A DNA stretch of 64,000 nt from Sulfurovum sp. (GTDB lineage: Bacteria > Campylobacterota > Campylobacteria > Campylobacterales > Sulfurovaceae). Under the pieces are notes generated by a model. The model was not told the DNA's origin and did not search any database. It was given only the letters and a program-made list of their open reading frames with translations. Made by a program: the position numbers and the translations under genes. This document shows, one piece after another, positions 1 to 64,000 of the stretch (within the stretch, counting starts at the first letter, position 1; the number at the start of each line of letters is the position of its first letter). Where the stretch lies: NCBI GenBank assembly GCA_027062365.1, contig JAMOTK010000066.1, forward strand, positions 12,782-76,781, in the 5' to 3' direction.

Positions 1-1657
1 TATTAGGTTGCATAATCATACCTAAAAGCATTTGTGTAGGCTCTATATTGTACAGTGATGAACGTCCTGTGATTTTGGAAATGACATCATGAGCGACTGT
101 ATCCATAGGTTTCATACGCCCTTGGTGGTCTTGTACTGCTAGTTTACCAAAATTGAGCGTATGTGCTAAGTCGTAGGACTGTACTATTTTAAGTGTCGGT
201 GCATCAAGCGTAGGAGACGAGGCATTGGCACTTTGTGGAGCAAAAGCCAATAAGAGTATCACTGCCAATCCTGCTAGAGGTGCTTGTAATTTTCTAGCAC
301 CTTTGAGTAACTTTTGGAAACGTCCTGTAGGGCTAAAGAGTGACCAAATCATACCTATAGTAAGGAGTAAATAGCCTAGATAGGTAGGGAGTGTTCCTGG
401 GTCATGATTGACAGAGAGTACTGTACCTTTTTCATCTTGGTCATAAGAGGATTGGAAAAAACGATAATTTCTATGGGCTAGAATATGGTTCATATAAATT
501 TTGTAGGGCATGTTGATATTTTGTTCCTTGTCTATGAGTACTACATCAGAAGAGTAAGAAGCAGGTGTCATAGACCCTGGGTATCGCTCTAATTCAAAGT
601 TTACAAGCTTGATGCTAAATGGTAGTTCTATACGTTTTGCACCTACTTTAAAGTCAATATGTACACCATCAAGGTCAAGCTTGATAATTTTGCCTTTTCT
701 ACCTTTAAATACACGGGTGACAAATACTTTACTTTTCTCTCCTACCGAGACTTTCCATTGCATGTATTCTGCTTGTCCTCTTTGGGTTTTTATATCATGA
801 GAATCTGTTTTTAAGATGGCTTTTTCGTGTGTGTCTTTCCATACAATAGCATTAGACCCAAACTGATAGAGCATTCTGTTTTGAAATGTATTTTCACCAG
901 CTGTTAACTCTCCTGAGACTTTATCATTCATATTGAGTGTTTTGAGGACAAAAGGAAAAATTACCTTTGTACCCTCGGCTGTTTCTTTGATAAGAAAGGT
1001 TGGTTTGTCTGTCTTTGGTTCGATATTGTATCCTACATAAAAACTACCAAAATCTTTGGTATCTCCTTTAGCAAGGTAATATATCTCTCCTCTTGCTCCT
1101 GTGGAAATTTTGAGTTCAATCAATTTTTTACCCTGAGGGGAAGGTATGGCTTTCTCATGTGCTGTTGGTAGATAGGTTAACAATTCTACTTCAACATCTT
1201 TATCTCCTATAGAGAGACTTTGTGTGAGTGAATTACTGGTCATTGTAGAGAAAAAGAGTTCTTTTTCTAAGGTAGCACTCTTCTCTCCTTGTGAAGCATG
1301 AAGCTGAAGTACCTTTACATCTGAGACCATTACGCTACTGCTTTTTCCCTCACGGATACTCATCACACCTTCATATCCTACATACCGTGTGACCAATGCC
1401 CCAATAGCAATCACCAAAAATGAAAAGTGAAAGATAAATACAGGCATTTTACTTTTATATGATTTGTATTTTACAATATTATAAATCAATATAGCCACAA
1501 AATAGCCTAAAAAAACCTCAAACCATAGTGCTTTATAGACCAATGCTCTTGCTGTTTGTGTGCCATAATCATTTTCTATAAATGTAGCACCTCCTGCTAT
1601 AATAGCAAATAAAAACAGCATAAGCACTGCCATCTTCATAGAAAAAATATACTTCAT
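1..1657 (-). CDS. ccsBA: Cytochrome c biogenesis protein, fused CcsB(ResB)-CcsA type. N-terminal ~552 aa only; the gene runs off the left edge.
   Basis: My own minus-strand translation from the ATG at 1655-1657 reads MKYIFSMKMAVLMLFLFAIIAGGATFIENDYGTQTARALVYKALWFEVFL... and stays open to position 1. It is absent from the ORF track because it has no stop inside the window. It shows TM helices plus a large ResB-like periplasmic domain. Confidence 0.75.
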   Translation of the reverse strand, partial: MKYIFSMKMAVLMLFLFAIIAGGATFIENDYGTQTARALVYKALWFEVFLGYFVAILIYNIVKYKSYKSKMPVFIFHFSFLVIAIGALVTRYVGYEGVMSIREGKSSSVMVSDVKVLQLHASQGEKSATLEKELFFSTMTSNSLTQSLSIGDKDVEVELLTYLPTAHEKAIPSPQGKKLIELKISTGARGEIYYLAKGDTKDFGSFYVGYNIEPKTDKPTFLIKETAEGTKVIFPFVLKTLNMNDKVSGELTAGENTFQNRMLYQFGSNAIVWKDTHEKAILKTDSHDIKTQRGQAEYMQWKVSVGEKSKVFVTRVFKGRKGKIIKLDLDGVHIDFKVGAKRIELPFSIKLVNFELERYPGSMTPASYSSDVVLIDKEQNINMPYKIYMNHILAHRNYRFFQSSYDQDEKGTVLSVNHDPGTLPTYLGYLLLTIGMIWSLFSPTGRFQKLLKGARKLQAPLAGLAVILLLAFAPQSANASSPTLDAPTLKIVQSYDLAHTLNFGKLAVQDHQGRMKPMDTVAHDVISKITGRSSLYNIEPTQMLLGMIMQPN

Positions 1658-1830
1658 AATTCAAAGTCCTTATAAATAATTAGAAGGATTATAGCCGATA
1701 TTTGCTAATCAATTGTTAATTAAGAGTTTATCTCTCTTACTTATACCCTATTTATGTGTTAAATTATAAGTAAATAGACAAAATATTATAAGAAAAGTAA
1801 ATAATCCTAGCTTTATTTGTTTATTTTAGG

Positions 1831-1836
1831 TATAAT
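1831..1836 (+). promoter_or_regulatory. Candidate -10 box (TATAAT) about 190 nt upstream of the helicase start, implying a long 5' leader
   Basis: ttaggTATAATgc lies in the AT-rich 369-bp gap between the divergent ccsBA and helicase genes. Confidence 0.3.
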
Positions 1837-2026
1837 GCAAAACTTTTCTGCAAGAGAGTGTACTAAACTCCTTTTACGAGATATATTATCTCCTCTATTT
1901 TCACACTTTAGGTGTGACTCAAGTTTGGTATCGGTTTGCATAAAACAGGTTTTTAAACCTCTTGATACTATAAATAATAAACAAGATGAATATTACGCCG
2001 ATAATTTAACATAAAGAAAACAATCT

Positions 2027-3565
2027 ATGAAATTTACTGATTTTAACCTTAAAGATACGATACAACAAGCCGTGACAGACGCAGGATTTACAGAACCAAG
2101 CCCCGTACAAAAAGATGCTATTCCTTTAGTACTTGAAGGTCATGACCTTGTTGCTCAAGCACAAACAGGAACAGGAAAAACAGCTGCTTTTGGTCTGCCT
2201 ATAATGTCTATGATGAAAGCTGATGGTTCTGTAGAAGGGCTTGTAATTGTACCTACTAGAGAACTAGCTATGCAAGTATCTGATGAACTTTTCCGTTTTG
2301 GTGCAAAATCAGGACTTAAAACAGCTACTGTTTATGGTGGAACACCTTATGGTAGACAAATTGACCGTATCAAACAAGCTTCTATCGTTGTGGCCACTCC
2401 AGGGAGACTTCAAGACTTGCTTATGTCTGGTAAGATTAAAATCAACCCTTCTTTTGTGGTTCTTGATGAAGCTGATGAGATGCTTGATATGGGTTTCTTG
2501 GACGAAATTAAAAATATTTTTACTTTCTTGCCAAAAGAGCGTCAAACATTATTATTCTCAGCAACAATGCCAAATAGTATTAGAAAACTAGCAGAGCAAA
2601 TCTTAAAATCTCCAAAAACTGTTTCTATTACCAAATCTGAAAAAACGAATACCAAAATTACACAACTTTATTATGTGGTTCAAGAGAGAGAAAGAGATGA
2701 TGCTTTAGTAAGACTTATTGACTATAAAAATCCTAAAAAATGTATTATCTTCTGTAGAATGAAAAAAGAAGTAGATAGACTTGTAGCACACATGACAGCC
2801 CAAGGATTTAAAGTATCTGGACTTCATGGAGATATGGAGCAAAAGCAAAGAGAAGTTACAATCAGAGCATTTAAAAGTGGTGGAATAGATATCTTTATTG
2901 CCACTGATGTTGCTGCTCGTGGTCTTGATGTCAATGATGTAACACACGTATTTAACTACCATATCCCTTTTGATTCTGAGTCTTATGTTCACCGTATTGG
3001 TCGTACAGGTCGTGCAGGTAAATCGGGTGAGGCTATTACTCTAGTAAGCCCTAATGAGTTAAGAACGATTAAACGTATCGAAAAAGATGTAGGTACAAAA
3101 ATGACAACACAAGTCATTCCTACGCGTATGGAAGTACAAAATAACCGTTCAGATGAGTTAATCGCTAAAATAGCTGAGACTAAAGTCACAGATAAAGCAG
3201 TTGAACTTGTAAAAACACTTCAACATGACCTCGACATCGTAACGATTGCTCATTTACTAGCATCTATGATTCAAAGTGAAAATTCAGTCAAGGGTAAAGA
3301 CACCATTGGTCTAGGACTAGAAGAGATAGAACTCCTCATCGAAAGAGCCATGCAAAACCGTGGCAATGGTGGAGGTGGACGTAACCGTGGTGGATACCGT
3401 GGTGGCAATAGAAATGGTGGAGGTGGACGAAACCGTAGCCGTAATGGAAGTGGTGGAGGAAGTGGTGGTGGAAATCGTAACAGTCGTTCAGGTGGTGGTG
3501 ATCGTAATGGTCGCTCAGGTGGTGGACGTGATAGCCGTAACGGTGGACAAGGAAGTAGAGGGTAA
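2027..3565 (+). CDS. DEAD-box ATP-dependent RNA helicase with a ~70-aa Arg/Gly/Asn-rich C-terminal tail
   Basis: Q motif FTEPSPVQ; motif I AQTGTGKTAAF; Ia PTRELA; II VLDEADEML; III SAT; VI HRIGRTGRAG. The tail reads RGNGGGGRNRGGYRGGNRNGGGGRNR... Confidence 0.92.
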   Translation: MKFTDFNLKDTIQQAVTDAGFTEPSPVQKDAIPLVLEGHDLVAQAQTGTGKTAAFGLPIMSMMKADGSVEGLVIVPTRELAMQVSDELFRFGAKSGLKTATVYGGTPYGRQIDRIKQASIVVATPGRLQDLLMSGKIKINPSFVVLDEADEMLDMGFLDEIKNIFTFLPKERQTLLFSATMPNSIRKLAEQILKSPKTVSITKSEKTNTKITQLYYVVQERERDDALVRLIDYKNPKKCIIFCRMKKEVDRLVAHMTAQGFKVSGLHGDMEQKQREVTIRAFKSGGIDIFIATDVAARGLDVNDVTHVFNYHIPFDSESYVHRIGRTGRAGKSGEAITLVSPNELRTIKRIEKDVGTKMTTQVIPTRMEVQNNRSDELIAKIAETKVTDKAVELVKTLQHDLDIVTIAHLLASMIQSENSVKGKDTIGLGLEEIELLIERAMQNRGNGGGGRNRGGYRGGNRNGGGGRNRSRNGSGGGSGGGNRNSRSGGGDRNGRSGGGRDSRNGGQGSRG

Positions 3566-3675
3566 TCCTCTCGTCCTTTCCCTCTTTCTCTCCTTTTCCT
3601 CCAAAAAACTTCACTTACTTTTACAATATTTAGAATAATTCTTTTATTTTAACATCTATTATAAAGAAAAAAGGG

Positions 3676-3681
3676 TATAAT
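3676..3681 (+). promoter_or_regulatory. Candidate -10 box upstream of rpsA
   Basis: aagggTATAATaacg lies 35 nt upstream of the rpsA ATG. Confidence 0.35.
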
Positions 3682-3714
3682 AACGCAAAATTTGTGTTAT
3701 AGATAAGGATAGGT

Positions 3715-5367
3715 ATGAAGTTCGAAGATTTCGAAACAGAAGAAACAGAAGATTTTGCAGCGATGCTTGAGGAATCGTTTAAAAAATCAGAATCAAAGAG
3801 TGATTTGGTTTTAGGTACGATTGTAAAGATTGATGAAAAAGACAACTTAGTAGTGATTGATATTGGTGGTGGTAGAGATGCAAATCTTGAACTTACTGAG
3901 ATTACAGAAGAAGACGGCACAGTTCTTTTTGCAGTGAATGACACTATTAATATTGTCACTATGGGTCGAGGTCGTATTTCATATAAAGCAGCACTTTCTC
4001 GTGTAGCACTCAATGAATTTATCGCTGAGTATGATGAGGAACAAGAGTATATTATCGAAGGTGTTGTTACTAAGAAAAATAAAGGTGGATACGTTGTTGA
4101 AGTAGATGGTTTAGAATTCTTTATGCCACGTACACTCTCTTACCTTTCTTCTAAAGTAGAAGCTGTAGGTAAAAAAGTCAAAGCCGTTATCGTTAAAGTA
4201 GATAAAGATAAAGGTTCTGTTGTTATTTCAAGAAAAGAACTCATTGAAAGAGACAAAGCCAAAACAGATGAAATTGTAGGTACTTTACTTGAAAATAAAG
4301 ACCCAGTTATCGGAACTATTAAAAAGATTACTTCTTATGGTATGTTTGTAGATGTAGGTGGAATGGATGGTCTTGTTCATTATTCACAGATTTCTCACAA
4401 AGGTCCTGTGAATCCTTCTAAATATTTTGCAGAAGGTGATGAAGTGAATGTTATTGCTTTGGAGTATGATAAAAAGAAAAGACACCTTTCTCTTTCTATT
4501 AAAGATGCAAATCCTGATCCTTGGGCTGATATTGATGCAATCATTGGCGTAGGAGATACCGTTACTGCTACTGTTTCTAACATCGAACCTTATGGTGTAT
4601 TTGTTGACCTTGGTGAAGACCTTGAAGCATTCCTTCACGTGTCTGAAATCTCTTGGGATAAAAATGTTAAACATCCAAAAGATTATTTAGAAAACAATAC
4701 AGACATCAATGTTGAAGTGATTGAAATTGATAAAGAGGGTAGAAGACTTAGAGTAAGTCTTAAAAATCTTCTTCCAAAACCAATGGATGCATTTGTATCA
4801 GCCAATAAAGTAAATGATGTTGTCACAGGTGTGGTTACTTCTATTACTGATTTTGGTGCATTTGTAAAAGTAGGGGCTATTGAAGGTCTTTTACATAATC
4901 AAGAAGTTTCTTGGGACAAATCACAAAATGCTAAATCAGAATTTAAAGCAGGTGATGAAGTAGAAGTAAAAATTATCAAAATCGATAGAGATGCTGGTAA
5001 AGTTTCACTTTCTAAGAAAGCATTAGAACCTTCACCAATCAAAGCATTTGCTGAGACACATAAAAATGGTGCCGTGGTAACGGGTACAGTAAAAGACAAA
5101 AAAGACTTTGGTGTCTTTATCTCACTTGAAGAAAATGTAGACGCTTTGATTAGAACAGAAGACCTTCATCCAATTAAGTTTGACGAAATTGAAAAAGGTC
5201 AAGAAATTAAAGGTGTTATCTCATTCATTGATGGTAATACGGATAGAATTAGAGTTTCTGTTAAGAGACTTGAACGTCAAGAAGAAAGAGAAGCCATGGA
5301 ACAATTTAATGGTGAAGAAGAAAGTATGACTTTAGGTGATGCTTTTGGTGATATGCTAAAAAAATAA
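3715..5367 (+). CDS. rpsA: 30S ribosomal protein S1
   Basis: 550 aa with repeated S1 OB-fold modules (G.V..I..YG.FVD.GG.DGL.H.S.IS; EPYGVFVDLGEDLEAFLHVSEISW; TDFGAFVKVG..EGLLH). Confidence 0.92.
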   Translation: MKFEDFETEETEDFAAMLEESFKKSESKSDLVLGTIVKIDEKDNLVVIDIGGGRDANLELTEITEEDGTVLFAVNDTINIVTMGRGRISYKAALSRVALNEFIAEYDEEQEYIIEGVVTKKNKGGYVVEVDGLEFFMPRTLSYLSSKVEAVGKKVKAVIVKVDKDKGSVVISRKELIERDKAKTDEIVGTLLENKDPVIGTIKKITSYGMFVDVGGMDGLVHYSQISHKGPVNPSKYFAEGDEVNVIALEYDKKKRHLSLSIKDANPDPWADIDAIIGVGDTVTATVSNIEPYGVFVDLGEDLEAFLHVSEISWDKNVKHPKDYLENNTDINVEVIEIDKEGRRLRVSLKNLLPKPMDAFVSANKVNDVVTGVVTSITDFGAFVKVGAIEGLLHNQEVSWDKSQNAKSEFKAGDEVEVKIIKIDRDAGKVSLSKKALEPSPIKAFAETHKNGAVVTGTVKDKKDFGVFISLEENVDALIRTEDLHPIKFDEIEKGQEIKGVISFIDGNTDRIRVSVKRLERQEEREAMEQFNGEEESMTLGDAFGDMLKK

Positions 5368-5388
5368 TCATTTTAAATGATGCTTCTT

Positions 5389-5412
5389 GAATCTACCTTA
5401 AGGTAGATTCAT
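5389..5412 (+). terminator. 24-bp perfect palindrome downstream of rpsA; possible terminator hairpin
   Basis: TGAATCTACCTTAAGGTAGATTCA starts 22 nt after the rpsA stop. No clear T-tract follows it. Confidence 0.35.
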
Positions 5413-5467
5413 GCGACTTCGTCGTATACTCTCAAAATCAAATTATTCAAATATAAAAGGTTATTAG

Positions 5468-7060
5468 ATGTCAAAAAAAACAATTGTTGTTTGTGACCAT
5501 ATCCATCAAGATGGGCTAGATATTTTAGCAAATGATAGTGAAATCGAATTGATAAACGCAGCCGATGAGCCAAAAGATATACTTATCTCAGAAATTATTC
5601 CTTTGGCTGATGTGGCTATTACACGTTCTTCTACTGATGTAGATGATGCTTTTTTGGCAGCAGTAAAGAAAATGACAGCTGTTGTTCGTGCTGGTGTTGG
5701 TGTAGATAATGTAGATATTCCTAGTGCATCAAAACAAGGTATTGTGATTATGAATGTACCTACAGCCAATACGATTGCAGCAGTGGAACTCACAATGACA
5801 CACATGCTTTCTTGTGTACGTAAATTTCCTTATGCACATAATAATCTAAAGATTGAGCGTGTATGGAGAAGACAAGATTGGTATGGTACTGAGCTTAAAG
5901 ACAAAAAACTTGGAATTATCGGATTTGGTAATATTGGTTCTCGTGTGGGTAAAAGAGCCAAAGCATTTGAGATGGATGTACTTGCGTATGACCCTTATAT
6001 TGACTCAGCCAAAGCCACAGATTTGGACATCGAGTATAGCAAAAACTTTGAAGATATTTTAGATTGTGATATTATCACTATTCATACACCTAAAAATCCA
6101 GAAACTATTGGAATGATAGGTACAGAAGAGATTGCTAAAATGAAAGATGGTGTGATTTTGATTAACTGTGCTAGAGGAGGACTTTTTGATGAAGATGCTT
6201 TATTAGAAGGTCTTACTTCTGGTAAAATAGGCATGGCTGGTATTGATGTATTTAATAAAGAACCTGCAACAAATCATCCTTTTCTTGATTTGGATAATGT
6301 CACTGTGACACCTCACCTTGGTGCAAATACTAAAGAATCACAAAAAAATATTGCCATTCAAGCAGCAGAAAATGCTATTGCAGCAGCAAAAGGAATTTCT
6401 TATCCAAATGCTTTAAATTTACCTATCAAAGAGAATGAATTACCAAAATTTGTTAAACCTTACTTAGAACTTATTCAAAAAATAGGACATATGTCAGCAC
6501 AGGTTTCAGCCAAATCTGCTATCAAATCTATCCGAATTTTAGCGTCAGGTAAAATAGCAGAGCATTTAGAATCTATGAAAACATTTGCAACGGTAGGTGT
6601 ACTTTCTGAATCTTTGGGTGACCAAATTAATTATGTAAATGCTGAATTTGTGGCAAAAGAGAGAGGTATTGAGCTTGTCACAGATGAAAAGCCAAATAAC
6701 TCTGGATTTACCAATAAGGTAGGTATTAAATTAACCACAGCAGAAGGAATTATCTCTATCGCTGGGACAGTATTTGATGAAAATGTTCAACGTATTATTG
6801 AGATAGATGAATATATGTTAGACATTGAACCAAAAGGTACAATGATATTCTTTAGGAATACAGACACCCCTGGTGTGATTGGGGATGTGGGTAAAATTAT
6901 GGCAGAGCATGGTTTGAATATTGCTGACTTTAGATTGGGGCGTGATAGTAAAAAACAAGCCCTAGCTGTCGTGCATATAGATGGAGAAGTAAGCAAAGAA
7001 GTGATACATGATTTACAAAAATTAGATGCTTGTATTAGTGTTTCTTACGCAACGCTTTAA
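5468..7060 (+). CDS. serA: D-3-phosphoglycerate dehydrogenase, long form with C-terminal ACT domain
   Basis: 530 aa. NAD-binding GIIGFGNIGSRVG, the 2-hydroxyacid dehydrogenase core (ITIHTPKNPET, NCARGG, TPHLGA) and an ACT-like C-terminus. Confidence 0.9.
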   Translation: MSKKTIVVCDHIHQDGLDILANDSEIELINAADEPKDILISEIIPLADVAITRSSTDVDDAFLAAVKKMTAVVRAGVGVDNVDIPSASKQGIVIMNVPTANTIAAVELTMTHMLSCVRKFPYAHNNLKIERVWRRQDWYGTELKDKKLGIIGFGNIGSRVGKRAKAFEMDVLAYDPYIDSAKATDLDIEYSKNFEDILDCDIITIHTPKNPETIGMIGTEEIAKMKDGVILINCARGGLFDEDALLEGLTSGKIGMAGIDVFNKEPATNHPFLDLDNVTVTPHLGANTKESQKNIAIQAAENAIAAAKGISYPNALNLPIKENELPKFVKPYLELIQKIGHMSAQVSAKSAIKSIRILASGKIAEHLESMKTFATVGVLSESLGDQINYVNAEFVAKERGIELVTDEKPNNSGFTNKVGIKLTTAEGIISIAGTVFDENVQRIIEIDEYMLDIEPKGTMIFFRNTDTPGVIGDVGKIMAEHGLNIADFRLGRDSKKQALAVVHIDGEVSKEVIHDLQKLDACISVSYATL

Positions 7061-7163
7061 ATTAATTTAACACTGTACTTAGGTGCCTAATAGGTATTTA
7101 AGTGCAACATATCCAATACTTCTTCTCAAAACATCTTCTTTAATAGTAAATAGATTTTAGATT

Positions 7164-7172
7164 TGCTATAAT
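7164..7172 (+). promoter_or_regulatory. Extended -10 box TGcTATAAT upstream of the efflux operon
   Basis: atTTGCTATAATcg lies ~50 nt upstream of the ATG at 7223. The same TGCTATAAT string recurs upstream of efp and hup. Confidence 0.45.
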
Positions 7173-7222
7173 CGCGTATATATAAGTATTTTTTATATAT
7201 AATCTAATCATTGGAGTCTTTT

Positions 7223-8578
7223 ATGATAATAAAAAAATCACTTATATTACTACTTTTGATGTTACCTCTTGTTGCAAATACAAATAATTTAACATTAAAA
7301 CAAGCCATTAAAATACTTAAAAAAAATAACCTTGAGTTAAAAATAAGTAAATTTAATGAACAAATGAGAGCCTATGAGACAGCAGAGGCAAAGAGTCATA
7401 ACTATGGAAAAGCAGATATTTCTCTCACAGGAATGCGTTCTAATGATGCAGGAAATGTATTTGGATTTAAATTGCAAAGTAGAGAAGCTACTTTTGGAGA
7501 CTTTGGATTTGCCGAGTTTAACTCACAAAATCCAAATATTTTAAATGTCCAGCCTTCCGCATTAAATTATCCCGATGCACAAAACTATTATCAAACAAAG
7601 TTAAGTTATATGTTACCCCTATATACGGGAGGAAAACTAGCAGAATATGGACGTATTACAAAATCTATGGAACGTATGAGCCAGTATGATACACAAAAGA
7701 TATTGAATGCAAAAATATTTCAAACTAAAAAAGCGTTTTATGATATCTCATTGATAGAAAATTATATCTATAATCTTTCAAAGATGATAAAAAATATTCG
7801 ACATTTAGAAAATATCATAGGAAATATGAAAAAAGAAGGCTATGCCCAAGAGATAGATAAACTCGAAGTACAAGCTAGATTGGCAGAAGCACAAAGCATG
7901 TACAATCAAGCAAGTCTCAACAAAGATTTAGCCTATCAATTTCTTTCTTTTTTACTTAATGTTGAAGTACAATCTATTCATAAAGTAAGTGAAATGGCAC
8001 CTATGCCACGTGTCAATTTTGATGCTTTAGAAAGTAATAATTTAGATATTCAAAAAGCAAAATTAGGCGTAGAAATAACACAGATGGCAGTGGGCGTTGA
8101 GGAAGCAAATTATTTACCTACTGTAGGTGCTTTTGGTGAATATGCAAGTGCTGACAATACATTATGGAATGAATTTACAGACAAGGATTCTTATACTGTA
8201 GGGGTGCAGGTAAAATGGAATTTGTTTAATGGAGGTGCAGATGAAGCAAATCTTGAAAAAGCAAAGGTCAATCGTCTCAAAGTACAAAATCAATTGCTTT
8301 TAGCCAAATCTGGTGTTGCCTTACAAGTAAAAAAGCTTGAGACAGAAATACTTAGTAAAAATGCCGATGTAAAAAGTTATAAAAAGCAACTAAGATTTGC
8401 TAAAAAAGTATATGAAAATTATAGTGCACGTTATAAAGAAGGTATTGCTTCTATTACAGATGTTTTGATAAAACAGTCCAAAGAATTAGAGATACTACTT
8501 AAACTTTTAAGTGTTAAAAATACACGAAATACCAAAATATTTGAATTAAATAGTATATTAAATATAGGAGGAAAATAA
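7223..8578 (+). CDS. TolC-family outer-membrane efflux protein
   Basis: Signal peptide MIIKKSLILLLLMLPLVA and two repeated halves with the typical TolC coiled-coil/beta pattern (LTLKQAI..., NLFNGG...). I prefer the ATG at 7223, preceded by GGAG, over the track's TTG at 7211. Confidence 0.8.
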   Translation: MIIKKSLILLLLMLPLVANTNNLTLKQAIKILKKNNLELKISKFNEQMRAYETAEAKSHNYGKADISLTGMRSNDAGNVFGFKLQSREATFGDFGFAEFNSQNPNILNVQPSALNYPDAQNYYQTKLSYMLPLYTGGKLAEYGRITKSMERMSQYDTQKILNAKIFQTKKAFYDISLIENYIYNLSKMIKNIRHLENIIGNMKKEGYAQEIDKLEVQARLAEAQSMYNQASLNKDLAYQFLSFLLNVEVQSIHKVSEMAPMPRVNFDALESNNLDIQKAKLGVEITQMAVGVEEANYLPTVGAFGEYASADNTLWNEFTDKDSYTVGVQVKWNLFNGGADEANLEKAKVNRLKVQNQLLLAKSGVALQVKKLETEILSKNADVKSYKKQLRFAKKVYENYSARYKEGIASITDVLIKQSKELEILLKLLSVKNTRNTKIFELNSILNIGGK

Positions 8579-9375
8579 TGAAAATGTTGATACGATTCAC
8601 ACTGATTTTGCTGTGGATAACATCGCTTAATGCTGTGGAGATAAATCTAAGTGGTTCAGTTGTCTCAGACAATCAAAAGATGCTTACGAGTCGCTACATG
8701 GGATATGTAAAGCACATGGCTGTGAGTGAAGGGGATATTGTAAAAAAAGGTGATCTTATTTATGAAATTGATTCAAAAGAAATTGAATCAGCAGAGCGTC
8801 AAGTAGATTTGGCTATTTCACAAGCAAGATTGGCTTTACAAATGAATAAAAATCAATATAATAATGTATTGATTAATTTAGCACGTCATGAGAGACTTTA
8901 TAAAAAGAATATGGTTTCTAAGTATGAGTTTGAACAGTTACAACTAGCAGCAAAAAACCTAAAAGATATGGTAGAAATTGCAGAGCAACAAGCTAGTCAA
9001 GCATTGGCAAAAAAAGATGAAGTGTTAAATCAGTATAATTATTTGAAAATACATGCACCAAATGATGGTGTTATTGTTGAAAAACGATTGAATGAAGGAG
9101 AAATGGCAATACCTGGTATGCCAGCAGTGGTTTTGACAGATTTGAGTCAACTCAAAGTTGTTTCTGAACTGAGTGAAACACAATTGCGTCATATCTCTAT
9201 GGGAAAAATAGTTGAAATTTCTATTCCTTCTATTGGTTTTGTGACCAAAGGTAAGATTACAGCCATTGTGCCTAATTCCAATCCGATGACACATAAATTT
9301 AAAATTATTATGCGTTTAGATTCTAAAAGTAGTTCAGTATATCCTGGTATGTATGCCAAAATTCTTATTAAGTAG
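8578..9375 (+). CDS. Efflux RND periplasmic adaptor (MFP/HlyD family), short form
   Basis: Signal peptide, a barrel-sandwich motif (YVKHMAVSEGDIVKKGDLIYEID ... IHAPNDGVIVE), a coiled-coil hairpin and a start that overlaps the tolC stop (ATAATG). Confidence 0.8.
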   Translation: MKMLIRFTLILLWITSLNAVEINLSGSVVSDNQKMLTSRYMGYVKHMAVSEGDIVKKGDLIYEIDSKEIESAERQVDLAISQARLALQMNKNQYNNVLINLARHERLYKKNMVSKYEFEQLQLAAKNLKDMVEIAEQQASQALAKKDEVLNQYNYLKIHAPNDGVIVEKRLNEGEMAIPGMPAVVLTDLSQLKVVSELSETQLRHISMGKIVEISIPSIGFVTKGKITAIVPNSNPMTHKFKIIMRLDSKSSSVYPGMYAKILIK

Positions 9376-9380
9376 GTAGT

Positions 9381-11027
9381 ATGGAAAATAAAAAAGAATA
9401 TCAAGTCATTAATATTGCAGGAACACTTGCAAAAGGATTTTTAAAAAGTCCTCTTACAGCTGTTTTGGGTGCATTTTTACTTATTATGGGTTATTTAGCA
9501 TTAAATACAATGCCTAGAGAAGAAGACCCTCAAATTGCTATCTCAGGAGGTGCTGTTATTGTACCATTACCTGGTGCGACACCTAAAGAGATTGAAAATA
9601 TTATTGTAAAACCACTAGAACGTAAACTGCGAGAAGTCCGTGGTATTGAGCATGTATATGGTATGGCTATGGATAATGTGGGTATTGTGAATGTTATGTA
9701 TTATATTGGAGAAGATAGAGAAGATTCCAATCTAAAGCTTTATGATAAAGTGATGCAAAATATGGATTCTATGCCAAAAGGGGTAATGCAACCACTGATT
9801 AAACCTTTTGATATAGATATAGATATTCCTATTCTTACTGTTGCTTTTTATCCAAAAGCAGATAAACAAGTAGATGATATTTCTCTTTTTGAAATGGTCA
9901 GAGAAGTCCAACAACATATTAATGCTGTAGAGTATGTGGCTAAGACAACGCTTAAAGGCGCAAGAAAAGCACAATACAATATTGAAGTTGATATGGGAAA
10001 ACTATCAGCGTATCATCTCTCTTTGGGTCAAATTATGCAAGCCGTACAATCGGTGGCTGTTGATGTACCTGATGTTAAAGGTAAAACCAATAGTGGTAAG
10101 TTGGTTATCTTTGGTGTAAAAAATGCGATAGAGAGTGTAGAAGATGTAGGTTCTGTGATTGTTGCACAATATATGAACTCACCTATTTATCTACGTGATG
10201 TAGCAAGTGTGACACATGGTATCGATATACAAAACTTTCAAACAGCTAAGATTATGTTTAAATCAGATGTCAACGATACTCTGAGTAAAGAGGCGAATCA
10301 AATTACGATGACTGTAGCAAAATTAGCTGGAACAAATGCTGTTTTTGTAGCTGAAGATGTTGTAAAAGTATTAGAATCATATCAAAAAGATTTTGATGAT
10401 TTAGGGATTGGATACCTAATTACTAGAAACTATGGTGAACGAGCCAATGAAGCCGTCAATGAATTGATGAGTCATTTGCTTATTACTATTATTATTATTG
10501 CATTGATGTTGGTATTTGCTTTAGGGTGGAGGGAATCTTTGATTGTTACTTTTTCTGTACCAGCTATTTTGGCTTTTACACTCTTTACAGCATGGATGAC
10601 AGGACAAACGATGAATAGGATTACTTTATTTGCCTTACTTCTCTCCTTGGGATTACTAGTTGATGCTGCTATTATTGTGATTGAAAATATCCATAGGCAT
10701 CTACATGCTCATGGTGTAGAAGACAAAAAGATGGAAGATTTACTTATTGAAGCAACGGATGAGATTGGGGCACCTACCAATATTGCGACATTGGCTATTA
10801 TCTTAACGATGGTACCTATGGCATTTGTGGGTGGTATGATGGGGTCATTTATGAAGCCTATCCCTTATAACGTACCTGTAGCACTGGTGGCTTCTTTGTT
10901 TGTCGCCTATATTTTTACCCCTTATTTGAGTTTAAAGTTATTAAAAAAACCTGAACATAAACCTAATAATGAAGAAGATGAGAATCATAAAATAGAAAAT
11001 AATGAAATGAAAGAAGGAAAAAAATAA
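9381..11027 (+). CDS. RND efflux permease, N-terminal half (TM1, porter loop, TM2-6)
   Basis: AcrB-like N-terminus (LKSPLTAVLGAFLLIMGYLALNTMPREEDPQIAISGGAVIVPLPGATPKEIE) and TM bundle (LLLSLGLLVDAAIIVIENI). It ends in a hydrophilic tail, KPEHKPNNEEDENHKIENNEMKEGKK. Confidence 0.85.
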   Translation: MENKKEYQVINIAGTLAKGFLKSPLTAVLGAFLLIMGYLALNTMPREEDPQIAISGGAVIVPLPGATPKEIENIIVKPLERKLREVRGIEHVYGMAMDNVGIVNVMYYIGEDREDSNLKLYDKVMQNMDSMPKGVMQPLIKPFDIDIDIPILTVAFYPKADKQVDDISLFEMVREVQQHINAVEYVAKTTLKGARKAQYNIEVDMGKLSAYHLSLGQIMQAVQSVAVDVPDVKGKTNSGKLVIFGVKNAIESVEDVGSVIVAQYMNSPIYLRDVASVTHGIDIQNFQTAKIMFKSDVNDTLSKEANQITMTVAKLAGTNAVFVAEDVVKVLESYQKDFDDLGIGYLITRNYGERANEAVNELMSHLLITIIIIALMLVFALGWRESLIVTFSVPAILAFTLFTAWMTGQTMNRITLFALLLSLGLLVDAAIIVIENIHRHLHAHGVEDKKMEDLLIEATDEIGAPTNIATLAIILTMVPMAFVGGMMGSFMKPIPYNVPVALVASLFVAYIFTPYLSLKLLKKPEHKPNNEEDENHKIENNEMKEGKK

Positions 11028-12754
11028 TGAAGGGTTTTGAAAAATTTATTTATAATATCCTAGATAGTAAATATAAAAAGAAATTAATAATATCCTTAAC
11101 TGCGATAGCTTTTTTTCTCTCACTAATGATGTTTCCTACCAAAATGGTTTTGGCAAAAATGCTACCAGGGAAGAGTGCAAATACCTTTTCTATCTATGTT
11201 GATACCCCTGCGGGTTCTTCTATTGAACAGACTAAACAAGTAAGTTCTTGTGTACTCAATTATCTAAAAAAAGAAAATGAAGTCATGAATATTGAACTCT
11301 TCTTAGGGCAAGGTATTCCTCTTGATTATGCTGGACTGGTCAAAGGTGCAAGTATGAAACGTACAGAAAATGTTTCAGAAATTTCTGTAAACCTTACGGA
11401 TAAACATCATCGAACGGAAGCATCTTATCTTATGGTACAACGTTTAAGACCATTGATACAAGAATCATGTCTCCCTTTAGTGAGGGGTACAAATATCAAA
11501 TTTATTGAACAACCTTCAGGACCTCCTACTTTAGCATCTATTGTAGTAGAAGTACATGGAGAAAACCTATCTCAAATTAGATCTTTAGCTGTGGATGTTG
11601 CTAATACGCTTTCCAATACCGAAGGGTTGGTAGATATTGATATTATGGCAGATGAAAATTTTGAAAAATATGAATTAATTCCAGATAAAGAGAAAGTAGC
11701 TAGATCAGGATTAAGTGTAAAACAGGTCAATAATATTTTATACCTTGCATTTGAGGGTATGGTAATTGCACATAAAAATTCTCAAAATTCACCAGATCAG
11801 ATTAATATGTTTTTAGTACTAGATAATGCAAGTAAACAATTACCTGAATCAAATATAGAAGCCTTAAAGAGTAAGCTCTCTTCACTTAATCTTATGAATA
11901 TGAGAGGTATGATGGTACCATTGTCTGAAGTAGTAGATATTAGAGAAGCGAAATCTAATTATATGATTATGCATAAAGACCTTTCTCGTATGACCAATGT
12001 GATTGCTGAGACCGATATGGTTTCACAAGTCTATCCTCTTTTAGAAGCACGTGAGGTATTATTGGAGAAATTTGAGAATGATTATATCATCACAAAAGCA
12101 GGATTTTCTACGTATATGTTTGACTTTACTTTAGAAGATAGAAAAACACATGCTAAGTATCTGATTCGTTGGGATGGAGAAATGAAAGTGACCTTAGATA
12201 CTTTTAGGGACTTAGGAGGAGCATTTATATCAGCATTGATACTTATCTTTCTTTTATTAGTAATATACTATAAAAGTTTTGCTATTTCAGGTATTGTACT
12301 TTTGGGTTCTTTTCTCTCGCTTATTGGTGTTATCGTAGGGCATTGGGTTGCCAATTGGTTTACAACGGAAACTTTCTTCCTTACATCAACTTCTTTAATT
12401 GGATTTATTGCTCTGATTGGTATCTCTTCACGTAACTCATTGCTCTTGATAGACTTTGCAAAGTCTCTCATGGAGTGTGAAGGTATCCAAAAACGTCATT
12501 CGATAGCGATAGCAGCAGCTACAAGGGCAAAACCTATTATGTTGACAGCTGTGGCAATTATCTTGGGTTCTGCCTTACTAGCAGGAGATCCTGTCTTTGG
12601 TGGTTTGGGTGTTGCCCTTATTTCGGGTACCGTAGCTGCCGTTTTTGTATCATTATTGTTTGTTCCTGTTTTGATGGACAACTCTAAAGCTATGGATTTT
12701 GATAAAAAATATTGCGATAATGAAGCGTTGAAAAATATCTCTATTACAAAATAA
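11027..12754 (+). CDS. RND efflux permease, C-terminal half (TM7, porter loop, TM8-12)
   Basis: Starts in a TAATG overlap with the previous ORF, preceded by GAAGGAA. It has TM7 ([17 protein letters not shown]), a large loop and the conserved [18 protein letters not shown]-type TM10-11 region. Confidence 0.85.
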
Positions 12755-12777
12755 TCTTTTATACTTCACAATGGGCT

Positions 12778-12803
12778 TTCCTTTGCCCATTGTATCCCTC
12801 TTT
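12778..12803 (+). terminator. Rho-independent terminator of the efflux operon
   Basis: Stem ACAATGGGC / GCCCATTGT with loop TTTCCTTT, followed by a T-rich stretch, 24 nt after the RND stop. Confidence 0.55.
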
Positions 12804-12825
12804 TACCACATTCACATCATCTATT

Positions 12826-12834
12826 TGCTATAAT
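12826..12834 (+). promoter_or_regulatory. Extended -10 box TGcTATAAT upstream of efp
   Basis: tatTTGCTATAATcac lies 28 nt upstream of the efp ATG, and an AAGGAG RBS sits at 12851-12856. Confidence 0.5.
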
Positions 12835-12861
12835 CACTTCATAAATTATCAAGGAGATACT

Positions 12862-13428
12862 ATGGCTACAATAGGAATGGGTGACATCAAAAAAGGTGCA
12901 AGACTCGAAATTACAGGAAATCCATATAGAGTAACAGAATTTCAACATGTCAAACCAGGAAAAGGTGCCGCTTTTGTACGTATGAAGGTTAAGAATTTAC
13001 AAACAGGTAAAGTCATTGACAAAACTGTACACGCAGGAGACAAATTTGACGTACCAGAACTAGAACAAACCACGATGCAATATCTTTATGATGATGGTGA
13101 TTTTCTTCAGTTTATGGACACTACAACCTTTGAGCAAATTGGTCTAACACATGAACAAGTAGGTAAAGATACTTTTGCATATATGATTGATGGAATGGAA
13201 GCAGAGATACTCTTTCATGCAGGAAAAGCGATTTCTGTAGAGATTCCTCAAACAGTGGTACTAAAGATAGTAGAAACACCACCTAACTTCAAAGGTGATT
13301 CACAAGGGGGTAAAAAACCTGCAACACTTGAGAGTGGAGCAGTGGTTCAAGTACCTTTTCATATCCTTGAAGGTGAGATGGTAAAAGTGGATACTGTTGA
13401 GGGTAAGTACTTAGAAAAAGCAAAGTAA
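12862..13428 (+). CDS. efp: Translation elongation factor P
   Basis: [50 protein letters not shown]... The ATG at 12862 has an AAGGAG RBS. The track's 12790 start adds an implausible 24-aa extension. Confidence 0.95.
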
Positions 13429-13448
13429 GTAGTTATTGACTTTATGAT

Positions 13449-13470
13449 AAGAGGCTATAGAAAGCCTCTT
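13449..13470. terminator. Bidirectional terminator hairpin between the convergent efp and kinase genes
   Basis: Stem AAGAGGCT / AGCCTCTT with loop ATAGAA. Confidence 0.5.
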
Positions 13471-13484
13471 AATATACAATGGCG

Positions 13485-16469
13485 TTATAAGAGCGATTCT
13501 TTTAGTTTCTTTGCTATCTCATCAGACTTTATCCCTAAGGGAAAGGCTTCAAAACAATCTTCAGCTTCATTACTATCACCTAATATAGCAAATGGTTTAG
13601 CACCACTATCTCTGATAATATCAGCTACCATACATTTGATTTCTCTAAAAGGCTCTATATCATAGATAACAAAAGTATATGTTTCTTCATCGACCTTATT
13701 TAAAAATAAATTTTCATCTGAAATTATATCAATAGTATATCCTAGGCTTTCTAACATACCTTTATAGATATTTGAGATTAAAGATACAGAATGGTAGAGT
13801 AATATATCATAGTTTTGAGTTACCTCTTTATTATATTCTTCTATCTTTGTATCAGAAGAAAAATATTGTTGCAAGATTAAACTTAGCTTTTCAAGATCTA
13901 AAGGTTTGGACAAGTAATTGTCCATACCAGCATCAATATATTTTTCTCTATCTCCTGCTAATGCATTGGCTGTAAGTGCAATAATAGGAATGTGACGTTT
14001 ACGTTGGGTCTCTTCATAATGCAAAATTTCTTTGGTCGCTTCTATCCCACCCATAACAGGCATTTGTATATCCATGAATATAAGGTTGTATTGATTCATC
14101 TGACGAAGATTTAACGCTTCTTCTCCATTGTTAGCCAATGTAACATTGAGTCCAAAACCATGAAGGACATGCATAATTAGTTTTTGGTTGATACTATTAT
14201 CTTCTGCCACTAAAACATGCTTATTCTCAAAAGTAAGCTTAGGTGCTTTTAATGCTACTTTTACTTTTTTTGTACTTTGTAATACTTCTAATGATTTTAA
14301 TGTTTTAGTAAGATTGACTGGTTTGTAGAGTATTTTATCTATTTTATCTTCCAAGCCTTCAATACGTCTTTTTTTATCATTTGTAAGCATGACAATAATT
14401 TTTGTATCAAGATCTAGATATTTTTCTAATTCACCTTCTCTTTGGTAATATTTTTGATCAATAAAGAGTACAGAAGGGAGTACTGTAGGTAAGTTATCTG
14501 CAAGGATAATATCACTTTTTGCATCTGTGTATTCTATATAGTTCATAAGGTTACTATTTGTTTCTGTATCTACTATGGTATTAGGAAGTAGTAGTCCTAT
14601 GCTATATTTGGACATGTCTATCTCTTCTCTAGGGACACTACTTTTATCCTTTTCAAGATTTATAGTAAAATAAAAAGTAGCACCTTTCCCTTCGATACTT
14701 TCTATTTTAAGTTTTCCACCCATAATAGCAGTGAGTTTGGAAGAAATAGCTAAACCTAGTCCTGTACCACCAAATTTTCTACTAGTACTTACATCAGCTT
14801 GAGAAAAGGCTTCAAATATTTTGTCTTGTTGTTCCATAGTGATACCAATACCTGAATCATGTACAGAAAATCTAATAGTAGTATATTTCGTACTTTCTGC
14901 AATCTTAACTATTTGTACATTGACGGAACCTTTTTCAGCAGTAAATTTAATTGCATTGGAGATAAGATTAACAAGAATTTGAGAAATTTTAGTAGGGTCA
15001 CCGACAATAGTTTTTGGCAATTCTGGGTCAATAAAAATACCAAATTCAACATTTTTTTCTGCTGCTCTTGCTGCATAAGATTCAATCGCTGATTCAAATT
15101 TTTCAACAGGGTCAAACGCTATATGTTCTAGTTCTATTTTCTCTGCTTTAATTTTGGAAAGGTCTAAAATATCATTTACAATAGTCAATAAATTATCAGA
15201 GCTATTTTCTATTACCGTAATAAACTCTTCTTGTTCTTCTGTGGTTGCTGTAGATTTAAGTAATTGAGTAAACCCCACAATACCATTGAGAGGTGTTCTG
15301 ATTTCGTGAGACATATTGGCTAAAAATAAATCTTTGGCTTGATTGGCATCTTTGATTGTGGTTGTTAAAAATCTATATATATTATTAATCTCTTGTTTCT
15401 CTATCAGTAATTTTAATTCTGTTTGTTGTTCTGGGCTTAATACTAATTCGATATCTTTGAGTGTATTTTCAAAAAGTTTTTTCTCTCTACTGATATTATA
15501 ATAGATAATCCATAAAATAAATAGTAATATAAATGCCAAAAATACCATGATAGCATAACGTATCATAGTAGTTTTTATCTCTGCTTCACTTTTTGTAATA
15601 TATATTTGTACTTCAGTACTTAGTAAAGATTGCGATGCTTCATAAAAAATTATTTTTTTCTCTACTTGTGTAAACCATTCTTTAAGTGTAATTGTATACT
15701 TACCATCTAAACTGCCATAGAGCAATTGAACACGTTCTTTTTCACTTAGTGTATAAAATAATTCTGAAGACATAAGTGCTATAATCCCACGTTGTGTTTT
15801 TTGGTTTAAGTTCTGATAAGAAGGTAAAATATCAGAGACCACTAGAGTATTCCATAACGTTAAATCTTCATCTGTCATTTTTTTTGAAGCACTTAATACA
15901 AAAGTAATAATTGTGTTTTCTGCTGCTGTATATTCTTTTAGTTTAGAAAATTTTTGAAAGATAGATAATGAAGATTTTATATGAGGTGTATTTTCTATTT
16001 TAATGATTTTATCCATAATATCCACTAAAGCAAGTGATATTTTTTGGTGATAAAGTGTATATAAAATATTACGATAATCTATACTCATAGAGTCAATTTT
16101 ACTTCGTACATCTTTTAAATGTATTTGAATTTCTTCAAGTAGTTTAGTATATGTATTGAAATTTGATTTAAGTTGAAGTAATGTTTCCACATCTTTGATT
16201 GCTTTATCGGCTACTTCTCTAGACTTTTTGACTTTTTTAAATCCAATTTTACCTTCTGTTCCTAAATATAGTGAAGCATTTAGACTCTCATTATGTATGG
16301 CATTTAAAGCTGTATTTAGTTTTTTGCTTATATAAAGACTGTCTTCACTTGTCTTTGTAAGGGAGTATTTTATAGAGGCTAAATATGTATAATACGAAAG
16401 TCCAGCAATGGTGCTTATGACTATTAGCATAAATAGAATCACAATATTCTTAGTATTGAAAAATTTCAT
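13485..16469 (-). CDS. Hybrid sensor histidine kinase with a ~280-aa NIT-like periplasmic domain, HisKA, HATPase, one canonical receiver and two receiver-like domains
   Basis: TM1 IVILFMLIVISTIAGLSYYTYLA and TM2 AIMVFLAFILLFILWIIYY. H-box FLANMSHEIRTPLNGI; N/G boxes NLISNAIKFT and GGTGLGLAIS. Receiver VLVAEDNSINQ...IFMDIQMPVMGG...ALTANA. The periplasmic AIHNESLNASLYLG ... LKDVRSKID resembles the NIT domain. Confidence 0.85.
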   Translation of the reverse strand: MKFFNTKNIVILFMLIVISTIAGLSYYTYLASIKYSLTKTSEDSLYISKKLNTALNAIHNESLNASLYLGTEGKIGFKKVKKSREVADKAIKDVETLLQLKSNFNTYTKLLEEIQIHLKDVRSKIDSMSIDYRNILYTLYHQKISLALVDIMDKIIKIENTPHIKSSLSIFQKFSKLKEYTAAENTIITFVLSASKKMTDEDLTLWNTLVVSDILPSYQNLNQKTQRGIIALMSSELFYTLSEKERVQLLYGSLDGKYTITLKEWFTQVEKKIIFYEASQSLLSTEVQIYITKSEAEIKTTMIRYAIMVFLAFILLFILWIIYYNISREKKLFENTLKDIELVLSPEQQTELKLLIEKQEINNIYRFLTTTIKDANQAKDLFLANMSHEIRTPLNGIVGFTQLLKSTATTEEQEEFITVIENSSDNLLTIVNDILDLSKIKAEKIELEHIAFDPVEKFESAIESYAARAAEKNVEFGIFIDPELPKTIVGDPTKISQILVNLISNAIKFTAEKGSVNVQIVKIAESTKYTTIRFSVHDSGIGITMEQQDKIFEAFSQADVSTSRKFGGTGLGLAISSKLTAIMGGKLKIESIEGKGATFYFTINLEKDKSSVPREEIDMSKYSIGLLLPNTIVDTETNSNLMNYIEYTDAKSDIILADNLPTVLPSVLFIDQKYYQREGELEKYLDLDTKIIVMLTNDKKRRIEGLEDKIDKILYKPVNLTKTLKSLEVLQSTKKVKVALKAPKLTFENKHVLVAEDNSINQKLIMHVLHGFGLNVTLANNGEEALNLRQMNQYNLIFMDIQMPVMGGIEATKEILHYEETQRKRHIPIIALTANALAGDREKYIDAGMDNYLSKPLDLEKLSLILQQYFSSDTKIEEYNKEVTQNYDILLYHSVSLISNIYKGMLESLGYTIDIISDENLFLNKVDEETYTFVIYDIEPFREIKCMVADIIRDSGAKPFAILGDSNEAEDCFEAFPLGIKSDEIAKKLKESLL

Positions 16470-16483
16470 TTTTATTGATCCCT

Positions 16484-17242
16484 TTATTGGTGTTTACTAT
16501 GATAAAGTGCTAATTTATTGACTAATACTTCTATGTTCTTAACCGAAGAAAATAAAAGTATAGGAATAAAAAGTTTTTTATATTTTTTGATAAATATTTT
16601 ATCTTTTTTCCAAAGGTTACTTAACTCTTTACGCTTTCCAATGAGTTGATGTGGATAGTTATAGCTCGTTAGAATACTTAAATTTTTTTCTAGTTTACTG
16701 ATACTTTCTATAAGCATTTCATTGTTTATTTTATTATCAAATCCTGAGCATAATATAATGTAGTATTTAAGTGTCCTTTGAAGAAGATACTCTACTTGTT
16801 TGGTAACCATAATCATCTGTTCTTCATTGGAAAAATCATACTTAGCATCTTGGGCAATAGAGCCTATCCCTTCTAAAAGGGTCTCACTATAGTCAATCAG
16901 TAAAGAAGCATTTTCAAGTGAATATTTTTTACTAAAAATATCTGCCATTTCATTTTTATTATAAGAAAGAAATTCTAATATATCTTTTGTATCTGTCTCT
17001 TTGCTTGTTAGAGCAATAGTTCTAAAGTTTTCACTTAATGCATCTAATGCAGAAGAGAGTTTCTTTTTTACCTCTACTCTTTGAGGATAATTATAGTGTA
17101 GAAAATAATCCTTTACAATCGTTTGACTTAAGTAGCGAATATTTTCTGATGCTTCGATAATTTTGACATCACCTCTTGTAGCAGCATAAAGATTAATAGT
17201 CATGAGTGGAAGAAGAACACATAGCTGAAATAATCGGGTCAT
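16484..17242 (-). CDS. Periplasmic two-lobed helical protein; degenerate paralogue of the double PilJ/P-box family
   Basis: Signal peptide MTRLFQLCVLLPLMTINLYA. The positions equivalent to the P-box read ASENIRYLSQTIVKDYF and VTKQVEYLLQRTLKYYI. It shares length and layout with the neighbouring paralogues. Confidence 0.55.
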   Translation of the reverse strand: MTRLFQLCVLLPLMTINLYAATRGDVKIIEASENIRYLSQTIVKDYFLHYNYPQRVEVKKKLSSALDALSENFRTIALTSKETDTKDILEFLSYNKNEMADIFSKKYSLENASLLIDYSETLLEGIGSIAQDAKYDFSNEEQMIMVTKQVEYLLQRTLKYYIILCSGFDNKINNEMLIESISKLEKNLSILTSYNYPHQLIGKRKELSNLWKKDKIFIKKYKKLFIPILLFSSVKNIEVLVNKLALYHSKHQ

Positions 17243-17251
17243 GTTGTTTCC

Positions 17252-18058
17252 TTATTTATACAGTTCTACATACAAATGCGTGACTGCATTCATTTTTTTA
17301 GTAATATCATCACTAGAATTAAAGACAATCAGTGGTAGACCACCTTTTTCTATATTAAGATAAAATTTGTAAACAATTTTCCAAAGTCTATTGACTTTAT
17401 TAAGATTTTTATTGATTTCAGGGGTATTTGTTTGATTGGCTAAAAGTACTTTGTGTGTTTTAGAGAAGAGTGCTACAGCTGTATTCATCTGTTCGACAGT
17501 ATTTTTATCTTTAATACCTGACTGGTATGCTATATAGTATTTAGCAATACGTTGTGCCAACATACGTTGTCTTCCTGCTATTTCAATAATATTTGACTCT
17601 TGTACGGTAATAGTCTCTTTGAGAGAATCTACTACATATTGGCTACCTTCTAGCATAGATTCACTCAAGTCAATAATAAGTTGAGCATTATCAAGACTGA
17701 AAGGTTCATTTGCAGTAAGTTCAAAATCTTCAGTACCCATCTCAACAAAGGCTAAAAGATTTTTTATATCTTCATCATTGATTGCAGCAACTAGTTTTTT
17801 ATGTGAAGCTGTAAGTTCTAATATGGATTGTTTCAATTGTTTATTGGCTTTGGATGTGGCTACTTTTCTACCTGCATAAAGATAATCTTTTGCAATTCTT
17901 TGAGAAAGCATTCTTTGTTTGCCTGCAATATTTATAAGCTTCATTGTGTCAGTAATTACAGCAGGATTAGAAGAAGCTTCTTTTGCTCCTATGGTAGTAC
18001 TTCCTAGTATGAGTGCTAAACTACAGATACTAACGATTGTTTTTAGATTATTATTCAT
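17252..18058 (-). CDS. Periplasmic protein made of two PilJ-N/NarX-P-box-type sensor modules, with no TM or output domain
   Basis: Signal peptide, then IAGKQRMLSQRIAKDYLY and IAGRQRMLAQRIAKYYIAY. I prefer the ATG at 18058 (RBS AAGGGA), which lies 1 nt past the upstream gene's stop (18060-18062). The track's start is 18073. Confidence 0.7.
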   Translation of the reverse strand: MNNNLKTIVSICSLALILGSTTIGAKEASSNPAVITDTMKLINIAGKQRMLSQRIAKDYLYAGRKVATSKANKQLKQSILELTASHKKLVAAINDEDIKNLLAFVEMGTEDFELTANEPFSLDNAQLIIDLSESMLEGSQYVVDSLKETITVQESNIIEIAGRQRMLAQRIAKYYIAYQSGIKDKNTVEQMNTAVALFSKTHKVLLANQTNTPEINKNLNKVNRLWKIVYKFYLNIEKGGLPLIVFNSSDDITKKMNAVTHLYVELYK

Positions 18059-18059
18059 G

Positions 18060-18818
18060 TTATTTCCCTTCATTTATATAAGTTTGTGTTATTTTTTCAA
18101 TTTCTTGATGAATTTGTGTTGTCTTCTTGTAAATTAGTGTTGGAATAAATTTACTTTTAGAACGGTTCATCATCTCGAAAAATTTAAAAGAACGCATGAC
18201 AGCTTTAATTTTTTTCTTATTACTCTTTGTGGTTTGAGAACTATTTAGCATTTTATGGAGTGAATTATTAAAAAATGTGATACTCTCTTTCATTTTGAAA
18301 TTAAATTTAGGATCAGATATCCCCCATGTCTTCATCATGTAAAGTGCAGCCATTCTCTCAATAATTACACCTTGATATCCTGCAATACTTACAATGTCAT
18401 GTTTTGATTCTTTATCTTTTGACAAAAGTACATTCATGAGTATACTCATCTCTTGAAGTATTTTATCAGTCTCTTTTTGTAATACTAAAGTTTTGTCTTT
18501 TGCAGGCTTATTATGAAAGTCTTTTTCAATCGTATTCCATATCATCTGAGCATTTTCTAATGCTTCTTTAGACTTACTGTCTTCAAATGTACCTTTTAGT
18601 GATGTAAAACTTTTTGTGTACGCTGTAAGATATCTTTTTAGTTTACCCTTAGAGTCTTTAAAATTATTACCCATACCTAAAAAAGAGTATTCTTTAAGTA
18701 TTTGTTGGAGTAAAACTTTTTGTTGATTGACGGCATTGATCATGGATTTATCTACTTTTGCATTCACTGTAGAAGCCAAAACAATTGTTATTAGTATCGT
18801 CTTTAGTATATGTATCAT
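18060..18818 (-). CDS. Periplasmic two-lobed helical protein; degenerate paralogue of the double PilJ/P-box family
   Basis: Signal peptide MIHILKTILITIVLASTVNA. The motif positions read VNQQKVLLQQILKEYSF and IAGYQGVIIERMAALYMMKTWGISD. Its C-terminal half aligns with 19890-20672 (FFEMMN.S..KFIPTLIYKK). Confidence 0.55.
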   Translation of the reverse strand: MIHILKTILITIVLASTVNAKVDKSMINAVNQQKVLLQQILKEYSFLGMGNNFKDSKGKLKRYLTAYTKSFTSLKGTFEDSKSKEALENAQMIWNTIEKDFHNKPAKDKTLVLQKETDKILQEMSILMNVLLSKDKESKHDIVSIAGYQGVIIERMAALYMMKTWGISDPKFNFKMKESITFFNNSLHKMLNSSQTTKSNKKKIKAVMRSFKFFEMMNRSKSKFIPTLIYKKTTQIHQEIEKITQTYINEGK

Positions 18819-18828
18819 TGCTTCTCCT

Positions 18829-19821
18829 TTACTTTGGTATATTTGGTTGTTTAATATCTGGTTTTCTACCTTCTAAGGCTTTGAAAAAAGCAATAAGGTT
18901 GTTGATGTCATCTTCATCAATTTCTGTTACCGAGAGTTGAATACGTGACATTTCTTTGATAGCATCTTTTAACTTTGGAACTGTTCCGTTGTGAAAATAA
19001 GGTGCATTTAATGTAACATTTCGTAAAGAAGGTACTTTTACTAATCCATTTTTGTCTCCTGTAAAATCACCTACATCTTTAAACTTAAATTCATTGGCTA
19101 TGGCAAAGGGTTGCATAGACCCACCTATGGCTACCCCTGTATGACAGTTGATACATCCTCTATCTATAAAGATAGAAAGACCTTTTTTCTCTTGTGCATT
19201 GAGGGCATTATTTTTACCATTGAGAAAATCATCAAAACGTGATGGTGTAATTAATGTACGTTCAAAAGCTGCAATGGCTATAGCTATTTGTTTAAAAGTG
19301 ATTTTGACATTCTTTCCATACGCTTTTTTAAATGCTTTGACATAGACAGGTACCTTTGTGATACGCTCAACAGCAAGTTCAGGTGTCATACCCATTTCAA
19401 ATGGAGCTAACATTGGACCTTGGGCTTGGTCTTCTAGGTCGGGGCTTCTCCCATCCCAAAATTGATGTTCAAACAAAGATGCATTATAAACAGTAGGTGA
19501 GTTTAGATGGTGAGGATTTTTTGCTCCACCTATCCCTATAGCAACACTTAGTCCATCAGCCCCACCTTGGGTCAAATCATGACAACTTGCACAGCTAATT
19601 GTCTGGTCTTTTGAGAGCCTTGTATCAAAAAAAAGTTGTTTCCCTAAAGCTATTCTATCTTTGGTTAAAACTTTTTTAGGGTCAATGAGTTTATAAAGTT
19701 CTTTTTTACTGCTAGGAATTGGTTTAAGTCCTGCTCTTTTTACACTTTGTTCTAAATTTTCTTCTGCTACTAGTATCCATGGCATCAGAAGTAGTAACGT
19801 AAGATATGGTACTTTTTTCAT
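18829..19821 (-). CDS. Di-haem cytochrome c peroxidase (CCP/MauG family)
   Basis: Signal peptide, two haem c sites (CASCHD and CINCHTG), then the conserved FWDGR and PSLRNV..T.PYFHNG motifs. Confidence 0.88.
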   Translation of the reverse strand: MKKVPYLTLLLLMPWILVAEENLEQSVKRAGLKPIPSSKKELYKLIDPKKVLTKDRIALGKQLFFDTRLSKDQTISCASCHDLTQGGADGLSVAIGIGGAKNPHHLNSPTVYNASLFEHQFWDGRSPDLEDQAQGPMLAPFEMGMTPELAVERITKVPVYVKAFKKAYGKNVKITFKQIAIAIAAFERTLITPSRFDDFLNGKNNALNAQEKKGLSIFIDRGCINCHTGVAIGGSMQPFAIANEFKFKDVGDFTGDKNGLVKVPSLRNVTLNAPYFHNGTVPKLKDAIKEMSRIQLSVTEIDEDDINNLIAFFKALEGRKPDIKQPNIPK

Positions 19822-19889
19822 TTATATCCTTCTTTTAATATTATTATTTAAGTATATCGCATTCTTATACTAAAATTCCTAAATATAGG

Positions 19890-20672
19890 CTATTTATTCT
19901 CTTCTTTAACATAAAGACCTGTAACTGTATTCATATCTTTCAAAATATCATTTGATTTTTTATAGATTAACGTAGGTATAAACTTTGTTGTAGATTTATT
20001 CATCATTTCAAAAAACATAAATGACTTTTTAGATTTGAGAAGTAAAATGCGAATTTTATCTGTATTCATACTAGAAGCGAGTAGTTTTTCTTGAGAGGTT
20101 TTAAACAGTGCTAATGCTTTTGTCATCTTATCCTTAAATTGAAGGTCATTAATACCCCATACTTTGAACATATAAAGACTAGCCATTCTCTGAGAGAGCA
20201 TTCTTTGTCTCCCTGAGATATTGATAATCTCACCAGAAGCTTTACCTGTTTGTTTTGCAAAAAGTTGTGTGGCATCATTGGCTTGTTTGAGTAAGGTTTC
20301 TAAGTCTTCTTGCATTTTACCTGCATTGGCTTTAGTAGGTGTCTTGCTTAAGGATAGTTTGATGGGTATCCACAGTGTTTGAACCTTGAGGAGGCTCTCA
20401 TCTGTGAGGGTGTCTTTATTAAAAACAATAAGAGCATTTAAATGCTCTTCAAATAAATATATAATCTTTTTTAAGTCTTCTTCAGGGGTTCCAAAAGCAT
20501 TTCCTAATCCTACCATGGCATAATCTTTTAACATATGTTGTGTAAACATTCTTTGTTTTCCTGCTACATCAACTGCATGTGCTATATCTTTTACCTCAAA
20601 GGCATGAGTAGAGCTAAAAAATATAGTAAAGATAAAAAGTAGTGGTATAGATTTGATACGTATTATTTGCAT
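19890..20672 (-). CDS. Periplasmic protein made of two PilJ-N/NarX-P-box-type sensor modules
   Basis: Signal peptide MQIIRIKSIPLLFIFTIFFSSTHA, then VAGKQRMFTQHMLKDYAM and ISGRQRMLSQRMASLYMFKVWGIND. Confidence 0.65.
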   Translation of the reverse strand: MQIIRIKSIPLLFIFTIFFSSTHAFEVKDIAHAVDVAGKQRMFTQHMLKDYAMVGLGNAFGTPEEDLKKIIYLFEEHLNALIVFNKDTLTDESLLKVQTLWIPIKLSLSKTPTKANAGKMQEDLETLLKQANDATQLFAKQTGKASGEIINISGRQRMLSQRMASLYMFKVWGINDLQFKDKMTKALALFKTSQEKLLASSMNTDKIRILLLKSKKSFMFFEMMNKSTTKFIPTLIYKKSNDILKDMNTVTGLYVKEENK

Positions 20673-20753
20673 AATTTTCCTTTAGAATATATTATTCTAT
20701 TCTAAAGTATATTAATCATAGGTTAGAATGTATCAGATAAGTCATTTTAATGA

Positions 20754-22043
20754 TTATTTTTTCTTCTTTTTCCTAAAGACACGCTTGGCATCTTTGACTA
20801 TTGCATCAGGTATGGTTGCAATAGTCATGAACTCAGACATTTGAAGTAGAGGATACATATAAGAGATATAAAATTTAGGGTCAAGGATTTTTGCTTTGCC
20901 ATTTTGGATAACGACAGGGTAGGGTAACATTGCCGCATTGTTTCTACCAATCTTTTTTATAAATTTACGTGTTCTTTTCCCTAATTTGATACCAATAAGC
21001 GTTGCACCATTTTCTAATGTTTGTGTAAAGAGTACTTTTTTATTCTTTTTTATTCTTTCTAGTAAATCATCAGCAGATGCAATCTCAATCATATCTTGGT
21101 ACTGAGGCATACTCTTCATAAATTGGTAGCTAGGAAGTAATTGAAACTTCAAACTGTCTTTAGAGTTTTTTAAGTTAGGAAAGAGTGTTGTGATTTGTAT
21201 CAAAAGTTCTGTTGCTTCTTTTTTATTAAAATCATTTTGTAAAAACCCTTTTGCCATATAGAGTGGATTGGTAATACTAATGATTTTTTCTTTTGTATCC
21301 ACTAAAATACGTAGATTAGCCATAAACGCTCTGTTAGGCTTACTAGATAACGTTATCAGTGCTTTATTTGTAAAAACAATAGAGATAAGTGTAGATTTTT
21401 TATTGATAGGGGTAGAGGTGAGGAGTGTAAATCCAGCAGATTTTAGTTTGCTTTCTATCTCAGATACTTCCATATACGCACCACGTAAATAAGCAGAAAT
21501 TATACTACCATTTACTTCTCCAACAAGAGCAGTTTTTGATGTTTTTTCTTTTTTGATATTGTCAAATGGATGGGCAACATAATTAGGTGGGGTACGTTTT
21601 GCAAACTTAATAGCTCGGTTATTATTATGTATACTATCTTTAAAATGTATCGCTTTAGGTGGAGTTGGTACGGTAGGTATCTTTATTTCAACGATATGAT
21701 TGAGTATTTTAAATTTCTGTACATTTTGTTCGGGCTTAATACTGGATTCTAAAGTCTTAGAAACTACTTCTACTTTTTTATTGGATTTAGATATTTTAGA
21801 TATCGAAGGAGAATCTTTTTTTGTTAACTTTTCTTTAGCCAAGGCAGTATAGCCTTTTTGAATATCACTATCTATGTTATGAAGTATAGCTAATGAAGGC
21901 TCATCTGAAAGGTTTGAATCTACTTTTTGTGCTTCTATAAAGTTCGTAAATAATACGAATGTAAGGGAAGTGACCGATAGAAATTTTATAATTGTTTGCA
22001 ATATATATCCTTTAAAACTAGTAATAAAACCATAGATTAACAT
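20754..22043 (-). CDS. Hypothetical exported or membrane-anchored protein, with weak resemblance to DUF302 folds in its C-terminal two thirds
   Basis: 429-aa ORF with an N-terminal hydrophobic segment (FLSVTSLTFVLFTNFIEA) and a K-rich linker. Segments such as VSEIESKLKSAGFTLLTS...LISIVFTNK are the weak match. The start codon is uncertain. Confidence 0.4.
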   Translation of the reverse strand: MLIYGFITSFKGYILQTIIKFLSVTSLTFVLFTNFIEAQKVDSNLSDEPSLAILHNIDSDIQKGYTALAKEKLTKKDSPSISKISKSNKKVEVVSKTLESSIKPEQNVQKFKILNHIVEIKIPTVPTPPKAIHFKDSIHNNNRAIKFAKRTPPNYVAHPFDNIKKEKTSKTALVGEVNGSIISAYLRGAYMEVSEIESKLKSAGFTLLTSTPINKKSTLISIVFTNKALITLSSKPNRAFMANLRILVDTKEKIISITNPLYMAKGFLQNDFNKKEATELLIQITTLFPNLKNSKDSLKFQLLPSYQFMKSMPQYQDMIEIASADDLLERIKKNKKVLFTQTLENGATLIGIKLGKRTRKFIKKIGRNNAAMLPYPVVIQNGKAKILDPKFYISYMYPLLQMSEFMTIATIPDAIVKDAKRVFRKKKKK

Positions 22044-22142
22044 ACTAATGATATATACAATAAATACAAATGATAATTTTTGTTCATTAAAAATGAAAAG
22101 CTACTAAAAGTTACGGACAGTTTATGAGAAGAAAAAAAGTTT

Positions 22143-22168
22143 TATAAGAAGGAGAGTTCCTTCTTATA
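22143..22168 (-). terminator. Rho-independent terminator downstream of repeat-protein gene 1
   Basis: Stem TATAAGAAGGA / TCCTTCTTATA with a 4-nt loop. On the minus strand a T-run follows it (plus-strand gaaaaaaag at 22121-22129). Confidence 0.55.
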
Positions 22169-22187
22169 GTTAAAGATAAATAATATT

Positions 22188-22958
22188 TTAGTCTGAGATA
22201 GTTTTTACAGAGTCATTTGTATTATCAGAAACTGATTTTACAGATGCTGCTGAATCAGTTGAAATAGTTTTAACTGTATCACTTACATTTGTATTTGTAG
22301 ATTCTACAGAAGCTCTACTATCAGTTGAAACAGTTTTAACTGTATCATTAGCATTTGTTGCTACAGAGTTTACAGAATCTTTTGAATCAGTTGAGATTGA
22401 TTTTGTTGTACTATTCATATCATTAGCAATAGTTTTTACAGAATCTGAACTATCATTAGAAACAGTTTTCATAGTATCGTTAGCATTTGTAGAAACAGTT
22501 TTTACAGAACCTGTAGAGTCATTAGAAATAGTTTTTACAGAAGCTGTTGCATCCGTTGAGATTGTTTTAAGAGAATCTTTAACATCTGTACTAATTACTG
22601 TACCACTATCTTTTAAATCAGCAGTTGTTGTCTTAAGAGAATCTTTGGCATCTGTTGAAATTTTGCTTGTACTTGTAGAGATGTCTTTTGTTGTATTTAC
22701 TTCCATTGTTTTGATGTCATCGGAAACTTTGATAGAAGTATCTTTTGCATCAGCACTTACAGAAGTTACTGTTCTCTCAGCAGACTTAGAAGTCTCAACT
22801 GCACCATCTTTAATAGCTGAAACACTATCTTTAGCATCTTTACTCATAGAAACAGCAGCATCTTTCATATCTGTAAACATATCTCCGAAGCTAAAGTCAG
22901 CTTGGACTGTTGTGAGTAATGTAGCTGATGCTACAGTTGCCATAATTATTTTTTTCAT
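22188..22958 (-). CDS. Secreted Ser/Thr/Asp-rich protein built of 11-residue repeats (paralogue 1)
   Basis: Signal peptide MKKIIMATVASATLLTTVQA, then about 20 hendecads of the type S.D..DSVKTV. RBS and terminator are present. Confidence 0.7.
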   Translation of the reverse strand: MKKIIMATVASATLLTTVQADFSFGDMFTDMKDAAVSMSKDAKDSVSAIKDGAVETSKSAERTVTSVSADAKDTSIKVSDDIKTMEVNTTKDISTSTSKISTDAKDSLKTTTADLKDSGTVISTDVKDSLKTISTDATASVKTISNDSTGSVKTVSTNANDTMKTVSNDSSDSVKTIANDMNSTTKSISTDSKDSVNSVATNANDTVKTVSTDSRASVESTNTNVSDTVKTISTDSAASVKSVSDNTNDSVKTISD

Positions 22959-23069
22959 TTTGAAACCCTTGTTGTAATTTTTATATTCTAAGTATAGACT
23001 AAATTATCTTAATGATAACTTATATTAATCATAACTTATACTCTAATTTATGTTTTACAAAATAGTTAT

Positions 23070-23906
23070 TTATTTTGTGCTTGTCGTTGTCGTTGTTGTT
23101 GCTTTTTCTTTTGCTTTCATGTGTGCGGCATATTCATCAGAAGAGATAGTCTTCGTAGAATCATTTACATTTTCTGAAACAGTTTTAACAGAAGCAGAAG
23201 CATCTGTAGAGACAGTTTTAGCAGTTGCAGAAGCATTTGTATTTGTAGATTCTACTGATGCTCTTGAATCATTAGAAATAGTTTTAGCAGAGTCATTTGC
23301 ATTAGTAGATACTGAATTTACAGAATCTTTAGTATCAGCTGAAACAGTTTTAACAGAAGCAGAAGTATCGTTAGAAACAGTTTTAACAGAAGAAGAAGTA
23401 TCATTAGATACAGTCTTAGCAGTATCACTTACAGAATCACTTACACTCTTAACAGAAGCAGTTGAATCGTTAGAAACAGTTTTAACAGCGTCAGTTGTAT
23501 CTTTAGAAACAGCAATTGCAGAATCTTTCATCTCTTTAGAAGCAACAGTTGCAGAATCTTTAAGGTCTTTTGTTGTATTTGTCATAGCATCTTTAGTATC
23601 TGTAGATACAGAAACTACAGTATCTCTAGTGTCCGTTGATGTTGCTACTTCAGCAGTTTTAAGGTCATCTGAAACTTTAACAGAAGTGTCTTTTGCATCA
23701 GCACTTACAGAAGTAACTGTTCTTTCAGCAGACTTAGTTGTCTCAACAGCACCATCTTTAAGACTTACTACAGAATCTTTTGCATCTTTACTCATAGAAA
23801 CAGCAGCATCTTTCATATCTTTGAACATATCGCCAAAGTCGAAGTCAGCTTGTACACTTGTAAGTAATGCTGCTACTGCAACAGAAGTTTTAATTATTTT
23901 TTTCAT
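23070..23906 (-). CDS. Secreted Ser/Thr/Asp-rich hendecad-repeat protein (paralogue 2) with a unique C-terminal tail ...SSDEYAAHMKAKEKATTTTTTSTK
   Basis: Signal peptide MKKIIKTSVAVAALLTSVQA with RBS AAGGGA. Its first 246 aa are identical to paralogue 3. Confidence 0.7.
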   Translation of the reverse strand: MKKIIKTSVAVAALLTSVQADFDFGDMFKDMKDAAVSMSKDAKDSVVSLKDGAVETTKSAERTVTSVSADAKDTSVKVSDDLKTAEVATSTDTRDTVVSVSTDTKDAMTNTTKDLKDSATVASKEMKDSAIAVSKDTTDAVKTVSNDSTASVKSVSDSVSDTAKTVSNDTSSSVKTVSNDTSASVKTVSADTKDSVNSVSTNANDSAKTISNDSRASVESTNTNASATAKTVSTDASASVKTVSENVNDSTKTISSDEYAAHMKAKEKATTTTTTSTK

Positions 23907-24098
23907 TTTTTATCCCTTTTTGGATGAATTTTATTTGATAAACGGAGTATAACAAATTTTTTATTAGGTATAACTTGAATCATAAGGTAACATATAGTAA
24001 ATACTTAAGTATTAATATAATTAGTTTAAGAATAATTTAAGAAATTGTGTATAATTGATAAAAATAAATGAGGGTAATAAAAAAGATAGTAAAGAGTA

Positions 24099-24121
24099 AG
24101 ATAAGGAAGAAATCCTTATCT
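24099..24121 (-). terminator. Rho-independent terminator downstream of repeat-protein gene 3
   Basis: Stem AGATAAGGA / TCCTTATCT with loop AGAAA. On the minus strand a T-rich run follows it. Confidence 0.55.
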
Positions 24122-24143
24122 TAGCTAACTAATATTAGAAAAA

Positions 24144-24914
24144 TTAGTCGTTGATAGTTTTAGCAGAGTCATTTGCATTTTCTGAAACAGTTTTAACAGA
24201 AGCAGAAGCATCTGTAGAGACAGTTTTAGCAGTTGCAGAAGCATTTGTATTTGTAGATTCTACTGATGCTCTTGAATCATTAGAAATAGTTTTAGCAGAG
24301 TCATTTGCATTAGTAGATACTGAATTTACAGAATCTTTAGTATCAGCTGAAACAGTTTTAACAGAAGCAGAAGTATCGTTAGAAACAGTTTTAACAGAAG
24401 AAGAAGTATCATTAGATACAGTCTTAGCAGTATCACTTACAGAATCACTTACACTCTTAACAGAAGCAGTTGAATCGTTAGAAACAGTTTTAACAGCGTC
24501 AGTTGTATCTTTAGAAACAGCAATTGCAGAATCTTTCATCTCTTTAGAAGCAACAGTTGCAGAATCTTTAAGGTCTTTTGTTGTATTTGTCATAGCATCT
24601 TTAGTATCTGTAGATACAGAAACTACAGTATCTCTAGTGTCCGTTGATGTTGCTACTTCAGCAGTTTTAAGGTCATCTGAAACTTTAACAGAAGTGTCTT
24701 TTGCATCAGCACTTACAGAAGTAACTGTTCTTTCAGCAGACTTAGTTGTCTCAACAGCACCATCTTTAAGACTTACTACAGAATCTTTTGCATCTTTACT
24801 CATAGAAACAGCAGCATCTTTCATATCTTTGAACATATCGCCAAAGTCGAAGTCAGCTTGTACACTTGTAAGTAATGCTGCTACTGCAACAGAAGTTTTA
24901 ATTATTTTTTTCAT
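24144..24914 (-). CDS. Secreted Ser/Thr/Asp-rich hendecad-repeat protein (paralogue 3)
   Basis: Identical to paralogue 2 for 246 aa, then ends ...ANDSAKTIND. Confidence 0.7.
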   Translation of the reverse strand: MKKIIKTSVAVAALLTSVQADFDFGDMFKDMKDAAVSMSKDAKDSVVSLKDGAVETTKSAERTVTSVSADAKDTSVKVSDDLKTAEVATSTDTRDTVVSVSTDTKDAMTNTTKDLKDSATVASKEMKDSAIAVSKDTTDAVKTVSNDSTASVKSVSDSVSDTAKTVSNDTSSSVKTVSNDTSASVKTVSADTKDSVNSVSTNANDSAKTISNDSRASVESTNTNASATAKTVSTDASASVKTVSENANDSAKTIND

Positions 24915-25144
24915 TTTTTATCCCTTTTTGGATGAATTTTATTTGATAAACGGAGTATAACAAATTTTTTATTAGGTATAACTTATATTTCTAATAATAT
25001 AATCTTATATAAATTAATATTAATTAAATATTTTTGAATTTTATCTTTAAAAAATTAATTATGACTTAAAAGTTGATAGTGTTATGCAATACTATTATAA
25101 TATTACAAGGGATATAAAAGACAAATCATACTTTATAGATAATT

Positions 25145-25153
25145 TGATACAAT
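25145..25153 (+). promoter_or_regulatory. Extended -10-like box TGaTACAAT upstream of cytochrome gene 1
   Basis: aattTGATACAATact lies ~35 nt upstream of the ATG at 25188 (RBS AAGGGGA). Confidence 0.35.
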
Positions 25154-25187
25154 ACTAAACGTTAAATTTAAAGGGGAATAAAATAGT

Positions 25188-25598
25188 ATGAAAAAGATTT
25201 TTATAAGTTGTATAACTCTAGTGACTATCACTCTAGCAGATGATTATACCCAAGCTAATAGAATACTAGATATGCAAAAAATGGCACAAGCGATGCAAGA
25301 TATACAATCTGGATTTTTTTATAATAATCCAGATATAGTCAAGGCAGGGGCTGAAGACCTTAAAAAAGCAGTACTCACCATACGTGCTACAACTGAAGAA
25401 ACCAATGATAAAGATGTCTATGAAAGATGGCTCAATAATAATACAGCCATGACAAAACGGGTACAGAGAAATATAGCAAGAAAAACAGATGTTATTATAA
25501 AGCGTTTTGCAGATGGTGATCCTACACAAGCACTACAAGAATATAGCAAAATTACAAAAGAATGTATGAAATGTCATATTAGTTTAAGAAAATGGTAA
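25188..25598 (+). CDS. Class II c-type cytochrome (cytochrome c'/c-556-like four-helix bundle)
   Basis: 136 aa with a signal peptide and a single CxxCH 8 residues from the C-terminus (ECMKCHISLRKW). Predicted all-helical; a paralogue of 26494-26889. Confidence 0.65.
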   Translation: MKKIFISCITLVTITLADDYTQANRILDMQKMAQAMQDIQSGFFYNNPDIVKAGAEDLKKAVLTIRATTEETNDKDVYERWLNNNTAMTKRVQRNIARKTDVIIKRFADGDPTQALQEYSKITKECMKCHISLRKW

Positions 25599-25606
25599 GG
25601 ATAAGC

Positions 25607-26398
25607 ATGAAAAAAATAATAATTGTAGCATTATTACTCAATGTATGGGTACAAGCGAGTGATATTACACTTACAGGAACCGTTGTCTCTGATGGTCAAA
25701 AGATGATTGGTAGCCGTTATATGGGATATGTTAAAAAAGTATTTGTACGTATAGGTGATAAGGTAGAGCGTGAAGATGACCTCTATGAAATGGAATCAGC
25801 TGAGTTTGATATGATGAAGTCTCAAGCAGATTTAATGCTAGAACAATCTAAAATTATTTTAGAGTATTGGCGTGAAAAACTACGTAAAATAAATATAAGA
25901 AGAGCAAAATCTAAAAATAAAGATGTCAAAGAGATAGATATTGCAGATATGGTAGACTTAGATGCACAAGCAGCCAATATGGAAACGATGCTAGAATCTA
26001 TGCAAATCATGGTAAAAGAAGCCAATATCAAAGCTAAGCAAATGTCTAGTACCTATAACTATATTAAAATGAAAGCACCCTCAGCTGGTGTGGTTGTCCA
26101 AAAAAATATTAAAGTAGGTGATATGATTATGCCTGGTATGCTTACTATTATGATAGTAGATACAGAAAATTTAGAAATTCAAGTTTCTATTTCTGAGAGT
26201 ATTATCTCTAAAGTAAAAGTAGGCAAAAAAGTACCTGTGCATATTCCATCTATTGGGTATAAGACAATGGGTATCATTCATGCTATTGTCCCTGATGCAA
26301 ATCCTATGACGCATAAGATTAAAATGCGTATCCGTTTTGATAGAGGTCAAGACAATATATTCCCAGGGATGTATGCTAAAGTGACTATTAAAGATTAA
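25607..26398 (+). CDS. Orphan efflux adaptor (MFP/HlyD family), paralogue of 8578-9375
   Basis: Aligns end to end with the RND-operon adaptor: LTGTVVSDGQKMIGSRYMGYVKK vs LSGSVVSDNQKMLTSRYMGYVKH, and NPMTHKIKMRIRF...FPGMYAKVTIK vs NPMTHKFKIIMRL...YPGMYAKILIK. I prefer the ATG at 25607; the track's 25592 overlaps the cytochrome stop. Confidence 0.75.
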   Translation: MKKIIIVALLLNVWVQASDITLTGTVVSDGQKMIGSRYMGYVKKVFVRIGDKVEREDDLYEMESAEFDMMKSQADLMLEQSKIILEYWREKLRKINIRRAKSKNKDVKEIDIADMVDLDAQAANMETMLESMQIMVKEANIKAKQMSSTYNYIKMKAPSAGVVVQKNIKVGDMIMPGMLTIMIVDTENLEIQVSISESIISKVKVGKKVPVHIPSIGYKTMGIIHAIVPDANPMTHKIKMRIRFDRGQDNIFPGMYAKVTIKD

Positions 26399-26453
26399 TT
26401 ATATATTCTCTTTAGTTATTTTTGATATTTATCAATAAATACTAGAGTGATTA

Positions 26454-26462
26454 TGATATAAT
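26454..26462 (+). promoter_or_regulatory. Extended -10 box TGaTATAAT upstream of cytochrome gene 2
   Basis: ttaTGATATAATtt lies 32 nt upstream of the ATG at 26494 (RBS AGGAG). Confidence 0.45.
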
Positions 26463-26493
26463 TTAAGTATTAAAATATACAGGAGCGTTATTA

Positions 26494-26889
26494 ATGAAAA
26501 AAGTTTTATTATCAGTGGTACTTTTAAGTGGAGTACTTTTTGCACAAGAACATATCCAACCAGATAGAATGAAAAATATGCAAGAGATGGAAACAGCATT
26601 ATCAACCATACAAAAAGGTTTTTTATTTAACAATCTTAATGTGGTAAAAAATGGTGTCAAAGACCTTAAAGTAACAGCAATGCATACAGAATCTTTTATT
26701 AAAGAGGGTGTCAATAAAGAGGGATTTAATACTTTAGTGTACGCTAAAAAACAAGCCAAAGATATTACAGCACTTTCATCCAAAATTTTGAGTAGTTTTG
26801 AAAAAGGTGATAGATATGGCGCGGCCAATCATTATCTACAAATTCTTAGTAAATGTCTTTCATGTCACCAAACAGTGAGATCTTGGTAA
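26494..26889 (+). CDS. Class II c-type cytochrome (cytochrome c'/c-556-like), paralogue 2
   Basis: 131 aa with a signal peptide and C-terminal KCLSCHQTVRSW. It shares IQ.GF..NN...VK.G..DLK with 25188-25598. Confidence 0.65.
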   Translation: MKKVLLSVVLLSGVLFAQEHIQPDRMKNMQEMETALSTIQKGFLFNNLNVVKNGVKDLKVTAMHTESFIKEGVNKEGFNTLVYAKKQAKDITALSSKILSSFEKGDRYGAANHYLQILSKCLSCHQTVRSW

Positions 26890-27033
26890 TTTTTTAGAAG
26901 AGGGATATTCTCCTTCTTCTATCACACATTGTAACAATTTTTCTCTTCTTCTTTTTACCTTTATTTAATTTATCATCATAATAGCTTATATCTATTACAA
27001 TGTATTAGCATATAATACTAAAAAAGGGTAATA

Positions 27034-27990
27034 ATGAATAAAATACTACATACAGCATTGGCTTTATCTATGGGTGTGACAGGGCTATTGGCTACAGTTC
27101 AAAATAGCACGACCACTTATACCATGAAAGGCAATGTAGAATCTGCATATAATACTATGATGGATAAACCTATCAAAGCATTAGGTTATCGTCTTCCTGA
27201 CCCACGTAAAGGAGTCAATGCTGTCTATAAAAAGCAATATGGTTCAACAACATTAGAATTATTGAGTTTTATGACCATTGTGAATGATAAAAAAATCAAA
27301 CCATTGTTAGAAATAGACCCTAGATTAGCAGGATTTAATCCATTTAATTTAGTTATTTATAAACATCAAAATAAAGATGAAACGGTAGTATCACATCTTA
27401 CTGCTTCTGCTATACTTGATATGTTAAATATCACAGATAAAACAGTCATTTCTGAATATACAAAACTTATGAGTAATTTAGATGCTTTAGTGACCCAAAC
27501 TTTCCCTACAGCAAAGATAAGTCATCATACCTATAGTGATGAGATAAAAGATTCTATGATGCACTTTGAGATTGTATTTGATAGACCAGAAGATTTGGAT
27601 GACTATATAGATGAGATTCAAGAAAAGGTAGAAGAGACCTTTACTAAAAAGGGTTATGTTATGGCAGGTTTCTTTGATTATAAGCAGGGAAAAGAAAATT
27701 TACTTCCATCGTATGATGCTTTTTGGACATTTTCACTCTGTCATTTTCCTTATTCATACGCCATTTTTGACAATGAAGGAGCGATGCCAGAAGCTTCTGT
27801 CTTTGCACCATGTACGATGTATATGTATATCAAAAAAGGGAGCAATACTCTAGTCATTGGTATGCCAAGATTATCAAATTGGAATGTCCTATTCCCAATG
27901 AAAGATAAAAAACGTTTAGATTTTCTTAAAAAATTAGATAAAGATATTCCTGCTACATTTATAGAACTCGGTGCCAAAGTCAAAATATAA
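27034..27990 (+). CDS. Hypothetical secreted protein, N-terminal part weakly DUF302-like
   Basis: Signal peptide MNKILHTALALSMGVTGLLA. The segment LELLSFMTIVNDKKIKPLLEIDPRLAGFNPFNLVIYKHQN resembles the DUF302 pattern. Confidence 0.4.
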   Translation: MNKILHTALALSMGVTGLLATVQNSTTTYTMKGNVESAYNTMMDKPIKALGYRLPDPRKGVNAVYKKQYGSTTLELLSFMTIVNDKKIKPLLEIDPRLAGFNPFNLVIYKHQNKDETVVSHLTASAILDMLNITDKTVISEYTKLMSNLDALVTQTFPTAKISHHTYSDEIKDSMMHFEIVFDRPEDLDDYIDEIQEKVEETFTKKGYVMAGFFDYKQGKENLLPSYDAFWTFSLCHFPYSYAIFDNEGAMPEASVFAPCTMYMYIKKGSNTLVIGMPRLSNWNVLFPMKDKKRLDFLKKLDKDIPATFIELGAKVKI

Positions 27991-28005
27991 AGTGAAGGAT
28001 AAAAA

Positions 28006-28806
28006 ATGATTTTAATGTATATACCAGTATTACTAGCAATAGTATCCTGTGGACGGCAAGACTATAGCAATCAAGCCGTGCCTGTATATAATCAAGCCTA
28101 CCAAGAAACATTTGAAGCAGATACCATAGCAGAGATACTCGTATCTGCTAAAGATGCGTATGTACTTGTAGACCCTTTTAGTGACAATGTTGTGCAACAT
28201 ATCAAAACGATTAAATCCAAGTGCAACCAAGTAGGGGGATATATTTCTGCTGGAACAGGAGAAGTATGGCGTGATGATTTTGAACAATTAAAACCTTATC
28301 TTACAAGCAAAGAATGGCCCGATTGGCCTGGAGAATTTTATGTGTCTTATACAAAAACAGGTATTGTAGATGTGATGAAAGCACGTATCGATAAGATGGC
28401 ATTATGGGGATTAGATTGGGTAGAATATGACAATATGGATTGGATAGATGCTCAATCTATCGCAAGATTTGGACTTCATACTACAAAAGAAGAATCAAAA
28501 GTATATATTAATACGCTTTGTGACTATACACGTCAAAAAGGTATGAAATGTATGGCAAAAAACACCGTTAAAGGGTTTGAGCATTTTGATGGGGTAGTGT
28601 ATGAATCAAATACTCATCAAAAAAACTCATGGGATACACAAGGAACTCAGAGTTTTATAGATAATGGAAAATTAGTTATTATCAATCACTACAATGAATC
28701 AGATTGTGATGGAGTCTACGCAGAGTATAAACAATTTTATAATAGTGATAATATTTCGTTTATTTGTGAAGATACAAATACACAAAAGTATAAGCACTAT
28801 AATTAA
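28006..28806 (+). CDS. Lipoprotein with a glycoside hydrolase family 114-like (endo-alpha-1,4-polygalactosaminidase/PelA-hydrolase-like) TIM-barrel domain
   Basis: Lipobox LAIVSC. YISAGTGEVWRDDF...WPDWPGEFYV...ARIDKMALWGLDWVEYDNMDW...CMAKNT matches the GH114 pattern (YiSaGt.E.wR.D, WpGE.w.D, GfDgve.Dn.D, .KN). Confidence 0.55.
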   Translation: MILMYIPVLLAIVSCGRQDYSNQAVPVYNQAYQETFEADTIAEILVSAKDAYVLVDPFSDNVVQHIKTIKSKCNQVGGYISAGTGEVWRDDFEQLKPYLTSKEWPDWPGEFYVSYTKTGIVDVMKARIDKMALWGLDWVEYDNMDWIDAQSIARFGLHTTKEESKVYINTLCDYTRQKGMKCMAKNTVKGFEHFDGVVYESNTHQKNSWDTQGTQSFIDNGKLVIINHYNESDCDGVYAEYKQFYNSDNISFICEDTNTQKYKHYN

Positions 28807-28833
28807 ATAAAAAAATAAAAATAGGATACCATT

Positions 28834-29250
28834 ATGATTTTTGTACTTATTAAAACGATTCATCTCTTTTCAGCATTTATTTATGGAGGATTTCTTATCG
28901 TAGATAATCTTTTTTTGGTCAAAATCAAAAAATCATTTGACACAGAAGAACACGCAAAGATTAGAGAATCTTTTATGAAGTATGTACGTAAAGTTGTGCC
29001 TCCTAGCCTTATCATCGCCGTCATTACGGGGCTTTATCTCATTAGCCAAGTCTATGGTACGATAGGAGCAGATGGATTAACCCAGTTTCAGATACTTCTC
29101 TCACTCAAAGCATTTTTAGGTATTTGGCTAGGAATCAGAGGATTTTTACAAGTCTATCTCAAAATCCAACCTCTTGTATTTAAAAGCCATGTATTGCCTT
29201 TTTCTTTTGTGATTACGATTATTTTCTTATCTCAGTTTATGTATATTTAA
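28834..29250 (+). CDS. Small integral membrane protein (4 predicted TM helices), function unknown
   Basis: 138 aa, hydrophobic, with an N-terminal LIKTIHLFSAFIYGGFL pattern reminiscent of the CopD/HemJ-like superfamily. The resemblance is weak. Confidence 0.4.
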   Translation: MIFVLIKTIHLFSAFIYGGFLIVDNLFLVKIKKSFDTEEHAKIRESFMKYVRKVVPPSLIIAVITGLYLISQVYGTIGADGLTQFQILLSLKAFLGIWLGIRGFLQVYLKIQPLVFKSHVLPFSFVITIIFLSQFMYI

Positions 29251-29305
29251 CTTCAATTAACCTCATTGGAGTAGAATTTTGCTACTTAAACATTGAGGAG
29301 ATACC

Positions 29306-30253
29306 TTGAGTCAAATTATAGAAAATATCAAAACAGAAATTGCAAAAGTGCTTGTCGGGCAAGATAAGATGGTGGAGGGATTACTCGCTGGACTTCTTTG
29401 TCGTGGGCATATACTTTTAGAAGGTGTCCCTGGACTTGCCAAAACTACAGCCGTAAATGCTTTGGCAAAAACACTAGGGCTGGACTTTAAACGTGTACAG
29501 TTTACACCTGATTTATTGCCTTCGGATATTATAGGGACAGAGATTTATGACCCTTCTAATAATTCCTTTAAAATCAAACAAGGTCCTATTTTTACCAATT
29601 TACTTTTGGCTGATGAAATTAACCGAGCCCCTGCAAAAGTACAATCTGCACTATTGGAAGTGATGCAAGAGAGACAAGTGACTATTGGTGATGAAACTTT
29701 TAAAATTGATTTGCCATTTTTGGTGATGGCAACACAAAATCCTGTAGAACAAGAGGGTGCGTATGAACTACCTGAAGCACAATTAGATAGATTTATGATG
29801 AAGATAGTCGTGGGCTATAATACCAAAGAAGAAGAGCTAGAAATTGCTCGACGTGTAGCCAACAATAGCTTTGAGAAGATAGAACAAGTCGCTACGCTTG
29901 ATGACCTTGATACGATTCGTAAAGAAGCCTTAGCCGTGCATATTGACGAAGAGGTAGAACAGTATATTATAGAACTCGTCTCTGCCACACGTGACCCTAA
30001 ATCGTATGGACTAGAAGAGCTAGCAGCGTATATTGAGTTTGGTGCAAGTCCTAGGGCTAGTATTGATATGTACAAAGCCTCACGGGCGATGGCATACCTA
30101 AAAGGGCAAGATTTTGTCTCGCCTATGGAGATAGCATATATTGCCAAAGAGATACTACGTCACCGTATTATTTTGTCTTATGAAGCACAAGCAGAAGAAG
30201 TGACTACAGATGAGATTATCGAGAAAATTTTATCTGCCGTTCCTATTCCTTAG
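29306..30253 (+). CDS. moxR: MoxR-family AAA+ ATPase
   Basis: Walker A GVPGLAKT, Walker B LLADEINRA, then ATQNP.E.EG.Y.LPEAQLDRF. TTG start per the track. Confidence 0.9.
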   Translation: MSQIIENIKTEIAKVLVGQDKMVEGLLAGLLCRGHILLEGVPGLAKTTAVNALAKTLGLDFKRVQFTPDLLPSDIIGTEIYDPSNNSFKIKQGPIFTNLLLADEINRAPAKVQSALLEVMQERQVTIGDETFKIDLPFLVMATQNPVEQEGAYELPEAQLDRFMMKIVVGYNTKEEELEIARRVANNSFEKIEQVATLDDLDTIRKEALAVHIDEEVEQYIIELVSATRDPKSYGLEELAAYIEFGASPRASIDMYKASRAMAYLKGQDFVSPMEIAYIAKEILRHRIILSYEAQAEEVTTDEIIEKILSAVPIP

Positions 30254-30262
30254 GGTATTGAT

Positions 30263-31093
30263 ATGATAAAACAATCTGTAAAAAAGATCGTTCTTAAGAC
30301 CAAAAAGCAAGTGTATGGCGATATGCTAGGTAATAATGCTTCACTTTTTCAAGGGGAGGGCTTTGAGTTTGCCGAACTTCGTGAGTATATCTATGGGGAT
30401 GATGTCCGTAAGATAGATTGGAAAACCACAGCAAAATTGGGTAAACCTTTTATCAAAGTCTATAAAGAAGAGCGTGAACTCAATGTAGTAGTAGTCTCGA
30501 TGCTTTCTGGTTCTACCTATTTTGGTACAGTAAGACAAAAATCCGATGTTATCGCTGAGATTACGGCTACTTTGGGATTTTCGTCTATCAAAAGTTCGGA
30601 TTTGTTTTCTCATATTGTTTTTGCAGACAAGATGTATCATATCTCTAAGCCTAGTAAAAAACTTTTTTCTGTACATCGGGCTATAGAAGAGGTCATGGCC
30701 TTTGATGCTTTGGGTAAAGAAGCCAATTATCAAGCCTTGGTAGAGACCTTGATTAAACGTCTAAAAAAGAAAGCCCTTTTATTTATCATTTCTGATTTTG
30801 TGGGGGATATAGACTTAAAGCTTTTGAGTAAAAAACATGATATTTTTGCTGTGATAGTACGTGATAGGTTTGAAGAAAACCCTAGTGAGTTGGGCTATCT
30901 ACGTTTGATTGATATGGAAAGTAAACAAAGTTTTGAGGGCGATGTGAATGCTAGTACAATGAAGCACTATAAAAAGGCTTTGCATGAGAATGATGAACGC
31001 CTTTATCAACAGTTCAAAAAACAAGGGGTGCGTTTTACGAAAGTCTATACGCATGAAGAAGCAAGTTTAAAATTGATGAAAAAAATGAGATAA
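30263..31093 (+). CDS. DUF58 domain protein (MoxR-associated, degenerate VWA)
   Basis: FAELREYIYGDDVRKIDWKTTAKLGKPFIKVYKEERE is the DUF58 signature, and the gene sits directly after moxR. Confidence 0.85.
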   Translation: MIKQSVKKIVLKTKKQVYGDMLGNNASLFQGEGFEFAELREYIYGDDVRKIDWKTTAKLGKPFIKVYKEERELNVVVVSMLSGSTYFGTVRQKSDVIAEITATLGFSSIKSSDLFSHIVFADKMYHISKPSKKLFSVHRAIEEVMAFDALGKEANYQALVETLIKRLKKKALLFIISDFVGDIDLKLLSKKHDIFAVIVRDRFEENPSELGYLRLIDMESKQSFEGDVNASTMKHYKKALHENDERLYQQFKKQGVRFTKVYTHEEASLKLMKKMR

Positions 31094-31096
31094 GTC

Positions 31097-31504
31097 ATGA
31101 ATGAAAACAATATAACAGCACAACTACGTGATATAAAACCACTTTTAGAGATACCTGATAGTTCGTATGCACTCTATTGGGGGTTGATACTATCTGTCTC
31201 TTTGCTCATCGTGGGTTTGGTACTTTTCTTTGCTATAAAGATATGGAAAAACCGTAAAATCAACCTTGAAAAAGGCTACTTAGAAGTGATAAAACAGATA
31301 GATTGGCTAGACAGCAAAAAATCTGCGTATGAGGCAACACACTATGCAAGACTCTTAGCCAATGACGAAAAAAGAAAAGAGCTTTTTACGCAGTTATCGC
31401 CCATGCTAGAACAGTATAAATACAAAAAAGAAGTAGAAAATATAGATGAAGAGACACAAAAATTATTTAATCTATATGTGCAGGTAGCCGATGAATCAAT
31501 TTAA
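31097..31504 (+). CDS. Small single-TM protein of the Bat operon (DUF4381-like)
   Basis: 135 aa with one TM (YWGLILSVSLLIVGLVLFFAI), positioned between DUF58 and batA. Its end overlaps batA by 14 nt. Confidence 0.5.
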   Translation: MNENNITAQLRDIKPLLEIPDSSYALYWGLILSVSLLIVGLVLFFAIKIWKNRKINLEKGYLEVIKQIDWLDSKKSAYEATHYARLLANDEKRKELFTQLSPMLEQYKYKKEVENIDEETQKLFNLYVQVADESI

Positions 31505-32399
31505 TTTTGAATATCCATTTTTATTGCTTGTCATTATTCTTTTTATCTTCTGTGCAAAGTTTTGTAAAGAGCGAAGCAGGGCGATTTTTTTTCCTCATGT
31601 CAAAGCCTTGATGTTAGAAGGAAAAAAGGGTACATCTTTACTTCCTATACTCAAATGGGTAGGGATTGTCTCTGCTGTGATTGCCTTGGCTTCTCCTGTG
31701 ATGACGAAATCTTATACAAACTCAAAAAAAGAGGGAAGAGATATTGTACTCATTGTAGATTCTAGTGATTCTATGAGACAGCCTTTTGATGCACATGGTA
31801 CTTCACGATTTGAAATAGTCAAAGAGGTAGTAGGTGACTTTATCGAACAACGTACCAATGACCGTATTGGGATGATAACGTTTGCAGATATTGCATTTAT
31901 ATCTTCTCCTTTGACCTTTGAAAAAGAGTTTTTGACCAATATTACCAAAATGCAAAAGATGGGTGTGGCAGGACAGCGTACGGCTATCAATGATGCTGTG
32001 GTACAAAGTTATAATCTTTTGAGCAAAAGTAAAGCCAAATCCAAGATAGCTATATTGCTTACCGATGGGGTAGATAATATGTCTAAAGTCCCTTTTGAAG
32101 AGGTCAAGCATCTGATAGAACAACGTGATATTAAGCTCTATACGATTGGGATAGGAACAGCACGAGATTATAATGCTGGGTATTTACAAGCCTTGGCAAA
32201 AGCAGGGCATGGCGAAGCATTTGGGGCAAGAAATGCCAATGCCTTAAAAACAATCTATGATGAAATAGACAAACTAGAAGCCACCAATATAGACAACAAA
32301 AAAATAGTACAACATACCTATTTTTATATCTATCCACTCTCTTTGGCACTTTTGAGTTTGATATTGTTTTGGTTTTTTAGAAACCGTAGAGGGATATAA
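31491..32399 (+). CDS. batA: VWA-domain membrane protein BatA
   Basis: N- and C-terminal TM helices, with MIDAS IVLIVDSSDSM ... LLTDGVDN. Confidence 0.85.
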   Translation: MNQFNFEYPFLLLVIILFIFCAKFCKERSRAIFFPHVKALMLEGKKGTSLLPILKWVGIVSAVIALASPVMTKSYTNSKKEGRDIVLIVDSSDSMRQPFDAHGTSRFEIVKEVVGDFIEQRTNDRIGMITFADIAFISSPLTFEKEFLTNITKMQKMGVAGQRTAINDAVVQSYNLLSKSKAKSKIAILLTDGVDNMSKVPFEEVKHLIEQRDIKLYTIGIGTARDYNAGYLQALAKAGHGEAFGARNANALKTIYDEIDKLEATNIDNKKIVQHTYFYIYPLSLALLSLILFWFFRNRRGI

Positions 32400-32400
32400 G

Positions 32401-33372
32401 ATGAATTTTGTATATATACAATGGTTGTGGGCATTGCTTGTGCCTTTGGTACTCTTTGGATTTTTACTCTCCACCCATCACCGTAGCCTCTCTAGTATTT
32501 TTGAAGCAGACGTACTCAAACGTCTCATGGCTACGGATGAGAGTATGTCGATGAATCTTAGAAATAGTTTGTTTTTCATTGCTATTGTTTTGATGATTGT
32601 AGCGATGGCTCGTCCTGTGATGGAAAAAGGAGACAAAAAAGTAGAAGTAGAGGGGCTAACGCTTCTGTCTGCTTTGGATATATCGGGGTCTATGCGTAGT
32701 ACCGATGTCTATCCTAACCGTTTGGCATTTGCAAAACAAAAGATGTCTATGTTTTTTGATGCCATGCCTAGTGATGAGATAGGGGTTTTGGCATTTGCCT
32801 ATAGCCCTTTTGTCTTAGCACCTTTTTCTACAGACAAAGAGACGCTAAAGATGATAATAGATGGGGTCGATGACTCTTTTATCAATATGGGTTCAACAGA
32901 TTTTTCTGCTTTGGCTAGAGAAGCCAATACCGTATTAAAAGAGAAAAGTCCCAAAGTCTTGGTCTTATTTACCGATGGAGGAGATGAAGAGGCCATATCA
33001 GGCTTTGCCTCGATACTTAAAGAGAATGAAATAGACCTCTATGTAGTACTTGTAGGTACACTCAAAGGTTCTCCTGTCTTAGATAAAAATGGCAAACCTT
33101 TTTCTCAAAAGGATGGTACAATAGCCATCACCCAACGTAATGATGCCTTAGGAGAGTTAGCCAAAGAAAGTGGAGGGGCATTTGTAGTAGCTAGTCACGG
33201 AAAAGAGGATATAAGACAACTCGTATCCGTCATACGAAGCAAATATAAGAACCAACAACAAGGCGAAGTGATGGTCAAAGAACGTATAGAGTATTTTTAT
33301 TATCCTTTAGGATTGGGACTACTGTTTTTATTGATTTCATTTGCATCACTACCTAGAAGGAGAGCATCATGA
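32401..33372 (+). CDS. batB: VWA-domain membrane protein BatB
   Basis: TM helices, with MIDAS LSALDISGSM ... LFTDGGDE. Confidence 0.85.
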   Translation: MNFVYIQWLWALLVPLVLFGFLLSTHHRSLSSIFEADVLKRLMATDESMSMNLRNSLFFIAIVLMIVAMARPVMEKGDKKVEVEGLTLLSALDISGSMRSTDVYPNRLAFAKQKMSMFFDAMPSDEIGVLAFAYSPFVLAPFSTDKETLKMIIDGVDDSFINMGSTDFSALAREANTVLKEKSPKVLVLFTDGGDEEAISGFASILKENEIDLYVVLVGTLKGSPVLDKNGKPFSQKDGTIAITQRNDALGELAKESGGAFVVASHGKEDIRQLVSVIRSKYKNQQQGEVMVKERIEYFYYPLGLGLLFLLISFASLPRRRAS

Positions 33373-34181
33373 AAAAATTAGCAATACTTATATGGTTTGG
33401 AGGGTCTTTTTTGTACGCAGGATTGACCGATTTTAAGACCATAGAAGAAGCCAAACAAGCCTATGAAGCAAAAGAGTATGATAAGAGTGCCACTCTTCTT
33501 CAAAGCATTGATGCTAAGAGTCCACAAAAACACTATGATATTGGCAATGCTTTGTATAAAGATAAAAAATATAAAGAAGCGTTAGATGCCTATAGCCAAG
33601 CCAAAGGAATAGACGAAGCGACAAGATTACACAATATAGGAAATAGTTATTTTCAAAAAAAAGAGCTTGATAAAGCAATTGAGCATTATGAAAAATCTTT
33701 GAGTTTGAAAGAAGATGAAGATACAAAATTTAATCTTGAATTGGCAAAGAAAGCAAAGCAAAAAAAAGAAGAAGAGAAAAAGAAGCAAGAGCAAAAAGAG
33801 AAAGAGAAGAAAGACAAAGATAAAAAAGACGACAAAAAGAAAGACGATAAGAAAAAAGACGGCGATAAAAAAGATGACAAAAAGAAAGATGGCGACAAGA
33901 AAGATGATAAGAAAAAAGATGGCGATAAAAAAGACGATAAAAAAGATGGCGACAAAAAAGACAGTGACAAAAAAGACAGTGACAAAAAAGATGACAAAAA
34001 GGGTGATAAAGAAGGTAGCCAATCTAAAGAGCAGAAGCAAAAAAGCAAAGAAGAAAAGCTACAAGAACACGAACTCAAACGTCTCATGAAAAAAATGCAA
34101 AATGGAAAAACACCTACGATGATGTATCAAATGGGTGAAGAAAAAAAAGGTCAAAGGAGTGAAAATGCGAAACCTTGGTAA
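33369..34181 (+). CDS. batC: TPR-repeat protein BatC with a long Lys/Asp-rich repetitive tail
   Basis: TPR motifs (YDIGNALYKDKKYKEALDAYSQA; HNIGNSYFQKKELDKAIEHYEKSL), then KKDDKKKDGDKKDDKKKDGD... Confidence 0.8.
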   Translation: MKKLAILIWFGGSFLYAGLTDFKTIEEAKQAYEAKEYDKSATLLQSIDAKSPQKHYDIGNALYKDKKYKEALDAYSQAKGIDEATRLHNIGNSYFQKKELDKAIEHYEKSLSLKEDEDTKFNLELAKKAKQKKEEEKKKQEQKEKEKKDKDKKDDKKKDDKKKDGDKKDDKKKDGDKKDDKKKDGDKKDDKKDGDKKDSDKKDSDKKDDKKGDKEGSQSKEQKQKSKEEKLQEHELKRLMKKMQNGKTPTMMYQMGEEKKGQRSENAKPW

Positions 34182-35649
34182 TATAGTATGGGGTCTAATG
34201 TTAAGTGTAAGTTTAAACTATGCTGCGAGTGTGAGGGCTATGGTCGATACCACAGAAGTGGTCAAAGGCAATGCTGTAACTTTACGGATAGAAGCCAAAG
34301 GAAGTGCTGTGGTATTTCCAAAGATAGTGATGGTCGCTGATGCACGTGTCCAAGGTACTTCCACAAGTAGTAGCCAAAACTGGTCACTCATCAATGGTGC
34401 GATGAGCAATGAATCTTCTACAACTAAAAGCATACAATTTGTACCAAATCAGACTATGACCATCCCCGCTTATACGGTCACTATCGATGGGAAAGAGTAT
34501 AAAACAGACCCCATAGAGATAAAAATTGTCAAATCAACTGCACCCTCAAGCAAAGCCAATGCAGCTTTTGGATTGACATTAAAGAGTAGTAAAGACACAG
34601 TATATGTGGGTGAATCTTTTATGCTTACTGCGTATTTTTCTTTGCGTTCAGATATAGGAGCATCTCCACAAGTCAAATATACCCCACCTGTGTTGTCTGA
34701 TTTTTTGGTCACAGACGCAGGAGAAAAACCTGCGTATATCAAAGGAAATTATCAAATTCAAGAGATAGACTATATCGTTACAGCCCAAAAAGAGGGTAAC
34801 TTTACTGTCAATCCTGCTAGTGCTAAGGTGGGTATAGCAGACAGAAATGACCCTTTTGCTAGGATGATGTTTGCTCGTTTGAAATGGTATCAAACGGTAT
34901 CAAATGCTTTGAGTATAGAAGTACTTCCACAAGCTATAGATAGTGACCTCATAGGAGACTTTCGCATAGAGTCACATATTGATGCCCAAGAAGTCAATGC
35001 CAATAAACCTGTGAACCTCACTGTGAAGATAGAAGGAAATGGTAACCTAGAAGGCGTAGAATTTCCTAAATATGAGATAGATGGTGTCACCATTTATAGC
35101 GATGAAGCGAAGATAGATACCAAAGTAGTCAATGGTAAACTGTATAGTATCTATAGTAAAAGCTTTGCCTTTATCTCTGAAGAAGATTTTACGATACCAG
35201 AGCGTACCTTTTCACTCTATGACCTCAAAACAAAATCACTCAAATCACTCAAAATAGATAGCTATACTATCAAGATAAAAGCACTTAAAAAATCTAATGC
35301 TCATACTGTAGCACCTGTAGCAAAAGGTGTGGTACAGACCAATGAAACTGTGAATGAAGTTATCAAAGAAGTCATTGTAGAAAAAAATATTGAAGTGAAG
35401 TCTGTGGCATGGTGGATATTAGTCTTGGCATTTATATTGGGTATGTTCGTGATGTATCTTTTACGTTTTATCCCTCAAAGAAAAACCAAACCTTACAAAG
35501 AGTCCCAAGCCCTAAAGATACTCTACGGACACATCAGCGAAAGCACAGAGATAGAAGAAATGGTACGAAAGCTTTACGCTAAAAAGAATGGGGATACTTC
35601 TATAAAGATAGATAAAAAAGCACTTAAAGCAATGGTGGAACGTTTTTAG
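34165..35649 (+). CDS. batD: BatD (oxygen-tolerance) family protein
   Basis: Signal peptide MRNLGNIVWGLMLSVSLNYA, beta-rich repeats and a C-terminal TM (WWILVLAFILGMFVMYLL). I prefer the ATG at 34165 with its AAGGAG RBS over the track's 34135. Confidence 0.8.
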   Translation: MRNLGNIVWGLMLSVSLNYAASVRAMVDTTEVVKGNAVTLRIEAKGSAVVFPKIVMVADARVQGTSTSSSQNWSLINGAMSNESSTTKSIQFVPNQTMTIPAYTVTIDGKEYKTDPIEIKIVKSTAPSSKANAAFGLTLKSSKDTVYVGESFMLTAYFSLRSDIGASPQVKYTPPVLSDFLVTDAGEKPAYIKGNYQIQEIDYIVTAQKEGNFTVNPASAKVGIADRNDPFARMMFARLKWYQTVSNALSIEVLPQAIDSDLIGDFRIESHIDAQEVNANKPVNLTVKIEGNGNLEGVEFPKYEIDGVTIYSDEAKIDTKVVNGKLYSIYSKSFAFISEEDFTIPERTFSLYDLKTKSLKSLKIDSYTIKIKALKKSNAHTVAPVAKGVVQTNETVNEVIKEVIVEKNIEVKSVAWWILVLAFILGMFVMYLLRFIPQRKTKPYKESQALKILYGHISESTEIEEMVRKLYAKKNGDTSIKIDKKALKAMVERF

Positions 35650-35676
35650 GGGGGATACACTTTCCCCTAAAAGATA

Positions 35677-35685
35677 TGTTATAAT
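35677..35685 (+). promoter_or_regulatory. Extended -10 box TGtTATAAT upstream of hsdR, which would place hairpin repeat A in the hsdR leader
   Basis: gataTGTTATAATaaa lies 147 nt upstream of the hsdR ATG. Confidence 0.4.
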
Positions 35686-35706
35686 AAAGTTTTTATAGCT
35701 AAAATA

Positions 35707-35798
35707 GACTTCTTGCGAAACTCTTTGGAATCGGAGTGTTTACACCCGAACAAGACGAGGCTAAAGCCATCGTTTCCGATTCGTTTTGAAAGAAATCT
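35707..35798 (+). repeat. ~90-nt intergenic hairpin repeat, copy A
   Basis: GACTTCTTGCGAAACTCTTTGGAATCGGAGTGTTTACACCCGAACAAGACGAGGCTAAAGCCATCGTTTCCGATTCGTTTTGAAAGAAATCT. Its reverse complement matches 44901-44990 with a 60-nt identical core. Confidence 0.85.
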
Positions 35799-35831
35799 AA
35801 TATACTTCAATACTCAAATTATGGATAATAG

Positions 35832-38771
35832 ATGTCAATAAATGAAAATACCATAGAACAAAAATTTATCAAAAAGCTAGAGGACTTAAAATATATCTAT
35901 CGCCAAGATATTCGTGATAAAAGTGCATTAGAACAAAACTTTCGAGAAAAATTTGAAGCCCTAAATAGAGTCAAGCTAAGCGATAATGAATTTTCAAGGC
36001 TTTTAGATGAGATTGTCAATCCTGATGTTTTTAAAACCTCTAAACTGCTAAGAGAAATCAACTCTTTTGAGCGAGAAGATGGTACGCCTTTACACTATAC
36101 ACTTGTTAATATCAAAAATTGGTGTAAAAACTCTTTTGAAGTGATTAATCAGCTTCGCATGAATACCAAAGATAGCTTTCATCGTTATGATGTGATTTTG
36201 CTTCTTAATGGTTTGCCACTGGTACAAATAGAGTTAAAGACTTTACAAATTAGCCCTCGTCGTGCGATGCAACAGATTATTGACTATAAAGAAGATGCAG
36301 GAAATGGATATGGCAATACGCTTCTTTCTTTTATGCAACTTTTTATGGTCTCAAATCAAAGTAATACTTACTATTTTTCAAATAATAATGCCAAACATTT
36401 TGCTTTTGATGCTGATGAGAAATTTTTACCCATCTATCAACATGCAGACAGAAAAAACAAAAAAATTGTAAATCTTGATGAATTTTGCGATGCGTTTTTA
36501 TGTAAATGTAAATTAGCTGAGATGATAAGCCGTTATATGGTTTTGGTTCAAAGTGAATCAAAGCTTATGATAATGCGACCGTATCAGATTTATGCTGTTG
36601 AGTCTATTATAGAGTGTATTGAAGACAACCGTGGAAATGGCTATATATGGCATACTACAGGAAGTGGTAAAACCCTCACTTCTTTTAAGGCTTCAACACT
36701 ATTAAAAGACAACGACAGGGTCAAAAAAGTACTTTTTGTAGTAGATAGAAAAGACCTTGACCGTCAAACACGAGAAGAGTTTAATAAATTTCAAGAAAAT
36801 TGTGTAGAAGAAAACACCAATACCCATACTTTAGTAGAGCGACTACTCTCCTCTGATTATGCTGATAAAGTCATAGTGACTACTATTCAAAAGTTGGGCT
36901 TAGCCTTAGATGCTACAAACAAAAACAACTATAAAGAAGCTTTAGCACCACTTGCTAATGAACGCATTGTTTTTATATTTGATGAGTGTCATAGAAGCCA
37001 ATTTGGTAAAAATCATACGGCTATAAAATCGTTTTTTCCTAACTCTCAACTTTTTGGCTTTACAGGTACGCCTATTTTTGACCAAAATGCACAAAGCTTG
37101 ATGATTGAAGGCGATGAGGCTTCCAAAAAGACCACCAAAGATATTTTTCAAAAAGAGCTACACAACTACACCATTACCCATGCCATAGACGATGGTAATG
37201 TGCTTCGTTTTCATATAGACTATTTTAAAGCAGAAGGTGAAAATGCTCCAAAACAAGGAGATAATCTATCAAGCAAAGCAGTAGCCGAAGCGATATTAGA
37301 AAAACATAATAAAGTCACAGCCCATAAAAAGTTTAATGCCATTCTTGCAACAAGTTCTATTAACCATGCTATAGAGTATTTTCATCATTTTAAAGAGCTT
37401 GAGCATGATTTAAATATTGCTTGTGTATTTTCTCCTCCTGCTGAGGGCAACAGAGACATCAAACAGTTACAAGAAGACTTACCCACAGAAGCCCAAGACA
37501 ACAAAATAGAACCCAATCTAAAAAAAGAGGCACTCAAAGAGATTATAGATGATTATAATACGCTTTTTAATACCAATCACAACTTAAACAATTTTGATGT
37601 CTATTACCAAGATATACAAACGCGTATTAAAAATCAAAAATATGCTAATGCTGATTTGGCTCATTCTGAAAAACTAGATATTGTTATTGTTGTAGATATG
37701 CTTTTGACGGGTTTTGATTCTAAGTTTTTAAATACTCTTTATGTAGATAAAAACCTAAACTATCACGGACTCATACAAGCCTTTTCACGAACCAATAGGG
37801 TATTAAACGATACAAAACCCTATGGAAACATCTTGGACTTTCGTTCACAACAAAATGCAGTCGATGAAGCCATTGCACTTTTTTCTGGCGAAGATACAAG
37901 TACGCCCAAAGAGATATGGCTAGTTGACCCAGCTCCTCAAACCATAGAGAAGTTTAAGATTGCTACCCAAAAGTTAGAAGACTTTATGACGGCTCATCAT
38001 TTAGAAAACCAACCCCATGAAATAGCCAACCTCAAAGGTGACGAAGCAAGAGCAGAGTTCATAAATACCTTCAAAGAGATACAACGCTTAAAAACACAGC
38101 TAGACCAACACAGCGATTTGAATACCCAACAGCTAGAAACCATAGAAGAGACACTCTCTACAGACAATTTAAGGGCGTTTAAATCTATGTACCTAGAAAC
38201 AGCCAAAAGACTACAAAACAAAAGAGACAAAGGCGAAGAAGTCTCGCCCCAAGTAGAACAGCTTGATTTTGAGTTTGTACTTTTTGCTTCTAGTTTGATT
38301 GATTACGATTATATCATGGGGCTAATTGCTAAATATTCAGGAGCAGAAACCACAAAGCAAAAGATGAGCAAAGCACAGCTCATAAGCCTACTAAAATCCA
38401 ATGCAAACATGATGGAAGAACAAGAAGATATGATAAACTATATCAATAGCCTTCAAATGGATATAGCGTTAAATGAAGACAGTATCAAAAACGGCTATGA
38501 AGCCTTTAAATCTAGTCAAAACAACGAAGAGCTAGAAGAGATGGCAAAAAATCATGGCTTAGAATACTCAAAACTTAAAGACTTTGTAGATAAAGTATTA
38601 AACAGACACATCTTTGACGGCGAAGACCTCACCGACCTACTAGAACCTCTAGGGCTTGGATGGAAAGCAAGAAGACTCAAAGAGTTAGCACTCATGGAAG
38701 AGCTGAGTCCACTACTTAAAAAGATGGCAAAGGGTAGAGCGTTGTCAGGATTGGAGGCTTATGATGAGTAG
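35832..38771 (+). CDS. hsdR: Type I restriction enzyme, R subunit
   Basis: 979 aa. N-terminal PD-(D/E)xK (YDVILLLNGLPLVQIELK), helicase motif I WHTTGSGKTLT, motif II FIFDECHRSQ, and later VVDMLLTGFDS and FSRTNR. Confidence 0.92.
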   Translation: MSINENTIEQKFIKKLEDLKYIYRQDIRDKSALEQNFREKFEALNRVKLSDNEFSRLLDEIVNPDVFKTSKLLREINSFEREDGTPLHYTLVNIKNWCKNSFEVINQLRMNTKDSFHRYDVILLLNGLPLVQIELKTLQISPRRAMQQIIDYKEDAGNGYGNTLLSFMQLFMVSNQSNTYYFSNNNAKHFAFDADEKFLPIYQHADRKNKKIVNLDEFCDAFLCKCKLAEMISRYMVLVQSESKLMIMRPYQIYAVESIIECIEDNRGNGYIWHTTGSGKTLTSFKASTLLKDNDRVKKVLFVVDRKDLDRQTREEFNKFQENCVEENTNTHTLVERLLSSDYADKVIVTTIQKLGLALDATNKNNYKEALAPLANERIVFIFDECHRSQFGKNHTAIKSFFPNSQLFGFTGTPIFDQNAQSLMIEGDEASKKTTKDIFQKELHNYTITHAIDDGNVLRFHIDYFKAEGENAPKQGDNLSSKAVAEAILEKHNKVTAHKKFNAILATSSINHAIEYFHHFKELEHDLNIACVFSPPAEGNRDIKQLQEDLPTEAQDNKIEPNLKKEALKEIIDDYNTLFNTNHNLNNFDVYYQDIQTRIKNQKYANADLAHSEKLDIVIVVDMLLTGFDSKFLNTLYVDKNLNYHGLIQAFSRTNRVLNDTKPYGNILDFRSQQNAVDEAIALFSGEDTSTPKEIWLVDPAPQTIEKFKIATQKLEDFMTAHHLENQPHEIANLKGDEARAEFINTFKEIQRLKTQLDQHSDLNTQQLETIEETLSTDNLRAFKSMYLETAKRLQNKRDKGEEVSPQVEQLDFEFVLFASSLIDYDYIMGLIAKYSGAETTKQKMSKAQLISLLKSNANMMEEQEDMINYINSLQMDIALNEDSIKNGYEAFKSSQNNEELEEMAKNHGLEYSKLKDFVDKVLNRHIFDGEDLTDLLEPLGLGWKARRLKELALMEELSPLLKKMAKGRALSGLEAYDE

Positions 38772-39960
38772 ATTAGTACCTAAACTTAGGTTTGAGGAGT
38801 TTAGTGGGGAGTGGGAGGAGAAACAAATTGGTGATTTTTTTACTGCTTTCAGTGGTGGAACTCCATCAAGTACTAATAAGAATTATTATGGTGGTAATAT
38901 TCCTTTTATCCGTTCAGCAGAAATTAATAAAGAAAAAACAGAATTATTTTTAACAAAAAAAGGACTTGATAATTCATCAGCAAAATATGTAAATAAAGGA
39001 GATGTTTTATATGCACTTTATGGTGCAAATAGTGGTGATGTAGGAGTTTCTAGGATAAAAGGAGCAATAAATCAAGCTATTTTATGTTTACATTCAAAAG
39101 AATCTAATCATAAATTTTTATTTTATTATTTAACAAAAGAAAAGAAAAATATAATTGATAAATATATTCAAGGAGGACAAGGAAACTTGTCTGGAAATAT
39201 TGTTAAATCTATTTCTATTTATCTTCCAACCCCAAAAGAACAAAAAAAAATCGCCAACACCCTAAGCTCTCTTGACAATCTCATAGAAGCACAAAGCAAA
39301 AAAGTAGAAGTTCTTAAAAAGCATAAAAAAGGCTTGATGCAAAAGCTTTTTCCTAAAGATGGGGAGAGATTGCCTGAATTTAGATTTGAGGGGTTTTTGG
39401 GGGATTGGGAGGAAATAAAGCTTGGAAGCATAGGTAAAGTATCTATGTGTAAAAGAATTTTGAAAGACCAAACGACTATATATGGAGATATACCTTTCTA
39501 TAAAATAGGTACTTTTGGAAAAGAAGCAGATGCTTATATTAGTAAAGAAATTTATGAAAAATATAAAAATAAATATTCGTTTCCTAAAAAAGGTGATATT
39601 TTAATATCAGCATCTGGAACAATAGGAAGGTTAGTAGTTTATAATGGAATAAATGCATATTTTCAAGATTCTAATATAGTTTGGATTGATAATAATGAAA
39701 TAATTATAAAAAATTCTTTTCTTTATTTTTGTTATAAAAATGTTAAATGGAATACAGATAATAATACTATTGCAAGATTATATAATGATAATCTAAGAAG
39801 TATGAAAATAAAAATTCCAAAATTAACCGAACAAAAAAAAATAGCCCAAACACTAAGCTCTCTTGACAATCTAATAGAAGCACAAAGCAAAAAAATAGAA
39901 ACACTTAAAGCACATAAAAAAGGCTTGATGCAACAGATGTTTGTGAGTGGGGAGGGTTAG
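38761..39960 (+). CDS. hsdS: Type I restriction enzyme, S (specificity) subunit with two target-recognition domains
   Basis: Two AT-rich variable TRDs separated by near-duplicate conserved helices: EQKKIANTLSSLDNLIEAQSKKVEVLKKHKKGLMQKLF and EQKKIAQTLSSLDNLIEAQSKKIETLKAHKKGLMQQMF. It overlaps the hsdR stop. Confidence 0.9.
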   Translation: MMSRLVPKLRFEEFSGEWEEKQIGDFFTAFSGGTPSSTNKNYYGGNIPFIRSAEINKEKTELFLTKKGLDNSSAKYVNKGDVLYALYGANSGDVGVSRIKGAINQAILCLHSKESNHKFLFYYLTKEKKNIIDKYIQGGQGNLSGNIVKSISIYLPTPKEQKKIANTLSSLDNLIEAQSKKVEVLKKHKKGLMQKLFPKDGERLPEFRFEGFLGDWEEIKLGSIGKVSMCKRILKDQTTIYGDIPFYKIGTFGKEADAYISKEIYEKYKNKYSFPKKGDILISASGTIGRLVVYNGINAYFQDSNIVWIDNNEIIIKNSFLYFCYKNVKWNTDNNTIARLYNDNLRSMKIKIPKLTEQKKIAQTLSSLDNLIEAQSKKIETLKAHKKGLMQQMFVSGEG

Positions 39961-40722
39961 ATGAGGTTGACATTTTTTGAAATAGAGGCGATTACAACAA
40001 GTTTTAAAGAGGTTTTTGGAAGTGAGAAGATTTATCTTTTTGGTTCTCGTGTGGATGATAGTGTAAAAGGTGGAGATATAGACCTTTATATTGTCACCCA
40101 AAACAAAGAAAATCTAAACAGCAAAAAGATAGACTTTTTAGTGAAGCTAAAAGAAAAAATAGGCAATCAAAAAATAGATGTCGTTATCTCACGAGATACA
40201 AATAGGACGATAGAACAAGATGCTATACATAATGGAGTAGAATTGGATACTAAAATATTAAAAATGCAGAAATATTTAAATGAGTGTAATAAACATAAAA
40301 TTAGAATAGAAAAATCTTATGCAAAAGTGAAAGAAATCTTTCCATTATCTGCACCAAGATACGAGAGCTTAAATGATGATGAGATTGAAGCAATAGACCA
40401 ATACCTTTTTAGATTTTCTAAACTTCAAGATATTTTAGGTAAAAGAGTGTTTAGAATGATTGTATCTGAGTATGAAGATAATATAAATGAATTGACTTTT
40501 TTGGATATATTGAATAGACTAGAAAAGATAGGTGTGTTAGACGATGGAAATATATGGAAAAAATTAAGAGATGTTAGAAATGATATTTCACATCAATACG
40601 ATGATGAAGCAGAAGAGATGGCAGAGGCTTTAAATAATATTTTTGCATACAAAACTGAGTTGATTGCAATTTTTGATAAAATAGAGATTTTTGTAAACAA
40701 AGGGTATAGCAATGAGCGATGA
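39961..40722 (+). CDS. Fusion protein: minimal nucleotidyltransferase (MntA-like) N-domain plus HEPN (HepT/DUF86-like) C-domain
   Basis: NTase motif LFGSRVDDSVKGGDIDLYI (GS-x10-DxD). HEPN motif W.KLRDVRNDISHQY (Rx4HxY; codons at 40576-40599). The ATG abuts the hsdS TAG, and the gene's 3' end overlaps hsdM by 11 nt. Confidence 0.7.
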   Translation: MRLTFFEIEAITTSFKEVFGSEKIYLFGSRVDDSVKGGDIDLYIVTQNKENLNSKKIDFLVKLKEKIGNQKIDVVISRDTNRTIEQDAIHNGVELDTKILKMQKYLNECNKHKIRIEKSYAKVKEIFPLSAPRYESLNDDEIEAIDQYLFRFSKLQDILGKRVFRMIVSEYEDNINELTFLDILNRLEKIGVLDDGNIWKKLRDVRNDISHQYDDEAEEMAEALNNIFAYKTELIAIFDKIEIFVNKGYSNER

Positions 40723-42319
40723 ACAAGAAAAAGAGTTAGGTACGATACTTTGGGCTATAGCCGATGATTTGCGAGGGGCGATGAATGCTGATGATTTTAG
40801 AGATTATATGCTCTCATTTTTGTTTTTGCGATACCTTTGTGACAACTATGAAGAAGCAGTCAAAAAAGAGTTAGGGTCTGATTATCCGATAGTGAGCGAA
40901 GAAGATAATCGTACGCCTTTGGCTGTTTGGTATGAAGAGAATGAAGAAGACATAAAACCTTTTGAAGAGCAGATGCGTAAAAAAGTGCATTATGTTATAG
41001 AGCCTAAGTTTTTATGGACTGCTATAGCAGAACTAGCAAGAACACAAAACTCTGCATTACTTAAGACTTTGGAAGAGGGATTTACCTATATAGAAAACGA
41101 ATCGTTTTCAACGGCGTTTGATGGACTGTTTTCAGAGATTAATTTGAGTTCTGAAAAGTTGGGAAAAGACTATGCCAAACGCAATGAAAAGCTTTGTAAG
41201 ATTATCACTAAAATCGCCGAGGGTATTGCAAAGTTTTCAAATGATGCTGATGTATTGGGTGATGCTTATGAGTATCTCATCGGTAAGTTTGCATCAGGTG
41301 CTGGAAAAAGTGCAGGAGAGTTTTATACCCCTCAACCCATCTCTACTATACTCTCTCGTATTGTCTCTCTTGATAGTCAAGACCCTAGCACAGGGTTGAA
41401 GAAAAAGCTCAATTGCGTGTTTGACTTTGCTTGTGGTTCGGGTTCGCTTTTGTTGAATGTGCGAAATCAGATGGGTAGTCATGGCATAGGTAAAATATAC
41501 GGTCAAGAGAAAAACATAACAACCTATAACCTCGCACGAATGAATATGCTTTTGCATGGGGTTAAAGACAGTGAATTTGAGATACATCATGGTGATTCTT
41601 TGCTCAATGAATGGGATGTCTTAGCAGAAGAAAACCCTGCTAAAAAGATGCACTTTGATGCTATTGTAGCAAATCCTCCTTTTTCTCTTCGTTATGACCC
41701 TAGCGATGAATTGGCAAAAGACTTTAGATTTAAAAATCACGGCTTAGCACCCAAATCGGCAGCTGATTTTGCCTTTTTGTTGCATGGCTTTCACTTTTTG
41801 GACAAAGAGGGGACGATGGCTATTATATTACCTCATGGTGTATTATTTCGTGGTGGGGCAGAAGCTCGTATCAGAACCAAGCTACTACAAGATGGGCATA
41901 TTGATACGGTGATAGGATTACCTGCTAAACTCTTTTTTTCTACGGGTATTCCTGTGTGTATATTGGTACTCAAAAAGTGTAAAAAGTCTGATGATGTGCT
42001 TTTTGTCAATGCCAGTGAGCATTTTACTAAAGGGAAGAAACAAAATCATTTAAGCCGTGATGATATAGATAAAATTGTAGATACTTATAGCCACAGAAAA
42101 GAAGAGATACGATATTCTCGTGCTGTGTCACTTGAAGAGATAGAGAAAAATGACTTTAATTTGAATATCTCTCGTTATGTTAGCACGGCAAAGCCTGAAG
42201 CTATTATTGATTTAGAGGAAGTGAATAGTAAATTAGGGAAGCTTGAAAAGGATATTAAGAAGTTTAGAGATGAGCATAATGTGTATTTAGCAGCGTTGGG
42301 ATTAGATATTTTAGCATAG
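40712..42319 (+). CDS. hsdM: Type I restriction enzyme, M subunit (N6-adenine DNA methyltransferase)
   Basis: HsdM N-terminal domain (LWAIADDLRG...FRDYMLSFLFLRYL), AdoMet motif FDFACGSGSLLL and catalytic IVANPPFS. Confidence 0.92.
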   Translation: MSDEQEKELGTILWAIADDLRGAMNADDFRDYMLSFLFLRYLCDNYEEAVKKELGSDYPIVSEEDNRTPLAVWYEENEEDIKPFEEQMRKKVHYVIEPKFLWTAIAELARTQNSALLKTLEEGFTYIENESFSTAFDGLFSEINLSSEKLGKDYAKRNEKLCKIITKIAEGIAKFSNDADVLGDAYEYLIGKFASGAGKSAGEFYTPQPISTILSRIVSLDSQDPSTGLKKKLNCVFDFACGSGSLLLNVRNQMGSHGIGKIYGQEKNITTYNLARMNMLLHGVKDSEFEIHHGDSLLNEWDVLAEENPAKKMHFDAIVANPPFSLRYDPSDELAKDFRFKNHGLAPKSAADFAFLLHGFHFLDKEGTMAIILPHGVLFRGGAEARIRTKLLQDGHIDTVIGLPAKLFFSTGIPVCILVLKKCKKSDDVLFVNASEHFTKGKKQNHLSRDDIDKIVDTYSHRKEEIRYSRAVSLEEIEKNDFNLNISRYVSTAKPEAIIDLEEVNSKLGKLEKDIKKFRDEHNVYLAALGLDILA

Positions 42320-42367
42320 ATATTAAAGGATATGAGATTGTAATAATAACATGGCTATAATACTTTC

Positions 42368-44266
42368 ATGATTTATTATATTTACACCCAAAAAGAGTTG
42401 GTATTTGTTGAGAAAGTAAAAGAGTATTTACAAGAGCATCTAAAAGAAAAAGAGGTGGTGTATCTTTCTTTTGATGACTTGGATACTTTGGATATTAGCA
42501 AGGTTTCGCATCTGTTGGTTACAGGGTGCTTGGAGAAAATCAAGCGTCTTTTGACGATAGCTCATAAAAATACTTTGAGTGTGGGTATCATCCCTCTTTT
42601 GGCACAAAAGGAGCTGATACGTACCTTTGATTTACCTACAAAGACCAAAGAGGCTGTCGTCCTTGCACTTACACCGACACAAAAGCATATAGACTTACTT
42701 TATGCCAATGATATGATGGTACTTCAAGAAGTGGTCGTAGGAGATGCACCTCCTCTTGATAGTTTTGATTCAGCACTCAATGGCAAAACATATCTTGATA
42801 GAATCAAAATATTTTGGAAGACCCTTAGAAAAGTACAAACCCTCAGACATACCAAAATGAAAATCACCGATGCCAAAGAAAATGAGATAAAGTTTTCGGC
42901 TGTAGGGGTAGTAGGGGTAGAGTATCATAACCATACATTTGCATCTAAGCTACTGGCTTCTGGACTCTCTTCTAATGATGGTAAACTCTCTATCGTGATA
43001 CTCTCTCCTACGTCTATACTCCAATATATGGGGTATCTATTTAAGGCGTTGGTGTCTCATCTTACCCCTAAGGTTCTGCCTGATTCTGTAGGGGTTATGC
43101 GTTCTAGTCAGCTGTATATTGAGACCCAAAAGCCATTAGAAGTGCTAGTAGATTCGAGTACTTTGGGGCAAACACCTGTGCTACTAAAGGTCAAAGAAAA
43201 GGCATTGGCTTTGAGTGTGGGTACAGTATTTTGGGAACAACAAAACCAAAAAAATACACTCAAAGATAGTATAAAAGTAGATAATCTACCCTCTGATGAA
43301 GAGAGAGTCTCTTATTTGAGTGAGGCGATACCACTCTTTGCACATGCAAGTAAAGCACAGTATGCGTCACTCTTTAGTAATCTTAGAGAAGAGAGCCGAG
43401 TGACACAAAATTTTATGGTATTGCTCATCTTATCTACGATGTTGGCTACTTTTGGACTTTTTATTAACTCTTCTTCTATTATCATTGGGGCGATGATTTT
43501 AGCACCCTTGATGCAACCTATCGTGAGCCTTAGCATGGGAGTGCTTCGTCAAGACAGCACTTTGGAGATACATGGTGCGAAGAGTATCATGGTAGGGGTG
43601 TTGGTGGTACTAGCTACGTCAGCACTTTTGGCACTTTTTACCCCTATAGAGCGTCTTACTACAGAGATGATAGGACGTTTAAGCCCTACTATTTTAGACC
43701 TTTTTGTGGCGATTGTTTCAGGGGCTGCTGCTGCGTATGTAAAATCAAATGAAAAGATATTGGGTAGTCTAGCAGGGGTAGCCATAGCCGTGGCATTGGT
43801 CCCTCCTATCGCTGTGGCTGGTATAGGCTTGGGTTGGGGTGATTGGAGTATGTTTTCTATGGCTTTTTTACTCTTTATTACCAACCTTGTGGGCATTGTC
43901 CTCTCGGCTGCGTTTACCTTTGCTATCTTGGGCTTTTCTCCTTTGCACCTTGCCAAAAAAGGAATACTCACATGGATGATTATCGTCACTATCGTCTCTA
44001 TCCCACTCTATAGCTCTTTTGTAAAAATGGAAGAAAAAGTAGCCATCCAAACGACACTTTCCAATATGGAGTTTAGTATAGGAAGACATGAGATTATACT
44101 AACTAACATAGAAATTTGGCACCGTCAACCCCTCGATGAGATACACTGTGAAGTTATTAGTACAGGTATTCTTAATAGCGAAGAAAAAAAGATGCTCAAA
44201 GAAGCCATACTCAACAGTATAGGCAAAGAGTTTGTGTTGATTGTTACTTTTATGTATCGATTGTAA
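42368..44266 (+). CDS. DUF389-family integral membrane protein with a ~330-aa N-terminal lipid-kinase-like domain that lacks the GGDGT motif
   Basis: C-terminal region LILSTMLATFGLFINSSSIIIGAMILAPLMQPIVSLSMGV ... VALVPPIAVAGIGLG is typical of DUF389. The N-terminal layout parallels 53513-54193, but HLLVTGCLEKIKRLL sits where GGDGT would be. Confidence 0.6.
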   Translation: MIYYIYTQKELVFVEKVKEYLQEHLKEKEVVYLSFDDLDTLDISKVSHLLVTGCLEKIKRLLTIAHKNTLSVGIIPLLAQKELIRTFDLPTKTKEAVVLALTPTQKHIDLLYANDMMVLQEVVVGDAPPLDSFDSALNGKTYLDRIKIFWKTLRKVQTLRHTKMKITDAKENEIKFSAVGVVGVEYHNHTFASKLLASGLSSNDGKLSIVILSPTSILQYMGYLFKALVSHLTPKVLPDSVGVMRSSQLYIETQKPLEVLVDSSTLGQTPVLLKVKEKALALSVGTVFWEQQNQKNTLKDSIKVDNLPSDEERVSYLSEAIPLFAHASKAQYASLFSNLREESRVTQNFMVLLILSTMLATFGLFINSSSIIIGAMILAPLMQPIVSLSMGVLRQDSTLEIHGAKSIMVGVLVVLATSALLALFTPIERLTTEMIGRLSPTILDLFVAIVSGAAAAYVKSNEKILGSLAGVAIAVALVPPIAVAGIGLGWGDWSMFSMAFLLFITNLVGIVLSAAFTFAILGFSPLHLAKKGILTWMIIVTIVSIPLYSSFVKMEEKVAIQTTLSNMEFSIGRHEIILTNIEIWHRQPLDEIHCEVISTGILNSEEKKMLKEAILNSIGKEFVLIVTFMYRL

Positions 44267-44293
44267 AATAAATATAATGCTCTTAGATTAGTA

Positions 44294-44302
44294 TGCTATA
44301 CT
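44294..44302 (+). promoter_or_regulatory. Extended -10-like box TGcTATACT upstream of the glutathione peroxidase gene
   Basis: agtaTGCTATACTctt lies 19 nt upstream of the ATG (RBS AAGGAG). Confidence 0.4.
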
Positions 44303-44320
44303 CTTTGCAAAGGAGTAGCC

Positions 44321-44887
44321 ATGTCTACATTATTTAAATTTTTATTGATTACGTTATTTACACTTTCTCTATCTACATTTTCTCTCAATGCAGGAGCATC
44401 TATGCAACACTTTTATGACTTTGAAGCCAATGATATTACAGGTAAAGCCGTCTCTATGTCTACGTATAAAGGCAAAGTTGTTTTGGTGGTCAATGTGGCA
44501 AGTGAGTGTGGATTTACGCCACAATATAAAGGCTTAGAAAAACTTTATCAAACCTACCGTAAACAAGGCTTAGAAGTCATCGGCTTTCCTTGTAATCAAT
44601 TTGGAGGACAAGAACCTGCTTCAGAAAAAGAGATACAAAACTTTTGTATGGTCAACTTTGGTGTGACCTTTCCCCTTTTTGAAAAGATAGAAGTCAACGG
44701 TAAGCATACCCATCCTCTGTATCGTTTTCTCAAAAAAGAAGCCACAGGGTTTTTGGGAACAGAAGGGATTAAATGGAATTTTACTAAGTTTTTGATAGAC
44801 AAATCAGGTAAGGTTATCAAACGCTATGGCTCATCTACTGAACCAAAAGAAATGGCTTCCGATATTGAAAAGTACTTGAGTCGCTAA
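44321..44887 (+). CDS. Glutathione peroxidase family protein (Cys type) with an N-terminal signal peptide
   Basis: [16 protein letters not shown]...[12 protein letters not shown]...WNFTKFLI. The catalytic residue is encoded by TGT (Cys), not TGA. Confidence 0.88.
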
Positions 44888-44900
44888 ACCTTGGATTACT

Positions 44901-44990
44901 AGAGTTCTTGCAAAACTAGGAAACGATGGCTTTAGCCTCGTCTTGTTCGGGTGTAAACACTCCGATTCCAAAGAGTTTTGCAAGAAATCT
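44901..44990 (-). repeat. ~90-nt intergenic hairpin repeat, copy B (inverted relative to copy A)
   Basis: AGAGTTCTTGCAAAACTAGGAAACGATGGCTTTAGCCTCGTCTTGTTCGGGTGTAAACACTCCGATTCCAAAGAGTTTTGCAAGAAATCT. Its terminal arms TTCTTGCAAAACT / AGTTTTGCAAGAA are perfectly complementary. It fills the gap between the convergent gpx and AsmA-like genes. Confidence 0.85.
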
Positions 44991-44991
44991 A

Positions 44992-46482
44992 CTAAAAAAA
45001 GACTTTCATAAAAGAAGCACCTACATCGGTGGCTATGTCTTTGGCTACGTTGCCCATGGGCATATTTTCCATGATTTTTCTATTATTTTTACCTATCATT
45101 TTATCCACTTGTTTGTCCATTTGGTAGCGTATGAGTTTTTGCATGTTGAGGTTGACTTTGGGTTTGTCTAATGCTCCATAGACCTTGCCTGAAAACTCTT
45201 GTTTTTGCATTTTAAAATCAAAGTAGGCATTGATAGTCTCTTTTTTGGTATTTATTTTGGCATTGCTCAGATAGATATGGCTATGGTCGTTGGCTAGTTT
45301 TAATTCACTTACAATCATATTGTTATGATAGGTTATATCTAACGTAGAGTTATCAAAGGTTTCATTGAGCATATTCACCCCTGATTTTTTTCGGATTACA
45401 TCAGCAAGTTTACAGTGTAGAAATTTGGCATTATGTAGTCGAGTATTGACCACAAGGGTATCTTGTATGAAGTTATAATAGATATGCCCTGTAGCATTGG
45501 CTACCAACATAGAAGGAAAAGGAAAAAGAGCCACCATCTCATGCAAGAGTACATTATCTAATTTAACTTTGAGTCCATCATTCTCAAAGGTAAAATCAGT
45601 CATCCCTCCATAACTTTTAGAAAGACCTGTTACTTTAAAGTATTTGGCATAAGACATTTCACCAATAGCATAGAAAGCTCCATTGTACTTATATCCTAAT
45701 AATTGTTCTAATTTACTAAGCTCTTTTATATCAAGTACATAGTGAGCATGGGCTGTTTTTTTTTCTTGTTGATAGACACCTTTACTAAGATTGAGCGTAA
45801 GGTAAGGAGAGGTAATATCCATGATAAAGGTATGTATATCATTATTGATAGTAACTTTAGTATGTAAAGATAGAGGAATACCTTTAAAGTGATTGTCTTT
45901 AACATCATAGGTAATCACTCCTTGTTTGTGCTTTTTACTCATGAGTGAAAAATATACCGTAGCGTTGGCTTTTCCTTTGATAATGGCTGTCTGTCCTAGT
46001 AGTCGGAGTAATTTACTAGAATTAATATCATCCATTTGGATATGTATATCTTCTACTTTATCGGTATATTTTATCGCGTTATAGTTGACATAACCATCTA
46101 GTGCTACGCCTTCTCCTGAGAGTATAAGTTTTGTAAAAAACCCTTTTATCTTACCATGTATAGCAATAGTATCATCTATCTTACACTCTTCTGTAGCGAT
46201 ACATTCACTAGAGAGGGTGTAGAGCATATCCATACGTGTATCATCTAAGTATCCATTGAGTGTAAGCTTTGCTTTTTTATGTATATTAAGTATCAGTTTT
46301 ACCTGAGGATAAGACCATATATCTATAGATTTTATCTCTATATCTAAATCTGTTTTTTTACTTAACTCTTGACTGAGTATAGCGTATAGGCTATTATTGC
46401 CCAAAGGTGTAAAGAGAAAATAAAAAACAAATAAAGAAGCAAGGATAAGAAAATAGACAAAATATTTGAACACTCTAAACAT
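44992..46482 (-). CDS. Membrane-anchored AsmA/TamB-like protein, one ~440-aa module
   Basis: N-terminal TM (YFVYFLILASLFVFYFLF). Beta-rich body with SSECIATEECKIDDTIAIHGKIKG, and C-terminal GKVYGALDKPKVNLNMQKL...MPMGNVAKDIATDVGASFMKVFF. A paralogue of both halves of the upstream gene. Confidence 0.5.
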   Translation of the reverse strand: MFRVFKYFVYFLILASLFVFYFLFTPLGNNSLYAILSQELSKKTDLDIEIKSIDIWSYPQVKLILNIHKKAKLTLNGYLDDTRMDMLYTLSSECIATEECKIDDTIAIHGKIKGFFTKLILSGEGVALDGYVNYNAIKYTDKVEDIHIQMDDINSSKLLRLLGQTAIIKGKANATVYFSLMSKKHKQGVITYDVKDNHFKGIPLSLHTKVTINNDIHTFIMDITSPYLTLNLSKGVYQQEKKTAHAHYVLDIKELSKLEQLLGYKYNGAFYAIGEMSYAKYFKVTGLSKSYGGMTDFTFENDGLKVKLDNVLLHEMVALFPFPSMLVANATGHIYYNFIQDTLVVNTRLHNAKFLHCKLADVIRKKSGVNMLNETFDNSTLDITYHNNMIVSELKLANDHSHIYLSNAKINTKKETINAYFDFKMQKQEFSGKVYGALDKPKVNLNMQKLIRYQMDKQVDKMIGKNNRKIMENMPMGNVAKDIATDVGASFMKVFF

Positions 46483-49145
46483 TAAAAGAATATTCCCATA
46501 AATGCACCACCCATACCACTTGCCATATCTTTGGCTGCATCCCCCATAGGCATACTTTCCATCATTTTTCTATTGCCTTCTCCTACAAAGGTATCGAGTT
46601 GCTTATCCATCTCATGTCGGATAAGTTTTTGCATATTTAGATTGAGTTTGGGGTCATCAAGTGAGCCATATACCTTACCTGTAAAGGCTTGTTGTTGCAT
46701 ATTTATATCAAAAAAGCCATTGATAGTGTTGAGATTGGTATCTATCCTTGCATTGGTTAGTGATAAGTGACTTTCATCATTGTCTAAGATGAGATTACCG
46801 TTTATGATTTTATCATGGTATTTTAAATCTAAAGTAGAACGGTCAAACGTTTCTTTGAGTAGATTGATACCAGATTTTTGATAAATATCTTCTATGGTGT
46901 CACTATAGATAAATTTGGCATCAATGAGGTCAGCCTTTATCCTGATGTCTTCTGTGTTCAAATCATAGTGTATCTTCGCAGTGGTAGTGGCATCGAGTAA
47001 AAGAGGATAGGAAAATATATTCATTACATTTTTAAAAGAAACTTGTGATAAGTTTATATCTATCTTGTCGTTCTCATAGTTAAATTCGGTCAATCCATCA
47101 AAGGTTTTAGAAAGACCATGTATGATAAATTGATTATGATAATTGACTGTACCTACAGCATAAAAAGGACCTTTTACTTTTGTACCCAAGAGTGATTTGA
47201 GGGTTCGTATGTCTTCTATTTTTAGCGTATAAAATGCTTGGGCTTCATTGCTCTTTAGATAGAAAAATCCTTTGTCTAATGTAAGTTTGGCATCAGCTAA
47301 GGATATATTGGCTGTAAAGTCATGTCTATCATCATTGAGTACGATGTGACTATCTAAGGTAAAAGGCAAATCATAAAGGGTGGCATTTTTAAGTGTGTAG
47401 TGTAATTTTCCTTTTTTACTACCCTCAGAAAATAGTCTAAAGTCAGCTTCTAAATCAACCTTACCAGCAGGTAAATCAGGATGTCCTAGAAGTGTAGAGA
47501 GTTTTTTGGCATGGATATTGTGCATTTTGATATTGATGTCTTCAAAGGTATGGCTACGTTTGACAGCCCTATACTGTACACGACCATCAAGGGCAATACC
47601 TTTACCTTCTATATTGAGACGTTTTAAGGGTCCACTGACATGACCTGTGAGATTGACATCATCTATGATAGTACAGATATGGCTAGGCAGTCTAGCAGCA
47701 GAAAGAGCATAATCTACACTTGCCCATTTATTGTTGATAAGACCATTGAGTTTGAGTGCATAATGCTTTTGAACTATGCCATCATATCGGATGTAGGTAT
47801 CATTAGCAGAGGTATATTTATCTATCTTTACAAAGAGGTCACCTTTGAGAGCATATTTAGCCAATTTCAAATCAACTGTACTTTGTACCGAGTGGTTTTT
47901 ACTATTTATTATTGTATTGGCAAATTTTAAATGATTGTTTGTATTGTTTAAGCTTAACGTGCTTGAGAGTGTCTCTTCTATGGTTCTTAGTTTAAAGGTA
48001 TTGTGTGTGAAGACTTCTGTTGCCAAATTAATATGTGATTTTTCATAAATACTTTGGGTTAGGCTACTTTTCTTAAAGCGAACATCAGAAAGGTTTGCAT
48101 CAAATTGGACATTTTTAGTTAAAAAATTATAGATACCTTTTCCTGTGAGATTACTATCCAATACACTGGTCGTAGAGAATTTTTCAAAAAGAGGAGACAA
48201 TGGAACATTATCAAGATAAAAGTGTAATTTCCTTTCTTTGTAGACCAAATCAAGTACCCCTCCAAAACTTTTGGAGAAGCCTCGTATGAGGACACCTTCT
48301 TTTTTGCTATAGTCTATCTCTCCTGTACTATAAACAGCACCTTGGTAACTTAGATGTAATAGCTCTTCAAGGTCTGAAGCTTCTTTTATATCTACGATAT
48401 ACGTACCATGGGCTATTTGTGTCTCTCGGTTATAGATACCGTCTACTAAGGAGACTTCAGCTGTAGGGCTTTTGACATGTATAAAAAAATTGTGTATAGT
48501 ATCTTGGGTACTGATATGTATCTTTACTTCTGTATCCAAACCATGATAGTCTTTATCATGTACGCTATAGCTTAGTGTGCCTCTTCTTTGTTTTTTGTTG
48601 AGGTGACTTATATTGAGTTGGGCATTGGCTTTTCCCTTAAAAATAGGGTTTTGACCTAGTAATCTAAAGAGTTTACTAGCATTTATATCTGCAAATGATG
48701 CGTTGACATCTCTCACACCATGTCGTTGCTTAATCCCTTGATAACGTATGTGACCATCAAGGGCATGACCCTCACCTAAGATAGTAGCATGATGTACTTT
48801 GCCTTTTATAGTCCCTGTGATATTGACATCATCTTTAATACTACAGATATTACTCTCTAAGCAGTTGCTTGTAATACTATAGTGCATATCAAGCTTTTTA
48901 TCTTCATACACACCTGCTATTTTGAGTGTATATTTTTTTTCTATCAAAATCTCTGTACTCATCTTAGGATAAGATTTTAGATTAAGGTCGATAAGTTTTA
49001 TATGTAAATGGTTCTTTTCTGAAAGTACAAAACTAATGATAGAGTACCCTTGTTGCTTTCCTGAAGGGGTATAGACAAAATAATAGAGTGCTATAACGAT
49101 AAGAAGAAATAAAAAAAGAATAATTTTAAAAGTTTTTTTTAACAT
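46482..49145 (-). CDS. Membrane-anchored AsmA/TamB-like protein, two tandem ~440-aa modules
   Basis: TM (IILFLFLLIVIALYYFVY). Module 1 carries TSNCLESNICSIKDDVNITGTIKG and module 2 carries LPSHICTIIDDVNLTGHVSG. The C-terminus is GKVYGSLDDPKLNLNMQKL...MPMGDAAKDMASGMGGAFMGIFF. TAATG overlap with the downstream paralogue. I prefer the ATG at 49145; the track's start is 49202. Confidence 0.5.
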   Translation of the reverse strand: MLKKTFKIILFLFLLIVIALYYFVYTPSGKQQGYSIISFVLSEKNHLHIKLIDLNLKSYPKMSTEILIEKKYTLKIAGVYEDKKLDMHYSITSNCLESNICSIKDDVNITGTIKGKVHHATILGEGHALDGHIRYQGIKQRHGVRDVNASFADINASKLFRLLGQNPIFKGKANAQLNISHLNKKQRRGTLSYSVHDKDYHGLDTEVKIHISTQDTIHNFFIHVKSPTAEVSLVDGIYNRETQIAHGTYIVDIKEASDLEELLHLSYQGAVYSTGEIDYSKKEGVLIRGFSKSFGGVLDLVYKERKLHFYLDNVPLSPLFEKFSTTSVLDSNLTGKGIYNFLTKNVQFDANLSDVRFKKSSLTQSIYEKSHINLATEVFTHNTFKLRTIEETLSSTLSLNNTNNHLKFANTIINSKNHSVQSTVDLKLAKYALKGDLFVKIDKYTSANDTYIRYDGIVQKHYALKLNGLINNKWASVDYALSAARLPSHICTIIDDVNLTGHVSGPLKRLNIEGKGIALDGRVQYRAVKRSHTFEDINIKMHNIHAKKLSTLLGHPDLPAGKVDLEADFRLFSEGSKKGKLHYTLKNATLYDLPFTLDSHIVLNDDRHDFTANISLADAKLTLDKGFFYLKSNEAQAFYTLKIEDIRTLKSLLGTKVKGPFYAVGTVNYHNQFIIHGLSKTFDGLTEFNYENDKIDINLSQVSFKNVMNIFSYPLLLDATTTAKIHYDLNTEDIRIKADLIDAKFIYSDTIEDIYQKSGINLLKETFDRSTLDLKYHDKIINGNLILDNDESHLSLTNARIDTNLNTINGFFDINMQQQAFTGKVYGSLDDPKLNLNMQKLIRHEMDKQLDTFVGEGNRKMMESMPMGDAAKDMASGMGGAFMGIFF

Positions 49146-49260
49146 GGGATACAATGACCTTACTAATGATAATTTACAATTTTTATAGTATAGCATAATC
49201 ATCTAGTATAAATGACTTTGTGGTTATAATATTTGTCATAAACAATAGAGGAATGTAACG

Positions 49261-51081
49261 ATGCAAGACGTAGTACAATGGCTCAAAGAGCATGGAAATT
49301 TAAAAATCATAGATGAGCCTCTTGATGTGGAGCTTGAAATCCCTCATGTGGCATACATAGAAGTCAAAAAAGAAGACTCACGACCACTTCTTTTTACCCA
49401 TCCTATCAACAAAGCCAAGGGGATAGAATATACGATGCCTGTGCTTATGAATATCTTTGCATCTAAGGCATTGACACAAAAGATTTTTGGTAAACATCCT
49501 GATGAACTGGCAGACGGTATTGATGCTTTGCTCAAACTCAAACCACCCAAAGGACTTAAAGCCACACTTCAAATGCTTCCTAAAGCACTCTCTTTAAAAA
49601 ATGTATTTCCCAAACGTCTTACAAAAAGAGGACGCTGTCAAGAAGTGATAGTCCCCAAAGCACAGGTAGATTTGGATACCTTACCCATACTTAAAACATG
49701 GGAAGAAGATGGAGGAGCATTTATCACGATGGGGCAGGTCTATACCCAAAGCCTCGATGGGCAGATGCAAAATCTAGGGATGTACCGACTTCAACAGTAT
49801 GATAAAAATAGACTAGGTATGCACTGGCAGATACACAAAGATGCCTCTCACTTCTTTGACCAATACCAAAAAGCAGGTAAAAAGATGCCTATCACGGTAG
49901 CCATCGGAGGAGACCCCCTCTATATCTGGTGTGGTCAAGCCCCTATGCCTTATGGGATGTTTGAGCTTCTACTTTATGGCTATGCACGTAATGCCAATGC
50001 AAAGCTAGTGAAATCTATCTCCAATGACATCTATATCCCTCATGATGTTGATGTGGTTATAGAAGGGTTTGTTGACCCCACGCTTACAGAGATAGAAGGT
50101 CCTTTTGGTGACCATACAGGCTACTATACCCTAAAAGAGCCTTTTCCTGTGATGGAAGTAGAGACGATTACAATGAAAAAAAATCCTGTTTTCCAAGCAA
50201 CCGTAGTAGGCAAACCACCTTTAGAAGACAAGTACATGGGATGGGCTACAGAACGTGTGTTTTTACCCATGCTCAAACCTATGGCTCCTGACCTTATCGA
50301 CTATAATATGCCTGAAAATGGTGTATTTCACAATCTTATCTTAGCCAAAATGAAAACCCTATACAAGGGTCATGCTCTGCAATTTATGCACGCATTTTGG
50401 GGTGTAGGGCAGATGAGTTTTGTCAAACATGCACTCTTTGTAGGAGAAGATGCCCCAGAACTAGAAGAGAGCCAAGCCCTTACCTTGCATATCCTCAATC
50501 GCTTAGACAAAGATAAAATCCTCATCACTAAAGGTATCGTAGACCACTTAGACCACTCCTCTGATGAGCAGTTTGTAGGAGGAAAACTAGGCATTGACGC
50601 TACAGGAGATGAAGTAGCCCAAGGGTTAGACTCTTTGCTAAGTGATAAAGCATTAGAAGCCAAAATAAAAGCCATACTCCCTGATGTCACAGCCATAAAA
50701 CAATACTTTACCCAAAGTAAAAACCCACTTTGTGTCATACAAATAGACAAACAAACAAGCATGAAAGAAGAGATACCCAAACTAGCATCTCTTGCACCTC
50801 ACATCAAAGTCCTTATCATCATAGACCAAGCCAATAATGACATAGAAGATGCCTATATGCTAGTATGGCGTGTAGTCAACAACATAGACGCTTCAAGAGA
50901 TGTACAATTAGAACCATTTATTAGCATAGATGCCACCAGTAAAAGCACCCTAGACGGCTTCACAAGAGAATGGCCAAAAGACACCCTATGTACCAAATCA
51001 GTCTTAGATAGCCTCCAAGAAAAAGGCATTATAGATATAGATGAAGCATTTATTAAAAAGTTTGGACTGTTGGATTTTTAG
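49261..51081 (+). CDS. UbiD-family decarboxylase (menaquinone/futalosine-pathway type)
   Basis: 606 aa with UbiD hallmarks: PLLFTHP, GGAFITMG.V.T, NLGMYR.Q, W.IHKD, GGDP, EGPFGDHTGYY. Confidence 0.85.
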   Translation: MQDVVQWLKEHGNLKIIDEPLDVELEIPHVAYIEVKKEDSRPLLFTHPINKAKGIEYTMPVLMNIFASKALTQKIFGKHPDELADGIDALLKLKPPKGLKATLQMLPKALSLKNVFPKRLTKRGRCQEVIVPKAQVDLDTLPILKTWEEDGGAFITMGQVYTQSLDGQMQNLGMYRLQQYDKNRLGMHWQIHKDASHFFDQYQKAGKKMPITVAIGGDPLYIWCGQAPMPYGMFELLLYGYARNANAKLVKSISNDIYIPHDVDVVIEGFVDPTLTEIEGPFGDHTGYYTLKEPFPVMEVETITMKKNPVFQATVVGKPPLEDKYMGWATERVFLPMLKPMAPDLIDYNMPENGVFHNLILAKMKTLYKGHALQFMHAFWGVGQMSFVKHALFVGEDAPELEESQALTLHILNRLDKDKILITKGIVDHLDHSSDEQFVGGKLGIDATGDEVAQGLDSLLSDKALEAKIKAILPDVTAIKQYFTQSKNPLCVIQIDKQTSMKEEIPKLASLAPHIKVLIIIDQANNDIEDAYMLVWRVVNNIDASRDVQLEPFISIDATSKSTLDGFTREWPKDTLCTKSVLDSLQEKGIIDIDEAFIKKFGLLDF

Positions 51082-51161
51082 GGAGTTTGTTGAATGGGGT
51101 TAAATGATAAAATATATAATTACTATAGCAAACTTGTTTTGCTATAACTAGGGGGAAAGTA

Positions 51162-51845
51162 ATGCAAAATTTAAATAATTTATCACTAAAACAAAGAGAA
51201 GAACTTTTTAGACAACTTCGTATCTCTATAACCCATCATTCAAATGCGATGGAAGGGACAACTCTCTCTTTTGGAGAGACCAAAGAGTTATTAGAACATG
51301 GAAATACGGCAGGAGATAAACCTTTACATGAACAACTTGTTATCTTGGGCTTTGCAAAAGCTTATGATGTCATAGTGCGTGAGGCTACCAATCCATATAC
51401 TATTATAGACAGTAGTTTTATAAAAGATATTCATGCGATTATGTTTGAAGATGCTTTAAAAGTAGTACCTCAATTTATTTCTAAACCTATTGGAGCATAT
51501 AGACTAGATGAAAGGTATATAAAAGGTGTAGATATAAAACTCTCAGTACCTAATAAAATCTCAAATGATATTGAAAATTTATTGTATAGATTTAATAGTA
51601 ACCGTATGAGTTTAGAAGATATTGCAGAGTTTCATATATTATTTGAAAGAATCCATCCATTTGCCGATGGCAATGGAAGAGTAGGCAGATTAATCATGGC
51701 TTTTCAAGCTATCCAAAATAATATAGTTCCCCCATTAATTGAGAATGAGCATAGAAGTGAATATCTGACAGCTATCAATGATAAAAATGAACTTTTTAAA
51801 TTTATAGATGAGAGTATTCAAAACAGTATGGATTTACTTGACTAA
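51162..51845 (+). CDS. Fic-family protein (AMPylase type) with an N-terminal inhibitory motif, class II layout
   Basis: Active-site HPFADGNGRVGRL. The upstream SNAMEG matches the (S/T)xxxE(G/N) inhibitory helix motif. Confidence 0.85.
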   Translation: MQNLNNLSLKQREELFRQLRISITHHSNAMEGTTLSFGETKELLEHGNTAGDKPLHEQLVILGFAKAYDVIVREATNPYTIIDSSFIKDIHAIMFEDALKVVPQFISKPIGAYRLDERYIKGVDIKLSVPNKISNDIENLLYRFNSNRMSLEDIAEFHILFERIHPFADGNGRVGRLIMAFQAIQNNIVPPLIENEHRSEYLTAINDKNELFKFIDESIQNSMDLLD

Positions 51846-51874
51846 AAAGTATAAAAAATTGGATAATATATAGT

Positions 51875-52390
51875 ATGAATCAAGTTTTAGCTTTTTATTC
51901 AATTTATAAAATTATTATCAATGAAGTATCAAGATATAATCATTGTACTTTAAAAGCATTAGGTAGTCATACAGCAAGTGATAGAACATCTAAAAGTGCT
52001 GGAGATATTGAAATATTTAATAAGCATGAATTGTTTGAAGCAATAGAGATAAAACTAGATAAGCCTATTGATGCAAATATAGTAAGAATAGCAAAAGAGA
52101 AAATAATAAAATACAATCCTAAAAGATATTATATCTTATCATATTATGAAGTTAAGATAGAAGATGAAGAAGAGATAAATAAAATAATTCAAGAAGCAAA
52201 AGAAGAGCATGGGTGTCAAATAATCGTAAATGGAATTATGGCAACATTAAAATACTATATGAGACTCATCAGTGATTTAGAAGTTTTTTATACTATTTAC
52301 TCTGAATTAATAAATAATGATACTGAGTTAAAAGCTATTCATAAGCAAAAATGGAATGAATTAACTTTAGGATTAAATCATGAGTTATAA
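51875..52390 (+). CDS. Small PD-(D/E)xK-like protein; candidate type II restriction endonuclease partner of the downstream methyltransferase
   Basis: 171 aa. The string AGDIEIFNKHELFEAIEIKLD gives D...ExK spacing. Its 3' end overlaps the methyltransferase start by 11 nt. No family was recognised by eye. Confidence 0.4.
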   Translation: MNQVLAFYSIYKIIINEVSRYNHCTLKALGSHTASDRTSKSAGDIEIFNKHELFEAIEIKLDKPIDANIVRIAKEKIIKYNPKRYYILSYYEVKIEDEEEINKIIQEAKEEHGCQIIVNGIMATLKYYMRLISDLEVFYTIYSELINNDTELKAIHKQKWNELTLGLNHEL

Positions 52391-53444
52391 GTTTATTGAT
52401 CTATTTGCAGGTATTGGTGGATTTAGAACAGGTTTTGAAAAAAATGAATGTAAATGTGTATTTAGTTCAGAAATAGATGAACATGCAGGTGAAATGTATC
52501 AAGCTAATTATAATGAAACAGTCTTTAAAGATATAACAACGATAAATGAAAAAGAGATACCAAATCATGATGTTTTATTGGCAGGTTTTCCATGTCAACC
52601 TTTTAGTATTGCAGGAGAGAAAAAAGGTTTTAATGATACTAGGGGAACTTTATTTTTTGATATTGAAAGAATATTAAAAGAAAAAAAGCCAAAGGCTATT
52701 GTCTTAGAAAATGTAAAACATTTTAAAAGTCATGATAATGGAAATACTCTGAAAGTTGTTTTAAATGCTTTAAATAAATTAGGCTATACAACTAATTGGA
52801 AAGTACTCAATGCTAAAGATTTTGGTGTACCACAAAATAGAGAAAGAACAATAATAATAGGCTCTTTAAATGGAATTAAATTTGATTTCAACAGCTTAAA
52901 GACGAAACAAGTTATTAGTATTAAAGATATTCTTGAAGAAGATAATGGACAAATAGAATACTTAGATAAAAATGAATATACACTTATAGAAAATCCTAAG
53001 AAACAACCATCTGGACTAATTTTTGTAGGGTATAGAAATAAAAAAATACGAACAAAAGGAACAAGACCAGATACAATACATTTATCAAGAGTGCATAAGC
53101 AACCAAATAGGATATACTCATCAGAGGGAACACACCCCACATTATCATCACAAGAATCAGCAGGAAGATATTTTGTATATCACAATGGAAAAGTAAGAAA
53201 ACTAACTTTAAAAGAGTGTTATAGATTAATGGGATTTAAAGATGATTTTAAATTACTTGGCTCAAAAGCTAAACTTTATAATCGAATTGGAAATTCTATA
53301 GTGATACCCATGGTAGAAGAAATAGCAAAAGAAGTTAAAAAACAAATATTAAATAAAACAGATGAAGTGGTAAAATGTAAAAAATCTATGCAACAAATGT
53401 CATTATTTGATTTTGAAAATGAAAAAAATAAACTTGTGGGATAG
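52380..53444 (+). CDS. DNA (cytosine-5)-methyltransferase
   Basis: Motif I FIDLFAGIGGF, IV GFPCQPFS, VI ENVKH, VIII QNRERTIIIG, IX LTLKECYRLMGF, X GNSIVIPMV. Confidence 0.92.
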   Translation: MSYKFIDLFAGIGGFRTGFEKNECKCVFSSEIDEHAGEMYQANYNETVFKDITTINEKEIPNHDVLLAGFPCQPFSIAGEKKGFNDTRGTLFFDIERILKEKKPKAIVLENVKHFKSHDNGNTLKVVLNALNKLGYTTNWKVLNAKDFGVPQNRERTIIIGSLNGIKFDFNSLKTKQVISIKDILEEDNGQIEYLDKNEYTLIENPKKQPSGLIFVGYRNKKIRTKGTRPDTIHLSRVHKQPNRIYSSEGTHPTLSSQESAGRYFVYHNGKVRKLTLKECYRLMGFKDDFKLLGSKAKLYNRIGNSIVIPMVEEIAKEVKKQILNKTDEVVKCKKSMQQMSLFDFENEKNKLVG

Positions 53445-53512
53445 TGTAACACACACAATAACACATAACAAAAAGTGTACTAAAAATCTAACAAAATAGA
53501 ATACCCCATAAA

Positions 53513-54193
53513 TTAACCCACCACCACCTTGATAAACCCAGCAGGTTTTATCTCTAGGGTGCTTTCTTGGATGGTTACTATGTCTCCATCTAGTTCTATG
53601 AGGTTGTAGTTGTTTTTTAGCTGTATGCTCATTGGTACTACTTCGCCACGGAAGCTACCTATCTTGGAGATGAATCGTGCAGGGGTAAAGATGAAAAACC
53701 TTCTAGGGCTTAGTAGCATGAATGGGGTCATGATGAGGTGTAGGGGGAGTAAGAAGAATACGGCTAAAAGGTACTTTGTGATGCCTTTTTTTAGGATACC
53801 AAAGCGTAAGGTTTCTGCTAGGAAGATATGTTGTAAATCACCCATATTTCCTGCTGAAAATAAAAATATTTCTTGATTGAGACTAAAATAGTGATGTTTT
53901 TCATCTATGAGAGGTGTATTATTACTTAGTTTATCAAGTATATTTTTTAGTTTTGGTACTTTATGTAGTTTGGCAATAACATTAAATGAGCCAGTGGGAT
54001 TGAGTATAAATTTTGCTTTTATGACGATGCCTTGGAGTGCTTTGAGTACACGGCGTATCGTGCCATCTCCACCGTGGATGATGATATAGTCATACTCTTG
54101 TATATCGTCTTGTGTAGAGAGTTGTGACTCTGTAATAGAGGTGATTTGGAGTGAGTTATGACTGATATTTTGACCAATAGAGAGTATATGCAT
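53513..54193 (-). CDS. Diacylglycerol-kinase/NAD-kinase-like (GGDGT) family protein, short form
   Basis: YDYIIIHGGDGTIRRVLKAL then NPTGSFNVIAK. At 226 aa it is shorter than typical YegS/DagK proteins. Confidence 0.55.
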   Translation of the reverse strand: MHILSIGQNISHNSLQITSITESQLSTQDDIQEYDYIIIHGGDGTIRRVLKALQGIVIKAKFILNPTGSFNVIAKLHKVPKLKNILDKLSNNTPLIDEKHHYFSLNQEIFLFSAGNMGDLQHIFLAETLRFGILKKGITKYLLAVFFLLPLHLIMTPFMLLSPRRFFIFTPARFISKIGSFRGEVVPMSIQLKNNYNLIELDGDIVTIQESTLEIKPAGFIKVVVG

Positions 54194-54228
54194 TTTGACC
54201 CTTAGTATTATTGGATATAATTATAGCC

Positions 54229-54873
54229 ATGAAACTTGAAAATGAAGATGTTTTAGATAGATTTGTAATCTGTCATCAATGTTATACACTCCATGAAGAG
54301 ATACCTATTAAAGATGGCTCTCATGCTTGTTGTACAGGCTGTGGGGGTATCTTGTACCGATATGATACGAGGCTTGTCGATCATGGTTTGGCATTGAGTA
54401 TGACGGGGCTTGTCTTTTTTGTTTTGGCAAATGCCTTTCCTTTGGTGGAGATTGAACTTTTGGGAGTGGGGCAGTTTCTTACGATACCCAAGACAATTTT
54501 TTCTCTTTTTGCGAGTGGTTTTTACATTGTAGGGATTATTTGTGCCTTTCTTATCTTTATCTTTCCTTTGATGATTTTTCTTATCAATACACTTCTTTTT
54601 ACCTTGCTTAAGTTTAGGGTTGGTACAAAACTTTCTAAAGAACTTTTGGTACTTTTAGCCTATATCACGCCATGGAGTATGAGCGATATATTTTTAGTCT
54701 CAATACTCGTCTCCTTAGTTAAGCTTATCGGCTATGCTCAGATACATATGGGAGTGGCTTTTTGGGCGTTAATGGTCTTTGTCTTGATTGATTTGTATCT
54801 CGTAAAATATATTCATCTCTCTGAGATATGGATGCTACGCAAGAGAATTATACTCAAGGAAGCAATAAAATGA
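54229..54873 (+). CDS. pqiA: PqiA-family membrane protein (first half-gene)
   Basis: Zinc-ribbon CHQC...CTGC, then 4 TM helices and the WSM.DIF motif (PWSMSDIFLVSIL). I prefer the ATG at 54229. Confidence 0.8.
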   Translation: MKLENEDVLDRFVICHQCYTLHEEIPIKDGSHACCTGCGGILYRYDTRLVDHGLALSMTGLVFFVLANAFPLVEIELLGVGQFLTIPKTIFSLFASGFYIVGIICAFLIFIFPLMIFLINTLLFTLLKFRVGTKLSKELLVLLAYITPWSMSDIFLVSILVSLVKLIGYAQIHMGVAFWALMVFVLIDLYLVKYIHLSEIWMLRKRIILKEAIK

Positions 54874-55469
54874 TAGAAGTAGATGAAAATGATTTGATGC
54901 GTTGTCCTATCTGTGGGGCTGTGAACATAGACAAAGGCAATAAAAATATATGCCGTCGTTGTGGGTCAAATATCTATAAACATAGAAATTTTAGTACAGA
55001 AAAATCATGGGCATATTTGATAACAGCGATTATTATGTATATTCCTGCGAACCTCTATCCTATTCTTATTACCAATCAATTTGGACAAGCAGAGGGCAGT
55101 ACTATCTTAGGAGGGGTGGTGCTTTTATGGGAGCATGGCTCGTATCCTATCGCGTTGGTTATCTTTTTTGCCTCTATTATGATACCTGTGTTAAAGTTTC
55201 TCATTTTGTTTTATCTGTTAATTAGTGTAAAATACCCTTTAGGAAACGATAAGAAAGTATCTAAACATAAATTATACTACATGACAGAGGTTATTGGCCC
55301 TTGGTCTATGATAGATGTTTTTGTCGTAGCCATTTTAGCAGGGTTGATACACTTGTCCAATATTTCTATCGTGGCAGGTACTGCTGCTACGGCATTTGCT
55401 ATCTCGGTATTTTTTACACTCTTAGCAGCACATGCTTTTGATGAACGTCTTATAAAGGAAAAACTATAA
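54870..55469 (+). CDS. pqiA: PqiA-family membrane protein (second half-gene)
   Basis: CPIC...CRRC zinc ribbon, TM helices and GPWSMIDVFVVAIL. ATGA overlap with the first half at 54870-54873, with RBS AAGGAAG. Confidence 0.8.
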   Translation: MIEVDENDLMRCPICGAVNIDKGNKNICRRCGSNIYKHRNFSTEKSWAYLITAIIMYIPANLYPILITNQFGQAEGSTILGGVVLLWEHGSYPIALVIFFASIMIPVLKFLILFYLLISVKYPLGNDKKVSKHKLYYMTEVIGPWSMIDVFVVAILAGLIHLSNISIVAGTAATAFAISVFFTLLAAHAFDERLIKEKL

Positions 55470-57110
55470 ATGTCACAGCCTATACCCAAAATCAAAGAAT
55501 CTAGTAAATTTAATTTTTTGACTTCTATTTGGATTGTCCCTTTTATCGCACTGATGATAGCAGGATGGTTAGCGTATCAATACTTTGAAGATTTAGGACC
55601 AGAAATAGAGATAATATTTCCCAAAAATGAAGGCTTGGTAGCAGGGCAAAGTGTGGTTAAATTCAAAAATGTACCTATTGGGAAGATTACTAAAATTTAT
55701 ATACAAGATGATATCGAAGGGGTAGTGGTGCGTATCCGTATGAATTCTAAAGCATCTAAACCGTATATGACAGAGTATGCAAAGTTTTGGATTGTCAAGC
55801 CTGAAGTGGGCTTTTCTGGAGTAAGTGGGTTAGATACGATTCTTTCAGGGACATATATTGATATTTACTCCAAAAAAGGTGGAACATTTCGCAAGAGACA
55901 TATAGGGCTTGTAGAACCTTACCATGACACAAGTACGGGTAAATATTTTCATCTTATTTCAAAAAATGCTAGTAATATTACCGTAGGTATGCCTGTTTTT
56001 TATAAAAGTATACAAGTAGGTACAGTACAGTATAAATATCTCTCGTTAGATGACAAAAATATTGAAGTTATTCTTTTTATTGATAACGAATATACCCCTT
56101 ATATTCATATAGACTCTAAATTTTGGATTAAAAATACGATGAATTTGGATTTATCTAAAGGCAAATTTGATTTAGATATAGCACCTTTGAACTTTTTGTT
56201 AACAGGGGGAATAGTCTTTTCTTCTTCGGGGGTGTATCAAGGTAGAGAGATACCAAAAGATGCTATCTTTCCATTGTATAAAAATAAAACAGAAGCACAA
56301 AATCATGTCCTAGGCTCTGGATTGAAAAAAAATCTTTTATTTATGCTACTGACTAGAGAATCTATTTCTGGACTGTCTGAGGGTTCTGTGGTGCGTTTTG
56401 AAGGATTTGATATAGGAAAAGTGGTAGATATAAAACTCTCCTATAGTAGAAATAGCCATCAAATGAAAGGAGAAGTATTGATTAAGATTGATACTTCTGT
56501 CTTTGAAGATAAAAATGACATCAATATCACAGGTGAAGAAAACCTCTATATGGCAGTAGAAGAGGGCTTACGTGCAAAGATAACAGCCATAGACCCACTT
56601 TCAGGTGCTCAGTATGTAGACCTTACCTTTAGGCACTCAGACAAAGAGGGTACGATGATAAAAGGAGATAGATATGTCATGTTACCTATGACAAGCCAAA
56701 GTGCTACAGGTATCATGACCTCTGTGACACAGATACTCAATAAGCTCAATCACTTACGCTTAGAAGAACTACTAGAATCGGTGACTACGGTGATAGAATC
56801 TACCTCTGAACCTATAGGCAATGCCAATACTTTGTTACTCTCTTTACAAGACACGGTAAAAGATATTAATAGACTCACAAGTAAAAAGTCTTTTAATGTC
56901 ATGCCAGATGAACTCAACCGAGCATTAAAAGAGATGACAAAGACACTCAAAGAAACATCTACCGTGGTCAAAGGCTATGACAGTGACTCTTTAGTAAAAG
57001 AACAATTGGCTCAAACTTTAGAGATACTCTCTCGTACCTCAGAAGAAATGCAAGTCTTTTTACGTATGCTCAACCGTAACCCTAATTCACTGATATTTGG
57101 AGACAATTAA
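55470..57110 (+). CDS. pqiB: PqiB, multi-MCE-domain intermembrane transport protein
   Basis: N-terminal TM (IWIVPFIALMIAGWLAY), three MCE-like repeats (GL.AG.S.VKFKNV.IG; G.PVFYK.I.VG; GS.VRFEGF.IG) and a helical C-terminus. Confidence 0.85.
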   Translation: MSQPIPKIKESSKFNFLTSIWIVPFIALMIAGWLAYQYFEDLGPEIEIIFPKNEGLVAGQSVVKFKNVPIGKITKIYIQDDIEGVVVRIRMNSKASKPYMTEYAKFWIVKPEVGFSGVSGLDTILSGTYIDIYSKKGGTFRKRHIGLVEPYHDTSTGKYFHLISKNASNITVGMPVFYKSIQVGTVQYKYLSLDDKNIEVILFIDNEYTPYIHIDSKFWIKNTMNLDLSKGKFDLDIAPLNFLLTGGIVFSSSGVYQGREIPKDAIFPLYKNKTEAQNHVLGSGLKKNLLFMLLTRESISGLSEGSVVRFEGFDIGKVVDIKLSYSRNSHQMKGEVLIKIDTSVFEDKNDINITGEENLYMAVEEGLRAKITAIDPLSGAQYVDLTFRHSDKEGTMIKGDRYVMLPMTSQSATGIMTSVTQILNKLNHLRLEELLESVTTVIESTSEPIGNANTLLLSLQDTVKDINRLTSKKSFNVMPDELNRALKEMTKTLKETSTVVKGYDSDSLVKEQLAQTLEILSRTSEEMQVFLRMLNRNPNSLIFGDN

Positions 57111-57697
57111 TGAAAAAATTTAATGTAATATGGGGAATCTTAGCACTGCTTCTCCTCAATGGATGTATCATGCTCTCTAATAATCAGTATTATATTCTTT
57201 CTGTGGCTTCTACACCGACACAGAGTTATACGCTATCTAAGGGTATCATAGGGGTAGAAAAGATTACGATACCTGCGTATTTGTATAAAAGAGATATAGC
57301 CATTGCTCAGTCATCAAGTCAAATCACACTACTTTCCAATGCACAATGGGGTGAAGATTTAGATACGGGACTTACCAATAGACTCATAGGCTACTTACAA
57401 AAGAAATTTAATCAGCCAGATGTCTATCCTTACCCATGGGGTGTAAGTAGACAAGCCCATATCAAAATATCGGTACAAATCAGTCGCTTTATCGCCCAAG
57501 GTAAGCACGTCTACTTAGATGCTACATGGCGTATCGAAGAGATACAAAGCAAAAAAATAAAGTCAAAACTCTTTAGTGGTATTATCCCTATCCAAAGTGA
57601 GAACAAAGAGGATGCTACAAGTATCGTAGATGCGATGGATAAAGCATTTATAGCGTTAGAAGAACAGATAGCCAATGGTGTAAAACATTTTAAATAA
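57110..57697 (+). CDS. pqiC: PqiC/YmbA-type lipoprotein (ABC-type transport auxiliary component)
   Basis: Lipobox LLLNGC, ~195 aa, with a TAATG overlap onto pqiB. Confidence 0.75.
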   Translation: MKKFNVIWGILALLLLNGCIMLSNNQYYILSVASTPTQSYTLSKGIIGVEKITIPAYLYKRDIAIAQSSSQITLLSNAQWGEDLDTGLTNRLIGYLQKKFNQPDVYPYPWGVSRQAHIKISVQISRFIAQGKHVYLDATWRIEEIQSKKIKSKLFSGIIPIQSENKEDATSIVDAMDKAFIALEEQIANGVKHFK

Positions 57698-57707
57698 AGG
57701 AACAATA

Positions 57708-58637
57708 GTGAAATTTTTAGGTTTTGGAAATACAGAGGAAAAAGAAGTATTAGAACAAAAAAGAGCAGGGTGGGATTTAGTGAGTGCCAAGGTAAAGACA
57801 TCGATGTTTCTCTTAGCCATCGTAGCAGAGGTCGCTTTATTGCTCTTTTTGGCAAAGTCTTATGGCTTATTGGGGGAGAGTGTCCCTCTAGGTGATAAGA
57901 TAGCTGTAGTGGATTTTAACGAACCCGTCACGCAAAAATTTGTCAATAAAGTAATAAAAAGTATGGACAAAGTCAAAAAAGACAAAGAGTACAATGAAAT
58001 ACTCTTTATTATGAACTCTCCTGGAGGCTCACCTACAGCATCTGAAGAGCTAAGTGAATACCTAAAAGACTATAGTAAAGAAAAAAATATTACCATGTAC
58101 GTACAGTCTGTAGCAGCTAGTGGTGGATACTACATAGCCTCAGCTATCAAACCTCTCATCGCCAATAAAAACGCCATGTTAGGCTCTATAGGGGTCATAT
58201 TACCTCACTACAATATAGGTAAACTAGCAGATACGATAGGGATAGAAGAAGATGATGTAAGTTCAGGTAAATACAAAAAGCCAATTAGTCTTTTTAAGAA
58301 AATAGGTGAAGAAGATAAAAAATACCTCAAAGAACAGTTACTCACACCTACGTATAACAACTTTATAGACTCCGTAGCCAACAATAGAGGCATGAAAAGA
58401 GAAGCACTCCTCCCTTATACCGAAGGCAAAATATTTGTAGCCAATGCCCCCGATATCCAAGGGATACTCGTAGATAAAATATCAGTCTTACATAGACTCA
58501 AATCCAATATCAAAAAGAGATTAGACAAAGAAGTAAAGTTTGTCAATATCATGCCTTCTGATCAAGTAGGCTTCCTCAAAGATAAAGTAGAATTTAAAAT
58601 CTCTTTAGACTCAAAATTTGATGAGGGGTTGAGGTAG
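57708..58637 (+). CDS. sppA: Signal peptide peptidase SppA, 36K type (S49 family)
   Basis: N-terminal TM, then IMNSPGGSPTASEEL, ASGGYYIASA and GSIGV. GTG start per the track. Confidence 0.85.
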   Translation: MKFLGFGNTEEKEVLEQKRAGWDLVSAKVKTSMFLLAIVAEVALLLFLAKSYGLLGESVPLGDKIAVVDFNEPVTQKFVNKVIKSMDKVKKDKEYNEILFIMNSPGGSPTASEELSEYLKDYSKEKNITMYVQSVAASGGYYIASAIKPLIANKNAMLGSIGVILPHYNIGKLADTIGIEEDDVSSGKYKKPISLFKKIGEEDKKYLKEQLLTPTYNNFIDSVANNRGMKREALLPYTEGKIFVANAPDIQGILVDKISVLHRLKSNIKKRLDKEVKFVNIMPSDQVGFLKDKVEFKISLDSKFDEGLR

Positions 58638-58741
58638 GTTTTTTGGGGAGAGACTAGATGCGAAATATCTAGTAAAATCCTCTCAAATGACGTAAAATAG
58701 GACATTTTTTATATTTTTAAACTTTTATTAATCCTTTCTTG

Positions 58742-58750
58742 TGCTATAAT
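58742..58750 (+). promoter_or_regulatory. Extended -10 box TGcTATAAT upstream of hup
   Basis: ttgTGCTATAATgtg lies 29 nt upstream of the hup ATG (RBS AAGGA). Confidence 0.5.
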
Positions 58751-58778
58751 GTGGGATATTTAAAACTAAGGATAATAC

Positions 58779-59060
58779 ATGACAAAATCTGATTTTGTAG
58801 AATTGATACAAAAAAATGGCGAATTTGAAACGAAAGCAGCAGCAGAGAAAGCACTCAAAGCATTTACCGATTCAGTAACAGAATTATTGGTAGCTAAAGA
58901 CAGTATTTCTTTGGTAGGTTTTGGTACATTTTCTACAGCAGAAGTGGCTGAAAAATCTGGTAAAGTACCAGGGACTGACAAAACATATACAAAAGCAGCA
59001 CATACAGCACCTAAGTTTAAAATAGGTAAAACACTCAAAGACGCTGTAGCAGGAAACTAA
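58779..59060 (+). CDS. hup: HU-family nucleoid DNA-binding protein
   Basis: MTKSDFVELIQKNGEF.TKAAAEKALKAFTDSVTELL...ISLVGFGTF...R.GRNP-like arm (KSGKVPGTDKTYTKAAHTAPKFKIGKTLKDAV). Confidence 0.9.
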   Translation: MTKSDFVELIQKNGEFETKAAAEKALKAFTDSVTELLVAKDSISLVGFGTFSTAEVAEKSGKVPGTDKTYTKAAHTAPKFKIGKTLKDAVAGN

Positions 59061-59077
59061 TCCTCTTGTGGCTCTTT

Positions 59078-59112
59078 GATAACTTTACTCTCTTTTAGGT
59101 AGTAAAGTTATC
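59078..59112 (+). terminator. Rho-independent terminator of hup
   Basis: Perfect 12-bp stem GATAACTTTACT / AGTAAAGTTATC with an 11-nt loop, followed by a T-rich tract. Confidence 0.6.
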
Positions 59113-59227
59113 TTCTCAAATCTTTTCTTTTTACATTTTTCTTCTTTACACTTTTCTCTTTATCCCTTTCAAAACACATACTAATCATCTCTAAGCTATA
59201 CTACGGTAAATATATCAAAGGATAGTT

Positions 59228-60025
59228 ATGTCATTAAAAAATACAATATGTTTTGGTGTTGCAGGAAATTTTGCACATCATTTAGAACAAGCTGGAGAAC
59301 TTAAAGATTTTGAAAATGTCCTTACCGAATCAGTCGATGCACCTAAAGGGATATTTCCTTTTTATCTACCTCATTCTACAAGCTTTTTGGGTCTTTATGC
59401 TATCGGTACAGACACCTTAGAACTTCCTAGCTATGAAGCCAATGCACAAGTAGAACCCGAAATCGCTGTATTGTTTGATATTGTCTATAATGATAGGCAT
59501 GAAGTAGTAGATTTAAAAGCCAAAAAATTTACAACTTTTAACGACTGTACCATTAGAAAAGAGGGTGCTAAAAAAATTTCCGAAAAGAAATCATGGGGCG
59601 TAAACTCCAAAGGCATAGGCAATAAATGGATAGCAATAGATACATTTAAAGAGGGTGGAATTATGGATAATTACCATCTATGCTCTTTTGTCAAACGTGA
59701 TGGGGTATTGCATCCTTATGGTGTGGATGCACCACTTTTGGGCTACTCCTACTTCTATACCAAGCTACAATTATGGCTAGTAAACAAGATGAACACCCAA
59801 AAAGACTTTGGCCCTCTTGAAGATATAGCCCAACATTTAAAAGCGTGTAACTATCCCAAAGAAGCACTCATCTCCATAGGTGCTACAGCGTATGCAGACT
59901 TTGGCGAACACCATTACCTAGAAAGTGGCGATGAAATTTATGTAATGGCGTATGACAAAAGAAGTGATGACACAAGTTTTGAAGACTCAGAAACTAAGAT
60001 ACTATTACACCAAAAGGTGCAGTAA
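59228..60025 (+). CDS. Conserved hypothetical protein with distant fumarylacetoacetate-hydrolase-fold-like motifs
   Basis: 265 aa. EPEIAVLFDIV...FTTFNDCTIR...SGDEIYV resembles the FAH-family pattern E.E.avvig...nD.saR...GD.i. The resemblance is weak. Confidence 0.35.
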   Translation: MSLKNTICFGVAGNFAHHLEQAGELKDFENVLTESVDAPKGIFPFYLPHSTSFLGLYAIGTDTLELPSYEANAQVEPEIAVLFDIVYNDRHEVVDLKAKKFTTFNDCTIRKEGAKKISEKKSWGVNSKGIGNKWIAIDTFKEGGIMDNYHLCSFVKRDGVLHPYGVDAPLLGYSYFYTKLQLWLVNKMNTQKDFGPLEDIAQHLKACNYPKEALISIGATAYADFGEHHYLESGDEIYVMAYDKRSDDTSFEDSETKILLHQKVQ

Positions 60026-60118
60026 GGGGGACTGTAAATAATTCTATGTTTAGTATTTTATCTAATTGACACAGAAGGATTTACAGTCCCTATTATTATA
60101 TTTTTCATCATACCCTCC

Positions 60119-60652
60119 TTACTGTAATAGATCGATGTTTTCATCACAATTATTGAAATTAATCAAATCGTCAGATGTTAATGTATATACTTTAATTTCT
60201 CCTAATCCATAATTATAATTCATATAGGTTTTTAATCTTTCTTTTGTATTAAAGTATTTATCTTGAAATAGTAAATTAAAAGAAAGAGGTCTTCCCCCTT
60301 TGCCCAAAGGAATATTTCGTGATTTTTCATAATATCTTTTACAATCAATAACTCTCATTAAAGCATCGTCAACTTTATTATCCGTATTATTTGGATTTAC
60401 TAATGTCATCTGATAAAATTTAGCCTCTTGCATTGCAATCACCTTATTAATTTGACTATGGGTATAATATTCTGTTTTATAAATCCATCTTTCCACTTCA
60501 TCTCTCACCCCATTCTTATTCACATCTACACCCAAAAGCGTAGCATCAGGATTTTTGGGTTCTGGAGGGAGTGTATGTCCTTCTATTGTTTCGGCTAGAG
60601 ATAAACTTAATCCTAAGATGAAGATAACGATGGGGTTATAGATATTTTTCAT
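60119..60652 (-). CDS. Secreted protein of unknown function, tandem paralogue A, with an EF-hand-like loop DVNKNGVRDEVE
   Basis: Signal peptide MKNIYNPIVIFILGLSLSLA. The first ~45 aa are nearly identical to paralogue B. Confidence 0.55.
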   Translation of the reverse strand: MKNIYNPIVIFILGLSLSLAETIEGHTLPPEPKNPDATLLGVDVNKNGVRDEVERWIYKTEYYTHSQINKVIAMQEAKFYQMTLVNPNNTDNKVDDALMRVIDCKRYYEKSRNIPLGKGGRPLSFNLLFQDKYFNTKERLKTYMNYNYGLGEIKVYTLTSDDLINFNNCDENIDLLQ

Positions 60653-60669
60653 AGGTGTACTCCTATATT

Positions 60670-61179
60670 TTAATTTATTTCATTAATATTGACATCACAA
60701 TCATCAATAGTTTCTATTGAACTTGTAAAAACACGACCACTTAAACTATAATCATATTTTAAATAAGTCTTTAGACGCTCTCTTGTATTAAAACTTTTAT
60801 CCGTTATTTTTATACTAAACATTGGAGTAGAAGCTATATTCTTGATACGACGATAATAATACCAACAATCACTACCTCTCTCCATTGCATCAAGTACTTT
60901 ATCATCCTTATTTGTAGGGTCAACCAATGCCATTTGGTCTGCTTTAGCTTGTTGCATAGCAATCACTCTCTCAATTTTAGGATGATGATAAGTAGGCATC
61001 TCTTTATAAATCCATCTTTCCACTTCATCCCTCACTCCATTATCATTCGTATCTACACCCAAAAGCGTAGCATCAGGATTTTTAGGTTCAGGGGGGAGTG
61101 TATGACCTTCTATCGTTTCGGCTAGAGATAAACTTAATCCTAAGATGAAGATAACGATGCTTTTATAGATATTTTTCAT
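60670..61179 (-). CDS. Secreted protein of unknown function, tandem paralogue B, with an EF-hand-like loop DTNDNGVRDEVE
   Basis: Signal peptide MKNIYKSIVIFILGLSLSLA. It shares ETIEGHTLPPEPKNPDATLLGVD with paralogue A. Confidence 0.55.
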   Translation of the reverse strand: MKNIYKSIVIFILGLSLSLAETIEGHTLPPEPKNPDATLLGVDTNDNGVRDEVERWIYKEMPTYHHPKIERVIAMQQAKADQMALVDPTNKDDKVLDAMERGSDCWYYYRRIKNIASTPMFSIKITDKSFNTRERLKTYLKYDYSLSGRVFTSSIETIDDCDVNINEIN

Positions 61180-61232
61180 AGTTGTATTCCTGTTAATTTT
61201 AAATTTACTTTATAAGTATATCTAAATATAGA

Positions 61233-61297
61233 GGGGGGTATGTCAATATAAATTGGATATTCATGCAAATTAAAGAGAAATTGACTCTGTGCAATAC
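61233..61297 (+). repeat. 65-bp direct repeat, copy 1 (left of the toxin-antitoxin pair)
   Basis: GGGGGGTATGTCAATATAAATTGGATATTCATGCAAATTAAAGAGAAATTGACTCTGTGCAATAC recurs at 61980-62044 with one mismatch. Confidence 0.9.
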
Positions 61298-61327
61298 GAT
61301 AAATGTAAGGTAGAGGTCTCCACTTTT
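61296..61327 (-). pseudogene. ~30-bp relic matching an internal segment of dnaJ (62478-62509)
   Basis: ACGATAAATGTAAGGTAGAGGTCTCCACTT against dnaJ ACGATAAATGTGAGGTAGAGGTCTCCACGT (encodes ...GDLYLTFIV...), with 2 mismatches by hand alignment. Confidence 0.6.
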
Positions 61328-61357
61328 GCATCAATTTGATTAGGGTTGGTTGCTTTT

Positions 61358-61693
61358 TTAGCTAAACCTCATGCACAATACATCAATGACCTTAGCTTGA
61401 ACATTCTCTTCTAAAGCACTTATTTTACCCTCTATTCTATTTTTAGAGATGCTTCGGATTTGATGACAGAGCAAAATTACTTCTTTATCATTGAGGACGA
61501 TTAACACTTCATTGGGATATATCTTTCTTTTTGCTTTACGAGAAGTAAGAGGAATGACGCTAACGATGTCCATTTGATTTTCAATATCATTAGAGACAAC
61601 AAGTACAGGTCTATGTCCTGCTTGTTCTCTCCCTATACTTGGATTGAGATTTGCCCAATAGATATTAAACTGCATCGTGTTCATTGTCTGCAT
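61358..61693 (-). CDS. Type II toxin-antitoxin system toxin, PemK/MazF family
   Basis: FNIYWANLNPSIGREQAGHRPVLVVSND...VIPLTS is the MazF/PemK signature. The start may instead be the internal ATG at 61684 or 61675. Confidence 0.85.
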   Translation of the reverse strand: MQTMNTMQFNIYWANLNPSIGREQAGHRPVLVVSNDIENQMDIVSVIPLTSRKAKRKIYPNEVLIVLNDKEVILLCHQIRSISKNRIEGKISALEENVQAKVIDVLCMRFS

Positions 61694-61916
61694 ATCGAAA
61701 GTCTTTTTGTATCTCTGCTATATCAGCCAAAACCATAGGGTCATGTGACATCGCTTCTATTTGCTTTCTATAATTTTCTTTTTTCATAGAGACAATAGTT
61801 TTTTCTAAAGAAGAGGAAACCAATTCTGAAAAACTTTTAAAATGTTTAAGTACACCTTCTTGTTCTAATGCCAAATAGAGATGTTCATCTATGGATATAG
61901 TTTTTCTAAGCATCAT
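61665..61916 (-). CDS. Cognate antitoxin (small protein upstream of and overlapping the toxin)
   Basis: 83 aa, directly upstream of and overlapping the MazF-like gene. The N-terminal MMLRKTISIDEHLYLALEQ is compatible with a ribbon-helix-helix strand-helix start. Confidence 0.6.
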   Translation of the reverse strand: MMLRKTISIDEHLYLALEQEGVLKHFKSFSELVSSSLEKTIVSMKKENYRKQIEAMSHDPMVLADIAEIQKDFRYADNEHDAV

Positions 61917-61979
61917 TGTATCCTTGAGTATGATAATTTATCATATATAGTATCATACTTTTGATTACAGTTAGTAACT

Positions 61980-62044
61980 GGGGGGTATGTCAATATAAAT
62001 TGGATATTCATGCAAATTAAAGAGAAATTGATTCTGTGCAATAC
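61980..62044 (+). repeat. 65-bp direct repeat, copy 2 (right of the toxin-antitoxin pair)
   Basis: Same sequence as 61233-61297 apart from c/t at 61285/62032; the offset is 747 bp. Confidence 0.9.
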
Positions 62045-62048
62045 AATG

Positions 62049-62093
62049 GACTTCTTGCATAACCCATCGTATCCGATAGGTTTTGCAAGATGG
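62049..62093 (+). repeat. Short (~45-nt) member of the hairpin-repeat family (copy C), immediately downstream of dnaJ
   Basis: GACTTCTTGCATAACCCATCGTATCCGATAGGTTTTGCAAGATGG has the same termini as copy A (GACTTCTTGC...CCATCGT.TCCGAT..GTTTTG.AAGA) and lacks the central ~50 nt. The stem is CTTGCATAACCCATCG / CGATAGGTTTTGCAAG. Confidence 0.65.
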
Positions 62094-62107
62094 CTATTTT
62101 AGGGTAT

Positions 62108-63241
62108 TTAACCCTTAAACCAAGATTTCACTCTATCAAATGCTGAGTCAAAGGTAGAGTTGTGAGGATGGCTTTCTACGCCGTAGCTTTCTTGTAGTTT
62201 TTCAAGCAATGCTTTTTGCTCTTCATTGATTTTTTTAGGTAAAGTCATTTGTACTTGTGCGACAAGGCGACCTTTTCTTCCTCCGTGTACATCGGCTACA
62301 CCCTCTCCCTCAAAGATAAACTGTTCTTTGTCTTTGGTGCTTTGTTTGAGTTCTAGTTTTAACTCGCCTTCTAAGGCAGGGATAGAGAGTGTCTCACCTA
62401 GTATGGCTTGGGTAAAGAATACAGGTACTTCTATATAAATGTCATTACCATTACGGATAAAGTGTGCATCTTCTTCTACGATAAATGTGAGGTAGAGGTC
62501 TCCACGTTGACCGTTTTTACCCTCATTTCCATATCCTTGGGCACGTAAACGATTGCCCGAATCTACACCAGCAGGGATGTTTACTGTGACGCTATCTTCT
62601 TCTTCATGGTAGCCTTTGCCTTTACAGCCACCACACGCTTCTTTGATGCTTTGTCCTTGTCCTTGACATTGTGGACAGGTCTGTGCAAATTGCATCGCCC
62701 CTTGACGCATGAGGACTTGCCCTTGCCCCTTACAGTAGTTACAGGTATCAAGTTTTGCATCTTTTGCCCCTGTACCTTTACAGTCATTACATGAGGACTT
62801 GTAGCGAATATCTACCTTTTTTTCACAGCCAAAGACAGCTTCATGAAACTTTAGTGGAAGTTCTATCTCAAAATCTAGTGCATATTTTTGGCTAGGGTCT
62901 CTACGAGATTGTCTGCCAAAGCCTCCACCACCACCCCCACCAAACATAGAGTTAAACATATCCATAACATCATCCATGTTACCACCCCCAAAGCCACTGC
63001 TTCTACTACCTTGACCTTCTAATCCTGCTCTTCCATAACGGTCATAAATGCTTCTTTTACTCTCATCACTTAAGATTTGGTAGGCTTCATTGACGGTTTT
63101 AAATTGCTCTTCTGCTTCTTTGTCATCAGGGTTTCTATCGGGATGAAATTTCATAGCGAGTTTTCTATACGCTTTTTTGAGTTCTCCACCAGAACAGCTT
63201 TTACTTACTTGTAGTATTTCATAATAACATATTTCGCTCAT
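62108..63241 (-). CDS. dnaJ: Molecular chaperone DnaJ
   Basis: J domain [33 protein letters not shown], a G/F-rich region and four CxxCxGxG zinc-finger repeats ([32 protein letters not shown]). I prefer the ATG at 63241; the track's start is 63262. Confidence 0.93.
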
Positions 63242-63326
63242 TGCTTTGCCTTTATTTGTCAATCATTTTTGCGAAATTCTACCATAATTTAGCTATAATG
63301 CCCAAAACATTTCAGAGGGACTTTCT

Positions 63327-63620
63327 ATGGTTGTACATATCGTGACGTTTGCATTTAAAAAAGAGAACAAAAAAGCCAATATTATCCAAGCCAAACAGAT
63401 GCTTGAAAACCTCATGGGTGCTGTGCCTAGTTTACGCAGTATCGATGTAGGACTTAACTTTTCATCAGAAGAACGTGCGATGGATTTGAGTATCATCACA
63501 GTCTTTGAAGGCAAAGAGGGGCTTAATGCCTATGCCATACATCCTGAGCATCTAAAAGTAATAGATTTTATCAAAACAGTGGTAGAGTACTCCAAAGTCG
63601 TAGATTACGAAAGAGTATAA
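63327..63620 (+). CDS. Dabb (stress-responsive alpha/beta-barrel) family protein
   Basis: 97 aa: MVVHIVTFAFKKE...LRSIDVG.N.S.E....DL.I...F....GL.AY..HPEH. Confidence 0.75.
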   Translation: MVVHIVTFAFKKENKKANIIQAKQMLENLMGAVPSLRSIDVGLNFSSEERAMDLSIITVFEGKEGLNAYAIHPEHLKVIDFIKTVVEYSKVVDYERV

Positions 63621-64000
63621 TGAAACACAAAAAGATAGAAGCATTTGAAAACCTAGTGGATGCCTTTCAATCTTTGCCCTCTATTGGTAAAAAATCTGCT
63701 ATTCGTATGGCATACCATGCTGTGATGGTAGATGGCTTTGCTGGTATGAAACTCTCTCATGCCCTAGAAACAGGTATCAACACTATCCAAAAATGCACAA
63801 AGTGTCACAATATGAGCGAAGATGAACTCTGTAGTATCTGCTCTGATGTTTACCGAGACAGCTCCAAACTCTGTATCGTGCAATCAGCAAAAGACATCTT
63901 GACCATAGAAGACAGTGGAGAGTTTAAAGGGGTCTATTATGTCATATCAGAAGTACGTGATATGGATGAAGCCCATCTCTTTTATGCCGTAGGAGGTGTA
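63620..64000 (+). CDS. recR: Recombination protein RecR (N-terminal ~126 aa; runs off the right edge)
   Basis: My own translation from the ATG at 63620 (TAATG overlap with the Dabb stop) reads MKHKKIEAFENLVDAFQSLPSIGKKSAIRMAYH...CTKCHNMSEDELCSICSD...LCIVQSAKDILTIE. This covers the HhH, C4 zinc finger and the start of Toprim. Confidence 0.88.
   Translation, partial: MKHKKIEAFENLVDAFQSLPSIGKKSAIRMAYHAVMVDGFAGMKLSHALETGINTIQKCTKCHNMSEDELCSICSDVYRDSSKLCIVQSAKDILTIEDSGEFKGVYYVISEVRDMDEAHLFYAVGGV

Follow-up and report, generated by a model that had tools for sequence, protein, structure and literature searches.

Six consecutive minus-strand genes make up the locus described here, which lies within a 64,000-nucleotide stretch of Sulfurovum sp. 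DNA (the window). They encode four short solo proteins, termed A to D, a di-haem peroxidase and a hybrid histidine kinase, and were found where a preliminary description of this DNA had placed them, except that C may begin at 18073 instead of 18058. The features of the locus and of its immediate surroundings are the following:

20754..22043, minus strand: 429-aa protein without a family match, 81 nt upstream of A
20680..20707, minus strand: perfect 10-bp inverted repeat, CTTTAGAATA-N8-TATTCTAAAG, read from sequence
19890..20672, minus strand: A, 260 aa, putative secreted double-PilJ protein (Pfam PilJ E = 3.4e-14)
18829..19821, minus strand: di-haem cytochrome c peroxidase, 330 aa (CCP_MauG E = 5.4e-56)
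18060..18818, minus strand: B, 252 aa, putative secreted paralogue of A
17252..18073, minus strand: C, 273 aa, other possible start at 18058 (PilJ E = 8.3e-21)
16484..17242, minus strand: D, 252 aa, putative secreted, diverged paralogue of C
13485..16469, minus strand: hybrid histidine kinase, 994 aa, assigned by Pfam domains
15651-16277, minus strand: NIT Pfam match of the kinase (aa 65-273)
15144-15338, minus strand: HisKA domain of the kinase
14652-15002, minus strand: HATPase_c domain of the kinase
14280-14603, minus strand: first pseudo-receiver of the kinase
13878-14216, minus strand: receiver of the kinase
13491-13805, minus strand: second pseudo-receiver of the kinase

From A to the kinase, the intergenic gaps are 68, 10, -14, 9 and 14 nt. 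The spacing of -14 to 14 nt suggests translational coupling from the peroxidase to the kinase, which counts in favor of these genes forming a module. The inverted repeat is located just upstream of the ribosome-binding site of A and is a candidate operator or RNA hairpin; a function for it is unsupported, because relatives showed no repeat of this kind ahead of the leading gene of their cassettes. The 429-aa protein, devoid of any Pfam or NCBIfam match, is possibly encoded by a lineage-specific first gene of the operon, the membership of which is uncertain: a homologue (72% identity) lies directly upstream of the peroxidase gene in locus L009, where A is missing, and is absent from the remaining neighbourhoods compared.

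The four solo proteins carry a putative signal peptide alone, without an output domain. As had been proposed, all of them open with a hydrophobic stretch ending on a small residue (THA, VNA, IGA, LYA), and reading of the sequences reveals no Cys or lipobox in any of the four. They had also been presented as four double P-box proteins with lobes opening on AG(K/R)QRML. This holds for A and C; B and D display other motifs, and the set comprises two N-box proteins and two diverged paralogues. The published nitrate N-box reads [IVL]-[ND]-x-A-G-x-Q-R-M-L-[ST]-Q (Martin-Mora 2019; PMC6381276). Lobe 1 of C bears an exact copy, INIAGKQRMLSQ (17900-17935, 12/12), and its second box, IEIAGRQRMLAQ (17552-17587), matches at 10/12 positions. 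Both lobes of A harbor an N-box-like G-x-x-R box, VDVAGKQRMFTQ (20538-20573) and INISGRQRMLSQ (20190-20225), each matching at 11/12 positions. These four boxes, confined to A and C, are the only six-frame matches in the window scoring 10/12 or more. The Pfam PilJ model (PF13675, gathering cut-off 26.6 bits) likewise recognizes A and C, at 53.3 and 74.6 bits and over two stretches each. The arginine is kept in 90-100% of the A and C orthologues (90-95% for A-type genes). In the divergent L093 cassette, C itself lacks a Gly and an Arg, which speaks against the module proposed below. C is the most conserved solo member: 1597 homologues were returned, the best 120 of which share about 67-87% identity.

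In B, the N-box positions read NQQKVL (lobe 1) and GYQGVIIER (lobe 2), both arginines being replaced, and its PilJ score (17.5 bits) falls below the cut-off. In D they read ENIRYL and KQVEYL, and the protein has no Pfam match at all. Neither scores above 7/12 against the N-box. Pairwise comparison nevertheless links A to B (32% identity, E = 2e-42) and C to D (E = 6e-18), and hhalign aligns D with the C family at 99.9% probability (E = 4.7e-34). On these alignments, B and D are considered true paralogues despite failing the PilJ cut-off. The replacement motifs of B are kept among B-type proteins down to 52% identity, while the lobe-1 motif of D, IEASENIRYLSQ, is conserved across 75 orthologues and its lobe 2 has no box. 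D is the proposed adaptor to the kinase.

The AF2 model of C (pLDDT 85, pTM 0.81) has eight helices, arranged as a pair of four-helix bundles. Over its full length, Foldseek matches it best to the NIT domain of NasR from Klebsiella oxytoca (PDB ID 4AKK; probability 0.99-1.0, TMq 0.44-0.52, with a weak E of 0.05-0.07), in which two four-helix bundles are also found in one chain. The response of NasR to nitrate and nitrite requires two arginines, each contributed by the first helix of one bundle, and the site is asymmetric (PMC8199190, PMC9581486). NasR however resides in the cytoplasm and carries an ANTAR output, whereas the solo proteins are putatively secreted, have no output domain and have no Pfam NIT match, A and C matching PilJ instead; nor do they show any sequence-profile similarity to the NIT domain of the kinase encoded beside them. 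A single C lobe superimposes on the McpN ligand-binding domain (TMt 0.79, Foldseek), and both lobes are similar to it. A and C share with McpN, NarX and NarQ (PDB IDs 6GCV, 3EZH) the N-box or P-box with its G-x-x-R, but the latter are single bundles binding nitrate across a homodimer and fused through transmembrane helices to a kinase or chemoreceptor, whereas the solo proteins display two bundles in tandem and are free and putatively secreted. An assignment to the NarX/NarQ kinase type was rejected, as the solo proteins lack the TM-HAMP-kinase part and the sensor of the kinase is NIT, not PilJ. The best PDB sequence-profile match is the ligand-binding domain of P. aeruginosa PilJ (4e-5; PDB IDs 7ZJR, 8WDF), which is likewise a periplasmic tandem of two PilJ units, similar in length. 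This protein is a membrane-anchored chemoreceptor that fits C poorly in global fold (TMq 0.27), and it lacks both an N-box and nitrate binding (PMC6381276). The wider family of solo proteins counts 474 or more clusters at 50% identity. It includes members naturally fused, with two or three double-PilJ units per putative secreted polypeptide, which fits these units acting together.

The comparison covered some 80 related loci with sufficient flanking sequence, from Sulfurovum, Nitratifractor and other Campylobacterota. Virtually every one of them retains the order C-D-NIT-kinase, which constitutes the invariant core and recurs in three or more unrelated genomic settings. This core is preceded by 0, 1 or 2 A-type genes, and some loci contain tandem double cassettes. 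The view of the solo proteins as free-standing, putatively secreted relatives of the PilJ/NarX type linked to a NIT hybrid kinase is supported. Their quadruplication is lineage-specific, relatives having two to four, and the peroxidase is not co-conserved.

The peroxidase itself contains the expected haem motifs CASCH (aa 77) and CINCH (aa 223) and scores 189.8 bits with CCP_MauG. Its best PDB matches (1IQC at 2.8e-69, 3O5C and 1EB7; about 1e-67 to 1e-69) identify it, at the level of sequence, as a canonical bacterial di-haem cytochrome c peroxidase. Identities as MauG (162 bits against an NCBIfam cut-off of 443.85) and MbnH (155.7 bits against 362.85) were rejected, and the MauG and MbnH structures in the PDB match at about 2e-26 only. 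A cassette peroxidase is present in the window and in loci L007/8, L009, L053, L097 and L098, always directly upstream of a B-type gene, and is absent from the other loci; B-type genes are found next to the peroxidase only. With most cassettes lacking it, the peroxidase is not integral to the system as first thought, and the peroxidase-B pair, restricted to the sub-lineage of the window, is a lineage-specific add-on. The general tie to peroxide or N-oxide stress also found no support, since neither the 429-aa gene nor the two genes described as cytochrome c'-like are conserved neighbours in most loci. The latter two products do end in CxxCH, but one matches cytochrome c' at E = 0.011 and the other not at all.

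These observations bear on the idea that the solo proteins are helical modulators or chaperones of the CpxP or ZraP kind, tuning or inhibiting the kinase under envelope or oxidative stress without any small ligand. Helical, putatively secreted proteins whose genes accompany that of a kinase are indeed reminiscent of CpxP/CpxA (PMC4160245), a peroxidase does occur in the operon of this lineage, always paired with B, and a peroxiredoxin gene is located downstream of the L003 cassette. Most cassettes are nonetheless devoid of peroxidase, the near-invariant G-x-x-R of A and C argues for a small-anion site, and there is no Pfam relation to CpxP-type families. Such a role is considered improbable.

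The kinase is organized as TM, periplasmic NIT, TM, HisKA, HATPase_c, pseudo-receiver, receiver and pseudo-receiver. Its periplasmic domain, previously described as NIT-like, matches the NIT model at 40 bits (PF08376, E = 7.8e-10, gathering cut-off 24.9), and NIT is also recorded for kinase orthologues; the other Pfam matches are HisKA, HATPase_c and one receiver. AF2 predicts three β/α domains for residues 605-994 (pLDDT 85.7). The top Foldseek match of this C-terminal third is full-length ShkA (PDB ID 6QRJ), followed by GacS D1, PleD and RcsC. As in kinases of the ShkA/RcsC type, the catalytic core is followed by a pseudo-receiver and then a true receiver; the extra C-terminal pseudo-receiver and the periplasmic NIT sensor set this kinase apart from them. 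No Hpt is fused to the kinase or to any of its best 120 homologues. In agreement with the preliminary description, neither Hpt nor regulator came to light in the window: phmmer detected no other receiver domain in the 64 kb, and the window ORFs scanned, a few of which have no Pfam match, yielded neither an Hpt nor a regulator nor an N-oxide reductase.

Within the NIT domain, two residues, E61 and E184, hardly vary. In NasR-type domains an Arg follows these Glu positions, which were equated with those preceding NasR R50 and R176 by similarity of the E-R motif and not by structural alignment, the kinase profile not recovering 4AKK by sequence. In the window, the following residues are S and N (NE-S, AE-N). 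Among 77 kinase orthologues, the Arg is found in 46 for lobe 1 and in 15 for lobe 2; 12 possess both and could sense directly, while 28, including that of the window, possess neither. At the motif-equivalent positions, the window kinase would thus not be of the nitrate-responsive NasR type.

The evolutionary distances of D correlate with those of the kinase periplasmic domain at r = 0.92, and controlling for the kinase core leaves a partial r of 0.78 (p <= 5e-4). The partial correlation with the NIT domain is 0.83 given C, and 0.80 in close pairs only. It is weak for C (0.25) and nil for A (0.006). The divergence of D therefore appears to track the kinase periplasmic domain specifically. Such covariation can also result when evolutionary rates shift jointly, or when sequence recombines in blocks, as the D gene directly borders the 5' end of the kinase gene, where NIT is encoded. 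Together with the arginine loss, it is compatible with the idea of a docking on the kinase. It also weighs against the proposal that the solo proteins are independent periplasmic anion binders, serving as buffer, scavenger or delivery proteins, which share expression with, or are under the control of, a kinase doing its own sensing. In favor of this proposal, distant family members and fusions in other lineages stand alone, with no sensor nearby (L010, L092, L094, L095), and some kinases retain the lobe-1 arginine or both. Yet the C-D-kinase synteny is strict in many contexts, with genes overlapping or nearly abutting, 28 of the 77 kinases lack both arginines, and D, without an intact box, is hard to account for as a binder. 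Independent binding is accordingly judged quite unlikely.

We propose instead, with about even confidence, that the cluster encodes a periplasmic multi-receptor two-component module built on the C-D-NIT-kinase core, in which A and C would be soluble oxyanion co-receptors and D a docking adaptor. C, and A where present, would be soluble secreted proteins of two four-helix bundles each. Each bundle may contribute one G-x-x-R N-box arginine to a single pseudo-symmetric oxyanion site within one chain, mirroring the NIT domain of NasR, whereas NarX and McpN assemble theirs across a dimer. The box-less paralogue D would contact the periplasmic NIT domain of the kinase, which in many lineages, that of the window included, seems to be without ligand arginines of its own. 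With these arginines lost, the kinase would therefore read protein docking and not an anion; the direction of this regulation is likewise part of the proposal. The signal would exit through the HisKA-HATPase-pseudoREC-REC-pseudoREC kinase to an Hpt or regulator encoded elsewhere. In the sub-lineage of the window, the peroxidase and the re-tooled paralogue B may have been inserted as an accessory pair.

The most likely ligand would be nitrate or nitrite. The same architecture might serve another oxyanion of sulfur oxidisers (sulfite, thiosulfate or tetrathionate), with A, C, D and B possibly covering different ligands. NarX and NarQ bind nitrite and sulfite too (PMC6381276), the hosts are Sulfurovum-type bacteria, and no nap, nir, nor or nos genes were found near the cassette, either in the window or in three annotated neighbourhoods. 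Besides, D and B each conserve distinct motifs, which suggests selected, altered pockets. Conversely, lobe 1 of C exactly fits the N-box derived from nitrate-specific McpN homologues, the G-x-x-R is almost invariant in A and C, and sulfur-oxidation genes are not linked to the cassette either. A ligand of this kind is regarded as unlikely, though less so than independent binding.

Several systems are known in which a periplasmic partner, either soluble or tethered, signals by binding the sensor domain of a kinase whose gene is often its neighbour: TorT-TorS, LuxP-LuxQ, GltB-GtrS, CpxP-CpxA and QseG-QseE. The ligand-binding accessory partners among them have solute-binding-protein folds, CpxP and QseG not being such ligand receptors. 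The present cluster would differ in associating two to four paralogous four-helix-bundle modules with a NIT kinase, and no prior description of this architecture was found in the literature. Being conserved among vent bacteria of the Sulfurovum kind, it suggests an undescribed mode of sensing via soluble periplasmic co-receptors. A more ambitious reading, which we hold only tentatively, is that of an undescribed periplasmic relay in Sulfurovum-type bacteria, in which an oxyanion is captured by the diffusible NIT-like A and C, the dedicated paralogue D links these to a ligand-blind kinase, and re-tooled paralogues such as B with its peroxidase add inputs, the wider family being a new class of soluble four-helix-bundle receptors.

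How Campylobacterota without NarXL sense nitrate and nitrite is poorly understood. These bacteria prevail in sulfidic vents and seeps, with nitrate serving there as a main electron acceptor. If the proposed module is correct, the PilJ/NarX/NIT module, known only in membrane sensors, would also act as a secreted, stand-alone protein, and a kinase could pass ligand recognition to soluble paralogous receptors, with operon-internal gene duplication adding or exchanging inputs. It would also provide small soluble anion-binding scaffolds for biosensors, a use for which NasR already serves, and would give a function to a large family of proteins that lacks annotation.

The six genes announced for this stretch are all present, and the only adjustment concerns the start of C, placed here at 18073:

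19890-20672, minus strand, ORF of A, a secreted solo protein
18829-19821, minus strand, ORF of the di-haem peroxidase (CCP)
18060-18818, minus strand, ORF of B, a solo paralogue of A
17252-18073, minus strand, ORF of C, a solo paralogue; 18058, the start preferred previously, is an in-frame alternative
16484-17242, minus strand, ORF of D, a solo paralogue
13485-16469, minus strand, ORF of the 994-aa hybrid histidine kinase

From A to the kinase, the intergenic gaps are 68, 10, -14, 9, and 14 nt. A gene encoding a 429-aa protein (up429; 20754-22043, minus strand) ends 81 nt upstream of A; its product has no family match, its homologue in the related locus L009 (72% identity) lies directly upstream of CCP, and it may head the operon as a lineage-specific gene. 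A perfect 10-bp inverted repeat at 20680-20707, CTTTAGAATA-N8-TATTCTAAAG, is located directly upstream of the A ribosome-binding site, but it has no equivalent in relatives and a conserved operator was therefore rejected. Promoter and terminator scans remained at chance level, and the window gave zero tRNA or Rfam matches.

A, B, C, and D form one paralogous family (E-values of 2e-42 for A-B, 3e-24 for A-C, and 6e-18 for C-D; hhalign probability of 99.9% between the D and C families). Reading of the translated sequences reveals a signal-peptide-like N-terminal segment and zero cysteines in all four. The Pfam PilJ model recognizes two stretches each in A and C, while B falls below the cut-off and D gives no match. 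The same partition is observed with the nitrate-binding N-box, defined for McpN as [IVL]-[ND]-x-A-G-x-Q-R-M-L-[ST]-Q (PMC6381276): C scores 12/12 in lobe 1 and 10/12 in lobe 2, and A 11/12 in both lobes, the lobes being the two halves of each protein. B and D reach 7/12 at most, and the box motif attributed to all four proteins by the preliminary description is hence confined to A and C, which also account for all four six-frame matches that score 10/12 or better across the window. Among the ~75-80 orthologues per class, the box arginine is kept in 90-100% of A-type and C sequences, in both lobes. In B, K and G stand at the box-arginine positions; as B-types conserve the replacement motifs N-x-Q-K-V-L and G-Y-Q-x-V-I-I-E-R down to 52% identity, B is best read as a selected variant rather than a decaying copy. 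D retains one Arg, inside a different motif, and its class (~75-80 orthologues) displays a conserved lobe-1 motif of its own, IEASENIRYLSQ.

In NarX, NarQ, and McpN, nitrate is held by two protomers, each of which supplies a G-x-x-R arginine. The AlphaFold2 model of C (pLDDT 85, pTM 0.81) assembles eight helices into two four-helix bundles. Foldseek comparison with the PDB returns the NasR NIT domain as top full-length match (probability 0.99-1.0, TMq up to 0.52, E-value of only ~0.06), and single C lobes overlay the McpN ligand-binding domain (TMt 0.79). By sequence, the top match to C is the PilJ chemoreceptor domain, whose overall fold fits poorly (TMq 0.27). In NasR, an equivalent asymmetric site is made by two bundles of one chain (PMC8199190), and the response needs R50 and R176 (PMC9581486). 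A and C would accordingly be candidates to take up an oxyanion in the periplasm, nitrate or nitrite most likely; a main rival holds that the ligand is a different oxyanion. The identity of the ligand, the one-chain binding site, and the docking step are each inferred.

The kinase exhibits a NIT domain (40 bits for a Pfam cut-off of 24.9), followed by HisKA, HATPase_c, and one receiver. BLAST detects no homology between its periplasmic domain and the solo proteins, and the NIT domain as a fifth solo paralogue was rejected at the sequence level (hhalign ~3% against the C family, 1.6% against the D family). Kinase orthologues share two near-invariant glutamates, E61 and E184, which were matched to the E-R50 motif of NasR, an equivalence drawn from the E-R motif only since the kinase profile failed to retrieve NasR (4AKK) in the PDB search. 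At these motif-based positions, the residue after Glu is Arg in 46 of 77 orthologues for lobe 1 and in 15 for lobe 2; 12 kinases possess both arginines and 28 neither, the window kinase (NE-S and AE-N) being among the latter. The kinase's own NIT domain would thus often be ligand-blind.

A search with C returned 1597 homologous proteins, the best 120 at ~67-87% identity. Three long contigs with unrelated flanks share the order A-type, A-type, C, D, NIT-kinase, the peroxidase being absent. Species-representative genomes, when scanned, gave 208 relatives. The best 78 loci all belong to Campylobacterota, mostly to Sulfurovum- and Nitratifractor-type MAGs; among them is the complete Sulfurovum sp. 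CS9 genome (NZ_CP180410), whose cassette has the form A-A'-C-D-kinase. Scripted annotation places C-D-NIT-kinase in essentially all loci whose flanks are long enough, with one or two A-type genes ahead of it; tandem double cassettes occur on some contigs, and L009 lacks A, its order being up429-CCP-B-C-D-kinase. The invariant core is therefore C-D-kinase, whereas A-type genes and CCP-B are variable parts of the cassette.

Pairwise distance matrices over the 45 loci with a complete single cassette single out D. Its distances follow those of the kinase periplasmic domain with r = 0.92, and this holds in partial Mantel tests (0.78 given the kinase core, 0.83 given C, p <= 5e-4) and for close pairs only (0.80). 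For C the correlation with this domain is weak (0.25), and A does not track it (0.006). Because D adjoins that end of the kinase gene which encodes NIT, recombination blocks could contribute to this covariation; against such an account, C adjoins D equally and co-varies with it far less (0.35). D would link A and C to the kinase. A main rival to such a link views the solo proteins as independent binding proteins, only co-expressed with the kinase.

The C-terminal third of the kinase (aa 605-994) is modeled by AlphaFold2 with a pLDDT of 85.7 as three beta/alpha domains, in the order pseudo-receiver, true receiver, and second pseudo-receiver; the top Foldseek match is full-length ShkA. A C-terminal Hpt was rejected, as sequence searches of Pfam and the PDB gave no match and AlphaFold2 and Foldseek point to receiver-like folds; none was found in the best 120 homologues either. 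The reported lack of an Hpt protein or DNA-binding regulator holds among the scanned window ORFs, which also yielded no nitrogen-oxide reductase, and phmmer detected no other receiver domain in the window. In a sub-group of loci (L047, L049, L052, L057, L060, L061, L063, L066, L073, L074, and L077), the NIT protein is shorter (~545-585 aa) and kinase-like, with an ATPase-like C-terminus and no obvious H-box; in L061 (9500-12807) its gene is followed by that of a methyl-accepting chemotaxis protein. On its output side, the cassette is hence not uniform.

The peroxidase matches Pfam CCP_MauG (E = 5e-56). The cassettes that include it are those of the window, of the close relatives L007/L008 and L009, and of L053, L097, and L098, each time with a B-type gene directly downstream of it; outside the window's sub-lineage, it stands beside none of 108 A-type genes. 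A metagenome scan with B retrieved four loci only, with the CCP-B pairing in all informative ones. Synteny thus rules out the peroxidase as a core component, contrary to the integral role first proposed. Its PDB matches (1IQC, 3O5C, and 1EB7 at 1e-67 to 1e-69) identify it as a canonical bacterial CCP; as it is far nearer to these than to MauG or MbnH (~2e-26), a MauG- or MbnH-like modification of B was rejected.

Several other features of the window deserve a description. Two secreted proteins of ~130 aa (25188-25598 and 26494-26889, plus strand) end with CxxCH (CMKCH and CLSCH) and their genes bracket a CusB/HlyD-type membrane-fusion gene (25592-26398); of this supposed cytochrome c'-like pair, the first matches at E = 0.011 only and the second not at all. 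Three tandem minus-strand genes (22188-22958, 23070-23906, and 24144-24914) encode secreted proteins with 11-residue (33-nt) repeats, KDS..VKT(V/I)S(T/N)D, weakly resembling apolipoprotein (E = 1.8e-4, below cut-off); the 98% identity of genes 2 and 3 over 300 nt points to a recent duplication. An RND (ACR_tran) transporter, preceded by OEP and HlyD genes, is apparently split into abutting plus-strand ORFs of 548 and 575 aa (9381-11027 and 11027-12754); since L009 has a matching split (549 + 574 aa), the arrangement would seem to be a conserved two-gene form rather than a frameshift. Further on are a plus-strand Bat-like operon (29306-35649: MoxR AAA_3, DUF58, an unassigned ORF, two VWA, TPR, BatD), a type I restriction-modification system (35832-42319: HsdR, HsdS, a nucleotidyltransferase pair, HsdM), a Fic-domain gene (51162-51845), a separate C-5 cytosine methylase (52380-53444), and, at 44992-49202 on the minus strand, two large neighbouring ORFs (496 and 906 aa) devoid of Pfam matches at E <= 1e-5.

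Clustered at 50% identity, the wider family comprises 474 or more clusters matching at E < 1e-10; a length of ~260 aa is typical of nearly all the best 150. Secreted proteins in which two or three double-PilJ units are fused (520-760 aa, with up to five G-x-x-R boxes; P0141, P0152, P0153, P0233, P0237, P0263, and P0267; loci L010, L094, and L095) stand alone in other lineages, one originating from an Aureispira MAG. Other distant members are solitary, with no sensor found nearby, and the gammaproteobacterial-type singleton L012 adjoins a GGDEF gene. A divergent minimal cassette (L093, 6226-12282) assembles a C-like gene, a D-like gene, and an 864-aa hybrid kinase, directly followed by a REC-GGDEF-EAL gene, so that the output in this lineage may be c-di-GMP.

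Database names of the solo-protein homologues give the domain only or are plainly wrong, and the literature searched describes neither free-standing PilJ/NIT-like periplasmic proteins nor an operon of this make-up. A further main rival casts the solo proteins as CpxP-like stress modulators. The best-supported reading, in which A and C act as soluble receptors for an oxyanion (nitrate or nitrite most likely), D as their adaptor to a kinase whose NIT is often ligand-blind, and CCP-B as a lineage-specific accessory pair, has, in our estimate, an even chance of being correct. The logic of the cassette would be similar to that of known accessory-protein two-component systems, among them TorT-TorS, LuxP-LuxQ, and CpxP-CpxA, from which it differs by its paralogous four-helix-bundle receptor modules.

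Follow-up and report, generated by a model that had tools for sequence, protein, structure and literature searches.

A predicted MNT-HEPN gene between hsdS and hsdM of a type I restriction-modification operon

The window analysed here (the whole 64-kb stretch of Sulfurovum sp. DNA) carries a type I restriction-modification (R-M) operon with the gene order hsdR-hsdS-X-hsdM, all on the + strand, in which X is a 253-aa open reading frame (39961..40722) wedged between hsdS and hsdM. The Hsd subunits were identified with Pfam and PADLOC (E-values 1e-57 to 0). hsdR (35832..38771) encodes the restriction subunit with an EcoR124_C-type C-terminal domain (Pfam HSDR_N, ResIII/SWI2_SNF2, T1R_D3-like and EcoR124_C, E 1e-33 to 2e-61; PADLOC REase_I, 1092 bits), hsdS (38761..39960) the specificity subunit with two target-recognition domains (Methylase_S in two stretches, E 1.2e-57), and hsdM (40712..42319) the methyltransferase subunit (N6_Mtase, E 5e-105, and HsdM_N). 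The original prediction described every junction as abutting or overlapping, and the coordinates bear this out: hsdR and hsdS overlap by 11 nt, the ATG of X at 39961 directly follows the TAG stop codon of hsdS (39958-39960), and the end of X overlaps the start of hsdM by 11 nt.

X is one open reading frame, without internal stop or conserved internal start. A Shine-Dalgarno sequence, GGAGG, is read at 39951..39955 (+), inside the 3' end of hsdS and 5 nt before the ATG of X. No promoter of its own stood out for X (promoter-like count of 28 for 27.9 expected after shuffling), and no terminator was found between hsdS, X and hsdM, an arrangement in which X would be co-transcribed and translationally coupled with both neighbours. 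On its 5' side, the hsd transcription unit is likely bounded by a terminator-like hairpin that follows the upstream Bat-like operon (35643..35673, +; pattern match only). Insertion scars, IS elements and flanking repeats were all absent around X, the sole repeat being the normal one internal to hsdS, a 128-nt direct repeat of its conserved regions (39224-39351 and 39815-39942).

The N-terminal part of X, residues 1-96 (39961..40248, +), is matched by Pfam Polbeta (PF18765, 37.9 bits for a cut-off of 26.9) and NTP_transf_2 (PF01909, 26.1 bits for a cut-off of 21), as expected for a minimal nucleotidyltransferase (MNT) domain. The remainder, residues 97-253 (40249..40719, +), resembles the HEPN domain of HI0074, with NTase_sub_bind (PF08780, E 4.5e-6, 27.1 bits) and TIGR01987 (E 4.5e-6, 26.7 bits) both falling below their cut-offs of 31.8 and 55.8 bits; many family members carry a precomputed PF08780 match, and a profile of X matched HI0074 (1jog) with E 3e-5. 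Using the AF2 model of X (pLDDT 87.4), the best Foldseek matches were the L. pneumophila HEPN toxin (8xeh/8xdj), HI0073 (1no5), HI0074 (1jog) and MntA (6m6v/7bxo). Taken separately, the MNT domain gave TM 0.74 to HI0073 (1no5) and 0.75 to the MNT protein 8xeo, and the HEPN domain TM 0.74 to 1jog and 0.60 to 8xdj. The profile and structure searches that had been set as the check on the original prediction thus recovered both folds, and support X as a genuine MNT-HEPN fusion. The proposed HepT/DUF86 type of HEPN did not hold, as Pfam DUF86 gave no match to X even at E<=1 and the best matches are of the HI0074 type. The NCBIfam model MntA_antitoxin (NF047752) did not reach its cut-off either (27.8 bits versus 60). 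No PADLOC model covered the whole protein, and PDC-S09, an MNT-like model of ~100 aa, was rejected as a home for X as its matches are too weak and confined to the MNT domain (E 1.8e-6, 26 bits).

The motifs expected of both domains are present and conserved. The nucleotidyltransferase motif reads G28-S29-x9-D39-I-D41 (40042..40083, +), one residue shorter in its spacer than the GS-x10-DID first reported, and is invariant in 60 of 60 aligned sequences, as are D73 (40177..40179, +), the presumed third catalytic carboxylate by comparison with the Pol-beta nucleotidyltransferase family, H112 and C109, the latter being the sole cysteine among the conserved columns. In the HEPN domain, the predicted Rx4HxY is found as R206-N-D-I-S-H211-Q-Y213 (40576..40599, +), with R206, H211 and Y213 kept in 58-59 of the 60 sequences. 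Y213 is the predicted AMP acceptor by analogy with HepT, HEPN-Lpg and FhepTA (PMC7641770, PMC11586414, PMC13000451). For the L. pneumophila HEPN, the closest one with a solved structure, RNase activity reportedly does not require the R and H of RX4HXY, and a Mg site has been put forward in their place (PMC11586414); the label "catalytic motif" may therefore be wrong for X. A profile search against PDB sequences intended to place this Mg site (Q44/E47 of HEPN-Lpg) returned local matches around the RX4HXY helix only.

An apparent end-to-end fusion related to two-gene pairs

Homologues of X number at least 599 proteins, mostly full length and ~250 aa long. The split form occurs only among relatives at 37-50% identity, which encode MNT (97-99 aa) and HEPN (156-160 aa) in two genes overlapping by 4 nt. 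X reads straight across the junction of these pairs with no inserted linker, its first 96 residues matching the split MNT gene and the rest the split HEPN gene. In an NJ tree the fused forms all fall into a single clade, apart from the split pairs, and about 27 of the best 150 cluster representatives at 50% identity are fused, the others being stand-alone HEPN or MNT proteins. On these sequence comparisons, the two genes of a HI0073/HI0074-type pair appear to have been fused end to end in X, joined at the ATGA stop/start overlap without addition of a linker.

The HI0073/HI0074 and L. pneumophila HEPN-MNT proteins (1no5, 1jog, 8xdj/8xeh) are the best matches, in sequence and fold, for both domains of X, although at ~18-23% identity in structural alignments. 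They share with X the RN-x-(S/T)H-x-Y loop with its AMP-acceptor tyrosine and the order of MNT before HEPN, but work as two proteins in hetero-oligomers where X is one chain. AMPylation on the RX4HXY tyrosine has been reported for the L. pneumophila toxin, the best fold match of X (PMC11586414). The type VII HepT/MntA systems, in which the HEPN protein is an RNase toxin neutralised by AMPylation, are likewise encoded by two adjacent genes, antitoxin upstream, whereas X is a single ORF; X nonetheless shares with them an MNT domain with GSX(~10)DXD and a Pol-beta nucleotidyltransferase fold, and a HEPN bundle with RX4HXY.

The view that the two domains of known HepT/MntA systems are separate proteins is outdated, since the single-chain FhepTA auto-oligoAMPylates a tyrosine (PMC13000451). 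FhepTA (SO_1440 of the Shewanella oneidensis prophage CP4So) is a fused type VII toxin-antitoxin that is non-toxic at full length, its own MNT domain tri-AMPylating the tyrosine, and toxic when the HEPN domain is isolated (Yao et al., NAR 2026, PMC13000451). Compared by its published description, FhepTA has the same layout as X, a single polypeptide that starts with MNT and ends with HEPN, with GSx(9-10)DxD and RxxxxHxY motifs, and close relatives that exist as two-gene pairs. It differs in being 276 aa long with a HEPN domain 34% identical to HepT SO_3166 (PMC13000451), where that of X is of the HI0074/NTase_sub_bind type, in joining its domains through 3-5 hydrophobic linker residues and having two regulatory cysteines in HEPN, where X has no added linker and one conserved cysteine (C109), and in residing on a prophage or genomic island rather than in an hsd operon. 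That X has no DUF86 match is an indirect hint that its fusion arose independently, in a different HEPN-MNT lineage; X would apparently represent a second lineage of single-chain type VII toxin-antitoxins, of the HI0074 type and without linker.

The hsdS-hsdM slot most often holds PrrC

The PrrC-like position attributed to X proved literal. Among 53 dereplicated related operons, the accessory slot occupied by X, immediately upstream of hsdM, holds PrrC in 33, RhuM in nine, YhcG in four and X in three. When the operon is compared with its closest counterpart, L082, which bears PrrC, DNA homology breaks at 39955, at the end of hsdS, and resumes at 40712, the ATG of hsdM: the two genes are swapped precisely, gene for gene. 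X is nevertheless no relative of PrrC by the searches made: it has no sequence similarity to the slot PrrC of L082 and no AAA_13 or PADLOC PrrC match, and no PrrC is found elsewhere in the 64-kb window. In two loci, L001 and L087, X and PrrC stand together in one operon. RhuM (PDC-S05), YhcG (PDC-S02), PDC-M23 and DUF3800 occupy this slot or an adjacent one in related operons, and the hsdS-hsdM interval appears, from these sequences, to behave as a general cargo site.

PrrC of the type Ic R-M system EcoprrI is a latent RNase embodying the second-line suicide-defence concept that was proposed for X. Its nuclease domain was placed in the HEPN superfamily by Anantharaman et al. (PMC3710099). The two proteins differ in their regulatory part, an N-terminal ABC-ATPase domain (AAA_13) preceding the anticodon-nuclease domain in PrrC and an MNT domain in X, and in that PrrC is masked by the Hsd complex whereas X presumably masks itself. 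Moreover, PrrC hardly ever occurs other than embedded in a type I R-M system (bioRxiv 10.1101/2024.01.29.577857), unlike the family of X, which is mostly non-embedded. Accessory genes lying among hsd genes in the same orientation, as X does, are also known from the embedded candidates of "guilt-by-embedding" (PADLOC PDC), hsd-associated RhuM and the rlo genes, such as rloA and rloB between hsdR and hsdS of C. jejuni (PMC2928727).

The family occupies many genomic contexts

We counted 52 fused copies in species-representative genomes, three of them in hsd operons and the others in sugar-biosynthesis clusters or beside housekeeping genes. At 71-74% identity, relatives are flanked by Ppx-GppA and KARI or by GDH and DnaG, and the single-chain form is hence not locked inside R-M operons, as had been supposed. 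Further copies are found with cobalamin genes/EPSP synthase, RmuC/SIR2 and CDF/argJ. The commonest neighbours are sugar-nucleotide and nonulosonic-acid enzymes, with overlaps of 1-8 nt, for example a PtmE-like gene upstream of X and PtmF/PtmB-like genes downstream; such repeated placement among sugar-nucleotide genes might mean that the protein acts as a nucleotidyltransferase and not as a toxin. Overall, the neighbours fall into 175 clusters, of which 149 are singletons. Within the Campylobacterota sub-clade, whose nine copies (L001-L009) were found without reference to hsd genes, three are hsd-embedded. At six loci fused copies stand in tandem with split MNT-HEPN pairs, and one locus (L004) bears the scars of cassette recombination.

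A plasmid collection yielded one weak, MNT-only match for X, and a phage collection no family member. The absence of the family from these collections is unusual for a mobile toxin-antitoxin.

The protein should be self-sufficient, because so few of the fused copies are hsd-embedded and the nearest relatives lie between housekeeping genes. X itself looks like a self-contained module, not a dedicated guard of the restriction enzyme.

Discussion

We consider it probable, though by no means assured, that X is an autonomous, self-masking single-chain module akin to type VII toxin-antitoxins, of the HI0073/HI0074 lineage, that was captured in the accessory slot of an R-M operon. The MNT domain would AMPylate its own chain, with Y213 as the proposed acceptor, and so keep the HEPN ribonuclease latent. 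The RNase would be released when AMPylation is lost, for example because ATP runs low, because the MNT domain is proteolysed or because a phosphodiesterase acts, and growth would stop as it cleaves cellular RNA. Capture may have occurred by recombination in the conserved flanks formed by the 3' end of hsdS and the 5' end of hsdM, on either side of the slot usually occupied by PrrC. Within the operon X would most likely have a generic role, in abortive infection as a second line of defence or in addiction, and be carried along with the R-M genes.

A purely selfish passenger, that is an addiction cassette of the toxin-antitoxin type stabilising hypervariable loci such as R-M operons and glycan clusters with no anti-phage function, seems unlikely to us. 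Toxin-antitoxin systems are known as selfish elements (PMC2701414), and the promiscuity of the family, with most of its neighbour clusters being singletons, together with the tandem arrays and the recombination scars, fits such a behaviour. Against it, a fused toxin-antitoxin cannot exploit the differential decay of two proteins, although the MNT domain of FhepTA is the less stable one (PMC13000451); the family is missing from the plasmid and phage collections; and for genes embedded in defence systems, a defence function has been validated at a high rate (bioRxiv 10.1101/2024.01.29.577857).

We give rather little credence to X as a functional substitute for PrrC, in which the Hsd complex would hold the RNase latent or set its AMPylation, and phage anti-restriction would, through de-AMPylation, unleash the RNase and abortive infection. 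X would then be a convergent, non-homologous guard activated according to the state of the type I enzyme, possibly through its translational coupling to HsdS and HsdM or its stoichiometry with them, the use of ATP in HsdR translocation, or direct binding. The precise exchange with PrrC in a slot that it fills in most related operons, the coupling of X to hsdS and hsdM and the share of hsd-embedded copies in the Campylobacterota sub-clade, far above random placement, all speak for this, and R-M-linked HEPN RNases are a recognised theme (PMC3710099, PMC3506569). However, X has its own masking domain, its closest relatives lie outside any R-M context and nearly all fused copies outside hsd operons, its coexistence with PrrC in L001 and L087 argues against simple functional replacement, and the slot also takes RhuM, the YhcG nuclease and PDC-M23. 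The original idea of a self-masked RNase guarding the R-M complex is thus retained for the fusion and for the PrrC slot, whereas a dependence on Hsd in the manner of PrrC is neither needed nor supported; a physical partnership of X with the Hsd complex probably does not exist.

The least probable of the readings, in our judgement, is a domesticated, non-toxin nucleotidyltransferase acting on a small molecule, sugar or protein, with the HEPN domain as its substrate-binding lobe, for which full-length X has AAD(9) (6sxj) and AadA among its top Foldseek matches, though at TM 0.25-0.29, and sugar-nucleotide and nonulosonic-acid enzymes as the family's commonest neighbours, but against which stand these low scores, the near-invariance of R206, H211 and Y213, unlike domesticated fusions, the closest relatives, which are classic MNT/HEPN gene pairs sharing these motifs, and contexts (CDF/argJ, DnaG, cobalamin genes, hsd) too varied for one metabolic role. 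KNTase, AAD(9) and AadA do share with X a Pol-beta nucleotidyltransferase domain, a C-terminal helical domain and a size of ~250-265 aa, and Anantharaman et al. classed the helical domain of aminoglycoside nucleotidyltransferases as HEPN-derived and described MNT-fused HEPN domains as typically inactive and substrate-binding (PMC3710099); the helical domains of these enzymes lack Rx4H, whereas X retains the RX4HXY loop.

Fused MNT-HEPN toxin-antitoxins, R-M-linked HEPN RNases and "guilt-by-embedding" are already known, and the general idea therefore has precedents. The contribution of this locus is a clean natural experiment: one slot is filled, gene for gene, by PrrC, RhuM, a YhcG nuclease or an MNT-HEPN fusion. 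Such a set of isogenic-like operons makes it tractable to ask whether embedded toxins can replace one another as a second line of defence or are mere passengers. Should X indeed substitute for PrrC, a type VII toxin-antitoxin would have given rise to an R-M guard by convergence. As a putative second lineage of HEPN-MNT fusions, the family may be used to test how an antitoxin tethered 1:1 to its toxin is released, and its recurrence in nonulosonic-acid and glycan clusters merits attention.

Genetic organization of the hsd operon

X, the 253-aa fusion of a minimal nucleotidyltransferase (MNT) and a HEPN domain, is encoded by an ATG-initiated ORF (39961-40722, + strand) that follows hsdR (35832-38771, +) and hsdS (38761-39960, +) and precedes hsdM (40712-42319, +). 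HsdR matches HSDR_N, ResIII/SWI2_SNF2, T1R_D3-like and EcoR124_C, HsdS matches Methylase_S in two stretches and HsdM matches HsdM_N and N6_Mtase (E = 5e-105); PADLOC type I matches were strong for all three subunits. The four genes form one block in one direction, with the junctions of the original prediction: hsdR and hsdS overlap by 11 nt, the hsdS stop abuts the X start, and X and hsdM overlap by 11 nt. The X start is preceded, 5 nt upstream and within hsdS, by a Shine-Dalgarno GGAGG, and a terminator-like hairpin (35643-35673) lies after the upstream Bat-like operon. Because no terminator was detected between hsdS, X and hsdM, and promoter-like matches were no more frequent than in shuffled sequence, hsdR-hsdS-X-hsdM is most simply read as a single transcription unit in which X is translationally coupled on both sides. 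The GC content of X (0.29) and hsdS (0.28), versus 0.35 for hsdR, 0.38 for hsdM and 0.34 for the whole window, shows them to be more AT-rich, consistent with a history of the variable middle of the operon that is separate from that of its conserved ends.

Two other genes of the window were also noted. Directly 3' of hsdM, 42368-44266 encodes a 632-aa protein with a weak YegS_C/NAD-kinase-like N-terminal region and a DUF389 membrane domain. In the Bat-like operon, 33369-34181 encodes a TPR-like protein with a long lysine/aspartate-rich low-complexity repeat (DKKKDDKKKDGDKKDDKK...), which also yields long spurious ORFs on both strands.

X occupies the slot of PrrC in related operons

Using the HsdM of the window as a query, we recovered 80 metagenomic loci (HsdM 70-87% identical), 64 of which include the hsdS end as well as the hsdM start; these display the order hsdR-hsdS-[slot]-hsdM, with a slot that is almost never empty. 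Dereplicating at 95% nucleotide identity of hsdM left 53 operons, whose slot contained PrrC (354-399 aa; PADLOC PrrC E = 1e-106 to 1e-138, near full length; Pfam AAA_13) in 33 operons, RhuM (PADLOC PDC-S05) in nine, a YhcG/DUF1016 nuclease (PDC-S02) in four, PDC-M23A/B together with PrrC in two and X in three, and was practically empty (<100 bp) in three. The "PrrC-like position" originally proposed for X is thus literally correct, and more strongly so than could be known from the window, since the same slot holds PrrC in 33 of 53 related operons. The operon with the closest HsdM, L082 (HsdM 87% and HsdR 82% identical), carries PrrC. DNA homology between the window and L082 extends across hsdR and, in the conserved stretches of hsdS, as far as 39955; it returns exactly at the hsdM ATG, 40712, so that X and prrC are alternative cassettes between the same conserved flanks. 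No sequence similarity between X and PrrC was detectable, and no PrrC was found elsewhere in the window.

Other operons bearing X vary around this arrangement. The order S-X-M recurs in L009 and L093, L083 reads S-(167 aa)-DUF1828-X-M, and L001, on the same contig as L087, reads R-RhuM-S-RhuM-X-(174 aa)-DUF1828-PrrC-M; one operon can thus carry both X and PrrC. In L004 (8756-11709), the order is S-X-(115-aa HsdM N-terminal fragment)-RhuM-complete hsdM, and the duplicated hsdM 5' end looks like the kind of scar that recombination within hsdM would leave when cassettes are exchanged.

Further cargos were observed in this set: a DUF3800 gene and a 185-aa ORF between hsdR and hsdS (L009:4957-6188), and the 174-aa ORF with a DUF1828 protein between X and PrrC (L001:8806-10109, L083 and L117). 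Related hsd operons with larger embedded cargos (L146:2925-8004, L155, L160; L124:1771-5621, L128) carry in some cases PDC-M23A/B (a 261-aa protein and a Hachiman-like DEAD helicase of ~1080 aa) with PrrC between hsdS and hsdM, and in others a Ppl-like 889-aa ATPase and a 399-aa SLFN_AlbA_2 protein between hsdR and hsdS.

X is an MNT-HEPN fusion with a probable HI0074-type HEPN domain

Residues ~1-96 of X score above the cut-offs of two Pfam models, Polbeta (37.9 bits against 26.9) and NTP_transf_2 (26.1 bits against 21), and carry the nucleotidyltransferase motif G28-S29-x9-D39-I-D41; the motif of the original prediction is real, its spacer being x9 and not x10. For the C-terminal domain, the best Pfam/NCBIfam matches were NTase_sub_bind (PF08780) and TIGR01987, "HI0074 family" (each E = 4.5e-6 and each below its curated cut-off). 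In the PDB, the sole significant sequence match was HI0074 (1jog; E = 6e-4 when X alone was the query and 3e-5 for the family profile), aligning RDVRNDISHQYD of X with RDMRNITSHTYD. An AlphaFold2 model built with 48 homologues was confident (mean pLDDT 87.4, pTM 0.67) and displays an alpha/beta domain followed by a helical bundle. Foldseek (TM-scores normalized to the target) matched it to the MNT antitoxin 8xeo (0.75), HI0073 (1no5; 0.74), HI0074 (1jog; 0.74) and the L. pneumophila HEPN toxin (8xeh/8xdj; 0.60), with MntA of the Shewanella MntA-HepT complex also among the matches; full-length matches to the two-domain aminoglycoside nucleotidyltransferases AAD(9)/AadA were poor (0.25-0.29). 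Together, the domain matches and the predicted fold argue that X is a genuine MNT-HEPN fusion whose HEPN domain is of the HI0074 type. The fusion that had been predicted is thus borne out by profiles, model and Foldseek, and its assignment to HepT/DUF86 is not: DUF86 gave no match to X even at E ≤ 1 in the Pfam/NCBIfam profile search.

X has the architecture and motifs of a type VII-like fused module. It falls outside the HepT/DUF86 family, the NCBIfam MntA equivalog and PrrC, and the linker and paired cysteines specific to the fused FhepTA protein were not found in it.

Conservation and origin of the fusion

A word-indexed search returned 599 homologues, of which the best 120 are nearly all full length (~245-265 aa; 52-91% identity) and annotated at most as "predicted nucleotidyltransferase". 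Across 60 aligned sequences, G28, S29, D39, D41, D73, C109, H112, D146, Q147, R151, Q156, D157 and W199 are invariant and R206 (59/60), H211 (58/60) and Y213 (59/60) nearly so. In a scan of one genome per species (77 loci), 52 loci carry the fused ORF. In ~16 more distant relatives (37-50% identity), MNT (97-99 aa) and HEPN (156-160 aa) are encoded by separate genes with a 4-nt overlap (ATGA/GTGA/TTGA). When X is aligned to these pairs, the MNT C-terminus (...NGVEL) runs straight into the HEPN N-terminus (DTKILKMQKYLNECNKHK...) without added linker, and a rough neighbor-joining tree groups all fused proteins in a single clade against the split pairs. When 1.84 billion cluster representatives were searched exhaustively, 2962 matched (E ≤ 1e-3); ~27 of the best 150 are fusions (225-310 aa), the remainder being stand-alone HEPN (~155-165 aa) or MNT (~95-99 aa). 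These sequences are most simply explained if an HI0073/HI0074-like pair fused once, in a frameshift-type event at its stop/start overlap, and the fusion then diversified; X probably derives from an independent fusion within the HI0074 lineage. In six loci (L016, L021, L039, L042, L043 and L047; e.g. L021:7176-8729), a fused gene adjoins a split pair of the same family, so that related modules stand in tandem.

The X family outside R-M systems

Only three of the 52 fused copies in species-representative genomes (L001, L004, L009) are embedded in hsd operons, and embedded and non-embedded copies interleave in the tree. Neighbors within three genes fall into 175 clusters, 149 of them singletons. 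Of the closest relatives, the one at 74% lies between a Ppx-GppA gene and KARI, and the one at 71% between NAD-glutamate dehydrogenase and DnaG. Elsewhere in the same Campylobacterota sub-clade, the gene follows CbiG plus a corrin methylase and precedes EPSP synthase, is flanked by RmuC and a SIR2 gene, or adjoins a tRNA synthetase gene. Ten Methylobacter/Methylococcaceae loci (L025, L027, L032, L033, L038, L048, L049, L051, L052, L067) share the order CDF cation-efflux/X homologue (~50% identity)/argJ, where the fusion gene appears stably inherited beside housekeeping genes. No member of the family was found in the phage collection, and plasmids essentially lack it as well.

Overall, enzymes of sugar-nucleotide and polysaccharide pathways make up the commonest neighbor families (Epimerase, GDP_Man_Dehyd, Polysacc_synt_2, Hexapep, NTP_transferase, glycosyltransferases, NeuB). 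In five Campylobacterota genomes, X overlaps its neighbors by 1-8 nt inside a cluster of the legionaminic/pseudaminic-acid type; in L046 (1366-11120; X at 8001-8753), X is preceded by NeuB, an ORF, NeuC, a formyltransferase, a deacetylase, an ORF and a PtmE-like CBS-nucleotidyltransferase, and followed by a GFO/IDH/MocA oxidoreductase, a PseF/PtmB-like cytidylyltransferase and a PtmA-like SDR. L024, L028, L040, L045, L013 and L031 likewise place the family within nonulosonic-acid, flagellin-modification or polysaccharide clusters. This association may come from hitch-hiking in loci that are hypervariable, or the family may have a genuine enzymatic function there. Overall, X is not an R-M-specific gene, and a protein persisting alone beside housekeeping genes must control its own activity, as a fused toxin-antitoxin does.

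Discussion

MntA antitoxins oligo-AMPylate a Tyr in the RX4HXY loop of HepT/HEPN toxins (PMC7641770, PMC11586414). In the fused FhepTA of Shewanella (SO_1440), the MNT domain tri-AMPylates Tyr240 of the same chain and additionally blocks HEPN dimerization, and the isolated HEPN domain is toxic (PMC13000451). By analogy, D39, D41 and D73 of X would bind Mg-ATP and Y213 would accept AMP; AMPylated X would be inert, and loss of the modification or of the MNT domain would free the RNase. Since R98A and H103A have a negligible effect on the RNase activity of the L. pneumophila HEPN, the closest solved, for which a Mg site was proposed to be catalytic (PMC11586414), the RX4HXY loop of X may be mainly a regulatory, acceptor loop; one may speculate that catalysis involves the invariant E108, C109, H112, D146, Q147, Q156 or D157. 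Judged by homology, the self-masked RNase of the original prediction seems well founded, and the idea is no longer novel.

HEPN-M (PF08780/DUF86) was listed as "occasionally fused to MNT" by Anantharaman et al. (PMC3710099), who described catalytic residues as typically missing from such HEPN domains; unlike these, X keeps them, as does FhepTA. Links to R-M systems are established for many HEPN clades, and a PrrC-like multi-pronged defence has been proposed (Anantharaman et al., PMC3710099; Makarova et al., PMC3506569). For type I R-M, BREX and DISARM, Payne et al. (bioRxiv 10.1101/2024.01.29.577857) formalized the "guilt-by-embedding" of genes nested within these systems, and noted PrrC to be almost exclusively embedded; in C. 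jejuni hsd loci, rloA and rloB lie between hsdR and hsdS (PMC2928727). A PrrC-like role for X as an Hsd-dependent guard of the R-M complex, as was also predicted, is not supported by a family distribution with 3/52 fused copies in hsd operons, and we consider it unlikely. Against this literature, X is a further predicted single-chain MNT-HEPN toxin-antitoxin of a kind already known, here occupying a PrrC-type slot that accepts several interchangeable cargos. No result on X overturns current views; the precise cassette series PrrC/X/RhuM/YhcG is a useful natural experiment.
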